A stretch of 64,000 nucleotides of DNA. Source: Felis catus (lineage: Eukaryota). Under the pieces are notes generated by a model, which searched no databases, was not told the origin of the DNA, and saw nothing but the letters and a program-made list of their open reading frames with translations. The position numbers and the translations under genes were made by a program. This document shows positions 1 to 64,000 of this stretch, piece by piece. Each line of letters begins with the position of its first letter. Positions within the stretch are counted from its first letter, which is position 1. The DNA lies in the NCBI RefSeq assembly GCF_018350175.1, contig NC_058382.1, positions 49,788,001 through 49,852,000 of the forward strand, read 5' to 3'.

Positions 1-1537
1 AAACTCTCCGTACTATACCTAAAAAACACTAATCCTTTGTTTTCATTATGGTATTAACCAAAATTCTACTCTTCTGAAGCTTAAAAAAAAATAGGACTCC
101 AATTTCATAAAGGCAGATACTTTATAATCTAACCCTTCATGCAGCCGGAATTCTGCCTGGCTCCTTCTTACACGATGCTGTCGTGTAACACACAGCTGAT
201 CTAAGTTAGCCCAATAGGAAAGCTGGCTTCACCACATCAGGACTGAGAAATTGAGTTCCAGACGGGTCCAACAAAAGTGAAATTGGAATGGCTTTTTGAA
301 ACGGTATAAAAACTTGGATTCAGTTCACCCACAGTGCAACACAGAAACATAATTGGAAAGCAGACATGATGCTTGTGGTTACTGCGCTAAAGGAAACTTT
401 TCCCATCTTTTTTTGAAGCTCGCTACAGTAGATGAAAGGCCAAGATCAAGAGTGTTTTGCACATGGTATTCCTTGAATCTGATTCTCACTTCTGGTCCAA
501 GTAAGTCACGATCTAACTGTAGAGAAATTTCTCCTCCTTTGGCATCTCCCTCTCACAGCTCACCATCTCACAAGCAACTGGGCTAAAAGATTCCAATTTA
601 AAGCAGAAGCAAAGGCAACACATGAGTTTTTCCTGCTCATTCACAAATTAGCAGCTACTGAAATTGTACATTTCAAATTCAAGGAGAGGCTAATAATCAA
701 AAGGCTGTGACTTTTTATGGTCATATGCATCTAAAATTACTAGACCTAAAGATGAATGCTGGTTTGGAATCTTCCATTTTCGCAATGATACAGAAATATT
801 AACCTAGTTTAGAAGTCTTAAGTTATTTCAGCTTAAATTTATCATAGGTTCCCTTGGGTAAAGGTTTTGGCAAGAATCCAAGGCTAAGCAAATGAATACA
901 GTAAGTGCTGGACTTCAGATCAGATTGATTTTCAATCCCTGACCAAAATAATTAGAACACAGCTGCTTGGCCTCTCCCATAAGAAAAATTCCCTGATCCC
1001 AATTAAAATATTTACCTAATATAAAACTTTCTATGTAATAATAACCTTCCATGAAATGGCAGCAAGATGCCTGTATCAGAACCTGATCAGAAAATAAGAA
1101 TCACCGATTGCTATGCTTAGGATAAGTAACATTCTTCACTGTCTTTAAAACATTTGGGAATAGTAACTTCCAACATTAAGGACCTAAGAAAGAAACAGCA
1201 CAGAGCATTTTAATTGATCTATAATATAGATAATTATATATATCTATATTACAGATCTATGTATATCTTATGTATATATTATACATATCTATAATATAGA
1301 TCAGTTCCTAAGCTGGCTCACAATTTCTCTCAGTGTTTATAAAATTCAGATTTTTACCTGAACTCCTAGATGACTGAGAATTAACTAACTTTGATGATTT
1401 GATACAGTATGGAGATACCTATAGGTGATACTCAAATCTTAATTTATTCTTTCTGTAACATTTGGCAAATACACAGAAATATAGCAGTAGTTTAATTCTT
1501 TTTTTTAAAGTTTATTCATTTATTTATTTTGAGAGAC

Positions 1538-1579
<42 letters not shown>

Positions 1580-2312
1580 GAGTGAGGGAGGGGCGGGGGT
1601 GGGGTGGGGTGGGGTGGAGAGGATCCCAAGCATAACTCAGGACTTGAACTCACAAACTGTGAGATCATGACCTGAGCCAAAACCAAGAGTTGGACACTTA
1701 ATCAAATGAGCCAGCCAGGCATCCTAGGATTACTTTAATTCTTGAAAAGTCTCTTTTTGGTAAAGGCTTTCAGAGGGGAAACACAAATCAAACTAGCACA
1801 TTACGAAAATCTAGTTAATGTCATGACTGTGCAGAAGACCTTGATGAATACCAGTAATGGTGTGTAGAAATGGGCCCTCTCACGTAACACGGGAGAGACT
1901 TCAAATTGGTACTATTTGGCCACATCTATTAGGATTTAAGTTGCATATATGTGATGACCCAGCAATCCCATTTCTAAGAATCTGTCCCCCAGAAATAACA
2001 GCATGAGAACATAAAAATGCATATGCAAGGATCACTACAGAATTATTCGTAACTGTGAAAGTTGGAAAACTAAATGTTCATCAATAAGGGAATGGTTACT
2101 CAAGTTATAGAATATTTACATAATGTAATACAATGCAGGCACAAAAAAAATATACATGTTCATACTGAACCTGAAACGATGCCCAAAACAGACAGTTAAG
2201 TAAAAATACAAGTTGCAGACTAACACAGAGTCCATTTTTGTTTTCATGTATATACAATGACAATGCATTAGCACAGTGGAAGGATCCGTGTAAAAGTGAT
2301 AATCAGCAACTA

Positions 2313-2637
2313 TACTGAACAACATTGAACAACACGCATTTGAACCATACAGGTTCATTTATACGCAGTGTTTTTACAGTTAAGTACTATAAATGCATTT
2401 TTTCCCTTATGATTTTCTTAACACTTTCTTTTCTCTAGTTTATTTTATGGTAAGATATAGTATATAATTCACGTAGCATATAAAATATGTGTTAGTCGAC
2501 TATGTTATCAGTAAGGCTTCTGGTCAACAACAGGCTATTAGTGGTTAAGTTTTTGGGGAGTCAAAAGTTATACACAGATTTTTGACTGCTTAGAGAGATC
2601 AGCAACCCTAAATGCCACGTTGTTCAAAGGTAAACTG
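2313..2637. mobile_element. Tigger2-type MITE
   Basis: ...TTGAACAACACG at the left end and GTTGTTCAAAGGTAAACTG|TA at the right end. Confidence 0.75.
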
Positions 2638-5600
2638 TATTAGCCTCTGGAGTTGGGCATGAAGGCAAGTGGCAAGGAAATTTCACTGTCTCCTTTCTGA
2701 AAAAACTTAAGTGATGCAACTACGGGTCATTTTTACTTTCTTATTTGTAATTAAAAAAGCATACAACAATAAAAGCTTTTGTATCTCAAGAAAGAAAATG
2801 AAAGAAGAAAAACCATTTTTCACTTTCTAAACACAACGGCAGAGCTGAAAACAAAACAAATATTAATTAAAGAAAATGCAGAAACTGTATAGTACCTAGA
2901 AATCTCATGCAAGAGACTAACCTAATTAGGCCAAGAAAAACGTAAAGCACTCAATCTACCAAATCAAGGAAACCTTCGTGTTCCTTGTATGCAGCCAAAG
3001 AAGAACCATTTCCGCGGGGAGGGGGGCGGGGGTTCTGCCCTCTAGCGTACACTGAGAGAAGCGAAAGCAAATGAAACTATCAGTGCAACACATTAGCGTT
3101 TTATTAGTTAACCAAAATAGTTTCACTTCATTCCTAGAGCATCACAGTTTTCTCTTTGAATGAAGATGTCCACAACCTTGTTTCCAAATCAATTTCCAAT
3201 GATCATACTTAATAAAACTCTGTGGACATAATAACTTCGGCTGTCTGTTCTTCCCTACACTCCCAGCAAAGCACCCAAAGCATTTTCCTGATAAAGGGTA
3301 TAGGATATAGCAAAATAACGTTTTAAAAGTTTCTAACACGTATAGACATCTGACTTTTAAACTTAAAAGATTACTGAAGCTTGTTGAAACTGTGACTCGA
3401 CACTAAGAGCAAAAGGAAGAAGAACACTCTGTAATAAAGTTCAAATCCCTAAGGATTTTCTAAGAACACTAGAATTTGTTCCACCCCGGGGCAACCTTGA
3501 AAACCAGTAGGGGCACCTCTTAGGTTCATAGTATTTGCTGTAGGTATTCTGTTCAAACTGACACAGGTTACCCCATCCCGGTAACCACAAATGAAAAATG
3601 TTCTTGCTTTGAAAGCTTTTCTATGTCTGAGATTGCTTTAGATGCTCACATTGGCCGGCACTTCACTGTTTGACCCAAATGGTCAAATATTCTACCATTC
3701 TCCCCAACCAAAAAACAAAAAACAAAAACCGAAACCAAAAAACTACTACTAGTCTCTCCATTCATAATTACTCCAGTTCTGAGAATAGCCTGGAATAATC
3801 TCTTCAAATCAAGAATGTGAATGACATAATCCTTAATAAATTCAAAATATTCCAACTACTGACGGGAAAATCTTTCAATAATTAATTTCACTTCAATGCC
3901 AACTCATTTACTCTATACCTGCAACACCTAGGGAGGTATATTGAAAAAGCAAGTTAAGAGTAAGTTACAACTGAATGAAGTTGAGTATTTAGCATCCACT
4001 GAAGGACATGAAGGTAAAAGTCCAGTGCAGAGTAGTCTTGCCCCAGTATAAAACACATCATTCTGGAGCTGACAAGTAAGTTAACAGCAGGACCACCAAC
4101 ACTGCCAGAATCAATCATTTCTACTGTCACACTGGGTCCCTGAAATATCATCTGAAAAGCTATTTCTAGCTAGCCCTACCCTGGAACAAATGACGGCCAG
4201 AAGAAATGCTCTGAACTGAGATCCCCTACCCGGCTCTCCTGGCAACGCCCTCACATCAGCTGCCTACGATGGAGGACTGAGCCCTCAGTACGAACCAATG
4301 ACAGAAGCGGCAATAACCATTACCCCAGCTGACTGATCGCATCTTGTCCACAGCTTCATTGTCTGCTGACAGATTATCAATGTACAAACACACCTGGAAC
4401 TCGTTTTTAAAAACGTGCTGTCCCTGCAATCTCCTAAAATAGTAACAAGACTGAAAGACAGCACAGGAAACCCAGATTAGCCATGGTTAATGGGGAAAAG
4501 GCCTACAGGGGAAAAGGGAGGAAAGAGTCATCCAATTTCCCTAAAAAAATTACAAAATTCAAAATAGCTTTCAAAGAGTCCCTCATCAGTTATAAAGCTG
4601 AAGAGATACTTCTTACCCCCCAAAAAGTCCAACCAGGTGTGTAAGAAAGAATGGTTGCATAACACAGTGGCTGAGAGCTCAGGCTCGGGTCTCAAATGGA
4701 TCTGGACTGGGATCCTGGCTCTGCCATCCATTATCTACGAGATCTCCACAAGTTAACGGCACCTTCCTGGGCCTCAGTTCCCTGGTCTATGAAATGGGCA
4801 CAGAGTTAGCACCCACCTCTTAAAGTATTTGTGTAGATTAAATAATACATATAAAACACTTACCACTGTGCCTTAAATTTGGTAATTTGTCAATAGGAGC
4901 TATTTATCCTTTTAAAAAAAGGTAAGGAACACTTAACAGGCTGCATGAAAAGATAATACGTCTGATATTTAATCTAAAGAACTGGTCCCCAAAGGAAACT
5001 GACCTGGTCATTAAAGGGAAACGTGTCATCCCCGTTCCTGACTACGGGAACCCAGCAGGTGACATAAATAATGAAGCAGCTGAGTCGGGACCAGGAAAGG
5101 ACAAACCCCATCTATTCTGCTCCGGCTGACTGCTGCTGTAAGAAAAGAGGGAGGGCAATGGCACGACTTCTCGTTTCTCAAGAAAAGCCAGGAACCCAGA
5201 TTTTTATGTCAACTCTCCTGATTTTTAAATAATGGCCGAATAAAAACATCTACGGACAGACTTGGTCCACGAACTGCCAGTTTGTGAATGCCTGCCCGGG
5301 AATGGAGTCTCAAACTAGAAACTGAAGAAAAGCCCAGTAGTTATATAACCAAGGGACTTCAGCTCCCTAAAACAGCGCGTCTCAAAGGGCACACTGTTGG
5401 CATTTTGGAAAAGAAAATTCTTCTCTGTACAAACTGTCCTAAGCACTGCAGATATTTAGTATTCCTGAACCCCACCCACTAAGTACCAGTGGTCTCCTCA
5501 AGTCTTGTGACAACCAAAATATCTCACCACACATTTCTGAACACCTCCTACTAGCAGCACCACAACCACTAAGAATAACAAAGTTAAATTCAAAAGTTAG

Positions 5601-6019
5601 TGGGAAGGTCAAGAACATCTATTTACAAACAGCAATAAAATAAGAACAGGGCCAGCCCTGAGTCTAAACTAAACTAAACTACAAATCCCAAATTATCATC
5701 AAACAGGAAATCTCACTAAGTAGAAAGCTTGGAGTTGGCTGTGGGAACAAATCAAAAGGCTTAAATCCCTCTCCCTACTTCTAGAATTAAGACAGAAGGA
5801 AACTGCCTCATTTTTTTTCTAGTCATTGCTTTAGTAGTATTACTGAACTTCACAGTTTTCCACTGATCTTGTTTCTAACAGCCGGAGCTTACGTACAGAA
5901 CAGTTCATGCTTCAAAGAAATTACCGTGGAAGAAATCTGGGCACCCACAGCACCCACCCTTCGGTAACATTCCTGGATTTTTCTCTTATTGCTCATTCTC
6001 CTATTCAAGAGCATGTCCA

Positions 6020-6530
6020 ACCAACATGACCAAGCAATTCCACACCCAGATATATACCCAAGTGAAATAAAACCACACGTCCACACAAAAACCTGCACAT
6101 GAATGTTCACAGACACGTTATTTTTAATAGTCAAAAAGTGGAAACAATTCTACGTCTATCAACTAACGAATGGATAAACAAAATGTGGTATATTCATACC
6201 AAGGAGTACTATTCGACCATAAAAAGGAACACAGCACAGAAACATGAATGAAACTTGAAAACATTACACTAAGTCAAAGAAGCCAGACACAAAAGGGCAA
6301 ATACTGTATGGCTCCAACTGTATAAAATATCCAAACAGGCAACCTAGACACACATAGATGGAGTGGTGACTGCCGAGGTGTGTGGGAGAGAAATGGGAAG
6401 GGAGAGGGACTGCTTTTCTTTCCTGGGGTGATGGAAATTATCGTGGCTACACAGCCTCGTGAGGGCACAACTCTGTGACCATGCTAAAAACCAGTGACGT
6501 GTAGAATTTAAACAGATGAGCAAATAAAAA
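6020..6530 (+). mobile_element. Old L1M 3'-end fragment (similar decayed L1 pieces at ~1850-2300, 27110-27600, 31500-32290, 38820-40050, 49690-50040)
   Basis: GCAATTCCAC...AAAACCTGCACATGAATGTTCA...GAATGGATAAACAAAATGTGGTATATTCATAC, a typical L1 ORF2 end/3' UTR. Confidence 0.7.
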
Positions 6531-9104
6531 CAGCTTATAAAAGCGGTTTTTAAAAAGAAAAAGGGGCACCTGGGTGGCTCAGTCGGTTGAGTGTTCGACT
6601 TCAGCTCAGGTCATCATCTCAAGCCTTGTGACTTCAAGGCCCCATCAGGCTCTGTGCGGACAGCCCAGAGCCTGGAGCCTGCTTCAGAATCTGTGTCTCC
6701 CTCTCTCTCTGCCCCTCCCCTGCTCATGCTCTGTGTTTCTCTCTCTCTCTCTCTCAAATGTAAATAAACATTTAAAAATAAAAATAAATAAATAAATAAG
6801 GCACATCCAATTTTAAATCATTAAATTGACTAATACTGTTTGTTCTCCTAAAGACTAAACCATGTCTGCTGGAATAGCCACTTTGTTCTAAGTATCTTAA
6901 TTATTATTCTAATAATTACAAATAAGCCCTTACTCATAATATTTACTCTTTCGAAACAAGCTGATTTTCCTCTTCTTGGAGTGGCCATTCTCTAGGCATT
7001 ATTAGTAACCTCACTGTGTACCTCTGTCCACCAGGAACATGGGCACGTGCCCCCTGATCAGACATTTCACAAGGGCATCAAACCAGGAGGTAAAGTCAGA
7101 TTTGTGAGGTAGCTGGTCGTTTTTATTGTTGTTGATATAAACACCTATGCAGTGAATAACTTGGAGGTCCTTTCTTCTCTGTTAGTGAAAACAAGTGAAA
7201 TCAGATCTAGCTTTGAAATGCTCAACATGAAAGCAATTCCTTTAAAAGTGAAAGGGCTTAAACACAGATGAACATAAGTCAGAGGTCTGATTGATCACTA
7301 CAAGAGATTCGGATAAAAATTAAAAACATTTCCACCTAATATTGTGGTTATGTCTACTTTTGGTTACTTTAAGTGAAATGTTCAATGCTCTCTACCAGAA
7401 TACTATTAAAAAATGTAAAAACTTAAAAGCCAACAAGGTCATGTTAATGTTAGCTCCTGTCCAAGAGGCTGGGAGAAGACGAGATCACCTGCTCAGGCAG
7501 GAAGAATGATGCATGGATTAAAGGCTCCTGGGGACCAACTGGTCAAACACACTGAACACGGACAAACCACAGGAACAGTCAGGAACAACTGTCTTCCCAG
7601 GTTTTTAGTCTGGGTCTTCTACCTTCAGCAGGACACTATGAGCAATTCTGACTCTTCTATCTCGGGGCAATCGTTGCTAAACTGGCACAATCCACGATGT
7701 CGAGGGAGACTTTCAATAGTAAGGTCTTTTTTTGTTTATTTGTTTGTTTTCTCAATAGTCTCAATAGAACAAGAAGACAAAACTATATGGGAAAACAATG
7801 TTTTTCACTCTTATGTTTTATTGCTTCAGGCCATTCCCAATCTATAAGGAGCCAACTAAATAGTAAGCCCTTAATAAAATAAGGTGATACCTTGCAGCTA
7901 GGATTATAAACCTGTACAAGTCTGAGAGCCCGCTAGCAACCTACTGCTGGAAGAGGTGAGTAATAAATGTTAGGGTTGAAAGCAAGTAGTAAATGTGGGG
8001 GTGAAGGCTGACCCAGCCAAATACCCATGAAAGCTGGATTCAAAGGGTCATCGGTGCTGGAATGAGGGCTAGGTAGGGCAGGAGACTGGGGGTGCTGGCA
8101 GGAGGAGCGGAGGGCAAGAAAGGGATCAAGAGGTTAGAACAATAGAACTGTGGAAATTTAGACACGCTAAGCAGAGTACTGGGCTTTCTACAACCAACTG
8201 TAGAGAACGCTTCTTATCATCTCTGATTCCTGCCTCTAATTAAAATTGGGTGTTTGGTTTACTTCATTCCCAAAGCACAAACTTTGGCTTTTTATAGCCC
8301 AAGCAGTGTGCTATTTTAAACATGTAGAGGAAATGCATTTTCAGTTACAAACATTTGCTCCTGTGAATCTGTTCTTACTTGCTAGCAAAGGATGTGAGAC
8401 AGGATGTTTTACCCTCCTGCTCTGGTTTTCCTGTATTGCTTAAATCTGTTTAGAGAGAAGAAAAATAAACAAATAAAGTGTTTTTGTTGGACAAATCTAT
8501 AAACTGAAGCAACTCCAAAAATGAAAATGAAAAACATCTGCAGAAAGTATTACAATAATTTTCTTTTAATCAACTGGATTATCCCTACAGATTCTTCTCC
8601 TGAAAAGACTTCCCATGCCAGGCACGCACGGCCGGCAGCAGATACTAATATCTGCACTGATAAAATGTGCCCACGTAGACCCTCCAGATCAGATGAATTC
8701 CTCTTGACCATCTTTTCCCAAGTACAATTACAACTGGAGAAGCTTTCTGAGATACATTTCAGGAAGATGATCATGCCAACCTTGAAGGCCATCTCCTGGA
8801 TTTATTTAGAAATTCAAGGTGTAGTACATCAGAATTAAATGTGTCCCCATTTTCACGTACAACTCTAAACACGTTGTTTACCCAGGCAGACACATTCTTG
8901 TAATCTGTTACATTCCATTACAGCACTCAAAGAAACAGATTTTAATTAAATTTTACTTGACCCTTTCATAAGGGAGTCAGAAGTCTGCTCATCTAATGAA
9001 AAGCGTTTTACCTGTAGGCCCTTCCACATTCTGTCTGTACTTCTGTTCTCTGCCCCAGATGCTGTCATTTACGGACAGCCGGAGAGAGACCCTCTTCTTC
9101 TTCA

Positions 9105-9550
9105 AACCTAGTCAGGCTCCTCTGAGCCCTCTCCTCAACGAGGCCTCAATCTCGGCTCCAATCTTTGTTGGGCTTGTATCTGAGCAATTTAGCCCAATTT
9201 CAGCAAGAATCCTGCTAGGCCAGCTTTAAGAGAATTCCCCACTCTTGGTATCTGATGAAGCTCTTCATTCCCCAGCCTTGATGTGTAAGCACTCGGCCTG
9301 CCTTCAGCAAGAATCCCGTTAGGTCGGCTTAGCGAGAATCTCCCTATCCCTGGTGTCTCTTAGTAATTCCATCCTCTGACACCCTCTCCACTGCCCTCAT
9401 CCTGGCTCCCTGGCCCCCTGGCCATAAATTCCCACCTGTCTTTGCTGTACTGACAGCTGAGCCCAATCTCTCTACGTTATTGTGATAGTCTTGACACTTG
9501 CTGCAATAATCCTGAGTGAGTTTTCCTAACCATTTTAACAACTATCAGAA
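9105..9550 (+). mobile_element. MER31-like solo LTR
   Basis: AGTCAGGCTCCTCTGAGCCCTCT start; internal duplicated TTCAGCAAGAATCC(T/C)G(C/T)TAGG blocks; GCTGAGCCCAATCTCTC. Confidence 0.65.
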
Positions 9551-12461
9551 TGGAATGCCCTGGTAAGAGATGGGAGAGAAGGAGGAGTGAGAGATCTAGG
9601 TATTTATGTCCCTGGCTTCCCCCTGGAGAATCCATTGCTCAAGTGAAGGTCTCAGCTCCCATCACGAGGCCCTCCCTGCCTCCAGTATCAAAACTGTTCC
9701 CCTTTTTGCCCCCTTTAGGTCTAGGGGAGGTAATGGAGCCTCATTCTTACTAGCCCCAGGCTCACCATACTATTCCATCCCTGTGGTTTTTCATCACTTT
9801 GTGAGTTATTAAACTCTCCTCAAAGCATCCTACTTTGACAATGCCATCTGTTTCCTGCTGGGTCTCCCTGATACAGATACCATTTCAGCAATTTATCCTT
9901 GAGAGCTATTAGCTCTTTCTAAGAAAGGAAGGCATGGATATAGAATGCTGTGAGATTTCCATGAGTGACTTAGTGACTTAAACAAGATGACCCTGTTAAG
10001 CTCCCACTTTCTCCCTCCTCTAGTTATCTTTGTAATTATAGTAACAGAGTGTTTTCTGAAACACACACAGTCTCCAAGGAGAATCTCTAAGCATCAATAG
10101 GGGATTATTTAAAGAAATACCAAGCGATTAGAAGTAAAAATTGTGCTAGGTGAAATGAACTATGCTAGGACGCTAAGGTACAAGAAACTTTGCATTTCTA
10201 CCTGGTACTTGATCCACAGGTAACTTTTACAGTAACACTTAATAAATGCAAGAGACACCGTTTACTAATACCAGACATAAGCCTGGTAACCCAAGTAAAA
10301 CCTGCAGAAGACTGTCTATGTAACTTGGGAGTATCTGTCAATTCAGATTATAGATTCTGAAATCAGTTCAGTGGCCCATGACATTTTAAGTGACACTTAT
10401 TATACACAATCACGTAAAGCAGAAAATCAGAATTCACCATACGTCGTACAGGTAAATATTTCACCAAACTTTATTTCACTTTCTTACACACCTATATTTA
10501 CGAGCATAGTATAGAGTACTGTAAAATGTATTCCTTACTGTGAGTGGCAGTCAATAAAGTCTGAAAGCTACTGGTCTGAAGAGAATCCCTTTCAAACAAC
10601 TTAACAATTATAAGGCTAAAAACATGCTGTTTCAGCCTAGAGCCTCACATTTTTTGAAATCTCAACCCGTACTAAAAATATCATTTGTCACTCAGCATAG
10701 CTGCATCAATAACCAAAATAAAAATTTTATGAAACAATACTTACTATATAATACAATATGATATTTTTTTTATCCCATTTTCTTTCTTTCTTTCTTTCTT
10801 TTTTTTTTTTTAAGTAGGCTCCTTGCTGGGTGTGGAGCCCAATGCGGGGCTTGAACTCATGACCCTGAGAGATCAAAACCTGAGCTGAGATCAAGAGTCA
10901 ATTGCTTAAATGACTAAGCCACCCAGGAGCCCCAGTTTCTTTTGAACAATGATTGCAAACCATAGCTTGAAAGCTACTGGCCTAAAATATTAACAGGGCC
11001 AGTGTGGAGAACTCTGCTCACATCACTCTGTTCACATCGTTTCCGCCGTGGTAGCAAGCTCTCAAATCCCTTTCCTTCTCAGGTTTCGGTGTAACTGCTA
11101 CATGGCTTCTGGTACCCACTCGCTCCAGTGGGAGAGAAACACATGGAATAAGGAGCAGATAAAGAGGCCGGGGCAGATGCGGACACGGCCTGGCCACGTC
11201 CTCGTGCTCACCATCACGGCACACCTGGAGAGCAGGATCTTCCTCAAGCACCTGAACTCACAGCCTGAGCGCGGCAGGCATGCAGAAGCAGCCCTGAGCC
11301 AGTGACAGGTGGAAGCCAGAGGGTAACTATTCCAGTCTCCTCACCCTCTTTGAGCTGTTCACCACCATCCTGAGATGCCTAGCAAAACCAAGTGAGTACC
11401 AGCCACTACCGGCAGTAACCTGCTAGAACATACATCCCGGCCAGGCTGCATTCTCAGCCTTTCCCACCTCCTTCCAGAAGCCCTGGAGTCACCTCTCACA
11501 TTAATGACTCGTACTCAAACCTTTGTCTCAGGGTCTGCTTCTGGGTAAACGCAACCTAGATGAGCACACACCCGGTTACACAGCACTGTCTGGGGCCAGG
11601 GCTGCAAAGATGAGAAAGGACCGTCCTAGAAAAAGCCCATAGTCTGATAAGAAAACCGACAATTTTTGTTTTTTAATGTAAAAACCCAGACAAAACTTTA
11701 CCGTTCGTAGCGACGAGATAGGTAGGTATGTTTAGGGAGGGAAGGAAGAAGTGACAGACTGTGACCGAAGGGTCGGAGAAGCCCCTGGAAGTGACCTGTT
11801 CCACCTCAAACCCTCCAGGACACAGGCCTTCCCACAGAAGTCAGCGGCTGGCCAATGGGCACTGGCCCCGGGCCGGGATCCGCATTCCCGTGCCTGTATG
11901 CTAGCGCCCTGCCTTCTAATATTGGCCGTGATGCTTTACATCTTACATACGTGTTAAGAGGAAGGGAATTTTTATTTCCTCCAAAGGAAAACATTCAACT
12001 CTTCAGCTAAAAATAACTCAATATGGAAAATATGAAGAAAGAAAAATTAAGTTCCTGACAACGCGCTAACAGAATTATTTGTAAATCAGCTTTGACCTTC
12101 CTATGTTCCTTTGAGGTCCTTGGGGGATGGGACCGAGTACTCTATCCCAATTTCCACTAGAAGTTCTAATAAACTGCTGATATTTTCATACAAAAATGAT
12201 TTTTAAAAGTAAAGTCTACTACATGTTCAGCTCTGTGGTCAACACTGGAAATCAGCACTTTTTTCAGGCTGGAATCAAACGAGAAACCTAAGGCTAATTT
12301 TCCTTTGCATCTTCCATTTTGGCGACTATTTCAGGAAAGGCAAAGCGGCAGCAGAATTCCTGCTGTGGGGAAGCGAGTCCCACGAGCTAAAGGGGGTCCG
12401 TGTCCTGAAAGCCGCTTCACCAGCCGCCAGGCGCACCTGAGCCCAAGAGCAGGACACTCAC

Positions 12462-12581
12462 CCGGACCCCGCAGGGAGTGGCGGCACAGCTGCGGGGCCA
12501 GCTGCCTGTGGCTTTTCTTTCTCGTTTTGCTTGAAGAAAGATTTGGCTTCTTTAGATGTTGCATCCACTTCCTTAGTCACC
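12462..12581 (-). CDS. CFDP1: CFDP1 coding exon 5 (intramolecular-repeat unit exon); gene continues beyond window start
   Basis: 120 nt, CAG acceptor and GTGAGT donor. Encodes VTKEVDATSKEAKSFFKQNEKEKPQAAGPAAVPPLPAGSG. The exons for the C-terminal BCNT domain were not found in 1-12461. Confidence 0.95.
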
Positions 12582-13879
12582 CTGCAAGGAAGCAGATGTC
12601 AAGTTTACAAGAAGAATAAAAAGAGAGAAACAAAATCTAAGGGGAATAAATGACACTAAGAAAGGAAAACACCCACTGAGCTTACGATGAGTTCTGGCTA
12701 CTGAGTGAGGTTTCTGATTCAAGTCCACTACAACAGTTCTAAAGAAAGGCATTTTTCCCTTACTAAGTGAACAACAACGAATGTACCTCATGTCCCTAAA
12801 ATCCCCTCCATTACTTCTGCCAGAAGGCCACATGCTCCCGCAGTCACTGCTGACTCACAGCCCCTGTGGCTACCGACGTGATGGCTGAGAAGGCTCTGCC
12901 ACTCACCTCATGTGGAGATGAGGACTCCTATTTAAAGGTCTAGTAAAAGTTGGATTAGGGAGATGGAATATTTGGGAGGAAAACACTACATTATTTCAAG
13001 AAGAGCAACAGTATAAACAATTGGAAATACTCCGCAGAATGCTCCTATTTTACAGCTAAAATAACCGAAAGATGAAACAAAATACCTTAAAACTGGCTAG
13101 ATCAACACCCATTTGGGAGTGGAAAAAAGCTACAGGATTGAGAATCCTGTCCAATTTCAAACCTGGAAAAATGGTCCTCAACAAAACTGAGTCCTAAAAG
13201 GATCAAATAAGGTTATCTACACTGTCTGAAATCTCCGCTAAAGAGAGAAGTGTCTAATGCCTGCTCAGTCTTGCCAAGTCAATAAAAACATCTGAGGAAT
13301 TTTGTTTAAATTCCAATCTGTAGGAGGGCCCAAGATTAAGGTCATCGTACTCTAAATGTTCAACCAGGTCCTCCAGTAAACTGGCCAAGAATAATGGCAG
13401 GTGAATCCAATAAATTCCACCTTTGCAGGAATGTAAACCTGTCTCTTCTCTCCTTCCATCCAGGCTTCTTGGGAGCAGAAGCAAGTTTCTTATTGAGAGC
13501 CATCTCATTCCTGCATTCAGTGCTGTGTCACCTACTCAAGCGGCACAGAGTAAGAGTTGGAGAGTTTTGTATTGAGAATCTTCACCGGGAAAGACTGGCA
13601 AGTTAATCTTGAGGGGTGACTTAAAGCAACACTACCTTCTGTTACTCTCCTGCCCACATTCTTGCGATGGCTCAGTATTACTCAGAGGATCAAATATAAA
13701 TTGCCAAACCTCCCATTCAAGACCCTCCAAAATCTGGTCCTACCTTACTCTTTATCAGGCTTAATGGGTGTGTGTGTCTCTCTACTCTCCCAATGAACTT
13801 CTCAGTAATGAGAGTCAAGAGTCAAAAACAGAACGGAGAATTTATACCACAGATTAGATCATCATTCAGCAAATATACA

Positions 13880-14870
13880 CTCCTTTCCTGTTAAGCAAGA
13901 AGAAACTTGTCTAACCCCCAGATGTTGAGCTTGGGCACACGCTTCAATGGTCAATGAGATGTCTGACAGGAAAAGGTTTAACGTGTCTGTGCTCTTTCAC
14001 TTGCCCCTTGAGTTCCCCACGTTTGGCCCCATAAGAAGAATACGCCTCAAGCTGGTCCAAGATGGCTGAAAGACACACACTGCAGATCTGAATCCAACAA
14101 GCAGCTTAGAGCCAAATCCAGATCAGCTGAACCCCAGATACTCAGAAACACACAGGCAACAAACAAACGCTTGTTGTATACCAGAGTTTTGGGGATGGTT
14201 TGTCACACAGCGTTTCTGTTGCAATGGCTGACACATTTACATTTCATGAGCAAGAAACAGGAAATCTAAGGAGTTAAGTCACTTTTCCAAGACTGTCCAG
14301 AGATTAAGCAGCAATGCTAAAGAAAACTCCATACTAGACTCTGTTTCTCAAAAATGGTTGCCACAACCCATCCTACATGCTCTTCCAAAACCCGACATCA
14401 CCTCAACGAGAAGGGAGGTATAGGGCACCCCCTCCTTTTAATCAGGTGGGCCTTTGTGCTGCCAATTTACAGAGTTCGGTGGAGGTGGCACTACATGACT
14501 CCTGAGGCTAGCTGAGAAGATGACACAGCTCTTACCTGGCGCTCTCTCTTGAGAATGCAACCTCTAAACCTCAAGTTACCATGCAAGATGCCTGGCTCCT
14601 CTGGTCCACCACGCTACGCAGAACATACAGGAAGACCACACAGAAAGGGATGCCTGAAGAGCGTGCTCCGGTCCAGGCCTAAGACATGAGAACAAGGAAA
14701 CTTTCGAGGTGGCTTCATATCCAGCCACTAACTACAACTGCTTGACACCCTGCGCGAGAGCTGCCTGAGCCCAGCTATCCTCCAGAACTATGAGAAATTA
14801 CAATAAAACAATTGTTTTATGCCACTAAACTCTGAAGTAATTCCTTACACTGCTATAGAGGCAACCAAAA
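13880..14870 (+). mobile_element. Two adjacent old MaLR (MLT1-type) LTR fragments
   Basis: MLT1-type 3' ends at ~14180-14235 (TTTTGGGGATGGTTTGTCACACAGC...ATGGCTGACA) and ~14780-14870. Confidence 0.5.
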
Positions 14871-15867
14871 CAAACCCACACCCAAACCTAAACCTTAATG
14901 CAGAGTCCCAGGGTACTGGACTAAAAAGAGTTGCTTTGTATCTCCTTGCCCTGGGTAGAATCTGGGGGCAGACCTGAGATGGCTCATTAAGAACAAGTGG
15001 ATACTCAGCACGCCTGGGTGGCTCAGTCGGTAAAGCGTCTGACTTCCACTCAGGTCATGATCTCACGGCTCGTGGTTTCGAGCCCCATAGTGGGCTCTGT
15101 GCTGACAGCTCAGAGCCTGGAGCCTGCTTCGGATTCTGTGTCTCCCTCTCTCTCTGCCCTCCCCCCACTCATCTTCTCTCCCTCTCTCAAAAATAAACAT
15201 TAAAAAAAATTTTTTTTTAAGGAACAAGCAGATACTTGCACTTAGAAATGATGGTCTGAACACACACTTGATTCTCCACTCCCTACTACACAGTGGTAAA
15301 TAAATTTACAAAGGGCAAAATTACACAAGGATATGATGAAAAGATGCAACAGAAAAAAGATGCCACTCAAATTTTCTAAAGGTAGAAAGTAAAGAAACAA
15401 GTAGAAATTGGCTTTGGTTTTTGTTTTCTCTGACCTAAGCCTATAACCATACGGAACGGCGAACAAGCAAGCCGATTTGTACTATGCTATTCCAGAATGG
15501 CTCAGTAAATTGAAATACCAGGAACCTTTGAAGGGAGAAGGAGAGGAGCAGGGCTAACATGAGTTGCAAGTCTGTATCAGGAGCAACTAGATCCCAGACC
15601 CCCTTCTTGAACCTCATACCATATGCTGTCCCCCATCCAACCTGGCAAAACCCCATTACTCATTGGAGAAATGAAAACCACAGAATTTCCAAACTCATTG
15701 GGCAGGGCTGAAGTCTCATTGTGAAAACAGGGTAATTAAATGAAAATCTATTTATTCACTCTTCCCTTACCACAACAACCTCGGAAGCTCCACACGGCTG
15801 AGTTAGTTACAGGATGGAAGGCTGCCCACGTGGACTGGACTTGGCACCAGTAAGAAATATGTGTATA

Positions 15868-16150
15868 GAGCTGACCCTCGAACAACATGGGGTTAGGAGC
15901 ACCGACCCCCACACACCTGAAAATATGCGTATAAGCTCTTACTTCCCCAAACTTAACTACTAATAGCCTACTGTTGGTAGGAGGCCTTACTGATAACATA
16001 AACGATTTCACACATTTTGTGTAAGTATTACACCATTTTCTTATAATAAAGTAAGCTAAAGAGAAAAAAATATTACAAAAATCACACAAGAAAAAATACA
16101 CACTGAAGCAGACCCACACTTCAAACCTGTGCTGTTCAAAGGGTCAACTG
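15868..16150. mobile_element. Tigger2-type MITE
   Basis: TA|GAGCTGACCCTCGAACAACA ... GCTGTTCAAAGGGTCAACTG|TA; TIRs and TA TSD visible. Confidence 0.85.
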
Positions 16151-17473
16151 TACTGTGTTAAGCTGCTGAGTTTCTGGGTTTGTTTCCACAGCATAGCCTA
16201 GCATAGCTTCATGATTATTATCAACTGAATAGGAATTTCAGAAAAAGAGAAAATACGTTAGAGGTTGTCAACAAAAAAAGAAACTTTACTACTGACTTCC
16301 CACAGCATAGCTGACATCGCAAATTTTAAGATCCACATCAAGGCACATCACTGTAAGATCTTAGAATGTGCACAATAACAGATGAAGATCAAGCGGTCCA
16401 AGCTATAAGGAAAGTAAAAGAAGCCTTTATGCAAAGCATGTTTTGTTTTGTTCACTTGTTTTACCACAGCAGTGACAAAGCTCTTGCCGCGGCCGCCTAA
16501 AGCAATTTGGTCAACAGTTTCTGAAAAGCAACCTAGACCCTAGATCCAGGAGCTGTGTTAGATATGGAACGTATAAATAAAAATATATGCGTAGTCTCTG
16601 CCCTTTAGGGGCTCACAGTCCATCAGGACAGCCAACCATGAAATAAATCATGACAACACAGGATATATAGTAAGTTCCACAAAGAAACCATGAAAAAAGC
16701 ATAGCCTATGGGAGTATCTCTGTTAGTTTCTTAATGCCAAGGTCCTTTCCACAGTCACAAAGAAATGACATCTATAAACTGTTATGTTTCTCTCAGGGAC
16801 TTTAGGAATCAACAAGAAAAAACATAAGCAGACTTTTACTCTTCATTGATAGTTATGTCTGGAAGAAATCCATTTTTTAAAAAATTCCTTTTAATGTTTA
16901 TTTTTTAAAGAGAGAGACAGAGCACAAATGGGGGAGGCGCAGAGAGAGGGAGACACAAGATCTGAAGCAGGCTCCAGGCTCCTAGATGTCAGCACAGAGC
17001 TTGACGCGGGGCTCGAACTCGTGAATGGCGAGATCATGACCTGAGCCAAAGTCAGATGCTTAACTCACTAAGCCACCCACGTGCCCCTGGAAGAAATCCA
17101 TTTTTAATAATCAGTAAGAACTTCAGCTCTCAAAATACCTTCTTCAAGGAAGAGAACAGTTAGGGGTGCCTGGGTGGCTCAGTCAGTTAAGCATCCAATT
17201 CTGGGTCTCCGCTCAGGTCATGATCTCACAGAGGCCAAGCCCCTAACAGGCTCTACATTGACAGCCAGGGAGCCTGCTTGGGATTCTCTCTTTCTCTGCC
17301 CCTCCACAGCTCACGTACACAAACTGTCTTAGTACAAATAAATAGGAGCACCTGGGTGGCTGAGTTAGTTAAGCGTCTGACTTCATCTCAGGTCATGATC
17401 TCATGGTTCGTGAGTTCAAGCCCCGTGTCAGGCTCTGTGCTAACAGCTCAGAGCCTGGAGCTTCAAATTCTGG

Positions 17474-17504
<31 letters not shown>

Positions 17505-19668
17505 CCTCACCCACTCATGCTGTCTCTGTGTCTCAAAAATAAACATTAAAAAAAATTAAATAAACTTAAAAAAAAAAAAAAGGACAACAGTTAAATTATA
17601 GACCACTTCAAATATACAAGAGGGAACCCTGACAGGAAACACCCACTATTAGCAATAGTCAGTTCAAGCGTTATCAGCAGAAATGTCATTTTAACTTCAT
17701 TTCACTTCCTCAGAACTTCCTAAAAAGTCTTTATTTAGGCAGAAACTTTCCATGACTGGCCTTTTCCAAAAGGTGAATCATTTGGGAAAGTCTGAGCTAA
17801 CTGGCTCAGCTGGTTATGTGATACAGAAGAATAAAAACTACTATTTTCCTGGGGTGCCTGGGTGGCTGAGTCAGTTAAATGTCCGACTTCCGCTCAGGTC
17901 ATGATCTCGAGACTTGTTGAGTTCGAGCCCCACGTCAAGCTCTGTGCTACAGCTCAGAGCCTGAAGCATGCTTCAGAATGAATCAGTCAATCTCTCTCTG
18001 TCTCTCTCTCTCTCTCTCTCACTCTGTCACTCTCTCTCACTCTGCCTCCCCCACTGGTGCTTTGCCTCTCTCTCAAAAATAAATAAATAAACATTAAAAA
18101 ACAAACAAACAATTTTCCTCATTCCTAAAGGATTACAAGCTACACATTTTTCAAGGGCAAAGAAAACAAAACAAAAAGATAAAAATCCAAAGCTTAATCA
18201 TTAAGACATAATTAAACATAAAAAACTAACTTTGTGCTAACACTACCTTATGCTTATACTTACAAATTCTTACAGTCATCACTAGCTCTTCCTCACATTT
18301 CTTAGATGCAGTAATGCTCTTAACTTGATACAAAGGGAAAAAGAAAAAGCAGAATAATGACATCAAGGGATTAAAAGATATGCTCAAATCCATATGTCAG
18401 GTTTGCATCTGGCTGTCAATTATAATTCAGGCCTCCCAAATTCCTATGTGAGGACTTCTTACAATACCTAAATTTTAAGTATAAATAATCTAAGTTAAAA
18501 AAAAAATCCTGCCAAATGCCAATTATTAACAGGGTTTTATTTTCTTTAGGAGGAAGGAGTTATAGAGAACGTTTGCTTGTCCCATTACTATCTCTGCAAT
18601 ATACATTTTTTAAGTAAAAAATGTACATTACTTCTGCATATGAAATGTATACATGAGAATGTATACATTTGTAGGGGGGAAAAAAGGTGCTTCCCTGAGC
18701 AATTTCTTTGTTTCTTTTTTTTTTAAAGACATCATGCTGCCCTCTTCTGACAAATGATAGAAATAGCAGATTCCCAAATACGTATCCAGTACTTAAAATT
18801 CCCATCCCTTTGCTTTACAAAATGAAATAGGAAATTTGTGTCATTAATATAAATACTAATACATTCACAAAATTTATTTGATCAGAAAATTTAATGATTT
18901 CTCATAACAACAGTTATTTACCAGCTTTTCTTACTCCCTGTGTAGGGCTGATCATAAAGCTGTAAATCTTTCCTGGCTACCCTATATGACACATGGGAAA
19001 TAATACAAGCCAAGAAAGAGTTCTAAAACTTTTTATATATTCCTAATGGTGTATCAAACACTTTCTGCATTATTTTGTACGATTTCCAAACCATTAAAGG
19101 CTTACTGTCAGTGTTCTGCTACCCTCTACTGGAGAACTCTATATATAGTTTCCAGTGTGATTTCTGGCAGCAAAATAACATTACTAATTCACATCATCAA
19201 GAATTATTTAATGGATCCCAAAATGATTGATTATCAGGGAAATGAGTGTCTTTACAATGGAGAATTCTGATAGATATTGCCTAAGTGGTCTAACTTACTG
19301 TTATTGATGTACTAGGAAGAAAAACATCACCTAGCATTTTTGTCTAGGTGACGAATCTGAAGCCTATCATGAGTAAACTATGCAAAATTCCAAACTAAGG
19401 ACCATCCTGCAAAACAGATGGACTCTTAAAAACATACAATTGCTGGGGCGCCTGGGTAGCTCAGTCAGTTAAGCGTCTGGCATCCACTCAGGTCATGATC
19501 TCACAGTTCATGAGTCTGAGCTCTGCGTTGGGCTCTGTGCTGACAGCTCAGAGCGTGGAGCCTGCCTTAGATCCTGTGTTCCCCTCTCCCTCTGCCCTCC
19601 CCGGCTTGCGCTCTGTTTGTCACTCACAAAAATAAACAAACATTAAAAAACAAAAACAAAAAAACATA

Positions 19669-20003
19669 CAATCGACCCTTGAAAAAGCAGCAGTTAGGGG
19701 TGCTGCTACCTGCCCACCACATAGTCCAAAATCCACGTGTAACTTTTGACTGCCCCCAACTTAACCATTAAAAGGCTACTGTTTAACTAGACACCTCACT
19801 GATAACGTAAACAATTAACACACACTTTGCATATGTATTACATACTGTATTCTTACAATAAACTAAGCTAGAGAAAAGAAAATGTTACTAAGAAAATCAT
19901 AAGGAAAATACATTTATGGTACTGTGCTGTATTCAGTGGAAACAAAAATCTACTTACAAATAGACCCATGAAGTTCAAACCTGTGTTGTCCAAGGGTCAA
20001 CTC
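19669..20003. mobile_element. Tigger2-type MITE
   Basis: TA|CAATCGACCCTTGAA ... TTGTCCAAGGGTCAACTC|TA; internal sequence similar to the 15868-16150 copy. Confidence 0.85.
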
Positions 20004-20185
20004 TATATACCAGTGTCACGAAATACTTAAATGAAAGGCTTAAAAAAAGGGCTTAACAAGAAAAGACTAAAAAGACTAAATGCAGAGTGTAATCTTGGAT
20101 TAGATATTGGACTTGAACAAGAAATACAGCTATAAAAGAATTTATCATTGGAAAAACTGGTAAAAAACTTGAGTAGTATTGCATA

Positions 20186-23185
20186 TAGAGCTACTTAAAA
20201 TGTGGGCTACAAAACTAATTGTTATTGGTCCAACAGAAGATGGGTACAGAAAATGTTAAGTATTTGAAAATTTGTTTAGCAATCTGACAATGTCACAATA
20301 TTTAAGACACGACTAGCGGACTCAATGAATACAGAACAATTTGGATACTGTCAAACTCGCAAGGTGGTCACATGTGACATCAGTGTATTAGTCACACACA
20401 GTGCAACGCTATAATGCGTGTGATAGTTTAGGGTTATTTTATCAAAACCCCAAAATGTGATAAAACATAAGCATTTATTTTTATAAATTATTTTTACAAT
20501 CATTCTAATTGTTAACCGAGTGTGACTTTTTAAATTTATAGTTTAAAATTAAATTAAGACGGGGCCCCTGGATGGCTCAGTCAGTTAAGCGTCCAACTTT
20601 GGCTCAGGTCTTGATCTCACAGTTCGTGGGTTCGAGGCCCGCTTCGGGCTCTGTGCTGACAGCTCAGAGCCTGGAGTCTGCTTCAGATTTTTTTGTCTCC
20701 CTCTCTCTCTGCCCCTCCCCCCACTCAGGCTTTCTCTTTCTCTGAAAAATGAATAAACCTTAAAAAAATTTTTTTTAAATAATTAAATTAAGAAAGTAAA
20801 ATCAGTATTATTTTCTTAATCCTAATGTAGTGATGGCAAAACAAGCCTCCCTGGGTATTTCTCTAAAGAAAACAAAGCTTTTCTGAATGCAGCAGTAGTA
20901 AACCACGTGATGATGGAAGCAATTCCAAAGAAACAAGGCCAATCGAAGGTCAAACTGCTTTTATTTTATGAGCACTCATACACGGAGTTTGGTTTTTGAT
21001 CATGTAGTGCTAAAACCATAGTGAGCTCTTTGCAGATGTTTTGGCTAATGAGGCAACGAATTCATCAAAACTTCATTGGTATTTATATACAAATCATAAA
21101 TCCAAAATCAAAAGAATTCTTTGAAAGAAAGAGTACTGACCTAAGAAGCCAATAGAAACAGGTGCCAAATTCCATACATTAACGTTAATTAGTGTATTGT
21201 AGTCCTCCAAGAAAGAAGCACTTTTGGTTAACTAAAGAAGAATGAGCCACCGCCAAGACATCAGTCAGACTTTATGGAAGATGTCTGCTTGGAAAGCTTG
21301 GTGAATCTGTGATAAAGAAGGTGATTCAAGTACAACTTTCCAATAACACCACAGCTTGAAGGCTTCAAGATCTAGCTTATGATAGTGAGAATGATAATAA
21401 AGTTAGCAAAATGTTTTTTCAATGCATTTGAAGAATGCCAGGTTATTATTAACATGAAAATTATGATACATGTGTGATTTTAACATGAGGGTGATGCAAA
21501 GGATTCTTTTATCAGTTTCTGGTTGACAAACATTAACTGACACCAATCTGTATAATAAAACTAAGATTGCACTGTTAACAATGTGATTTGGAATTTAAGT
21601 GTATCGAAGAGTATGTTCTAATGGCACAGCTGCAAGACAGGAGAACAGATTAGATTAAGGAGCTTGTGCTAGAACATAAAATTAACACACTGCTTCCTTC
21701 ACTGAGAAAAATCCTGCCACCAAAACAAACAACTCCACTGTTCTTAGTACAGCAGTAAAAATTGTAAATTATGTAAGGCTAAATGCACTACATTTTTTCA
21801 ATGCCTGTCTTTATATGTGTTAGGCTGAAAGCTGACCGGAAATGTACATATATTATATCGCGTGCTGAGGTACAATGGTTATGAAAGAGAAAAATGCTGT
21901 TGACAAGATGAGCTTCAGAATAAACTTAGTGTCTTTAAAAGAAAAACACCAGTTGGTCTCCAATTTTAAAGATCTCAATCAGACAGTATAACTTGGCTTA
22001 TTTGTCTGACCTTTTGTATTTTTAATAATCTTAGTACTTCCATGCAAGGAAATGATTCAACATGATTTCAGTAGCAAATGGATTATAAATAAAAACGAAA
22101 GCCAGAAGCCTGGAAGAACAGAGTTTCTACAGATTAACATGTCTCACTGAAAGTTCTGAATTCCATTTTCTGTCAAAAGAATAGCCAGACACAGGGAATT
22201 CATGAATGCAGAATTCCTGTTTTCCACTGAAATAGAACTTAAATTTAATTATAACCTGACAGGACAAATTGTTGGAATCGGCTACTGACGAAGCATTAAA
22301 GATAAACTTTGAAAATACAGTATCACTGACTTCATTCTGTATAAAAGTAAAAATAAAAATCTTGAACTTAACTGAAACAGTTTTAAAATCTGTATTTCCA
22401 TCCTCACAAGAGTATCTGTGAGATGGGTTTATAATGAGGATTATTAAGAAAAAGAAAGAAAGACAGGGCGCCTGGGTGGCTCAGTCGGTTAAGCGTCCAA
22501 CGTCGGCTCAGGCCATGATCTCACAGTATGTGGGTTCAAAACTTGCGTCGGGCTCTATGCTGACAGCTCAGAGCCTAGAGTCTGCTTTGGATTCTGTGTC
22601 TCCCTCTCTCTCTGCTCCTACCCCACTCACGCTGTCTCTCTCTCTCTCAAAAATAAACATAAAAAAAAAAAAAAAAACCCACAGAATTTACATATCCATT
22701 ATCCTCCAGTAGTGTGATCATGTATTCATCATAGACACAATAAATTAACAAAGAAATGAGCTATTTTGTCACATTAAAAACTAAAAATTAACATATACAA
22801 GTATGTATTCAAGGTGTGCATCTAGATGTTAAGTATTGAGAACTGATATTTTACTCCTGGCTTTTTGTTTTGTTTTTATTATAGAATAATGTAAACGTAT
22901 AAACAGAACAGTGATTCCCTGTACTAATTATTTATACTCCCACCTTCAATAAACAGCATGCAGAACTATATAAATCTCTTCCTATTCCTATCTGATGTTC
23001 ATTTAGACTATATTTATTGAAACGTATATTTGTATCTGTTGAATCTCGTTGTTAAAAATTTGGGCTTGTATTTTCTATATCTTTTAAATTTATTTTTCTA
23101 ACAATTCCTTTTTATTGTGTTTTATAAGAGTATTGGTCTGCAGCAAGTTGAAAATTGTAAATCAGCATCCTTCACCACAGATTTA
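20186..23185 (+). mobile_element. Decayed near-full-length hAT/Charlie (Charlie4-like) transposon in CFDP1 intron 4
   Basis: Left end TAGAGCTACTTAAAATGTGG resembles a Charlie TIR. Broken-frame transposase remnants: VLANEA..SKL (~21040), SNNT.A.R.QDLA (~21340), CS.G.AA (~21615), THCFLH.E (~21686), AEV.WL (~21865), LAYLSD (~21993). Interrupted by two SINEs. Confidence 0.75.
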
Positions 23186-23865
23186 GATAATAATGTGCAT
23201 TAATGTGAAATTTAGTGGATGTAACAGTTATGTTATACCATGAAGAAGAATGCCTGCGTTCTTAGGAAACTGTGCAGACATATTTAAGAGTGAAGCATCA
23301 TGATGACTACAAGCAATTCTCAAATGGTTCAGCCAAAACAAAAAGACAATAATACAGATCTAGATGATGGAGACAGAGGCCACACATTAACAAGTGGCGA
23401 ATGTGTATAATAGGTATATGGGTACTCATTGTAATACTAATTATTGTAGCATAATGCTGTGTGAAATCTTTCAGAAGAAGTTGGGGAAAAATATTTTTAA
23501 AAAAATAAAAAGTTCTGCTCCACACAATTTATAAAACTAATAATGCCAATTTTTTTTTTCCAATATGAATTTTGGGGAGAAAATGGGAGAAATGACTCTT
23601 GCGAGAAATGACTCAGCCAAAGTCACAAGGCATGGCAATAAGTGGAACCAAATACTTTTTTTTTTTTCTCTCAGACACTTCACAATACCTACAACTACAT
23701 CATGTTCCCTGATAATTCATGGAACCACCACTCTCCTGGAGTGGAAAACAAAACTCTTCCAAAATATTATGATGATAGAGTAGAATGAGGCCAGATGTCT
23801 AACACCATTCAAAAGATGCTCATTTTTAAACAAACTAGTTTCAAAGTCTGTAACGGTCACCTTAC

Positions 23866-23993
23866 CTGACTTCTTCACCAGCAAAATCAAACACCTTGGT
23901 GATTTTAACTTTCTCAGTTTCTTTAGGTTTCTCCAGCTCTTCTGCTCTGACCAACAATTTACTTGAACCCGTCCCTTCAGTCTTCCCTCCACT
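23866..23993 (-). CDS. CFDP1: CFDP1 coding exon 4
   Basis: 128 nt, TAG acceptor and GTAAG donor. Ends ...EKPKETEKVKITKVFDFAGEEV(R), the conserved BCNT-family motif. Confidence 0.96.
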
Positions 23994-24529
23994 CTATGAG
24001 AAAGGTAAGAGATACCATCACAGTTTCACATAAGGATGAAACCTAAAAGAACCATCCCAACATGCTATTTTGGGCTATTCTGAAATGTTTCACCTCCAAA
24101 CTGAAGACCTACTGGAAATGTATTTGATTAGAAAGGCTTGCTTTTTCTACCATAGGGAATGCTTTGCTTTTTGCTTAGAATTCTTTTTAAAAGGCATCCG
24201 GTCACGGGGTGCCTGGGTGGCTCAGTCGGTTGAGCGTTCAACTTCAGCTCATGACCTCACAGTTTGTGAGTTCAAGCCCCGCACTGGGCTCTGTGCTGTC
24301 AGCTTGGAGCCTGCTTTGGATTCTGTGTCTCCCTCTCTCTCTGCCCCTCCCCCACTTGCAGTTTGCCTCTCTCAATCTCTCAAAAATAAATAAATGGAAA
24401 AAAGGAAAAAAAAAGGCATCTGGTCTGACTTCTGCTGTAAGCATCAAATCTCAGTTTGGAAATAAAAGTCTATCCGGGGAACTTAGGGTATTTCCGGAAA
24501 GTCTACACCTCGTTTGGCTATCGACTTAC

Positions 24530-24749
24530 TTTAACTTGTGTATTTGGGGGCACTTTTGGCTTTGGTCCTACATCGTTGAGGAAGCTGGCCCAGAGCTCAT
24601 CCTCCTTCTTCCTCCTCGCGTCGTCTGAGCCAATGTCCTTTTCCTGCTCTGCAGCTGCATCTCCGTCCTCACTGCTACTTCCCTCGGAGTCCTGGTTGGC
24701 GTCCTCCTCGTCCTCTTCTGCTAATGAGAGGCCACCTTGTTTTCTCTTC
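24530..24749 (-). CDS. CFDP1: CFDP1 coding exon 3
   Basis: 220 nt, TAG acceptor and GTAAGT donor. Encodes KRKQGGLSLAEEDEED...RRKKEDELWASFLNDVGPKPKVPPNTQVK. Confidence 0.96.
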
Positions 24750-25175
24750 CTACATCACCAACAGTCACAAGGAAAAGGAAAGACAAAACAGATAATGTGA
24801 AATTATTTCAGCTATCCCCTCCTCGATTCCAAACATACTGTTGCAAATCCGAGAAAACTCTAAAATCTGAGGACTACTGATTAACACCCCACCACCCCCC
24901 TGGGGAAGGCAGGGGAGGTAAGCTGAGATTCTGTGGAAGGAAAGAATTGAGCTCATACAGTTAGCAATTTACCCAAACACTGAGACTCAAAATATAGTGA
25001 TTTACTTCTAAATCAGGACCAGCTATTTTCACGAAGAAAACACCCAAAATCACCTCACAGAATCAATCTGTCCAGGAAGTGTGTTCCAAGAACATATACT
25101 CCAATTGGAGAACATGTTCTATTGAGGAGAGCATCAAATTTATTGGCACTGTTTCTTCCTAGAGTTCTCAGGAGG

Positions 25176-25206
<31 letters not shown>

Positions 25207-26023
25207 ATGTTTTTTCCCACTTTCTGAAAATATGAAAGCTGGCATACAGAAAAACTCAAGGACCAGAGAACTGGGCCCAAGACCTAAAAGAGTGAATTGC
25301 TTCTTAGACTATTCTGACTTCAATTTTCATTATGAAAATTCTTTCTTCCTTTTTTATAAATGATAATCTACTTTTTTGCTTCAATGCCCAAAAAGATATA
25401 AATACTAATCAAAGAGAGATAAAAGACTTCTATGGAAGATTCTCTTACTGAGCTAAATAGCCTGTCAAAATTTTCATAATTTGGTGGTGGCGGGGGTGCA
25501 ATTCAGTTGCAGGCCTGTGGAATGCAATTTGCTAATATTTATTAAAATTTTTTTTTTACTGTACAAACCCTGGATCAAACGATTCTACTTCTACAGATCT
25601 GTTTCACAGATATACTTGTACCTGTACAAAAAGACGTAACAAAGAATACTCACTGCAGTCTTGTTTGCTGTAGGAAAGACAAGGTATAATCTAAATGTCC
25701 TTCAATAAGGGAATGCTTAAAACAAGGTGTAACCACCTAATGTAACACTATGCAGTCACTAAAAAGAAGAAGGTATAGCTAACTGTATTGCTGTGCTATC
25801 ACCTGAAAGATGTGAGACAGTGAAAACAAGAAACCATACACAGAGGATGCCACTCTTTGTTTTGTGGGGTCTTTTGTGTTTAATCCTAAATGTCACCAAA
25901 TGTTTCCCTTGGAAAGACAAAGATAAGAAACCCTGGTAGTAAGAACTCATCAGACCAATCCCAGCCATCAGGAAAGCTGTGACAACAGCCCCTGACTTCC
26001 GAGGGCCTTGAGGGCAGCATCAC

Positions 26024-26141
26024 CTGGATGGAATGCTCTGAGCCTTTCTTTTTTTCCCTTTGGTTTTCTGTGTCTGCTCTTCACCATCCACTTCATCTTC
26101 CTTCACTAATTCATTTACATCATCTTCACTATACTCTCCAC
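26024..26141 (-). CDS. CFDP1: CFDP1 coding exon 2
   Basis: 118 nt, CAG acceptor and GTGATG donor. Encodes GEYSEDDVNELVKEDEVDGEEQTQKTKGKKRKAQSIPS(R); phase matches exon 1. Confidence 0.96.
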
Positions 26142-28145
26142 CTGAAATCACACACATAATAGGGTGGTCAGACACATCAAGACAAGACATTTTCATTAAA
26201 AATAAAGTCTAGTAGTTTCCTCTATTCTTGGTCTAACTAAAATATCATTTCCTTAGGGAAGTCTTCCCTATTCTAGGCCTCCAGATCATCCATATTTCCC
26301 TCCATAAGTCAACCTGCTTATATTTGATGTTTGCAGTATCTATTATGCTCTCCACACCATGAGGACACATATCTGGTTTGTTAAGTCTTTGCTGAATGAA
26401 TGAATGAATGAATGAATGAATGAATAGAAATTCCAATTCTACTGTACTGTTCAAAGAAGAAATTACTGTTCCCACCACAACTTGGGTATCTTTCAAAAGT
26501 AATCAAAAGAGGGGCACCTGGGTGGCTCAGTAGGTTAAGCGTCTGACTTCAGCTCAGGTCATGATTTCACAGTTAGTGGATTCGAGCCCCATGTTGGGCT
26601 CTGTGCTGACAGCTCACAGCCTGAAACCTACTTCAGATTCTGTGTCTCCATTTCCCTCTGCCTCTCCCCAACTTGTGCTCTGTCTCTGTCTCTCAAAAAA
26701 AAAAAAAAAAAAAAAGTAATCAAAAGAGACCTTGACAAAAAAGAGGCCTAAAGACTTCCAGGTAGACACAGCAGAAAGAACAAACATGTCTAGGGATGTC
26801 TAGGCAGCTCAGTCAGTTAGTGTCCAACTCTTGATTTCAACTCAGGTCACGATCCCACAGTTCATGGATTGAGCCCCGTGTCTGGCTCAGAGCCTGCTTG
26901 GGACTCTGTCTCTCCCTCTGTGCTTTTCCCCTGCTCACACGTGCACACGTTCTCTCAGTAAATAAACATTAAAAAAAAAAAAAAAAGTCCAGTTCCCATC
27001 CTCAGACACTGACATTCAGGGGTTCCCAACGAGAAGGTGTTACCTGGATGCCCAGGATGACCACGCTCTACAGGCATCAGTCAATAAATCCTATCCATAT
27101 GGAGATTCAAGTAGTTTTCTTTTTTACTTCATGTAAACTTTCATTTGAAGCATAACACACACACTGAAAAGCACACAAATCTACTGTACAGCTCAATGAA
27201 ATTACACAAAGAGAACACACTTGTATAACCAGACCTAGCTCAAAAATCAGAACACAACCAGCATCCCAGAAGGCCCCTTGTGCCCTGTTCCGGGCATTGG
27301 CCACCACCCCGTCCCAAGGACCATCGTGACTCCTAACACCACAGATCAGGTTTGCCTGGTTTCCACCCTTAAACAAACAGAAGCCTACAATTTGACTCCT
27401 GGGTGTCCAGCTTCTCTCACTCAACATGCTGTGTGTAGGTCACCTACTGTAGCTCAGTTTATTCACTCCCATTCTGAAGTAGTGTTTCACCGCATGACTG
27501 GACCATGATGTATTTATCCATTCTCCTGCTGATGAACAGTGAGGTTGTTTCCAGTTTGGGACTATTACAAATAGTACTGTTTTAAATATTCCTGTACATC
27601 AAATCAGCTTTTAAATATTTCACTCACAAAGAACCAAGGACCACCAAACATTTGAGGAAAGACTCCAATATGAAAGGCAAGACTGAAAACATGAAAGTCA
27701 TTCAGAGATAACACAATAAGAAAAAAAAAGCCTTTATAAAATCTTCAAAAAGATAAAAGAACGTATTCCCATCACGACATAATGACTTCAGCATTTTTCA
27801 AAACACTTTAAAAAAACCTAGGGATTCCTGGGTGGCTCAGTCAGTTGAGTGTCCGACTTTGGCTCAGGTCATGATCTCACAGTACGACAGTGCAGAGCCA
27901 GCTTAGAACTCTCTCTCCCTCCTTCTCTCTCTGCTCCTCCCCTACTTGCATGCATCCATGCTCTCTCTCACTCTGAAAAATAAACTGAGGGTTGATGGGG
28001 GGTGGGGGAGAGGGGAAAGTGGGTGATGGGCATCGAGGAAGGCACTTGTTGGGATGAGCACTGGGTGTCGTATGGAAACCAATTTGTCAATAAATTATAT
28101 TAAAAATAAATAAATAAACAAACAAACATTAAAAAAAAAACTTTA

Positions 28146-28360
28146 GGGGCGCCTGGGTGGCGCAGTCGGTTAAGCGTCCGACTTCAGCCAGGTCACGATC
28201 TCGCGGTCCGTGAGTTCGAGCCCCGCGTCAGGCTCTGGGCTGATGGCTCGGAGCCTGGAGCCTGTTTCTGATTCTGTGTCTCCCTCTCTCTCTGCCCCTC
28301 CCCCGTTCATGCTCTGTCTCTCTCTGTCCCAAAAATAAATAAAAAAACGTTGGAAAAAAA
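28146..28360 (+). mobile_element. Young felid SINEC_Fc
   Basis: Near-identical to the 33902 copy; flanked by AAAAAAACTTTA on both sides. Confidence 0.93.
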
Positions 28361-31300
28361 AAAACTTTAAAAACTCTTGAAAACTACAAATACCAATAGC
28401 AGAACAAAGCTGATGAGAAGCAGCCCATCACATGCATTCGACCCCAAGTGACAGGTGAAAGTGGTTCACGAACAAAGGACTGAGTTCCAGGCTAAGACAG
28501 CAGTCTGAACACACAAATGTCATTTTGCTTCCCTTGAAAGCCCAGTAAAATCACTACAGCAAAAAACATAAACCTACAAGCTAGGTAGGTACCTAGCTGC
28601 ACTGTATTTGCAAAACAACAACAACAAAAACCCACAACACTGGAAGTTATCGATAAACAAAAAAACTAATGAAAATAGGTACCTGTAAGATTAGGGTTGA
28701 ACAGAGTGGGATAGCAAGGGGTAAAAGCAAGAATTCTGTGTTTATCTTTCTGAAGAATTTTGAAAATCCCTTAAATTAAGAACAGTTGGAATAAACAAAT
28801 ACTTATTTGAATAAATAACTCTGCACCCAAACAATAACGTAACTGATAAGAAAGGATTTATTCCAAGGACTTCAGAAACACAGTATTTTGACTGTACACC
28901 CTTAGCAAGATCCATCGTGAAGACAAAAAACAAACAAAAACACAAAAAACAAAACAAAACAAAAAACTCTATTCCGTGTAGTAACATCAATGTTGGTATT
29001 TTGAACCTATTTCATGTTGTAGGTTAAAGCAAGTAATTATGCTGATCATGTTAGGGATCCAGATCTTCAGAGTAAGAGAAATGATGCACAATTATAAAAT
29101 CAAAGAAATCAGATGAAAATTCAAATGTTAAAACTGCATTAAAAATACCAGTATGAGGGTGCACCTAGCTGGCTCAGCAGGTAGAGCATGTGACTCTTGA
29201 TCTCGGGGTTATAAGTTCAAGGCCCACACTGGGTGCAGAGATTACTTAAAATCTTTAAAAAACATTAGTATGAACTCTAACTCTTTTTAAGATAAATATT
29301 TTCTTACTCTGTTCAATGAAATGGCACAGAAACAATGTCACTCTGGTAGCAATGGGCATCTATTCAGAGTCCAGATTATATCCCTTGATATGACTCATCA
29401 TGAAAAGGGCTCCCTGGAAAAAAACAGGCAATTTCAGGTATGAGGGAAGGAAAGCACAAGGTGAAACTGGGACATCTTGCGGTGTCAGAAAGCAAGGTAG
29501 TTACTTAAGAATAATGGGTCACATTTAAAGGATATAAGATCCAGCTTAAAAGAACTTCTAGTGGCCAAAGGGATGACTTGAGCATTAAAAGGAACAAGTG
29601 TGAGTACATATAGTGAATCAATAAAAATCTGTACACCCTTTATGATATTTTTAAAAAATACAAAAAATAGGGATGCCTGGGTGGCTCCATTGGTTGGGTG
29701 TCCAATTCGGCTCAGGTCATAATCTCGGTCGGTGAGTTCAAGCTCCGCGTCAGGCTCTGTGCTGACAGCTCGGAGCCTGGAGCCTGCTTCGGGTTCTGTG
29801 TCTCCCTCTCTCTGCCCCCCCGCCCCGGCTCACACTCTGTCTCTCTCTCAAAAACAAGTAAACATTAAAAAAAAAATTTTAAGACAAAAAATGACTTGTA
29901 CTACTTAAGCTACTATTAAAATTATTCCCTGTTTTGAAAGTTATTAAGGAAAATGAAGCAAACATTTATTCTGTCCCAGTTGATGAGAGAAAGCAATACA
30001 TCACAGAAGAACATTAACTAAAAAATGTAGAAAAACCAAAGAATTAGAACAACATCACTTCTCACGCTGTAATGATAGCAATTTAAGCAAAGATTATCAA
30101 GTAATGTTCTCAAAACACAGTTTTAACAGTTAAGTGTATTACGACACAGAATTCTTCAGTTCAAAGGAAAGAAACAATTTTTTTAAAAAAATTTTTAATG
30201 TTTTTATTTATTTTTGAGACAGAGAGAGACAGAGCAGGAGCAAGGGAGGGGCAGAGAGAGAGGGAGACACAGAATCCGAAGCAGACTCCAGGCTCTGAAC
30301 TGTCAGCACAGAGCCCAATGCGAGGCTTGAACTCATGGGACTGTCACATGACGACCTGAGCCAAAGCTGGACCTTTAACTAAGCCACCCAGGCGCCCTAA
30401 AGGAAAGAAACAATTACACAATAGAGGGGTCAGACTCTCATCATCTGGAGTCAGGAGTCGCAACTAAGGTGACCAACCTGGATTGTGTGTCTTTGATGTT
30501 AAGGCATTTTGAAACACACAGTCATCTATGATGCATTCTAGCCAAAAATACTTCATTTGAACCCACCCAGCATTTAGATCTAACTTGCAGAAATTTCAGA
30601 ATTTCAGAATTCCAGAAAATTCAAAGGACAAAGGAACAACCTAAAAGACCAGGAGGGAGCAACCAAACAAATCTAGAAGACATTCTGCAGGACAGACATT
30701 CTGCAGGACGCACTGCTTGATCTCTTAAGCAAATCAATGTCATTACAGAGCATGCTAGATTAAAACAAATTTAAAAGATGGGACAACTAGGTGATATGGG
30801 TAGTGCTGAACCTAACTGATTTGAATAAACAAGCTACAGTCTACTCTGGGCCAAATGGGAAAATTTGAGTAAAGTCTGTATGTGAAGATGTGTCAAATGT
30901 TTACTGGAATGGACAGGGAGAGACTGTTCACTGAAAAGGGCAGATAACAAAGTAACATGAAAAAGTATGATTTCAGGTTGGGGTTAAAATACAAGTATCT
31001 ACACCTGAGTGTAGAAAAAGACCAGCGTTCACTAAAGGATTAATACTGATAATCTCTGGGTGGTGGGAATGTAATGATTCTATTTTTTTATGCTTAACTG
31101 CCTGAATTTTCTAATTTTTTTACAAAGCTCATGTCCTGCTTTTATAGTAATATAAGGTTATTTTTCATCCTAAAAATGGGTAAATGTTGCAGACAGCTCA
31201 GATAAGGAGAAAAACATGACTCTGGATCTTACATATGTAAAAAGATGCTCAATCTCACTGATAAGAGATAAGCAAATTTTAAATTATACATACACACAAA

Positions 31301-33901
31301 AAGATCAAATCCCATGCAGTTACTATGACAAAAAAGAAAAAAAGGGTAAGAAGCAAATAACATCCTTGTAGATAATAAAGAACAAAATGAATACATCTTG
31401 TCCAAAGACAGAGCTTCCCATCACCTTTTCAGTCCCCCATGCTTAAATCTGAGCCGAACAACTATGAATCACTGAAAATCTTCTAGTAAAGCCAAAAGCA
31501 AACATATAGGGTGAATAAAAATCACCTTAGAGAAATGTTTCGTCACATTCTGAGGCTAGCAATACCTGCTACTAAAACAAGACAAGGAAATTACAAGAAA
31601 ACTACAGACCAACATCCCTCATAAACAAATGCGAAAATTCTCAACAAATACAAGCAAATAAAATTCAGCAATGTATAAAAAGAATTGTCCATGATGACCA
31701 AGTGAGTTTTATCCCAGAAATAAAAGGCTGTTCAAAATTCAAAAATCAATCACTAACTCACCATATTAGGAGAAAGAAAAATCACACATAATCTTTTCAA
31801 CAGAGGAAAAGCATATGACAAAATTCACTTCTCAGCAAATTAGGAGTAAGGGCAACTTCTTTAACCTGATAAAATGCATCTGTAAGGAGCAGTATATGCA
31901 GACTGCCAGGGTTCAAATCTTACCTCATCTACTCTGTAGCTGAACAACTTTGGGCAATTTGCTTAATTCTCTGTGCTTCAACTCCTTCGTCTGTAAAACG
32001 TGGAGAACAGCACATATTCATCAGTGTTATGTGATTGAGCTAGTAATGAGTTAGTCCCCGTAAAGTGCTTAAAGCACACACACAAGGCATGTGTAATGCA
32101 TAGCTAACATACTAGTGAAACACTGATAATTTCCTCTTAAAATGGGAACAAGGACGTTCACTCTCACCGCTCCTACTCAACATCACACTTGAAGTCTTAT
32201 CAAGAGCAGAAAGGCAAGCAAAAGAAACAAAAGGCATACCAATTGTAAAAGAAAAACTAAAATGGCTTCTATATACAGACATCATGATCTCTCTTTTTTA
32301 ATTTATTTATTTTGAGAGAGTGAGAACACAAGCACACACGTGAGTGGGTGAAGAGGCAGAAAGAAAAACAGAGGAAGAATCCCAAGCAGGCTCCATGCTG
32401 TCAGTGCAGAGCCCAACATGGGGCTAGATCCCATGAACTGTGAAATCATGACCTGAGAAGAAATCAAGAGGCGGATGCTTAACCAACTGAGCTTACCTAG
32501 GTGTCCCTCATAATCTCTTTTATTTGGAGAGGAAAGGGTGAGGGTGGCCTTGGAACTGTTAATTCTGGTGATGGTCACACAACTCTAAGCATTTCTCAAA
32601 ACTGATAGAACAGTACATTGAAAAGAGTAAATTTTACTGTATGTAAGTTAAACATTAAAAATTTTAAATTAGTTTTAATATCCACAGAGCACTAAGATTC
32701 AGCACTATGAAACGAGAACATGCTATAAAAAAGGACTATTCGAGGAACAACAAAGTTATTCAAATGTAAAAATATGAAAGGAAAAAATACAGGAGTTGAA
32801 GATACTGATAATTTCCCATGAAGTGGAAAAAAGTCAAGGGTTAGAAAATAGTCAAGGGGGGGGGCGCCTGGGTGGCTCAGTCGGTTGAGTGGCCGACTTT
32901 GGCTCAGGTCATGATCTAGCAGTCTGTGAGTTTGAGCCCCGCATCAGGCTCTGTGCTGACAGCTCAGAAGTTAGTAAAGCAATAAAGCAGCTCCTTTAAC
33001 ATTCTAATTGAAAGCTATCATTATAAATCCTAGAATTATTATTACAAAACAGAATTCTATACCAAACAAGCACTAATTAGGCCTTAGGGTAACATCATTA
33101 TTTTTAGAAATACTGTTTTCACACCTTGAATGTCTACTATGCATCATCCGTGCTCAAGTAGTTGAGCATTTATTCTCATTTCGGTGGAACATGCTAAGGA
33201 AAAAAAGACAACACAGGACCCAAGAAGCGGAATCCAACAGAAAAGGGAGATAGATGAATGGAACACCCAGAGGGGTGATGGTGACAAAGATACTAGGTTT
33301 AAAAGTGGTAAAACCAAGGCAAGGCGGAAGTCAGAAGGCAAAGACAGGACTTCAAGATGAAAGTAAAAGATTATTTAATGAATCGAATTACCTTGGGAGA
33401 TGATTTTTATACAATTCTGAGAATTTAGGGTCAAATTAATAGTAAGGACATAGACACCTAAGCAACAACAAAATGGCAATTATTAACTCCACAGAAAGCA
33501 AGTAGTGTAGGAAAAGCAATCTCGGGATCTATCACCTGGTTCAGAGCTGAACTTGGGGTTGTTCACAGTCAGTACAAAAATGTAAACATGGAATACTGAT
33601 CTAACCAAAATTAGACATGGTGACAAGGGCAGGCTGGGGAGTTGGGGAGGGCCTGATGGTGGAAGGGTGTGTGTTGGGAATGAGGGGGAAGAAGAGGGTA
33701 TTAAAATAAGACCTACCGTGCCTGGGTGAAGCCCACACACAATGAAAATACCAAATTAAAAACTGGAAAGCAGTTTCTTCCACGGGGGAATGAAGCAGGA
33801 TGAAGGGTGATGGGAACCATTAGTTTTCAAGACAGGCCTTTTAGAAATATTTGACTATGTTTATGTGGATGCACAACTTTCATTAAAACGAAAACTAGCT
33901 T

Positions 33902-34122
33902 GGGGCGCCTGGGTGGCGCAGTCGGTTAAGCGTCCGACTTCAGCCATGTCACGATCTCGCGGTCCGTGAGTTCGAGCCCCGCGTCGGGCTCTGGGCTGAT
34001 GGCTCAGAGCCTGGAGCCTGTTTCCGATTCTGTGTCTCCCTCTCTCTCTGCCCCTCCCCCGTTCATGCTCTGTCTCTCTCTGTCCCCAAAATAATAAACG
34101 TTGAAAAAAAAATTAAAAAAAA
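33902..34122 (+). mobile_element. Young felid SINEC_Fc in CFDP1 intron 1
   Basis: CpG-intact GGGGCGCCTGGGTGGCGCAGTCGGTTAAGCGTCCGAC head, (CT)n, polyA. Perfect 17-bp TSD AAAACGAAAACTAGCTT (33885-33901 and 34123-34139). Confidence 0.95.
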
Positions 34123-34599
34123 AAAACGAAAACTAGCTTTCAGATAACCACTCTGGCCATCACAAGACCAATGTTGGTGGACAAGAATGGAAATGGTATC
34201 GGGCAAACCAGTTGGGAAGCTATGCCTTAATCCTAGCGAAGAACGGCAGTTTGGTAGCAGCGAGTGAGATTGGCGAGGAAGCGGTCAGAAAACGATTTTC
34301 CACGTAGACACAACAGCACTTATTGACTGCTTGAACCAGGAGAGAAAGTAAGGATGGATGAGTCCTAAGGGTTTTTTGTTTGATGGGAGCGACTGTGTGG
34401 GTAGATCCTTTCAATGAGATGGGGCAGTCTGAGGGAAGGCGCAGGATGGGGAAGGGGTAGGTTCGAATGACCCCTTTAAGTTTGACAAACCTACGCCAAA
34501 AAGAGGAAGGCGGGGGGGGGGGGGGGGAGGAGCTGAAAAGAGAGTAACAGGTATACGTCGCAAAAGGACAAAATGCATCATACGTGAACTTTCTAATAA

Positions 34600-35400
34600 C
34601 TAGATCCCATGCGAGGGCAGAGAGTAGACAGATTTATCTTGGCCGTGGTGCCGGCTGGCAAGCCCCTCGGGACGAAAGGTCTGACGACAACATCCTACGC
34701 TCACACTGCCTTTCACGGGAGTTCAGTACTAGCGCGGTGCGGGTACCGATAGCCACCGCCAGCGTCCCCAGATCGGGGTGGTGCTCACGTGCCGGTTCCC
34801 GCGCTCCGGGAAGGGGCGGAGGCTCGAGCCAGGCCGCGGGCAGTGGCAGTGCGAGACGCCCGCGTGCACGCGTCTCGGCCCCGCACCACCGCGCGGAGAA
34901 AGCACGCGGGCGAGGATGCGGGGCTCGCGCGGTGGGGACGCTCGAGACCGGCGCCACCGGGGGCCCCGGGCCACGCACGCCGGACCAAACACGCCTCACG
35001 TGAAGCGCGGGGCGGGGCAAGCCTCCTCTCGCCTGCGGCCCAAACGCTCACCCGACGGCACGTAGTCTTCGTCCTCCTCTGAGGTGGAGAAGTCTTCAGA
35101 ATCGAATTCCTCCATGTTGCTGCTGCACCGGGCGGACGAAGCCACAGGACCGCAGCAACTGCCCCCAACGGCAAATCTCTAGGGAGAGACCATAGAGCTG
35201 CGGTGGGGGAGCCGGCGGCTGGGGCGGCCCCCACAACGTGTGCGCGTGCGCAAAAAGGGCTACGTATTCCAAACGCGACACTTCCGGGCCAATGCCTAGC
35301 GCCTGGCGCTGCTGTGGTGGTTGACGGAGCACAGGCTCCGCGTGGAAGCGGTGCCTGATGGAACTTGTAGTCTCCAGCACTGTCTGGACGCTTCGATTTA
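34600..35400. promoter_or_regulatory. CpG island / CFDP1 promoter with bidirectional-promoter motifs
   Basis: Dense CpG. NRF1-like TGCGCGTGCGCA at 35241-35252, ETS/GABPA CACTTCCGG at 35279-35287, CCAAT at 35289-35293, and ZNF143/SBS-like ACTACAAGTTCCATCAGGCACCGC on the minus strand at 35348-35371. Confidence 0.85.
35052..35115 (-). CDS. CFDP1: CFDP1 (craniofacial development protein 1 / BCNT) coding exon 1
   Basis: Minus strand ATG GAG GAA TTC GAT TCT GAA GAC... = MEEFDSEDFSTSEEDEDYVPS(G), the recognisable CFDP1 N-terminus. 64 nt followed by a GTGAG donor, inside a CpG island. Confidence 0.97.
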
Positions 35401-35733
35401 ATAAATGTGCTTAAACAAAATTATATGTCTGTGGTATTACAGTTGACGTTCGTTATTTACAGCTTGGTATTTTCGAATCGCTTACTTGCTTAAACTTACT
35501 GTAACCCCAAAATCAATATTCGCGGTGCTTTCTGGGGTTATTCGCGGACATGCGCAGAGGATGAAAAGCTGGAGTCAACCAGCGGTGCGGGGTACTAGCA
35601 GAGGTTGAACAAGGCAGACAATGGGCTTTCTTGCCTCATCTCTCATGCTGTAAATAATTGTCCTATTTGCAGTCTATTTGGTGCCACGTTTTTTGCGTTT
35701 CCGTGCTTTTTGTTGGTGATTTTGCTGTTAAAA

Positions 35734-37515
35734 ATGACCCCCAAGCGTAGTGGTGAAGTGGTGCCTAGTGCTCCTAAGCGCAAGAAGGCTGTCATGTGCC
35801 TTATGGAGAAAATACGTGTGCTAGATAAGCTTCGTTCAGGCATGAGTTGTAGTGCTGTTGGCCGTGAGTTCAATGTTAATGAATCAACAATCCGGTACAT
35901 CAAGAAAAAGGAAAAGGAAATTCGCCGATCTGTACGTGAGGCTGCTCCGGAAAGTGCTAAAGTAACGTCTATAGTGCGTGAGGAAGCTATGGAAAAGATG
36001 GAAAAGCGGCTAAATTTGTGGATTCATGAGATGACAACCGATAAAAAAGGCGTGGTGGACAGCATTGTCGTGAGGCTGAAAGCCAAAGAAATTTACGGTC
36101 ATGTAACCCAAGGCCAGAAAAACGTTAAACCTTTCTCCGCCAGCGCTGGCTGGCTTGCACGTTTCAAAAGGCGATATGGTGTGAACAATGTTAAACTTGC
36201 AGGTGAGGCAAGTTCTGCAGATCGGGAGGCTGCAGAAGAATTTAAAAAACATTTGCTGAGTGTTATACAGGACAAAGGATACGTGGAAGAGCAGGTTTTC
36301 AACGCTGATGAGACTGGCTTATTTTACAAGGACGTTGGCAAAAGAACCTATATAACACAAATGGCCTGCAAAGCCCCTGGCTTTAAATCATTCCAAGACT
36401 ATGCAACCTTGCTGTTGTGCACTAATGCCAAGGGCGACTTCAAGTGCAAACCTCTAATGGTATACAGAGCCCAGAATCCACAAGCACTTAAAGGGAAAAG
36501 CGTCAACCATATGCCTGTCCATTGGAGATGGAACAAAAAAGCGTGGATGACATCCAGCTGGTTCCACAACTGCTTCGTACCGGAAGTTGAATGCTATCTC
36601 CAGGGCAGAAACCTTGCCTTCAAGGTTTTATTAATTTTGGATAACGCCCCAGTCCATTGCTGTGAAGAACTCAAAAATGCCCACCCCAACGTAGAAGTTC
36701 TTTTCATGCCCCCAAACACTACCTCTCTCATCCAACCCCTGGATCAGGGTATAATAAAAGCTTTCAAGGCACACTATACCAGGGAGCTTTATAGCAAAGG
36801 TTTCCAGGCTCTCGAATCCAACAAGGAAACTACCATGATGGACTATTGGAAGTCCGTTACCATACGTAACGTTATTGATTATGTTGGGACAGCCTGGGGC
36901 AGCATCAAACAAGCTACTATCAATAGCTGTTGGAAAAATGTTTGGCCAGACTGTGTGCAAAATTTCGAAGGCTTTGAAGGTGTTGCAGAAAGCATAAAGA
37001 AGAGTGTCGAAAACATAATGCATATCGCACGGCAAATAAGTGGAGAAGGCTTTGACGACATGAAGGAGGAAGATGTGGAGGAAATTTTGGCAGAGAAGGC
37101 AGTAGAACCCACCAACGAAGACCTGGACGAGATGGCAAAACAAGGCATTGGGGTCGGCAGTGATGAGGACGGCGATGAGAGTCAGCCTAAGACTTCAATA
37201 ATTGACCCTCTTACAGCGACCAAAATATCAGAATGGAATTCTGCCTTGGAAAGAATTTTCAATGACATGATAGAGTGTGACCCTATGCTTGATCGCAGCC
37301 TCAAATTTAAGCGCCTCACCTCCACAGCATTTGCCCCTTATGCCGAGATGCTTAAAGATTTGAGGCAAAAAGCTAAGCAGACAAGGCTGACCCAACTTTT
37401 CGAGCCAGTTTGGGAGGAAAAATCGCCGACTCCGTCAACAAGTCACGAGAGGCAAACTCCTGAGGTTGAACTGCCAAATGTTGACATGCTTCCCTCTTCC
37501 TCTTCTGCAGAATAA
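35734..37515 (+). CDS. Intact pogo/Tigger (CENP-B/TIGD-like) transposase ORF, 593 aa, intronless
   Basis: First in-frame ATG at 35734 (AAAATGA); the ORF track's 35605 start is a TTG. Contains HTH_psq-like EKIRVLDKLRSGMSCSAVGREFNVNESTIRYIKK, CENP-B HTH ...FSASAGWLARFKRRY, and DDE_1 motifs VFNADETGLFYK, LLILDNAPVH and PPNTTSLIQPLDQGIIKAFK. No stops or frameshifts over 1782 nt. Confidence 0.93.
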   Translation: MTPKRSGEVVPSAPKRKKAVMCLMEKIRVLDKLRSGMSCSAVGREFNVNESTIRYIKKKEKEIRRSVREAAPESAKVTSIVREEAMEKMEKRLNLWIHEMTTDKKGVVDSIVVRLKAKEIYGHVTQGQKNVKPFSASAGWLARFKRRYGVNNVKLAGEASSADREAAEEFKKHLLSVIQDKGYVEEQVFNADETGLFYKDVGKRTYITQMACKAPGFKSFQDYATLLLCTNAKGDFKCKPLMVYRAQNPQALKGKSVNHMPVHWRWNKKAWMTSSWFHNCFVPEVECYLQGRNLAFKVLLILDNAPVHCCEELKNAHPNVEVLFMPPNTTSLIQPLDQGIIKAFKAHYTRELYSKGFQALESNKETTMMDYWKSVTIRNVIDYVGTAWGSIKQATINSCWKNVWPDCVQNFEGFEGVAESIKKSVENIMHIARQISGEGFDDMKEEDVEEILAEKAVEPTNEDLDEMAKQGIGVGSDEDGDESQPKTSIIDPLTATKISEWNSALERIFNDMIECDPMLDRSLKFKRLTSTAFAPYAEMLKDLRQKAKQTRLTQLFEPVWEEKSPTPSTSHERQTPEVELPNVDMLPSSSSAE

Positions 37516-37906
37516 ACTCCACCTACCTCCCCCGTGGTTATCGTGGGGCAAACCAAGGTCAAGAGGTTTAACCACACTGTGTGCTGTAGCATCACACATC
37601 CTGCAGTTCCATCAACAGTAAGATTTTAGTTAATGTTTTAATGAAATCTCTAACGTTTTCCACACTCTATTTGCATTACTGTGAAATATACAGTATGTGT
37701 TGACGTACTCTGTGTTTATGTGAATATTGTATGTTATACTGTGTGTTTGCTACATGTACTACATATGATTACTGCATGTGTGTGTCTGACTGAGGAAAAA
37801 AGTAATACAATCTCAGTATTGTAGAGAACGTTACACAAAAATGCTGTAATTGAAACCGTGTTTTATTATATAAAAATACTGCACATAATTATTGTGAGAA
37901 AGATGT

Positions 37907-37912
37907 ATTAAA
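37907..37912 (+). terminator. Candidate polyadenylation signal (ATTAAA) for the Tigger ORF
   Basis: ATTAAA about 390 nt after the stop codon, inside the element's 3' arm, preceded by TGTA. Inference only. Confidence 0.3.
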
Positions 37913-40370
37913 TAAGGTGTTCTTGAACAGAAACACACATGAAACAAGATTATGTACTGATCAGTTGACAAAAAAGATTGTGACCGGAGACTAACAGGAA
38001 CCCAACCCTGTACTGCTAACTGAATGTGCACGATGACTTTATAACCATAACTACTGTGAACGAGAATCAACTGAATCCTAGAATTCAGACAACACCCACG
38101 TGCATCCTTCAAGTTAATCCACATGGAAGTACGGCCACCTATGGTCTCTATCATTTTATCAGATTAAAAATATTTCTTAATTAGACTCCAATTATGGGAA
38201 GCAGTAATCAGAAACAGATACACAGGAGACAGCAACAATTAACATCCTTTTGTTCAGGTTTAGGGTTTTTCTCAGCTGAAAATTGCTCTTCATTGTTACT
38301 CTATACTAGTCTGGGTTTGAGTCACCCAGTCCTAGCGTTAATCTAAGAAATAGATGAACACACCTGTGATTAAAAGGACATTATGGTGAATGGGTGACAG
38401 GCATTAAGGAGGGCACTTTTCAGGATGAGCTCTGGGTGTCATATCTAAGAGATGAATCACTCACTGGGTTCTACTCCTGAAGCCAAGACCACACTGTATG
38501 TTAACTAGCTTGAAAATAAAAATAAATGTTAAAAAGGGGCACTGTGGTGGCACTATAGCAGCAAACTTTTAAAAACAGCCTAATTGGGGACACCTGGGTG
38601 CCTCAGTCAGTTAAGTGTCCAACTTCAGCTCAGGTCATGATCTCGTGGTTCATGGGTTCCAGCCCTGCATCGGGCTCTGTGCTGACATCTCAGAGCCTAG
38701 CCTGCTTCAGATTCTGTGTTTCCCCCTCTCCCTGCCCCTCCCACACTTGTGCGCTCTCTCTCTCTCTCTCTCACTCGCTCTCAAAAATAAAATAAAACAT
38801 TACAAATAAATAAATAAAAACAGTTAATTGAAACATAATTCACAGACCATAAAATGTACCCATCTAAAGTACACAGTTCAGGGGTGCCTGGCTGGCTCAG
38901 TTGGTAGAGCATGTGACTCTTGATCTTGGGGTTGTGAGGTCAAGCCCCATGTTGGGTGTAGAGATTGCCTAAATAAATAAACTTTAAAGTGCACAACTCA
39001 ATAGTTCTGGTAAATTCAGACTTGTGCAGCCATCACATAAAAAAATGAGCCTCTGACCCATTTCTCCCCAATCCCCAGCCTCAGGCTAATCTGTCTCTAT
39101 AAACTTGCCTATTCTGGACTTTTCATGTAAATGGTATTATACAACATGTGGCCTTTTGTAACTGTCTCCTTTCACTTAACACATCTTCAGAGGTAATTTC
39201 TCTTTGGGATGTACCTGTGGAATTGCTTGATCATATAGAAATCATATGCTTTACCTTTCGGGGAACCGCCAGATTGCTTCCCAAAGCAGCTGTGCCATTT
39301 TATAACCTCAACAACAATGCCTGAAGGTTCCAGTTTCTGCACACCTTGCCAAACCCCTTGTCTTTTTTATTAAAGCCATCCTAGTGGGTGTGAGTGGCAT
39401 TTCATTGTAGTTTTTATTTGTACTTCCCTGATGACTGATATTAAACATCTTTTTATGTCTTTATTGGCCATGATATATGTTCTTCAGAGAATGTCTATTC
39501 AGATCTTTTGCCCATTTTGAAACCAGGTCATTTGTCTTTTTACTTACTTTTTTAACATTTATTTATTGTTGACAGAGAGAGACAGAGCACGAGCAGGGGA
39601 GGGGAGGGGCAGACAGAGGGAGACACAGAATCCGAAGCAGGCTCCCGGCTCCGAGCCGTCAGCACAGAGCCAGACGCGGGGCTCGAACCCACGAACCACG
39701 AGATCATGACCTGAGCCGAAGTCGGACACTTAGCCCACTGAGCCACCCAGGTGCCCCATCATTTGTCTTTTTATTATTGAGTTTTAAGAGTTCTTTATAT
39801 ATTCTAAATAGCCGTCTCTTATAAACCATAGGACTTGAATAATTCCTTCTATTCTGTGGCGTGTCTTTCTACACCCTTGATGGCATCCTTTGAAGCATAA
39901 CATTTTTAAATTTTGACCAAGTCCAATTTATTTTTCTCTGGTCCCTTGTGCTTTTGGGGTTCTATCTAAGAAGGCTTTGCCTAACTCAAGATCACAAAAC
40001 ATACTCTCGTTTTCTTCTGAGCTTTATAGTTTTAGTTCTTACATTCGGGTCTGTGCTTCAGGTAGATCGTCCTTATGGGAGGATAAGAGAAAAGTAGATG
40101 TGAAATTAGGACTCAGTATTTGGGAGTTTACCATGCCAGCCTCTTTCCTTGGACACTGTAAATGGACCCTGCAGTGACAAACTGGGATGTAGCTTTTTGC
40201 CCCCGGGGAAAAGGATGCGTTAGAATTCTCCAACACACTCTCCCCCAGCATCATCTCATTTCTCCCAGTCTCTTTGCAGCTCACTGTCACTCCATGCATT
40301 TGTTCAAATTCAGTTTCCAGCCACTTTAAGGATAATCAGGGTAGGAGCTAGTTTCCATTATTCCAAATAG

Positions 40371-40600
40371 TTTTTTTTTTTTTAACTTTTTTTTCAACGT
40401 TTTTTATTTATTTTTGGGACAGAGAGAGACAGAGCATGAATGGGGGAGGGGCAGAGAGAGAGGGAGACACAGAATCGGAACCAGGCTCCAGGCTCCGAGC
40501 CATCAGCCCAGAGCCTGACGCCAGGCTCGAACTCATGGACCGCGAGATCGTGACCTGGCTGAAGTTGGACGCTTAACCGACTGCGCCACCCAGGCGCCCC
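40371..40600 (-). mobile_element. Young felid SINEC_Fc
   Basis: Reverse complement of the same subfamily (..CGACTGCGCCACCCAGGCGCCCC), long T tract, flanking TT(C/T)CAAATAG repeat. Confidence 0.92.
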
Positions 40601-41932
40601 TATTTCAAATAGTTTAACAGAGCCCAAATCCAGCTCAAAGGCATGCATTGTTTGACCTGAAAAGCATTTTATGTGAATTCAAGTTTGTTGCAAGCACTTA
40701 AAAATTGAGATGTCAACCTAGATTTCCAACTTCCCCTGAAAAACTGGAAAATCTGGACATACTGGGCTCAAAATCCCATAAAGTAAGGGACTAAGTAATG
40801 GTTGGCCCCTTTAGACAGGGCTCTCCAGTTGGCCAGAGTACAAACTCCCTAGAAGATTCCTGGTTCATTATTACTGTGTTGTCTTAGCAAGAGTTTGTGG
40901 GGTCCTCTCTACCATACTCAGCACCTTTATTTATTTTTGAGAGAGAGACAGAGTGTGAGCAGGGGAGGGGCAGAGAGAGAGGGAGACACAGAATCCGAAG
41001 CAGGCTCCAGGCTCTGAGCTGTCAGCACAGAGCCTGACGTGGGGCTCAAACCCATGAGCTGTGAGATCAAGACATGAGCCGAAGTCAGATGCTCAACCAG
41101 GTGCCCCCATACTCAGCACCTTCAGCCCCTCCTCTTCTACAGTCTCTTTCCATTGTCCAATCTTGGGTTATCACCTTTTGAAAACTGAAGACAAGCTCCT
41201 CCTCTTAGGTCCTGGATACATACAGTCTTGGGGGCTTCTGGCCAAACTCTGCATGTGGAGTTCTCCTGGGGTGCTAAATATTGTTCTGTACCTTGATCTG
41301 AGTGGTATTCAGCATAAATGTGTGAACACATATACGTTCATCAAGCTACACATTTGAGATTTGTGCACTTTACTGTATATTATGCTTCAATAAAAACTAC
41401 AGAGACATGGTGGATGGGCAGTCTACTGCCAGACATTGTCTGTCTACAATGCCAGGAACTACAGTGGTCATCTTGTGCCCATGATGTAAGCTACCCAAAG
41501 AGGCCGATCCAATATGCTGAAAATGGCAGAACAGAAAAAGACTTACAATGTCAATGAAGAGTACTAAACCAATGTTGGGAGCCTCTCGTCACGTGAATTT
41601 ACTGTTGAAATATTTCTTTTTCATACATCTTATCAGCTTTTGTCTATGCCAGTGTGGTTTCATACAAAAAGCTTCCAGTTGATAAGATCTAGCCCACAAA
41701 GTGCAGTTAAGAGGACTCAAGATTACATATTAAGTACAGTTTAATCACACCTTTGAACAAGAATTTTGCCATAAATTAGTAAGACGCTGAACATAAAAGG
41801 AATACAGCCAAACATATGTTAAGTAGTAAGTTATTTAAAACTCCCTAAATTTAAGTCAGATGTTACTGCAAGATTCAGTTCATTGGCCACTGAATATAAA
41901 AATAATAGTCCCAGTTCACAGAATTGAAATTC

Positions 41933-41938
41933 TTTATT
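41933..41938 (-). terminator. Candidate distal polyadenylation signal of TMEM170A (implies ~3.6 kb 3' UTR)
   Basis: AATAAA on the minus strand at the end of a long AT-rich, mostly unique stretch downstream of the stop codon, with TGTA elements upstream. Not transcript-verified. Confidence 0.4.
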
Positions 41939-43517
41939 GATAAACATTTATACCAGAATTAGAAATGTCAGTAGAAAAATAAAATTTAAATAATTTTCTA
42001 TTGTACAAAGATTTGATCATTTGGACTGTAGCAGTTGGTGAAATAATCTAATACAAAAGCTAAGCTGATTTTAGTGACAACCAGCCAAACTAATGCACGA
42101 AACAGAAATGCACACACACCACACTTCCTGCCTGGGGCTGGCTGATGGCGGCCGGCCTCACCTCCCAGGAAACGGTTTCTTAGGGAAGGTCGATATGCAC
42201 TGCAGTTGTAGTAAGAACTTAATACACACCAGAGCAGTCAGAAAGGACACTGAAACTGAAAGCCAACATACAATTCCCAATTTAAAAAACATGGGGTGCC
42301 TGGATGGCTCAGTCGGTTAAGCAGCTGTCTTCAGCTCAGGTCATGATCTCACAGTTGGGGAGTTCGAGCCCCAAATCAGGCCCTGTACTGACAGCTCGGA
42401 GCCTGGAGCCTGCTTCGGATTCTGTCTCCCTCTCTCTCTGTCCCTCCCCCCCCCCCCTCTCAGAAATAAATAAAACGTTAAAAAAAATTAGAAAACATAA
42501 GGAATGGCTTAATGATTTGCATCAACTTTTTCTCACTGGTTTAGACATTTCCAGTAAATGTTTTGCTGCAAAATTTAAAAATGAGTTAAGAGCACAGAGA
42601 CATCCTTCTTGTGGAATATTCATTGCAATTTGTACATGGACTTAAGTTTTCGTGAAATGCCTCCCCCACCCCCGCCAAGCCCCCGTATTAAAGAATCCAG
42701 CTTTTATGACTGCGAGCTGCCTCCTTCCCCTGCATAAAAAATACTTAAAAAAAAAAAAAAAAAAGTGGATATCTAGCTGGGAAGGGGTGTTTGCACAGCC
42801 ACTAAGAAAGCCAGTTGTTGGCAAAAATTCTACAAACCTATATATGGTAAAATAAAATGTTCAGCACAAATGCCAGTATTTTTCCACGAGTGACCACCCC
42901 CAAATAATTGTGTATTTGAGACAAGAAATTAAAAAAAAAAAAAATCCAAAAAAGTTTAGACATTCTTTATCATCCAAATAGTTTTTCCTTAAAAACATCT
43001 CAAGCTACAAAGCTCAATCTATATAAAGGTCTATAGAAATTTATTCACAGTAGAATGTTCACATATGGGGATGGATGAAATATTCAGTAATTTAAAGATA
43101 TAGTTTATATTTGAAGTTTTAAAAAAGCAGATCATCAAAATATGGCAAACAAACAAACAAACAAAGATGGGAACAAAAACACCTTTCAAAATGCACTAAC
43201 TTTTGTGTCTTGGCTCTAAAAGAAAAATAACCAAATATTTAAATCATCTATCAGTATGTTCAAAAATTAGTATTCAGGAAGAGGGGCCTACCAACCATAG
43301 GCCCACGTGTTTAACTTGTGAAATTCTATCCAAAATGTTTTAGGTGAGAATTCTAATAAGAGGTATATTTCAAGAGAGATGATTAAAATAATTTTCTACA
43401 ATAAAGGATATAACGTCCCCACTTTTTCTTTTTTTTTTTTAGAGTTTATCTTGAGAGAGCAGGGAGGATAGGGAGGAGGGAGAGGAGGAGGGGGGAGAGA
43501 GAGGAAGAGAGAGAAAG

Positions 43518-43554
<37 letters not shown>

Positions 43555-45534
43555 CCTAAGCAGGCTCTGTGAGGAGCCCAAAGCAGGGCTTGAACCCAGA
43601 AACCGTGAGATGATGACCTGAGTCAACATCAAGAGTCAGACACTCAACCGACTGAGCCACTCAGGCACCCCTGTCCCCAAGTGTCTTAAATTGAAGGGCT
43701 ACTTTGCAAAAATCACAGCTCCTTGAACTAGAAAAAGGAGTCTTATTTAAAGACTTAGGGCACCAGGCTGGCTCAGCCAGTGGAGCAAGCAACTCTCGAT
43801 CTTAGGGTTGTGAGTTTGAGCCCCATGTTGGGTGTAGAGATTACTTAAAAATACAATCTCTTTAAAAAAAAAAAAAAGGCTACATTTGCTTGAAAGAAAG
43901 ATTTGAGCATTGGAGAGAAAACTTGGGGAATGTATAAAAACATTTGCTGGCATTCTAAGTCTTCTTGTAATTTTCCACCTAGTCTGAATATATGTCACTG
44001 TAATTTTGATAAGTGGTCTAATGGCCTATTAGTTAGAAGGAAATCTCCAGTTAATTTTGTGACCTCTTTGTAATTTTTCCTTTTTGACTTTCCCTGATAA
44101 GTTCATCTTCCAGGCTATTTTCAATCAGAAGCTGGAGGGCATATTGCTTTAAATGGAATAGATACTGTTTGTGTGTACATGACCTCGTGGGCCGTTAGCC
44201 TTACTGTCACAATGAAAGCTTACCTTTAAAAACATCAGGTTTAATGAATCAGAAACTATTCTGAAAACAGAATGACTGTATTCCATACAACGCAGTTAGG
44301 TGGTAAGGATCAATTTAGAGATCTAATTTTTGCTCTCCTTTTTCTTTTGAAGGTCACAGTTTTCAGACATTTTAATAAAAAAGCAATTTAGGCAGAAGAA
44401 AAATTAAGATAGCTAAAATTGGATTAAAGAAACGATGTTTAATTCTCTGTAAGGAAATAGAGTCTCTTGAAGGGAAATGTAAAATGTGGAAGTATATCTG
44501 AAAATTAAATTTTAGGCACTTTCTGGGAGTGACCCCCAATACTGTAAAAGTGGTAACCATATTAAGACTAAGAAATCAATAACCTCTACCCTAGTTTAAG
44601 CTACATTTCAACAATTTCAACTAAAGTCACTAAGAAAAACTGTAACAATGTTTAAACAAAAAACAATTTTTTTGGTACCTCACTGTCCAAACAGCATCCT
44701 AACCAATCTGGCTTAAAATTTTGAACTCAAGCTATTTAATAGGGTCTATTTCCAATTAACCAAAATCAAGAGAATGAAAGTGACAAGAAAAGGGGTACAG
44801 GAACTTGGGAGGCAAAAAAGTCTCAGTCAGCTAGCTTATTCTGATAAAATGTACAAAACAATAGATTCACATCTCTTAAAATATGTTAAGTAATCAGAGG
44901 TCAAGATAGTTTTCCATAAAATGTCACATCATCTTCTTTTTCTTTCAGCAGTGGAACTGAAGCCACTACTTGTGTTGTAGGGTTTTTTCCTGTTCTGTTT
45001 CACCAAATTTGTTCTCAAAGCTCTACTCAACCAAAACCTACTTGGCACTTACTGTCATGAAGACTTAGCAAAAGAAGAGTCTGCCAAATTCTAATCAAGA
45101 TTAGATTAAATAAGGTTTTAGTATGGTATACTCTGTTCGGAAAGAAACCAGTATTTTTCATAGTTTCTCTGTTATAGGCAACATTGCATTTTCTCACAGA
45201 TTATTATACATTTCAGTGCAAAGGATGTCAAGCTAGAAGCATTGTTGACCTAGCTTGGGTAAAGGTGCACCTGTAAAACTACTTAAATACCGCCCCCCCC
45301 CTCTCCAAAAAAAACCCACTTGATTTGTTTTGGTTGAGAACAGTAAGAGTCCAGTAAGATCTTCAATTCCTGGAGCTTCAAATCGCAGAAAGGTCTGAAA
45401 TGTCGTTCTTCACATGTATTTCTTCATCCAAGTTTCTTCCATTTGAAGAATTAAGAAAACACTACATTCCATAATGTATTCTTTTTGAGGATTCTGTAAA
45501 ACTGAGGTTTGCCATCGGGGTATAAGGGTGTTTG

Positions 45535-45665
45535 CTATAGAGTAGCTAAAACCCGTAAAAAGGAGACCACTACTACACAGAATGTCTGTCCGGTGCCCAA
45601 GGTGAGGGCTTCAAATGGTATCATCTCCTTTCCTGCTGCTCGGTACACTCCAGCAATTGCAGCAC
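45535..45665 (-). CDS. TMEM170A: TMEM170A coding exon 3 (to stop codon)
   Basis: 131 nt, CAG acceptor; (S)AAIAGVYRAAGKEMIPFEALTLGTGQTFCVVVVSFLRVLATL-TAG. The three exons sum to 435 nt = 144 aa + stop. Confidence 0.97.
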
Positions 45666-47738
45666 CTGTTTAAAAATTCAAGAGTGTTAAAAAAAAAAAA
45701 AATCAAGGTTAATATAATCAGGAAAATACACTACTTAAAATCCTACCCTAAGTAGAATATTCCAGATTTTTTTACATTAAAATTTAAATATCATAGAAAT
45801 GTCTTATTCTCCCTATACTTTTCTCTAGATTTTAAGTATTCTCCATACGACTTATAAATTACTGATTAGTGCTTTCAGACGTTGAAAAGTGAGTCCTTAA
45901 AATGGAGTCTCCCGGATTTACTGAATAAAATAATCTGGAAATCATAACCCAAATCACAAATTTCCACATGACCTGATTACAAACTCATCACAAAAACATC
46001 TCTTATTTGCCATGCTTAGCATTTAACAGGTACCTAATAAAATTTTGGTAATGAATGCCAATGAAACTTTCCAGGGAAACCGAGCAAGAAATATTTCAGA
46101 AAAAGCCAGAGATGCCCGCTCTGCCTTCTACTGTACTCAGCTCCCCTCCCCAAGTGGACGGAGGAGGAGCAGAGGGAAAAGGAAAGGGTGACTCTACGTT
46201 TATGAAGTTGTTACTAATTCAAAGGGCATGAGGCCAGAGGTGCTAAGGGGGTCCTTTCTGTTCCCCACATCATTAATCGTCTTTATTACGTTAAGTCACC
46301 ACAACTTTCTAGAAACGGAGTAAACCAAACACAAACATCTGTACCTCCCTAGAAACCCAGATGAATTGTTACAGGGACTCAGCATTGTATTGAGAGAGCC
46401 AAGATTTCATTAGTTTGACAATAATAGATCCAAAGTTCCCAGATGACCCTCCTCTCAAAGACCATTCCAAACAGAATCCTCCTTGGTCAGTGTGTTCATT
46501 CCTGCAAACAGGTATTTGCCTGTATGTTTTCTAAGATCCCTATTCTCATGATACTCAGATCAAGCTGGAACAGAGAAAGCACAGCATGAAACAGATTTTG
46601 AATAATACAAGACAACATACAGCATCTCAATCAAATGCCTACACATTTTACACATGTGATATGAAAACATATTAACAAATTCGAAGAAGAAGAAAGAGCA
46701 AATTAACCAGTATCTGTATTGGTTGCCTGGAACATCTGTGACTTTCAAATGCCCACCTCCAGTGCCTATGCATACAGTGCCTATGTTATTAACATCTGCA
46801 AGGCACCTGCTGCATCAGGCCCCTTCATAATTTAGCTCCAAAACAAGTGGGTTGGGTAGAAAGAAGTGTAAGAAACTTGAAGTAGGCCCTAAGGTGGGGC
46901 CTAGATGATGAAGAAGGGAAGAACGGAAAAAAGCACACCAGGAGGAGCAGTAAAATGGGAAGGAAATGGACTCTCTTCAGCAGAGTCTTAAAGAGAGAAT
47001 GGACACATTTATTGCACGATTCCTAAGTGTTAGGTATTATGTTAAGTACTTTAAATAAACATTATTTCCTTTTATCATCACACAGCATCTGAGGAGGGTA
47101 GAATTATCCTTATTTTACTGATGAGAAATCTGAGACAGCTCCTAGGAGCCGGTAATCCAATAAGGAAACTGGAACAGAGGGTCTCTAAAGAGCAGCAGCA
47201 GGTGATACAGTTAAAAATACTATATAAAGCCAGTTATGGAAACACCTTAACGCAGACAAGAGAAAACTGGCCTCCTCCTCCTGTTATCACAAAGGTTTCA
47301 CCACCTACAGAACACAAAGAAATGAGGCCACTTTGTCCTCAAAAAGAAAAAAAACCTCAAGTCAAAGAAAAGGCAGAGGGGCAGTTCCATTTAGAGCTCA
47401 AGGCTTAAATGCACACACTCACACAAAAATTACAAATTAGCAGGAATGTTGTGTTTCTATCTTTTCAGCATGTATTTATGTTTACATGTGCACCTGGAAA
47501 AAAGTCTGAAAGCATATACCAAAATGCAAACTGAGGTTTTCACTTAGGGATGTGATAATGGAGTGTTTTTAGTTTTGGTTTCTGGAGCTTTTAATTTATA
47601 TAAAATATATTTATATTTAATCATGAGCTTAAAAATGACCTAAACTGATTCTCATCCTTATGATATCAGCAAAAGCCAAAAACAAGTAAAAACAATTTAT
47701 AATTTATTCCAGTTCTTTAAAAAAATTTTTTTAACATT

Positions 47739-47775
<37 letters not shown>

Positions 47776-48869
47776 CAGAGCATGAGCGGGGGAGGGGCAG
47801 AGAGAGCGGGAGACACAAAATCCGAAGCAGGTTCCAGGGTCTGAGCTGTCAGCACAGAGCCTGATGAGGCGCTCGAACCCACGAACTGTGTGATCATGAC
47901 TTGAGCTGAAGCCAAGCTCAACCGACTGAGCCACCCAGGTGCCTGTGTTATTCCAATTTATTTTTAAATGTTTATTTATTTTTTGAGAGAGAGAGACAGA
48001 GACAGAGTGCAAGCGGGGGAGGGGCAGAGACCGAGGGAAACAGAATCTGAAGCAGGTTCCAGGCTCTGAGCTGTCAGCACAGAGCCCGACATGGGGCTCG
48101 AACCCACAAGCCATGAGATCATGACCCGAGCTGAAGTCCGACGCTCAACTGACTGAGCCACCCAGGCGCCCCTCCAATTCTTATTCAGAAAGTTTTGACG
48201 GGAAAAAAATAACCAGAAGACAAATCAGGTACCATTCATTAAAAAAAAATTTTTTTGAAAGAGTACGAGTGGGGGAGGGGCAGAGAGGGGAGGTTACAGA
48301 GGATCTGAAGCAGGCTCTGCAATGACAGCAGCAAACCATGTGTGGGGCTCGAACTCGCAAACCATGAAATCATGACCTGAGCTGAAGTCGGATGCTCAAC
48401 CGACTGAGCCACCCAGATGCCTCACATCAGGTACTTTTCTGAACTAGAATTATTCTTCCATCCTCAAAAAATTATTATTCATCCTGAGTGAGGAGAAGGG
48501 CCTCGTCAACAATCTTTCGATGCCATCGGTCAACTGATAGCTGACAAGAAAGGAGCAGTAGCTTCCAAAAAAATAAACACCTTTTACTAGATTTCAAAAT
48601 GTAGTTTTACTACATCTCAAAAGCCTCACATGGCTTATCTGAAGCCAGTGAGAGAAAATACAACTTCGGAAGTCAAAGATGTTAGCCAAATCATAGGAGG
48701 GGGAGGCGGGGGTTACAGATAAGAGAAAAACAGTACGCTAAAGAAAGCGCCCATGGTTAAAAGCCACCCTTTTTTCTTCATTTCACACAGACATGTTTCT
48801 AAAATGGGTCCTGAAATTAAGTGACTAGTCATAGGAAACGTATGACTGGTATTTTAATGTCTAACATAC

Positions 48870-49040
48870 TTGTCAAGATTCCAGCAGTAATTGGTCCCAC
48901 GATGCCCATCAACAGGATGCTTACAGACATGAACCTACCATATTTGTGATGTCTGAGGGTGAAGAGGGCCAGTAATCCAGCAGGGACATGGAAGAAGAGA
49001 GAGGACACCAGTGCCCACAGGAACACACCATACCACATCT
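48870..49040 (-). CDS. TMEM170A: TMEM170A coding exon 2
   Basis: 171 nt, TAG acceptor and GTATGT donor. MWYGVFLWALVSSLFFHVPAGLLALFTLRHHKYGRFMSVSILLMGIVGPITAGILT (hydrophobic TM segments). Confidence 0.97.
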
Positions 49041-50075
49041 CTACAAGGAAAAGCAAAGAAAGGTCACAAGTCACAGACTTTCCCAGTACAGGAATTACCA
49101 AGGGCTCGTCATCATACCCGCTTATTTCATTTTCAAAGCCATCCAGGTGCCAGGTAGGTTCAGCAGTCAAATATCTAAATATTGATGGTTCTAGAGGGAT
49201 TAGCAAACCACGGCCTTCAGGCCACCACCTGGTTTTGTGCATACACTCTCACTGAACGCAGCCATGCCCATTCATTTAAATCTTGTCTAGGCCTGCTTTC
49301 AGACTACAAGAGCAGAGCTGAAACAGTGACAAAGAGCACGTGGCCTGCAGAGTCTGACATATTTACTATCTGGCCATTTCCAGAAGAACTTGGTCAACCC
49401 CTAAAATGATCAATCATTTTAGACTTCTACGATGGAAAAGCTGTACAGTTTTATTCATTCAACAGTCGTTTCCTTTTTTTAAATTTTTTTAAGTTAAAAA
49501 TTTTTTTTATCTTGAGAGAGAGCGACAGAGAGACAGAGAGAGAATGCCAAGTAGGCGTTGCACTGTTAGCTCAGAGCCTGATGTGGGGCTTGAGCTCATG
49601 AGCCATGAGATCATAGCCTGAGCCAAAATCAAGAGCTGAATGCTCAACTGACCAAGCCACCCAGGTACTCCACAACAATCATTTTCTACTCAGCCATCAA
49701 AAAAAAAAAAAAAAAAAAAGAAATCTCACCATTTGCAATGACGTGGATGGAACTAGGGTACATTATGCTAAGTGAGGTAAGTTAGAGCAAGACAAATACC
49801 ATATGATTTCACCCAGGTGGAATTTAAGAAACAAAACAAAGGAACACAGGGTAATGGAAGGAAAAATTAAATAAGATAAAAACAGAAGGGGCGGCAAACC
49901 ATAAGAGACTCGTAACTATTCTTAACTATAAAGAACAGAGTTGCTGAAGGGAAGGTGGGTGGGGCACAGGCTACACGGGTAATGGACATTAAGGAGGACA
50001 CTTGTGATGAGCACTGGGTGTTACATGTAAGTGATCAATGTTTTTAATATAGGTTACCACGGATAAAGGTCCTAA

Positions 50076-50117
50076 ATACATACATACATACATACATACA
50101 TACATACATACATACAT
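50076..50117 (+). repeat. (TACA)n microsatellite
   Basis: About 10 perfect TACA units. Confidence 0.9.
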
Positions 50118-50589
50118 AAATTCATATCAGGCCATCACGTCTTAGAATAGCAAAGCTCTTTAAGATATGAAATAAATACCAGAAAATATAAATGTCTGCC
50201 TTAGAGACAAACGGCACATAAGTGAGGGGGCAGGTTAGCGCAACTAGTTCCAAGGGAGAATGTCTAATTGACTTTTAAGATGACTGTAATTTAGGCAACA
50301 TTAAAATATATGATCACCAACTATGTCTAAAAACCTATGCATGAGCCACCTCAGAAAATACAAAAAAGGAGGAGATACCACCCTGCCCTCAAGACTTTGC
50401 AATCTGGTAAACAGTAGACAGAGCAATTCCCCTCAGTGAACCCAGGCAAGCCTTCAGAATTCTCAAAATAGCCCCTTAGCTACCCGCATGGATACAATGA
50501 AGGTGTCACGTGAGATAAAATATATTGTCCATCCTTGCGCTAGGAGCAGGTAAGTAACAGGCAGTTTCAGAGACCAGTCAACAGCTTAA

Positions 50590-50800
50590 ACTTAGAGATT
50601 CCGGACCACAGCACTACCGACATCTGGACCAGTCAACCCTTTGTTGTGGGGCTGTCCTGTGCATCGCAGGACACGGAGCAGCACCCTAGCCTCTCCCCAC
50701 TAGATGCCAGTACTGGCCTCCCCCCAGTTGCAATGACCAAAATTATCTCCAGACTTTGCCAGATGTCCTCCTGGGGCAAAACTTCCCGTAGTAAAAACAA
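50590..50800. mobile_element. MER20 (hAT-Charlie MITE); a second copy lies at ~5370-5560
   Basis: GCACTACCGACATCTGGACCAG...GGGGCTGTCCTGTGCATCGCAGGA...CCCACTAGATGCCAGTA...CTCCAGACTTTGCCAGATGTCC. Confidence 0.7.
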
Positions 50801-52159
50801 GTGTCCTGACTAAAACAGAGGGTTTATAAGATTAAAAGCAGTTAAAGCTACAAAGATAGGGGCGCCTGACTGGCTCAGTCAGTACAGCATGTGACTCTTG
50901 AGCTCAGGGTCATGACTTTAAGCCCCACATTGGGCGTGGAGACTACTTAAAAAAAAAAAAAAAAAAAAAAAAGCTACAAAGACAGATCGGATCACACTAT
51001 GGTGGGCTTTCAAGGCCAGACTAAAGACTTCAGTGTGAAAGCCCTAAAAGTACCATTAAAGGTTTTGAGCAGTAAAGGGTTGTCCGGACACTATTTCACA
51101 GGCCCCACCTTACACTCCCAATAGGAGTACAAACTAGAAAACCTTTCTGGAGGGTAATTTAGAAGGGTGTATCCAAGAAAGTCCAGTGTGCACACCTTTG
51201 CCACAGAGACTTTACTTCCAGGAATACATCCGACAGGAATACACATGCAGGCAAGGCCGGAGATAACAAGGGGTTCCCGGCAGCATTGTCTGTAATGGCA
51301 AAGACTAGATGCCAACTGTACGTCCATCAGTGTAGGACTTGTCAAACATGTTTTGGTGCAGCTACATAATGTAACATTTAAAATTTTTTTTATTTTTGAG
51401 AGAGAGACACACACACACAGAGAGTGCAAGTGGGGGAGGGGCAGAGGAGGAGGGTGACACAGAATCCGAAGCAGGCTCCAGGCTCTGAGCTGTCAGTACA
51501 GAGCCCAACACGGGGCTCGAACTCATGAACCGTGAGATCATGACGTGAGCTGAAGTTGGATGCTTAACTGCCTGGGCCACCCAGGCGCCCCTACATACTG
51601 TAACATTATACTATCATGTAAAAACATGGGATAGATCTTTATATACTGATGGGATAAGATGCCCAAGCCACAGTGGGAAGTAAAAAAAAAAAAAAAAAGT
51701 TCCAGAAGAGTGTACAGAAGACTCTGTTTTTATAAAAACAAAAGAAACAAACGTGTGCATAAGTCTATGAATTCGGAAAACAGTCTGGATGTAGGTGTAC
51801 TTAATAAATATTGAGGACATGTGCAGGCGCTGTTCTAAGTGCTTTACAAATCTTAACCAGTGCAATCTTCTAAACAACTCTGTGAGGCACATGATATCCC
51901 TGGCTCTTGGCTGAGGAAACAGAGGCAGAGGGAGGGAAGGAACTTGCCAGAGCCCACAGTGCCAGTGGGGGCTGAGGCAGAGCCCTATTGGGCCCCACGC
52001 ATGCTCCATGCTGGCAAGCTACAAAAGAGCCTTATTTCTGGGGAGTGGGATACGTTGGGGTAGGGCTAATGACAATTCACTTTTTACTTTGATTTTTCTT
52101 AAAAAGCTTTTCTAGCTGCTTACTGGCTTTTACAGAATTATTATTAAAAGAAAGTAGAA

Positions 52160-53549
52160 TGGCACAAAAACAGACACATAGACCAATGGAATAGAATAGA
52201 AACCCCAGAACTAGACCCACAAACGTATGGCCAACTCATCTTTGACAAAGCAGGAAAGAACATCCAATGGAAAAAAGACAGCCTCTTTAACAAATGGTGC
52301 TGGGAGAACTGGACAGCCACATGCAGAAGGTTGAAACTAGACCACTTTCTCACACCATTCACAAAAATAAACTCAAAATGGATAAAGGACCTAAATGTGA
52401 GACAGGAAACCATCAAAACCCTAGAGGAGAAAGCAGGAAAAGACCTCTCTGACCTCAGCCGTAGCAATCTCTTACTCGACACATCCCCAAAGGCAAGGGA
52501 ATTAAAAGCAAAAGTGAATTACTGGGACCTTATGAAGATAAAAGCTTCTGCACAGCAAAGGAAACAACCAACAAAACTAAAAGGCAACCAACGGAATGGG
52601 AAAAGATATTCGCAAATGACATATCGGACAAAGGGCTAGTATCCAAAATCTATAAAGAGCTCACCAAACTCCACACCCGAAAAACAAATAACCCAGTGAA
52701 GAAATGGGCAGAAAACATGAATAGACACTTCTCTAAAGAAGACATCCGGATGGCCAACAGGCACATGAAAAGATGTTCAGCGTCGCTCCTTATCAGGGAA
52801 ATACAAATCAAAACCACACTCAGGTATCACCTCACGCCAGTCAGAGTGGCCAAAATGAACAAATCAGGAGACTCTAGATGCTGGAGAGGATGTGGAGAAA
52901 CAGGAACCCTCTTGCACTGTTGGTGGGAATGCAAATTGGTGCAGCCGCTCTGGAAAGCAGTGTGGAGGTTCCTCAGAAAATTAAAAATAGACCTACCCTA
53001 TGACCCAGCAGTAGCACTGCTAGGAATTTATCCAAGGGATACAGGAGTACTGATGCATAGGGCCACTTGTACCCCAATGTTCATAGCAGCACTCTCAACA
53101 ATAGCCAAATTATGGAAAGAGCCTAAATGTCCATCAACTGATGAATGGATAAAGAAATTGTGGTTTATATACACAATGGAATATTACGTGGCAATGAGAA
53201 AAAATGAAATATGGCCTTTTGTAGCAACGTGGATGGAACTGGAGAGTGTGATGCTAAGTGAAATAAGCCATACAGAGAAAGACAGATACCATATGGTTTC
53301 ACTCTTATGTGGATCCTGAGAAACTTAACAGGAACCCATGGGGGAGGGGAAGGAAAAAACAAAACAAAACAGGTTAGAGTGGGAGAGAGCCAAAGCATAA
53401 GAGACTCTTAAAAACTGAGAACAAACTGAGGGTTGATGGGGGGTGGGAGGGGGGAGAGGGTGGGTGATGGGTATTGAGGAGGGCACCTTTTGGGATGAGC
53501 ACTGGGTGTTGTATGGAAACCAATTTGTCAATAAATTTCATATAAAAAA
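52160..53549 (+). mobile_element. Young 5'-truncated felid LINE-1 (ORF2 C-terminus + 3' UTR + polyA) in TMEM170A intron 1, antisense to the gene
   Basis: Reads [14 protein letters not shown]...[26 protein letters not shown]...stop at 53319, with one frameshift near 52540. G-rich 3' UTR. Perfect 14-bp TSD AAAAGAAAGTAGAA (52146-52159 and 53550-53563) at a TT|AAAA site. Confidence 0.95.
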
Positions 53550-53921
53550 AAAAGAAAGTAGAAAAAGAAGAAAAAAGGCTTTTGTTTCCAAAAGAACAGT
53601 TTGGGAAGGTTGGTGGGATTGGAATGAACAATTACAGAAACGACGAGGAGCACTAACTGGCTTGGGGAGCGTGGACACCGGGAAGGGCAGGACCAGGGGC
53701 TCTTCTGCAAGCTGTATCTGAAGCTGCATCTGAAACAGTCCTAAGAATTGACTGCTGTGCGGGGGCGCCGGGGGGCTCAGACGGTTGGGCAGTTGATCGT
53801 CAGACTCCATTTCAGTTCTGACTGTGATTTCACAATTCGTGAGATCGATCCCCATGTGACAGCACGGAGCCTGCTTGGGATCCTCTCCTTCTGTGTCCCT
53901 CCCCCACTCACTCTTCACTCT

Positions 53922-53957
<36 letters not shown>

Positions 53958-56399
53958 ATTACTGCTGTGCATGTTTCCTTCCCAATTTCTTATTCTTGTT
54001 GTGGGTGGCAGCCAAATGCCCCCAAGCCACCCTTGGCATTGTCACCGATGGCTATACTAATTCTTTGCTCAATTTGACTCACCTAAAGCTTCAATTAACA
54101 CTATATTCGACACATACCTGAATTAGGACACCTAGTTCATGCTTTGAATGAAAGTATCAGGTGTGCCCCATCTAGGGCTCAATGCTTATTAAAAATAACA
54201 AACGACTGAGGGTGTTTTGGCACTTTTGCTCTGGTGAAAAACAGATTGCTATAAAAAGTTTCAAACCGTTTGTGAGACTTTTTTTTTTACCCCCCGCCGA
54301 ACAAGATCTATCTTCAGAAAAATTTCATAATACTGTTGAAACTGGTCTGTTTGACAGGGTTTGCCAAATTCTGCTAAGCCAAGTTAGATCATGAAATATG
54401 GGGCATAAAGCGATTACATAGTAAGGTCCCAAACTTAAAAACTAAATATATGTAACATAAAGAGCTAATATATGTAAAAATACAGTGTCCAGAAACCGCC
54501 CCTCGAATACGTGTGCCCCCACCAGAGCTCTGGTTCCCACACACCTCTCCTGCACCCCGGCTCAGTGACAGCAGCTTGGTCTTTTCAGCCTAAGCCCCCT
54601 CGCACTCCACCGCCGCCAGCTTGACCCCACGCCATGGCACAGAACCATGCTGTCCCCTTCCAAAGCAGTAACCCCATCTTCAATCCCACAGTCCTCACCC
54701 GCTACTCCCCAAATCACGTGGAGACTCTGACCTCTATCCCACCACCGAGCGTGTGAAATTCTATGATGGCACCAGGAACGCCAGCGTCCCAGGGTGGACA
54801 ATGGGATGCAAAATCTGCCTCTGAGAACTCAGAGCAGTTGCCATTCTGGCTGCTGGCTGCCACAACGGACTTCAGACCCCGCCACTGAGCCGACACTCCT
54901 CTCGGGCCCTGCTGGAGCTCCCCAAGTTTTAGAGGTAAGCACTGCTCTCTGGAGCAACTCAAGGCGGTGCTGGAGCCGGGCTTCATACTGGACGCCACGG
55001 CACCATCAGGGCATTGAGCTGGGAGGTGAGGCCTTGATCTGCCAGAGACATACCAAATTGATAACTGCATAAAAGTGGGTCCGAGAGGATCGAGGCCTGA
55101 TGAGAAAGGAAGAGAGACCTCTCTCTCTGTCTCTCACTCTCTCTCCCTGCCATGTGAGGACATAGCAAGAAGGCAGCCTAAGAGGGCCCTCACCACAGCA
55201 TGGCCATCCAGGCTCCAAAACTGTGAGAAAATAAGTTTTTAATTTAAAAAAATTTTTTTAAAGTTTATTCATTTTTGAGAGATAAAGGGAGACAGTATGG
55301 GTGGGGGAGGAGCACCAAGAGAGAGGGAGACACAGAATCCGAAGCAAGCTCCAGGCTCTGAGCTGTCAGCACAGAGCCCAGTGTGGGGCTCAAACTCACA
55401 AACCGTGAGACCATGACCTGAGCCAGAGTCAGGAGCTTAATGGACTGAGCCACTTAAACCACTTCAGCCTAGGGGCATCTGGGTGGCTCAGTCGGTTAAG
55501 CGTCCAACTTCAGCTCAGGTCATGATCTCGCAGTCTGTGATTTCGAGCCCTGCGTCGGTCTCTGTGCTGACAGCTCAGAGCCTGGAGCCTGCTTCGGATT
55601 CTGTGTCTCCCTCTCTCTGCCCCTCCCCTGCTCATGCTCTGTCTCTCTCTGTCTCAAAAATAAATAAAAACATTAAAAAAAATTAAAAAAAAAACTTCAC
55701 CCTATGGCATTTTGTTACAGCAGCCTAAAACACCAACCCTCACTCCTTCCCTATTTTCCTGGTGCACAGCACCTGCCTGAGGAGGACTGCTAGGCTACCA
55801 ACCCACATCTCAATTTTCCTGAAAGCTGAGAAGCCTATTTGTAAACAAGGTGTGGCACAGCAGGTCAGCACTTCCGGAGTTTCTGAGAAGGGGAAGCATA
55901 CCGCACGCACCCTCCTACAACCTTGAGCTGCATCCATTAGCTCCATCAGTGCCTACAAATCTTATAGAACATCACTTAAGTCACATTAAGGAGGAAAAAA
56001 AGGGCTTTATTATGTTAGGTGAGTAGTCTAGTTTACAAAACACTTTTCAGATGGATGAGATTATTAAAGGACTCTTAATAGCAAAGGCAAACCCCAATCA
56101 ATAAAACACTTAAAAAAAAACTAAGCGATTTCCCTTTAACCTACTGCACCTTAATTTGCTATCTACGTAATAGCTACTTATGGATCATCACATAGTACTT
56201 TTCATTTCTTCGGTTCAATATGCTGTCAAAAATCTGTGTCTACATATCTTACAGTATTTCTTTGTTCGCTATTTCAAATCAAGCGCATTATCTTCAGCTT
56301 TGCTTACTCTGACGGCTGAAGTCCTAGCACTGCCTGATGTTGAAGTATAAATCAGAAAATTAATCTGCAACAAAAAATTATACGGGGCAATCAGATTAA

Positions 56400-56825
56400 G
56401 CACTGGTGACAGACTGGGCTCCAAAGATGTCCACACACTCATCCCCAGAGCCCATGAATAGGTGGCAAAGGCAGTTTGCAGAGGTGATTAGGTCAGGAGT
56501 CCTGGGATAGGTGAGTAGACTGGCTTTTCCAAGTGGGCCTAATGTAATCACAAGGGTGCTTGTAGGAGGAGGCAGGAGGGTTGGAGACACAGTGCTTGGA
56601 AGATGCTATGCTTCTGGCTTTAAAGATGAAGGAAGGGGGCGAGAGGCAAGGAATGCAGGTGACCTGTAGAAGACGGAAGAGGCAAGAAAACCAATTCTTC
56701 TTAGAGCCTTCAGAAGGAAGGCAGCATTGCTGACCCATTTTGGATTTCAGGCCTCCAGAACTCTACGATGTTTGAAGCCACTAAATTGTGGTAAGTTGTT
56801 GCTGTGTCAATAGCAAACAAATACA
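56400..56825 (+). mobile_element. MaLR LTR (MLT1C/D-like)
   Basis: CCAAAGATGTCCAC...GTGGGCCTAATGTAATCACAAGGGT...GCCACTAAATTGTGGTAAGTTGTT...ATAGCAAACAAATACA pattern. Confidence 0.7.
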
Positions 56826-57439
56826 AGCGCCAAGAGTTTATTCTTTCAACAATCAAGTATTTACTGAGCCCATCCCCTATGTCAGGCACTTGAGTGAAAC
56901 AAAACAAGACAAACATGCTGCCCACAAGGAGCTTATTACCTTTAAGAATCTGTTTTTCAGACAGATGGTTCAGTTAAAGGGATAAGCCACACAGACTGCA
57001 GATTCCTCTAGGTGAGTTCTTTATTAACAGAAAGGGTTTGTAATGGCTGGCTCCCTATCTAATCTCCACAACTGAGTCAACCAACTTCTAAGCAAGGCCT
57101 CAAGACCAACCAGGCCCCAGTCAGAGAAGCAGAAGAAGCCTAAGCCAAGTGGGCAGGGTGAGGCTCAGCACTCAGCCATCCTTTTAGCTGGCCCCACTCT
57201 ATCTTATGTTCCAGGTCAAACAACCGAATGAACAAGGTCAGCTTCTCTGAAGCCAGGGTTCTAAGGGAACCTGGGAACTGTAGTCCTACCTGGTCCTGCA
57301 ACTCAGTGCTGGACTGCCTTCACACTCATTGCCCATCAGCCTACATCTCTCCACACTGCCCACTGTGAGACCCCTCTCTTACTGAACCCCACCTACCCAC
57401 CATGGGGTCTATCTGGTCCCCTGCAAAATCAAATACATA

Positions 57440-58680
57440 TATATCGGTTACTGCCCCCAGTTCCTGACAGAGCTCCTAAAACCCTTTAAATAATGGTGCT
57501 AAGTGTCAGTTGCTTAAGTGTCCAACTTCGGCTCAGGTCACGATCTCACGGTTTGTGAGTTCGAGCCCTGCATCGGGCACTGTGCTGAAAGCTCAGAGCC
57601 TGGAGCCTGCTCTCTGCCCCTCCTCCTCTTGCACTCTGCCGCACCCCCCTCTCAAATAAACAAACATTTAAAAATTTTTTTAAGAAAAAAATAATGGTGC
57701 TAGAAAATATTCTGTTCTCATATTTAGTCTTTTATTATTTTTTTAAACATTTATTTTTGAGAGACAGAGCATGAGCAGGGGGAGGGGCAGAGACAAAAGA
57801 AGACACAGAATCTGAAGCAGGCTCCAGGCTCTGAACTGTCAGCACTGAGCCCGACGGGGGGCTCAAACTCATGCACCTGTGAGATCATGACAGGACCCTC
57901 AACTGACTGAGCCACCCAGGCACCCCCTAATATTTACTCTCTGACCCTGGTTTCTGACACAGAACTTCCAAATCCCTTGGAATTTCCAGGCACCTCTTTT
58001 GTTCGCAGAAGGCACTCTTGGTAGGCTCCAGGATGGTCACCAGAAAGCCATGATTATAAGCATGGAACTTTCAGCCCCACCCTCCATCCTCTGGAAAGGG
58101 AGAAGGGTTGGAAGTGGAGTTAATAATCAATCATGTGTACGTGATTAATCCTCCATATAATCCCCAAAGCAGGGAGTTCAGAGAACTTCCGGGTTTGGTG
58201 ACTACACCTATGTCCTGGGAGGGTGGCAGGCCCCAGCTCCACAGGGACAGAAGCTCCTTTGTTCAGAATCCCTTCTGAATTCACCCTATGTAACTCTTTA
58301 TCTGGTGTTCATTTGTATCCTTTAATATCCTGTGTAATAAACTGATTTAGTAGGTAAAGTATTTTCCTGGGTTCTGTGACCTACTCTAGAAAATTAACTG
58401 AACCAAGGAAGAGGGTGATAGGAACCTCCAACTTAGAGCCGGCCGGTCAGAAGCACAGCCAACCACCTAGACTTCTGACTGGCATACAAACTGGGGAAAC
58501 TGAGCCCTTTACCTGTGGGATCTAGTGTTAACTCCAGGTAGACAGAGTAGGAACTGAACTTCAGGACACCCAACTAGTGTCACAGAATTGGTAGACGTGT
58601 AGAAAACCCTACGATCAGTATCAGAATGTGTTGAACGTGGGAGTAGTGTGAGAATAAAGGAAAGCAGGGAGTTTTCCCCA
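57440..58680 (+). mobile_element. MER21-like LTR interrupted by two SINEs
   Basis: TGCCCCCAGTTCCTGACAGAGCTCCTAAAACCC, TTTCAGCCCCACC, AATAAA and CTGAGCCCTTTACCTGTGGGATCT...AACTCCAGGTAGA blocks recalled as MER21. Confidence 0.65.
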
Positions 58681-60339
58681 AAAGACCTTTCCACTCCTCC
58701 TTAACAGTGATGGCCTTCCCACCAGGACTGCCCGCTGCGGGCTGTCACCTCTTCTGACACCACTGCCTGACTGCCTGCTCACTGCTGGTTTCTGAGTGTA
58801 ACCCTCTGGCCTGTCTCACTCCAGCGGCCTCTTGGTCCTGATCTGGCCTTCCGTCTATTCACACAAAGCCAGAAAATCAGTGCTAAAGGATATGAAGTAC
58901 ATTGGGAGGGGTTGTTTTATTATTATTTTTTTTATCTGAGAGAGCGCAAACACAAGCGAGGGAGAGGGGTAGAGGGAGAGAGAGAGAAAGATGGATAATC
59001 TTAAGCAGACTCAATGCTCAGCGTAGAGCCCAACGTGGGGCCTGAGCCCACAATCCTGGGATCATGACCTGAGCCGAAATCAAGAGTTGGACGCTCAACT
59101 GACTAAGCCACACCAGCGCCCCAAGGATGAGGTTTCTTGTTGGGGTGATAAAATATTCTAAAGTTACTTGTGATGATGGGTGCAAACTCTGCAGATGCTA
59201 AAAACCACTGAATTGAACACTCAGGAGTTGGTCAAATCATCCGTCCTCTGCTCAAAACCCTCCCATACCACCCTCTAGGAGGTGACCTCACCTCTTCCTC
59301 CCTGCTTTGTCCACAATGTAGCGTCCTCCATGGTGGCCTTCTTTATGTTTCCTAAGTAAACTCCTGAGCCAGGGCTCTGAACCTGCTGTGTCGTTGTCCA
59401 GAAGCTTCTCCCAACAGCTGCATGGCTCGTGCCTCACGTCCCTCAGATTGCAGCTCCAATAGCATCATCATCAAGAGCTTCCTCATGAACCTAAGTAACG
59501 GCATTCCCCCACCTGACGCACAAGACCTGCCACTTACTATCTCCCTCCTGTCTGACAACACCAGCTCTTCCTTTCCATACTTTCATTTTCTCTCTATCCT
59601 CCTTTGTTTCGCTCACTACACATCTTTACTTGGTACCTAGAAAATAATAGGCAGGCAACAGACACTTGAGTAAATACTTACTGAGTGAATGAATAAATAA
59701 CTGGTCTTGAGTGGGACCCATTCTTGGCTCCGGCAACGGCACAACCAAACCCTAGGTAGGTTTCAGTTTAACTATCACAGGACACGCTTTAACACTGCCA
59801 TTAATAAAGATTCCTACCTTCAGAAAGTTCGTATCATTCCTGCTAAAAGACAAGATCTGCCTTTCAGATTTGCTAAAAAACGATGACAAAAGAAATCTGA
59901 ACAACCTGGAATAGGGAGGGTTAGGCAGCAGTCTAAACGGCTAAATTGCATCTGCAGGTGAAAAAAATCAATTCAAAGCTTCCTGATGGTGACAGACCAC
60001 AGAGTATTTTAGAGCAACGATTTTGCCATATTGACTTGTCGTAAAGTGCAAGTAGCCTTTTCTGTGAGGCCAAAACAAATAATTCCAGATTCAGGTCAAT
60101 GAATAGAACTCACTGTAAGCAGGCTTTGGTGCCTCAAAAAGGATCAAATTCCACGTACCTATAACATCCATTAGTCCAGTTAAAGATGAGACACAGCAGG
60201 GACACAGTGTTTACCCATCCCATTCTGATCAACTTCAGATCAAGGGCTATATCTCATGTATGTTTATATCCCAAGCCCAGAGCCTGCACTGGGCCCAATG
60301 TATACTTGCTGAATATGAATGAATAGTTCCCCCAAATTT

Positions 60340-60396
60340 TATATATATATAAAATATCTCAATATCTCTCTCTCTATATATATATATATAATATCT

Positions 60397-60436
<40 letters not shown>
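60340..60436. repeat. Interrupted (TA)n microsatellite
   Basis: Three TA runs separated by ATATCTC(AAT) units. Confidence 0.9.
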
Positions 60437-60438
<2 letters not shown>

Positions 60439-62049
60439 ATAGAACTGCCCATAAACTCATGTGGCAGTTTCCTGTTTTCAGAATACTTTCTGAAAGCAAA
60501 ACAATTCTCATAGCTGTCATAGCTGCTATGACATAATGTCTAACTACTGTCCCAAATCCACTTATCTCGATCTTAAAGAAAAGGCAACTAAAAGATAGAC
60601 AGACTGGAGAATATTCAGCTCCAAAGTATCACCTCACATATGACTTATCGCAAAAGGATTAAGGTACCCTTTCAGCAGAGAGATCCGATAAACACCACCT
60701 TCACCAAATGATTATTGACAGCAGTGTTAGTAAAGGTACACCGTGATGTTAAAGGTCTCCTGATATAATGCACTGGGAAGTGGACATCACCTGTCTAGAT
60801 AGGATTCTAAACAAAAATGTTTAATCTGAATGTAAGCATGAAAAAAATGATCGATAAACTTAAATTATAGGACATTCTATGAAATTAGGCTGGACTCTTC
60901 AAAAATGTGAAGGAACAAAGATGGAGTAACTGTTCTAGATTCACGGAGACTAAAGAGACATGGCAACTAAATGCACAGTGTGATCCTGGATTAGATCTGG
61001 GTTTTTTCGTGTTTGGTTTTTTTAAAGAAAAAAGCTATGTGGGGAGCCTGGGTGGCTCGGTTGGTTAAGCATCAGAATTCAGCTGAGGTCGTGATCTCGC
61101 GGTCTGTGAGTTGGAGCTCCGCGTTGGGCTCTGTGCTGAGAGCTCAGAGCCTGGAGCTTGCTTTGGGTTCTGTGCCTCCCTCTCTTCTGCCCCTCCCCTG
61201 CTCACTCTCTGTCTCTCTCTCTCTCTGAAAAATAAACATTAAAAAATTAAATAAATTTAAAAAAAGATACATGCTGAAGTATTAGGCATGAAGCATCATC
61301 ACTTCGGTAACTTCCTTTCTAATGGGTCTGCAGAAAATAAAAATGTTGTGTGCGTGTGTGTATGTATGTATATACACAATTCACACACACATATATGCAT
61401 ATAGAGATAAAGCAAAAGAATGAAAATGTTAATAATGAGTCGAAGTAAAGTACTTCAATGTATCAGTATGTTTGAAAATTTCAAAATAAGGAAACACAAA
61501 CAGACTAATCTGGTCCAGCAGAACCTCCAGACTGTGTGTACATTGCATTTTTCATAGTGTGTCCAGAATGCCATAGATTTGTTGTCACGGTCAAATGTGC
61601 TCTTAGTACCTTTTGAAACAACGTGAGCTGCCAGATTATCATTTTAGCTAGAGTTCCAAACTAACATCTGCATCTGCCCCAACGTGGTTATTATCATCAG
61701 CTGTCCCACAAAGCTGTCAGGGAAACTACTAGGCAGGTAAATACACCCCAAGTCCCGGGGGTCCTCTGAATGGCGCCCGGCAGTCGCTTCCCCGTGGAAG
61801 AGAAATCACAGGTGCCTTGTTTATGACTGCAGTCAGTAAGTAATCCAATCGTTCTTCTTTTGCAGGTCCCTGGCCCAGTTCTGAATTGTTTACTCCCAGT
61901 CACCTTTGCCGGACAACCCAACCTCACCCTTCCATCGCCACTGTTCTGTCTCCTGGCCTTTTAAAGGTCCAACACAGAACTGCGCCCTCCCCTCAAAGCC
62001 TTTATGAGCCTTCCCCAGTCATTTCTGCTCCTCTCAGTTTTCTGAGCAT

Positions 62050-63200
62050 CGACAGCTTTCTACCTTCTTACAATTTTGAAAAAACCCTTACATCAGGCCC
62101 AGCAGAAGCTCCGGCGGGCGTTAAGGAGAGTGAAAACGCATCTGTGTCAGAGATCTCGAACGCGGGAATGGGGAATTCGGCAACAGGTCTCAGAAAGTGA
62201 TTCCTCGAAAGAGAAGCTGGCGGAGTGGGTGCGTTTGGACGCAGGTGGGAGCGATCGGCAGACAACCCGGGGGCACCCGGGGCTGGGGCGAAATTACACA
62301 CCAGGGCAGCGCGGAGTGCCGACCGCCCCTCATCCCGGCCGGGACGGTTCGGCGTCCGAGCTGCAAGAGCCGCGCGGCCGGCGCGGACCACAGCGGCCAG
62401 GCGCCTCGAGCCCCTAACTAGCAGGCGCGACCGCCTCCGGGGCTCTGTCGGGTCCCGGTCTGACCCTGGAGCTTCTGGAAACTACAAACAGCAACATCAC
62501 CTCGGGTGGAGGCCGAGCTCCCTCCAGTGACGGGTCCACTCGCGGCCGCTCCCTCCGCTCTAGCCCCCAGAGCAGAGTCGGAATGGTCCGCCAGAGTTGC
62601 CGGCGGGGAAGCGACGGAGGAAGAGCTACATCCCCCAGCTCCCCGCCGAGGGAGCGGGAACCCTCCTTCCAGGAGGGATACAGCCCCGACAAAGTGGGAC
62701 AGCGGGGCGAAGAGGACACCGCCGCGAGGGAAGGGGCGCCCCCCGGCCGGGCGGCGGCGACGGAGCGCAGAGTGCGCAAGCGCGGGGCGGGGCGGGGCCG
62801 GTACCTGGGAAAGAGCAGAGAGAAGTGGAGTTGGGGCACAGGGTCCCGTTGCCCACCCGCGGCACGAGCTTCAGGCTGAGGATCTGCTGTAGGAGCCCGG
62901 CCGACCCTCCGCTGCCGCCGCTCCCCTCGTGCTCCATCCCGCCGCCATTCACCGCAGAGAGATGTGGGGGAGCGTCCGAAGTGCTGCCGAGGCTCGCTCG
63001 CTCTCACTCACAGACCAAAGCGCTCTCTGACTCTACCTCCTCAGCGTCACCCTCGGATGGGGCCCTCTTCCTCCCACCTCAACGGCTCAGCCAAGTGATG
63101 GGACCTTCCTCCAATCACAGGACGCTGCAGATGGCAGAGGCGGGGCGAGAATTGTTCCCTCCCCTGACGTTGCGTACGGCTCACCGAAACCTGGCACCCT
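62050..63200. promoter_or_regulatory. CpG island / TMEM170A promoter
   Basis: GC/CpG-rich block around exon 1. CCAAT at 63111-63115, GC box GGCGGGGCG at ~63139, CRE-like TGACGT at 63165-63170. Confidence 0.85.
62805..62937 (-). CDS. TMEM170A: TMEM170A coding exon 1
   Basis: GGGATGG strong Kozak context; MEHEGSGGSGGSAGLLQQILSLKLVPRVGNGTLCPNSTSLCSFP(E). 133 nt, GTACCG donor, CpG island. Confidence 0.96.
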
Positions 63201-64000
63201 CGGGCTACGCCCCCTACTGGGCAAGTGTCTCCTGCTCCAGAGTAGGATGTGCTCTGCTCTGCCCTTCTCTGCAGCGCCACCTATAAGACAGTAGGGGAAT
63301 TGCATACCCTCCCCAGACCCGGCTCGTAGATTTCAAACGGATCTAGCAATGAGAATCAGATGGTTCAGCAGCCAGGTGAAGGAGGCTGGAAGACATCACC
63401 AATACCTCCAATATTTGGAAGGAAAGTGAATTTTTTGAAAGCTTAACTTTCTTTAAAGTAAAAAGCCTTGCTTGCAGGGACGCCTGGGTGGCTCAGTCGG
63501 TTAAGCATCTGACTTCAGCTCAGGTCATGATCCCACAGTTGGGGAAATCCAAGCTCAGCATCTGGCTCTCTGCTGTCAGCACAGAGCCTGCCTGCTTTGG
63601 ATCCTCTGTTCCCCTCTCTCTCTGCCCTTCCCCAGCTTGTTCTTTCTCTCTCTCAACATAAACGTCAACAAATTTTAAAGAAATGCATTGCTTGCAAAGT
63701 TCATAGTATTTTACATAATATTAATTCAAGAACATTAGCAAGATTGTTTATTAGAGTTCCCTCTTGAAGATTTTGTTTTGAGAGCTAATGTCCGTTCCTC
63801 AACACTGCAACTGGGATTTTGCATCAACCAAGAAACATCTAAAATGGAAATAGTAAGTATTAAGAAAAGTCATGAAATATTTAATGCTATCTTCTGGTAC
63901 ATTTCTCAGACCATGAGAGTGTGTAAGAAGTGGAAGAAACATTATTTTAGGGTTATATAACAATCAATAGTGTATCACATTAGGAAACATTATTTTGAAT

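Follow-up and report, generated by a model that had tools for sequence, protein, structure and literature searches.

Domestication of transposable elements beside CpG islands has been described as an escape from silencing through the inherent bidirectionality of the island, and eight of the 13 human Tigger-derived genes form head-to-head CpG-island pairs, according to the available text of Kalitsis and Saffery 2009 (PMC2777200). Among these pairs, TIGD1-EIF4E2 combines an intact Tigger ORF and its catalytic triad with a position antisense to a CpG-island host promoter whose island is lengthened into the element (PMC2777200). All of these traits recur in a window of 64,000 nucleotides of the cat genome (Felis catus, NC_058382.1, positions 49,788,001 to 49,852,000, numbered here from its first letter), in which the partner is instead CFDP1, a gene absent from the main text of that paper. 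While TIGD1 is reported to be primate-specific and is without one of its terminal inverted repeats (TIRs) (PMC2777200), the CFDP1-side gene spans several eutherian orders and keeps both; the element family and its age differ as well. RefSeq names the orthologs TIGD1 or TIGD1-like. We nevertheless rejected identity with primate TIGD1, from which locus and distribution set the gene apart, as it adjoins CFDP1 rather than EIF4E2 and occurs in non-primate orders (PMC2777200). With CENPB, JRK, JRKL, TIGD2-7, POGK and POGZ, as covered by the available text of the pogo survey of Gao et al. 2020 (PMC7386202), it shares the CENP-B_N, HTH_Tnp_Tc5 and DDE_1 domains, single-copy status and purifying selection; it differs from these recognised genes in falling within the excluded "TIGD1-like" group and, among named species, in occurring in some eutherian orders only. 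Other intact pogo-derived ORFs of the cat genome are at most 39% identical to it over long matches. Literature searches on CFDP1 together with Tigger or with a bidirectional promoter, and on TIGD1L, returned nothing relevant. The mechanism considered here has already been published (PMC2777200), and the CFDP1-side gene is a new example of it, not a new mechanism.

Our preferred reading, to which we give a probability of about 0.6, is that an old domesticated Tigger gene is sheltered and transcribed through the CFDP1 island. A Tigger-type pogo transposon would have inserted, before the boreoeutherian orders split, at a TA roughly 70 bp past the outermost motif of the CFDP1 island, pointing away from CFDP1. 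This copy is complete, with two TIRs and a DD33D triad, yet no longer multiplies, and purifying selection has preserved its transposase ORF as a host gene present once. The unmethylated, intrinsically divergent island would have shielded the 5′ end of the element from silencing and would supply or support transcription of the ORF, either through a 5′ exon that lies within it, as a horse model has, or from a start within the 5′ arm.

On the minus strand, an exon whose coding part occupies 35052-35115, with its ATG at 35115 and a GT donor after 35052, encodes the peptide MEEFDSEDFSTSEEDEDYVPSG, which we take to be the N-terminus of CFDP1. The sole BCNT-domain exon of the genome lies 110 kb further downstream on this strand, which fits a minus-strand CFDP1 gene. 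A second ORF at 62626-62937, presumably TMEM170A, gave no domain in a Pfam search. The gap that separates the CFDP1 ATG from the transposon (35116-35439) contains the CFDP1 5′ UTR and promoter motifs. Since the transposon begins 325 bp from the CFDP1 ATG and the two ATGs are 619 bp apart, the head-to-head layout and the spacings given in the original prediction were both correct, and CFDP1 and the Tigger-derived ORF form a divergent gene pair with a common CpG island.

The prediction had also placed NRF1, ETS, CCAAT and ZNF143/SBS-like motifs in this gap. The first three are present where they had been located. An NRF1-like palindrome, TGCGCGTGCGCA (35241-35252), scored against what we take to be the NRF1 consensus, is the sole match in the window and did not occur in 100 shuffles. 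It is followed by the ETS/GABPA core CCGGAAGTG on the minus strand (35279-35287; 2 matches in the window against 0.16 expected) and by a plus-strand CCAAT box read from the sequence (35289-35293). For the fourth motif we took the RRACTACAN/SBS definition from the available text of PMC3082894. An RRACTACAN submotif (AGACTACAA) together with an SBS-like site lies on the minus strand at 35353-35373 and exceeds chance (2 matches against 0.04 expected), so that this part of the claim stood; the SBS part was imperfect, having C at position 12 and TCCA in place of the CCCR core, a mismatch at a highly conserved motif position (PMC3082894). The excess over chance is confined to the longer RRACTACAN-plus-core pattern; ACTACAANTYCC with one mismatch allowed had 4 matches against 2.9 expected. 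NRF1, GABPA/ETS, CCAAT and ACTACA/SBS are classes over-represented at bidirectional promoters (PMC3082894). The gap resembles ZNF143/SBS-type bidirectional promoters in its RRACTACAN followed by an SBS-like site and in its NRF1-like, GABPA/ETS and CCAAT motifs, and departs from them in its TCCA core and in that the sites here are predicted only (PMC3082894).

The element itself is a full-length pogo/Tigger-type DNA transposon of 2634 bp on the plus strand (35440-38073), with ends set by its fossil copies. Alignment with these copies delimited a left TIR, CAGTTGACGTTCGTT (35440-35454), and a right TIR on the minus strand with the reverse complement CAGTTGATTCTCGTT (38059-38073), the two agreeing at 12 of 15 bases. 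None of the 39 non-self genomic matches to 35400-35740 passes left of 35438, and six begin at 35438-35440. The element is flanked by TA on the left (35438-35439) and AA on the right (38074-38075); TA directly follows the homologous right end in 5 of 7 aligned fossils, and paired TIRs with a TA target-site duplication are what pogo/Tigger transposons carry. Neither a repeat search for the TIR pair nor a query with the 23-mer of the left end, at up to three mismatches, found a partner, and the right end was recognised solely through the fossil copies. The position of that end, 38073, adds to the original prediction, which had given the left end only.

Between a non-coding 5′ arm (35440-35733) and a 3′ arm (37516-38073) that, immediately after 38012, lacks about 22 bp present in the fossils, the transposon carries an intact transposase-derived ORF of 593 aa on the plus strand (35734-37515). 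An AATAAA at 37511-37516, a candidate polyadenylation signal, overlaps its stop codon. Pfam matches to DDE_1 (6e-43), HTH_Tnp_Tc5 (8e-13) and CENP-B_N (5e-9) give the ORF the domain set of pogo/Tigger transposases. From their motif positions we take D192, D303 and D337 to be its catalytic residues. The resulting DD33D triad is inside the pogo spacing range of DD29-56D (PMC7386202).

Only one other intact copy is closely related to this gene (copy A). Paralog B (C1:80601013-80602779) is an intact 592-aa ORF with 78% protein identity to A, lying antisense within an intron of ARHGEF7 about 1 kb from the edge of a CpG island. It faces this island, which bears the ETS core CACTTCCGG; an ARHGEF7 exon was recognised through a PDB match, and a Pfam search of a 273-aa ORF over the island found no domain. 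A and B thus share a transposon family and an orientation towards a CpG island with an ETS core, but differ in locus, in the CpG depletion of the 5′ arm of B and in its loss of the third catalytic D, which is S or N in all seven B sequences (7/7).

The CpG island of CFDP1 (34500-35600) runs from the beginning of intron 1 across exon 1 and the promoter gap to ~160 bp inside the transposon. CpG o/e is 0.8-1.3 in 200-bp windows over this interval, and a CGI-like run extends over 33901-35600, with a SINE overlapping its left end. The gap has a value of 0.90, the 5′ arm 1.00 and the initial 600 bp of the ORF 0.85, compared with 0.36 in mid-ORF and a background of 0.27-0.32. The arm holds 14 CpGs, at least 11 of them retained ancestral sites, as 11 of the 14 positions are TG, CA or CG in most aligned fossils; in paralog B, 2 of the 14 survive. 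These retained CpGs fit long membership of the arm in an unmethylated CFDP1 island and germline hypomethylation. The locus has an internal control, with arm CpGs kept beside CFDP1 but lost from paralog B and all examined fossils. The CpGs retained by the ORF had been put forward as a second sign of hypomethylation, and this we rejected because the same sites (6/6) persist in the ORF of paralog B, whose arm has few CpGs; the claim holds for the non-coding arm and fails for the ORF.

The prediction that the element captured the bidirectional promoter of CFDP1 draws partial support from the head-to-head CpG island, the motif classes, the domestication described below, the arm CpGs and a horse model that starts in the CFDP1 island. 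By tblastn, residues 6-36 of this 634-aa model, from its 5′ coding exon, match cat 35130-35225 on the plus strand (18/32 identical, E 2.6e-9), antisense to the CFDP1 5′ UTR and with one stop in frame. The model suggests that the horse Tigger-derived gene and CFDP1 may have overlapping 5′ ends; the exon equivalent falls outside 35300-35450, where plus-strand starts had been predicted. The 634-aa protein is a first-version RefSeq model that a later 593-aa protein superseded. The horse intron ends lack splice dinucleotides at their cat equivalents, GT being absent after 35225 and AG before 35715-35718, and no site in 35100-35740 exceeded the threshold of a simple donor/acceptor scan; the horse structure is therefore not transferable to cat. 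An apparent acceptor near 35671 was below the scan threshold and was set aside. Three runs recorded as RNA contain 0.69-0.84 of the sampled words of the stretch and eleven runs guessed to be RNA, with small contig totals, contain 0.69-0.86, values to be read with the proviso that an RNA run may carry the stretch as DNA.

That good splice sites were not found in the cat scan would also suit a promoter residing in the element's own 5′ arm, with the CFDP1 island only protecting it from methylation and giving neither a start nor an exon, which corresponds to model D(ii) of Kalitsis and Saffery, initiation within the transposable element (PMC2777200). Protein models of bear, armadillo and Equus-B start at in-frame ATGs within the arm, so that at least 50-120 nt of the arm stay unspliced in the corresponding mRNA models; the ancestral arm CpGs are conserved, and an AT-rich stretch with TATAT lies immediately left of the left TIR. 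The 5′ exon of the horse model, however, is in the island, and paralog B remains intact and conserved despite its decayed, CpG-poor arm, so the arm as such is unnecessary. We consider an own-arm promoter possible but rather unlikely, and the supply or support of transcription by the CFDP1 island remains our preferred reading.

The prediction that the element is domesticated was borne out. A search of the genome gave 77 protein matches: the locus itself at 100%, the one intact paralog at 78%, and others at no more than 65%, many with stops. Decayed relatives number in the hundreds, the fossils being ~70-75% identical. A recent active element was rejected because young copies are absent. Orthologs 81-93% identical occur in carnivores, equids, rhinos, cetaceans, colugo (86%) and armadillo (81%), those of bear, seal, horse and whale being 593 aa long and 90-93% identical. 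In the gene tree, clade A (9 sequences) and clade B (7 sequences) each have 100/99 support and each mirror the species tree. Purifying selection is indicated by dN/dS between A and B of 0.26-0.42 (0.17 in the DDE part), a low ratio that may date in part from when both were active elements. The gene occupies a single locus with no recent transposition, synteny with CFDP1 outside cat being indirect and seen in horse only. Old orthologs, a species-tree-congruent gene tree and scarce intact relatives identify 35734-37515, on comparative sequence evidence, as a domesticated, single-copy host gene with no recent insertion.

It is very improbable that the ORF is instead a slowly decaying fossil, with its open frame and RNA signal as by-products (promoter-upstream noise) of an active island. 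Such a view could draw on the patchy distribution, with partial proteins only in pig, camelids, otter and marmot and no intact copy of A or B in primates or mouse among the named proteins matched, on the replacement of a catalytic D in three lineages (colugo, hippo and marmot), and on the setting aside of TIGD1-like sequences as pseudogene-like by Gao et al. 2020 (PMC7386202, available text). The replacements and partial proteins do mean that constraint is uneven. Yet a frame of exactly 593 aa, with 90-93% identity, recurs in four orders, the species-tree-congruent tree has short branches, dN/dS is below 1, and fossils of the same family have reached as many as 14-16 stops per match. Likewise very improbable is conservation of the DNA for a cis-regulatory or boundary role at CFDP1 or TMEM170A instead of for the encoded protein: the element does adjoin the CFDP1 promoter and the island runs into it, but the reading frame is conserved with dS (0.33-0.47 between A and B) far above dN (0.12-0.14), the arms are much less conserved between the paralogs than the ORF, and the paralog at another locus is conserved likewise.

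A domesticated gene sheltered by the CFDP1 island would be an old, clean and unusually complete case for the idea of CpG-island escape leading to a gene, with TIRs, triad and host motifs still readable. The conserved pair beside CFDP1 and within ARHGEF7 belongs to a class that the available text of a pogo survey called pseudogene-like (PMC7386202). Paralog B is conserved in carnivores, equids and colugo, and A and B are retained in the same lineages, namely felids, bears, seals, equids and colugos. We hold it doubtful that they constitute a co-domesticated pair in which A may still bind or cut related miniature fossils and B lost its third catalytic D before the boreoeutherian radiation; if true, the pair would be a lineage-restricted, transposase-derived DNA-binding or nuclease system in these mammals. 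Related miniature fossils are present in the genome in at least 340 copies.

The window covers C39:49788001-49852000 of a 2.43-Gb genome (71 contigs), and its proteins share 99% identity with RefSeq proteins of felids. The minus strand reads MEEFDSEDFSTSEEDEDYVPSG from position 35115, which we take to be the N-terminus of CFDP1, and a GT donor follows after 35052, placing the coding part of CFDP1 exon 1 at 35052-35115 (−). A search of the genome for the BCNT domain (PF07572) returned a sole match, at C39:49712707-49712853, 110 kb downstream and on the same strand as MEEFDSEDFSTSEEDEDYVPSG, which independently supports this identity. On the plus strand, positions 35734-37515 carry an uninterrupted transposase-derived ORF of 593 codons. 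Its product contains CENP-B_N (5e-9), HTH_Tnp_Tc5 (8e-13) and DDE_1 (6e-43) domains, the set typical of pogo/Tigger transposases. From ATG to ATG the distance is 619 bp, and 325 bp separate the CFDP1 ATG from the left end of the element at 35440, in agreement with the distances of about 620 and 325 bp in the original prediction, according to which the transposase appeared to have captured the CFDP1 promoter.

No partner for the left end was found within the window, either by a repeat-pair search or by a 23-mer search allowing up to 3 mismatches, and the boundaries were set from fossils, the decayed copies of the same transposon family elsewhere in the genome. Among the 39 non-self matches listed for 35400-35740 (of 344 candidates; ~70-84% identity), none reached left of 35438 and six began at 35438-35440, confirming the left terminal inverted repeat (TIR) proposed at 35440. 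On the 3′ side, BLAST matches ended at 38012. The window copy lacks ~22 bp at 38012-38013 that are present in six of seven aligned fossil tails, a deletion that explains this stop and why simple searches missed the right end. Past the deletion, homology with the seven tails returned up to ...GAACGAGAATCAACTG, whose last base is 38073, and TA directly follows the homologous right end in five of the seven. These fossil-derived ends thus delimit an element of 2634 bp (35440-38073), flanked by TA and AA, whose left TIR CAGTTGACGTTCGTT, beginning at 35440, and right TIR CAGTTGATTCTCGTT (reverse complement), ending at 38073, match at 12 of 15 bases. The window copy is full-length, which goes beyond the original prediction. 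Eight of the 14 fossil loci examined share an internal deletion joining ~35884-35891 to ~37900-37906, revealing a miniature (MITE-like) non-autonomous family derived from the element, of which the window copy is therefore the autonomous-type form. The miniature form corresponds to window 35440-35891 fused to 37900-38073 (fossil loci L013-L027), and at least 344-391 candidate copies, at ~70-86% identity, are present genome-wide.

Among the 77 matches listed in a six-frame genome search, only two were both close and intact, namely this locus and a copy on C1 (paralog B; C1:80601013-80602779), 78% identical to the window ORF and with an open frame of 592 codons. The others showed at most 39% identity over long stretches or were short fossil pieces (54-65% identity), many of them with stops (up to 14-16 per match). 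A recent insertion is ruled out, since no further close intact copy appeared among these 77 matches. The same protein occurs in several orders. It has 593 residues in seal (92% identity to the window ORF), equids (90%), minke whale, one among at least 12 cetaceans (90%), and, for the most part, the many felids (99%), against 609 in bear (93%), 575 in colugo (86%) and 640 in armadillo (81%). Hippo, otter, camelids, pig and marmot are represented by partial forms only in the protein database, and no primate or mouse protein was found among the close matches in its entries of 326-1038 aa.

A maximum-likelihood tree of 20 rows separated two clades, each with 100/99 support: clade A, containing the window ORF and eight others, and clade B, containing the relatives of paralog B (seven rows). 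Within both, colugo with marmot, or colugo with one further row, stands apart from Laurasiatheria, matching the species tree; placement of the armadillo row between clades A and B was not resolved. The dN/dS ratio between the two cat copies was 0.26 (NG86), 0.31 (LWL85) or 0.42 (YN00), and 0.17 in the DDE part, a signal of which some share could predate insertion. Conservation within a clade is the stronger argument for constraint. The cat-horse path measures 0.10 changes per residue, presumably far below the neutral rate. Altogether, the Tigger-derived ORF is well supported as a domesticated gene.

The window ORF retains the catalytic triad D192/D303/D337 (DD33D), as do the proteins of horse, whale, bear, seal, otter and armadillo. 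In clade A, replacements were found in colugo (third D to H), hippo (first D to N) and marmot (first D to S, third D to N), and every one of the seven clade B rows has S or N in place of the third D. The clade A replacements, together with gaps inside the otter and marmot proteins, suggest either a conserved function other than catalysis or relaxed constraint in some lineages.

Between the CFDP1 ATG and the left TIR (35116-35439), all four promoter motifs previously proposed, NRF1, ETS, CCAAT and SBS-like, are present where predicted. The NRF1-like motif TGCGCGTGCGCA (35241-35252), one base off the NRF1 consensus, is the single match to the pattern YGCGCRYGCGCR in 64 kb (none in 100 shuffles). 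The ETS motif CCGGAAGTG (35279-35287, −) occurs twice in the window versus 0.16 expected, and CCAAT is read at 35289-35293. The ACTACA/SBS-like site, AGACTACAA-GTTCCATCAGGC, is read on the minus strand at 35353-35373. An SBS is described as an 18-bp motif in which positions 3-6 read CCCR and position 12 is C, and RRACTACAN often precedes it (PMC3082894). Here RRACTACAN is perfect, position 12 is C and the core is TCCA; relaxed to YCCR, the combined pattern has two matches in the window versus 0.04 expected, so that 'SBS-like' is a fair name. A shorter pattern was not above chance in the window. NRF-1, GABPA, YY1, NFY and ACTACANNTCCC are reported as over-represented in bidirectional promoters (PMC3082894). 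A second CCGGAAGTG (55869-55877, −) and a second RRACTACAN-plus-SBS with a true CCCA core (57266-57286, −) lie ~1.4 kb apart, distant from both CpG islands of the window.

The CpG observed/expected ratio is 0.90 in this gap, 1.00 in the non-coding 5′ arm of the element (35440-35733), and 0.85, 0.36 and 0.63 in the first 600, middle 600 and last ~580 bp of the ORF, against a background of 0.27-0.32; standard criteria extend the island to ~35600. We aligned the arm with 13 fossil segments and paralog B. At 11 of its 14 CpGs, most aligned fossils carry CG or the decay products TG/CA, indicating that these CpGs are ancestral and were retained at the CFDP1-side copy only; in paralog B, CG persists at two of the 14, and seven read TG or CA. 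Compared with paralog B and the fossils, retention in the arm is thus specific to the copy beside CFDP1, as long-term germline hypomethylation would predict, and selection on the arm would predict it equally. The first six CpGs of the ORF, in contrast, are all CG in paralog B, whose flanks are CpG-poor (0.2-0.3), and are therefore attributable to coding constraint. Of the CpGs originally taken as a sign of hypomethylation, those of the arm remain consistent with it and those of the ORF do not support it.

We queried sequencing runs for sampled words of 35440-37900. Among the 20 runs listed, three recorded as RNA (two studies) contained 0.69-0.84 of the words, 11 guessed to be RNA (six studies; contig totals of 88-764 million letters) 0.69-0.86, and six genome-sized runs 0.99. 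The RNA-type runs suggest that the element is transcribed, bearing in mind that an RNA run may contain DNA. A horse RefSeq model (P0004) of 634 aa has a 41-residue N-terminal extension, as does, similarly, a plains zebra model. Residues 6-36 of the horse extension align with the plus-strand translation of 35130-35225 (18/32 identical, E 2.6e-9, tblastn), 15-110 bp from the CFDP1 ATG and antisense to the CFDP1 5′ UTR, after which the model runs into the final few codons upstream of the ORF ATG. This match indirectly places the horse gene, too, next to the CFDP1 promoter, and the annotation sets its 5′ exon within the island, where it overlaps the 5′ end of CFDP1 and lies left of the start zone originally predicted (35300-35450). 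The 634-aa structure is a computed model, since superseded by a 593-aa version. In cat, the frame at 35130-35225 contains a stop, and neither a GT after 35225 nor an AG before 35715-35718 was found at the positions matching the horse intron ends. At 35730-35736, horse reads ...AFK-M in frame and the cat A-run before the ATG appears to shift the upstream frame by one base; with the stop, this means that an Equus-type extension is not encoded in cat. The bear, armadillo and Equus-B models begin at in-frame ATGs inside the 5′ arm. We favour promoter sharing with CFDP1, with a probability of about 0.6. Its main rival, in which transcription starts inside the element's own 5′ arm and the CFDP1 island acts as a shield only, is a possible but distinctly less likely explanation.

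CpG-island promoters have been proposed to be inherently bidirectional, allowing transposons inserted antisense beside them to escape silencing and, with their sequence preserved, to turn into genes (Kalitsis and Saffery 2009, PMC2777200). This is exactly the mechanism invoked here. Such pairs include 23 of 63 human transposable element-derived genes, among them eight of 13 Tigger-derived ones, and all have a CpG island, frequently lengthened; the case worked through in detail, TIGD1-EIF4E2, is reported to be restricted to primates and to lack one TIR (PMC2777200). The main text of PMC2777200 does not mention CFDP1. Gao et al. (2020, PMC7386202) listed 12 domesticated pogo genes and left out TIGD1 and 'TIGD1-like' sequences, described as pseudogene-like and as multi-copy or narrow in distribution. 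The window gene carries the RefSeq label 'TIGD1-like', yet differs from primate TIGD1 in position and distribution. In the literature on CFDP1, Tigger elements and TIGD1L, we found no description of a CFDP1/Tigger-derived gene pair. The gene beside CFDP1 is thus a further example of a published CpG-island route.

Paralog B offers a parallel case. In the C1 locus L011 (C1:80597000-80606999), its intact 592-aa ORF (~4014-5780, −) and left end (near 6040, flank TA) face a CpG island at ~7030-8530 (GC up to 0.79) that contains CACTTCCGG and an exon at 7905-7991 (+) whose translation is identical, at 29 of 29 positions, to ARHGEF7 CH-domain residues 66-94 (PDB 2l3g). Paralog B is therefore antisense in an ARHGEF7 intron, ~1 kb from the island edge, and fits the variant described in PMC2777200 as inserted further away with a new upstream exon.

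The window has a second CpG island, at 61901-63300, with an ORF at 62626-62937 (−) that starts MEHEGSGGSGGSAGLLQQILSLK and is presumably the first exon of TMEM170A; a Pfam search with this ORF gave no match. SINE copies of ~220 bp, dozens in all, recur across the window (e.g. 33902-34126, 38587-38843 and 39537-39757) and surfaced as cross-matches to the flanks of fossil loci; one of them adjoins the CFDP1 island, as called, at its left margin.

Follow-up and report, generated by a model that had tools for sequence, protein, structure and literature searches.

A 593-aa open reading frame beside CFDP1 in the cat genome is very probably a domesticated pogo/Tigger transposase gene, neither a dead nor a live transposon. 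The frame lies in the 64,000-nucleotide stretch of Felis catus DNA that we analyzed, which we call the window. Sequence comparisons suggest that cats, bears, seals, horses, and whales have all kept this gene unbroken for some 90 million years. An earlier note on this DNA had argued that decayed ends around an intact frame indicate purifying selection and hence a host gene, and this is supported by rates at codon positions, by a protein tree, and by copy number. The gene already exists as an automated gene model, and on this reading it is one more domesticated pogo gene. In the literature, we found no paper that describes the CFDP1-adjacent Tigger gene.

The element, its reading frame, and its locus

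The features of the locus are given in Table 1. The left end of the element reads ta followed by CAGTTGACGTTCGTTATTTACAG, and the reverse complement of the right end is CAGTTGATTCTCGTTCACAG, followed by aa instead of ta. Homology reaches the same CAG.. terminus in 3 of the 5 family copies with aligned 5' ends, so position 35440 is a real end of the family. The earlier note had described a 2634-bp element with degenerate inverted ends, and had proposed that the right copy of the TA decayed to AA; we confirmed that the element is of the pogo/Tigger type, with termini as written, and that aa follows the right end. (MER82, whose consensus would match both arms according to the note, is listed under Mariner/Tc1 in PMC5753468.)

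Table 1. Features of the element and its neighbors, in window coordinates
Feature	Position	Strand	Remarks
Tigger-type element, whole, 2634 bp, immobilized	35440..38073	+	ends read directly; family copies from the same genome match positions 10-967 and 2403-2579
Left terminal inverted repeat, preceded by TA	35440..35462	+	same CAGTTGA..TTC terminus in family copies L059 and L024 and in the paralogue
Right terminal inverted repeat, degenerate, followed by AA in place of TA	38054..38073	-	ends read directly
Intact single-exon ORF, 593 aa (P0001)	35734..37515	+	98.5-99.7% identical to RefSeq proteins of other felids
CENP-B_N helix-turn-helix DNA-binding domain, aa 15-66	35776..35931	+	Pfam E 5.2e-9
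HTH_Tnp_Tc5, second DNA-binding domain, aa 87-153	35992..36192	+	Pfam E 8.4e-13
DDE_1 catalytic domain, aa 224-400	36403..36933	+	Pfam E 6e-43; fold matches to Mos1 and SETMAR transposase domains
Catalytic triad D192, D303, D337	36307-36309, 36640-36642, 36742-36744	+	spacing DD33D
C-terminal helical hairpin, predicted homodimerization domain, aa 488-558	37195..37407	+	AF2 and homodimer model
CFDP1 exon 1, coding part, divergent neighbor	35052..35115	-	ATG at 35115, then GTGAGC donor; boundary inferred from donor motif
CpG island common to CFDP1 and the ORF, presumed bidirectional promoter	34500..36250		CpG observed/expected, 250-bp bins
TMEM170 exons	45538-45675, 48865-49047	-

The ORF spans 1782 nt including the stop codon, with no internal stops, and the Pfam matches bear out the complete pogo-family architecture that had been claimed for it; D192 lies just upstream of the match to DDE_1. 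When 28 decayed copies of the same family are read in the frame of the ORF, they contain 0.0237 stops per codon. At this rate, 14.1 stops would be expected over 593 codons and the probability of seeing none is about 8e-7, so the frame is open far beyond chance. As the earlier note had also stated, the window's other old DNA-transposon coding remnant, at 20-23 kb, is broken: no stop-to-stop ORF in 19.5-23.5 kb is longer than 117 aa.

The ORF is head-to-head with CFDP1 exon 1, about 325 bp from the CFDP1 start codon. The placement between CFDP1 and TMEM170A proved right, given the CFDP1 ATG, a BCNT-domain (CFDP1) exon 75 kb upstream, and the TMEM170 exons, all on the minus strand. The CpG observed/expected ratio is 0.83-1.13 across the island, as compared to 0.38 window-wide; about 500 bp of the ORF lies within the island and about 1.3 kb outside it. 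As for transcription, the indications are suggestive only: 14 of the 24 listed runs are small contig sets (88-1018 million letters, from 8 studies), and each of these contains 73-94% of the 231 sampled words. Just 2 of the sets are recorded as RNA; for the other 12, this is a guess.

Retention in other mammals

Near-full-length relatives, which we call clade A, are found in felids, bears, pinnipeds, equids, rhinos, cetaceans, hippo, colugo, and marmot. The protein is 590-593 aa long in at least 9 felids, in many cetaceans, and in equids, seal, sea lions, and walrus; the brown bear form has 609 aa and the forms from rhinos, hippo, otter, and colugo have 553-575 aa. Identity to the window protein is 98.5-99.7% in felids, 88.2-92.6% in caniforms, 88.4-90.2% in perissodactyls, 89.2-90.1% in cetaceans, and 85.5% in colugo. 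In a protein tree of 49 rows (6 rows of under 400 aa were left out), the 29 rows of clade A are grouped with support of 100/99 (ultrafast bootstrap/SH-aLRT). Within the clade, the groups (colugo, marmot), (hippo, cetaceans), (equids, rhinos), Caniformia, and Felidae agree with the species tree. A 4-aa deletion near aa 275, inside the catalytic core, is shared by all 29 of these rows and by 4 short rows from pig and camelids; in the alignment it is absent from the 15 rows of a paralogous clade B, from armadillo, and from the outgroups. The tree, the common deletion, and contigs of similar size all point to the clade A proteins being orthologous, as seems probable.

Conservation is uneven along the protein. 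Across 9 representatives of clade A, CENP-B_N is the most conserved part, with 49 of 52 columns invariant, as against 55 of 67 in HTH_Tnp_Tc5, 131 of 177 in DDE_1, and 15 of 33 in the C-terminal tail. The full D-D-D triad is present in 23 of the 29 rows: D337 is replaced by H in sea lions, walrus, and colugo and by N in marmot, D192 by N in hippo, and D303 by A in fur seal. Proteins are shortened in pig (313-339 aa), camelids (316-392 aa), and marmot (491 aa), and no primate, ruminant, bat, or murid protein was among the 120 best matches or the listed members of 10 clusters. Retention is patchy, so the gene is dispensable in many lineages.

Might the gene have been domesticated once, and now be a transcribed by-product of the bidirectional CFDP1 promoter that is under relaxed constraint, is drifting to loss, and has no function in cats? 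This would fit with the patchy retention, the truncated pig and camelid forms, the long branches in marmot (0.15), otter (0.083), and hippo (0.058), the replacement of catalytic residues in 6 of the 29 rows, and the moderate overall constraint (see below). On the other hand, felid proteins differ at 0.3-1.5% of residues, all 9 of those listed have 591-593 aa, and hardly any columns of the DNA-binding domain vary between orders. So we consider such drift to be unlikely.

Relation to TIGD1

The earlier note expected that pipelines would label the gene as TIGD1-like, and RefSeq and UniRef do use “tigger transposable element-derived protein 1(-like)” for many species. RefSeq gives the name without “like” in horse, bear, lynx, whales, and others, so the window gene could be taken for the orthologue of TIGD1. 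But “TIGD1-like” is also attached to lizard, fish, and insect proteins that are about 40% identical, and the 120 best matches include no primate proteins. In Kalitsis and Saffery 2009 (PMC2777200), TIGD1 was mapped by PCR and sequence between CHRNG and EIF4E2, and the insertion was present in all primates tested and absent from tree shrew and bat. Because TIGD1 is a primate-specific insertion beside EIF4E2, the window gene is distinct from it. TIGD1 also has DD32D spacing, according to PMC7325037, instead of DD33D. It is thus very unlikely that the two genes are orthologues, and the claim that this is not a named TIGD gene is upheld with respect to TIGD1 by the locus and by the catalytic spacing. 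In Gao et al. 2020 (PMC7386202), “TIGD1-like” sequences were considered to resemble pseudogenes, on the basis of data that were not shown.

The two genes are nevertheless alike in several ways. As far as these sources describe it, TIGD1 is also an immobilized, intronless Tigger-derived ORF that has kept its D-D-D motif. It is also antisense beside a host CpG-island promoter, head-to-head, with the island reaching into the element; this capture was described by Kalitsis and Saffery. However, its partner is EIF4E2 rather than CFDP1, and it is confined to primates instead of being found in carnivores, perissodactyls, cetaceans and hippo, colugo, and marmot. More broadly, CENP-B and TIGD2-7, JRK, JRKL, POGK, and POGZ share the CENP-B_N, HTH_Tnp_Tc5, and DDE_1 architecture with the window gene. 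In contrast to CENP-B and the other pogo-derived host genes, the window gene has kept the catalytic triad in most lineages, and a role at the centromere is unsupported.

Rates of change by codon position

Between the window gene and its paralogue in the cat (described below), dN/dS over 588 codons is 0.27 (NG86), 0.32 (LWL85), 0.42 (YN00), or 0.37 (maximum likelihood). We also estimated rates for each codon position. A star analysis of codons 1-210, from pairwise distances with 28 decayed copies, gave 0.21, 0.17, and 0.19 at positions 1, 2, and 3 for the decayed branch, versus 0.070 at positions 1+2 and 0.110 at position 3 for the window branch. A three-way analysis of the whole ORF gave 0.059 at positions 1+2 and 0.126 at position 3 for the window branch, as compared to 0.191 and 0.164 for the decayed copy. 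Thus the window gene changes at close to the neutral rate at position 3, and at roughly a third of that rate at positions 1 and 2. The ratio of positions 1+2 to position 3 on the window branch is about 0.47. Given this ratio and the pairwise dN/dS values, constraint on the protein is moderate, not strong.

An unmethylated CpG island mutates slowly, so the frame might merely have been spared so far, without any selection on the protein. The first 500 bp of the ORF does have the CpG content of an island, and in codons 1-210 the rate at position 3 is lower on the window branch (0.091-0.110) than on the decayed branch (0.19). Kalitsis and Saffery 2009 argued that such sites help to preserve the integrity of sequences. 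However, in codons 211-593, which lie outside of the island, position 3 changed at 0.144 in the window gene versus 0.149 in the decayed copy, so the mutation rate there is normal, while positions 1+2 changed at 0.066 versus 0.169, or 39% of the neutral rate. Slow mutation of the island would also have to account for the lack of any of the 14 expected stops and for a frame that is independently open in dozens of species. It is already disfavored, and we regard it as exceedingly improbable.

Copies in the cat genome

A protein search of the cat genome (74 scored out of 3323 first-look candidates) found two matches with at least 78% amino acid identity: the gene itself and an open frame at C1:80601013-80602779 (78%). 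The remaining full-length open frames of the pogo type are at most 37% identical to the window protein. In a DNA search (40 scored out of 1295 candidates), the nearest other copy was this paralogue, at 82% nucleotide identity, so near-identical copies were not found among the scored candidates. The rest are broken or fragmentary and at 70-80%, except for one 107-bp end piece at 86%; the sole near-full-length copy among them (L023) is 71% identical and has 12 stops in the frame of the ORF. With just one other intact copy, at 82%, there has been no recent activity.

The paralogue belongs to clade B. It is a separate insertion at C1:80600454-80603038 (minus strand), with its own termini and a TA...TA duplication, and it encodes a 592-aa open frame that is 100% identical to a UniRef entry from Felis catus. 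It adjoins an ARHGEF7-type gene (betaPIX_CC exons lie 100 kb downstream on the other strand). Like the window gene, it is from the same Tigger family, has the same domains, and is divergent from a host CpG island, and the tree of the 15 clade B rows also matches the species tree. Unlike clade A, clade B has S or N in place of the third catalytic D in all 15 rows, and it lacks the 4-aa deletion.

The complete architecture, the D-D-D triad, and the recognizable termini might bring to mind a still or recently active transposon, or a horizontal transfer, rather than a host gene, but no near-identical copies turned up, both ends have decayed, with loss of the TA on the right, the tree tracks the species tree with short branches, and the catalytic core carries a deletion, so we give this idea hardly any credence.

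Predicted structure and proposed function

The AF2 model of the protein has a mean pLDDT of 77.7. Its fold matches include Mos1 (5hoo_A, E 8.8e-4), the SETMAR transposase domain (3k9j_B and 3f2k_A, target-normalized TM 0.52), and the DNA-binding domain of CENP-B, which is also the sole match in PDB by sequence (1hlv_A, E 9.2e-5). So the predicted catalytic core resembles those of Mos1, a mariner transposase, and of SETMAR, a human protein domesticated from such a transposase, although these are just 12-14% identical in sequence and belong to a different branch of the superfamily, and the window protein has no SET-domain fusion.

At the C-terminus, helices at 495-515 and 519-548 form a hairpin (pLDDT of the block, 80-95) that is predicted to dimerize. 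Without an alignment, the homodimer model of aa 488-558 scored 0.76, versus 0.01 for the best of 3 controls; at least 93% of contacts agree across runs, and pLDDT for the partner is at least 86. In microbes, the mark that we used is passed by 21 of the 30 one-chain pairs with solved structures and by none of the 23 single chains; in eukaryotes, 17 of 29 pass, but just 1 of 7 among those without an older solved relative. The structure of the CENP-B dimerization domain is already solved, and the score may reflect the model's memory of it. In the predicted interface, 22 of 27 residues are invariant, versus 25 of 44 elsewhere in aa 488-558. CENP-B combines N-terminal DNA binding with C-terminal dimerization, and the predicted helical dimer of the window protein resembles this layout.

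To explain the domesticated gene, we propose that some 90 million years ago, ahead of the boreoeutherian radiation, a single member of an old Tigger family landed upstream of CFDP1, about 325 bp from its start codon and pointing the other way. This date is estimated from the length of the neutral branch (0.19 substitutions per site) and a mammalian substitution rate. The insertion would then have lost its mobility, with its coding sequence passed on vertically under purifying selection and transcribed divergently from the CFDP1 CpG-island promoter, much like TIGD1 with EIF4E2. The product would be nuclear and would recognize a specific DNA sequence through its two N-terminal helix-turn-helix domains. 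The likeliest target would be the sequence that was once recognized at the termini of its own family, whose relics in the genome number in the hundreds or more. Dimerizing through the C-terminal hairpin, as in CENP-B, the protein would bind DNA at specific sites or bridge such sites. Selection has probably not acted on catalysis, because several lineages retain the ORF without an intact triad. This looks like a real host gene that was overlooked by catalogues centered on human and mouse.

A conserved transposase-derived gene beside CFDP1

The 593-codon open reading frame of the window (hereafter, the window gene) is most probably a real, conserved host gene that derives from a transposase. The earlier note had proposed a host gene under purifying selection, and this core reading is borne out by the stop-free frame, by constraint at the codon positions that change amino acids, and by a clade of proteins that is congruent with the species tree. 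The interpretation is supported in every part except the label MER82, an element that a listing in PMC5753468 places under Mariner/Tc1.

Features of the two loci, in window coordinates unless a contig or amino acids (aa) are given
Feature	Position	Strand	Remarks
Tigger-type element, 2634 bp	35440-38073	+	ends read in sequence
Single ORF, 593 codons, zero stops	35734..37515	+	inside element
CENP-B_N domain	aa 15-66		Pfam E 5.2e-9
HTH_Tnp_Tc5 domain	aa 87-153		Pfam E 8.4e-13
DDE_1 domain	aa 224-400		Pfam E 6e-43
TMEM170 exons	45538-45675, 48865-49047	-	
Paralogue element, complete, 2585 bp	C1:80600454-80603038	-	own termini, TA both sides
CpG island, GC 0.72-0.78	C1:80604250-80605250		~1.2 kb upstream of paralogue element
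betaPIX_CC exons	C1:80705430-80706978	opposite to paralogue	100 kb further

The earlier note described an element with degenerate inverted repeats around an unbroken frame of pogo architecture, and this description is correct on every point that we checked. The left end reads CAGTTGACGTTCGTTATTTACAG and is preceded by TA; the reverse complement of the right end is CAGTTGATTCTCGTTCACAG, with AA in place of TA after it. The inverted repeats are present but degenerate. When the 5' ends of family copies were aligned, homology reached the same CAG terminus in 3 of 5. The protein has two N-terminal CENP-B-type helix-turn-helix domains, as members of the pogo/Tigger group do, followed by a catalytic domain whose D-D-D triad is D192, D303, and D337 (33 residues lie between the last two, i.e., DD33D). 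A sequence search of PDB gave a sole match, the DNA-binding domain of CENP-B (1hlv_A), which was also a fold match. The AlphaFold2 model (mean pLDDT 77.7, from a 96-row alignment) matches the folds of Mos1, the transposase domain of SETMAR/Metnase, and CENP-B(1-129). An AATAAA hexamer at 37511-37516 overlaps the stop codon (TAA, 37513-37515); were polyadenylation to be signaled here, transcripts would have hardly any 3' UTR and would lack the element's right arm.

The gene lies between CFDP1 and TMEM170A, as the earlier note had placed it. The start codon of CFDP1 is at 35115 on the minus strand, with a GTGAGC donor next to it, and a BCNT-domain exon of CFDP1 lies 75 kb upstream, also on the minus strand. 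So the element starts 325 bp upstream of the CFDP1 start codon and runs in the opposite direction. The ratio of observed to expected CpG is 0.83-1.13 in all 250-bp bins of 34500-36250, as compared to 0.38 for the whole window, which implies a single CpG island that covers exon 1 of CFDP1, the left arm of the element, and about 500 bp of the ORF.

Several other features of the region are described here for completeness. The interval that separates the CFDP1 start from the element's left end contains, at 35360-35371, GGAACTTGTAGT, which on the minus strand reads ACTACAAGTTCC; to us it resembles the ACTACA box found in ZNF143-type promoter sites. At 34511-34530, in intron 1 of CFDP1 and just inside the CpG island, there are about 17-19 consecutive G. 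There are tRNA-like SINE repeats with A-rich tails at 33890-34130, 19399-19650, 20542-20760, and 22440-22720. One of these copies is in intron 1 of CFDP1, near the promoter, and they translate recurrently as "GAWVAQSVKRP..." in several frames; they are presumably carnivore SINEs. In the region that the earlier note called a Charlie element (19500-23500), the longest stop-to-stop frame is 117 aa, and a short frame at 22260-22421 is, we presume, the remnant of a hAT C terminus.

Relatives of the element in the cat genome

We searched the cat genome (2.43 Gb in 71 contigs), in which the window occupies C39:49788001-49852000, with the protein and with the DNA of the element. Among the 74 of 3,323 first-look protein candidates that were scored, only two matches reached 78% identity: the window gene itself and an open frame of 592 aa at C1:80601013-80602779 (78%), which we call the paralogue. 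The other full-length open pogo-type frames among these candidates were at most 37% identical to the window protein. At the DNA level, with 40 of 1,295 candidates scored, the paralogue was 82% identical and the remaining matches were 70-80% identical, save for one end piece of 107 bp at 86%. Most of these copies span just element positions ~10-967 joined to ~2403-2579, and they are apparently internally deleted, non-autonomous derivatives. One near-full-length but decayed copy (L023, 71% identical) is interrupted by 12 stops when read in the frame of the window gene and has lost 102 bases. The earlier note had named many near-identical full-length copies as an observation that would count against a host gene; instead, the best other copy is 82% identical and the rest are mostly partial and at 70-80%. 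By all appearances, the window element is no live transposon.

Purifying selection on the protein

Selection was measured within the cat genome, against the paralogue and against decayed copies of the family. Between the window gene and the paralogue (588 codons), dN/dS was 0.27 (NG86), 0.32 (LWL85), 0.42 (YN00), or 0.37 (maximum likelihood). For the decayed copies, we used pairwise distances to 28 of them over codons 1-210, with a star tree assumed and no consensus built. From the common ancestor to a decayed copy, the distance in substitutions per site is 0.21 (codon position 1), 0.17 (position 2), or 0.19 (position 3), and such near-equal values are the expectation for neutral decay. For the window gene, over the same codons, it is just 0.070 (positions 1+2) or 0.110 (position 3). 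Furthermore, all 28 decayed copies carry 1-9 stops in the frame of the window gene. At their density of stops, 14.1 would be expected in 593 codons and none is observed (P(0) ~8e-7), and full-length proteins are known from many species, so the ORF has stayed intact far longer than neutral decay permits, as is expected of a domesticated gene.

We also compared the window gene, the paralogue, and L023 in a three-way analysis of the whole ORF and of codons 211-593, which lie outside the CpG island.

Substitutions per site on each branch of the three-way comparison
Region	Codon positions	Window gene	Paralogue	L023
Whole ORF	1+2	0.059	0.063	0.191
Whole ORF	3	0.126	0.169	0.164
Codons 211-593 (outside CpG island)	1+2	0.066	0.066	0.169
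Codons 211-593 (outside CpG island)	3	0.144	0.169	0.149

Over the whole ORF, the branch of the window gene has 31% of the neutral rate at positions 1+2 and 77% at position 3. Could the frame be open merely because a CpG island mutates slowly? We reject this explanation: outside the island, codons 211-593 have a normal third-position rate while the positions that change amino acids are filtered. Within the genome, then, both dN/dS and the codon positions agree with the purifying selection that the earlier note had deduced from an intact frame between decayed ends.

Orthologs, phylogeny, and age

The best database matches are RefSeq or UniRef proteins named "tigger transposable element-derived protein 1" or "1-like." In the cluster listings, proteins of 590-593 aa are found in felids, a seal, sea lions, the walrus, equids, and many cetaceans, with 609 aa in the brown bear; those of rhinos, the hippo, some dolphins, the otter, and the colugo have 553-575 aa. 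The marmot protein has 491 aa, and there are truncated forms in the pig (313-339 aa) and in camelids (316-392 aa). No primate protein is among the 120 best matches.

We built a maximum-likelihood tree from 49 protein rows, after leaving out 6 rows of under 400 aa. It contains two sister clades (support 100/99 each): 29 rows group with the window gene and 15 with the paralogue. The window clade has (colugo, marmot) and then (hippo, cetaceans), (equids, rhinos), Caniformia, and Felidae, which is the accepted species tree. Also, a 4-aa deletion near residue 275 is shared by all 29 of these rows and by the four short rows from pig and camelids; the 15 rows of the paralogue clade, the armadillo, and the outgroups all lack it. 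The tree and the deletion are as expected if one insertion, older than the divergence of Laurasiatheria from Euarchontoglires, has been inherited vertically.

The armadillo protein (P0009; 640 aa, 80.9% identical, with all three catalytic aspartates and without the deletion) sits at the base of the two clades without a firm placement, and an AU test does not reject a tree in which it belongs with the window clade (p 0.17). It may be an ortholog that predates the deletion, which would move the insertion back to the ancestor of placentals, or else the product of yet another independent capture, the third. A host-contamination scan of metagenome contigs for orthologous mammalian DNA gave 14 loci, all of them distant relatives (26-43% identical).

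Mammalian DNA evolves neutrally at about 2e-9 substitutions per site per year. At that rate, the neutral branch of 0.19 substitutions per site would put the insertion on the order of 90 My ago. With this apparent age of about 90 My, the window gene is conserved across at least four placental orders.

A second capture beside an ARHGEF7-type gene

The paralogue encodes a protein that matches a UniRef entry from Felis catus at every residue. At third codon positions, the branches of the window gene and the paralogue sum to 0.252 and their pairwise distance is 0.259, which leaves no shared branch. This implies that the paralogue arose by a separate transposition and not by duplication of the window gene. 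Because the betaPIX_CC exons lie on the opposite strand, the paralogue is head-to-head with an ARHGEF7-type gene. A 273-aa ORF in the nearby CpG island matched no Pfam family. The clade of the paralogue includes proteins from the dog, raccoon dog, bears, seals, horses, a whale, and a colugo, and in all 15 rows S or N has replaced the third catalytic aspartate.

The gene is very probably not TIGD1

The earlier note had expected automated labels such as TIGD1-like, and RefSeq and UniRef do use them. We consider the identification with TIGD1 very unlikely, given what has been published on that gene. TIGD1 is an insertion beside EIF4E2, as shown by PCR and sequencing; it is present in all primates tested and is missing from tree shrew and bat; and it shares the CpG island of EIF4E2, an island that has become longer since TIGD1 inserted (Kalitsis and Saffery 2009, PMC2777200). 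Its catalytic spacing is DD32D (Dupeyron et al. 2020, PMC7325037). In contrast, the window gene is beside CFDP1, is found outside of primates, and is DD33D. So it is very probably not TIGD1, the RefSeq name would reflect similarity only, and as against TIGD1 the earlier note was probably right that this is no named TIGD gene. There are no IF4E-domain matches in or near the window, and the sole one on the same contig is ~45 Mb away. In the 10 kb upstream of one cat IF4E match, which may or may not be EIF4E2 and whose promoter may lie beyond that stretch, the window protein gave only a 25-aa match (E 0.065); it is a poor probe for a Tigger family other than its own.

The label "TIGD1(-like)" is also carried by ~40%-identical proteins of lizards, fish, and insects. 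In the text of Gao et al. (2020, PMC7386202), "TIGD1-like sequences" are called multi-copy, narrowly distributed, and akin to pseudogenes, and were excluded (data not shown). We found no publication on a Tigger gene on the side of CFDP1; the supplementary TIGD trees of PMC7386202 and PMC7325037 might contain its clade.

DNA binding, dimerization, and catalysis

Among nine representatives from cat to colugo, the fraction of columns that are invariant is 49/52 in CENP-B_N, 55/67 in the second helix-turn-helix, 131/177 in the catalytic domain, and 15/33 in the C-terminal tail. Constraint is strongest in CENP-B_N, the first of the two DNA-binding domains.

In the AlphaFold2 model, residues 495-548 are confidently predicted as a helical hairpin. 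A homodimer of residues 488-558, predicted without an alignment, has a docking score of 0.76 (the best of three controls had 0.01), with contact agreement of at least 93% among runs and a partner pLDDT of at least 86. Residues of the predicted interface are invariant at 22 of 27 positions, as compared to 25 of 44 for the others in the segment. Among microbial proteins, 21 of 30 solved one-chain pairs and 0 of 23 single chains reached the mark for a dimer; among eukaryotic ones 17 of 29 did, but just 1 of the 7 that lack an older solved relative. The dimerization domain of CENP-B has a solved structure, and the pass may come from the model's memory of it.

We propose that the window gene is transcribed divergently from the CFDP1 island and that its product would be a dimeric, sequence-specific DNA-binding protein with the layout of CENP-B. 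The likeliest binding targets would be the relic ends of its own Tigger family, and catalysis would not be the selected activity. The triad is complete in 23 of the 29 rows of the window clade (in cats, bears, true seals, horses, rhinos, and whales). It is replaced in six, each of which still has a long open frame: D337 is H in two sea lions, the walrus, and the colugo, and N in the marmot; D192 is N in the hippo and S in the marmot; and D303 is A in the fur seal. The 23 complete triads suggest that the protein is perhaps more than a DNA-binding relic. Still, we think it quite improbable that it is a catalytically competent dimeric nuclease or recombinase that recognizes and cuts hundreds or more relic family ends. 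If it were, then non-primate mammals would have a working transposase-derived enzyme that primates and mice have lost.

As for expression of the proposed DNA-binding protein, we looked for 231 sampled words of 35600-37900 across 24 listed runs. Fourteen of these are small contig sets (88-1018 million letters, from 8 studies) that contain 73-94% of the words; of the 14, 2 are recorded as RNA, and for the other 12 RNA is a guess. Six genome-sized sets contain 99% of the words. The matches in the small sets are only suggestive of transcription.

Significance

Catalogues of transposase-derived host genes center on human and mouse. The window gene is not among the primate or murid proteins that we retrieved, and so it exists just as an automated "TIGD1(-like)" model: it is known solely under a misleading name. 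It fits a known kind of gene (domesticated pogo transposases) and a known route (capture at a bidirectional CpG-island promoter). It is of interest above all because it was overlooked, because primates and murids have apparently lost it, and because it belongs to a set of three parallel captures. Tigger elements were captured separately at the divergent CpG-island promoters of CFDP1, of an ARHGEF7-type gene, and of EIF4E2 (primate TIGD1), which is concrete support for "promoter hijack" as a route to domestication. Finally, because the triad was kept in some lineages and lost in others, the gene is a natural experiment that can show what selection acts on in a domesticated transposase.
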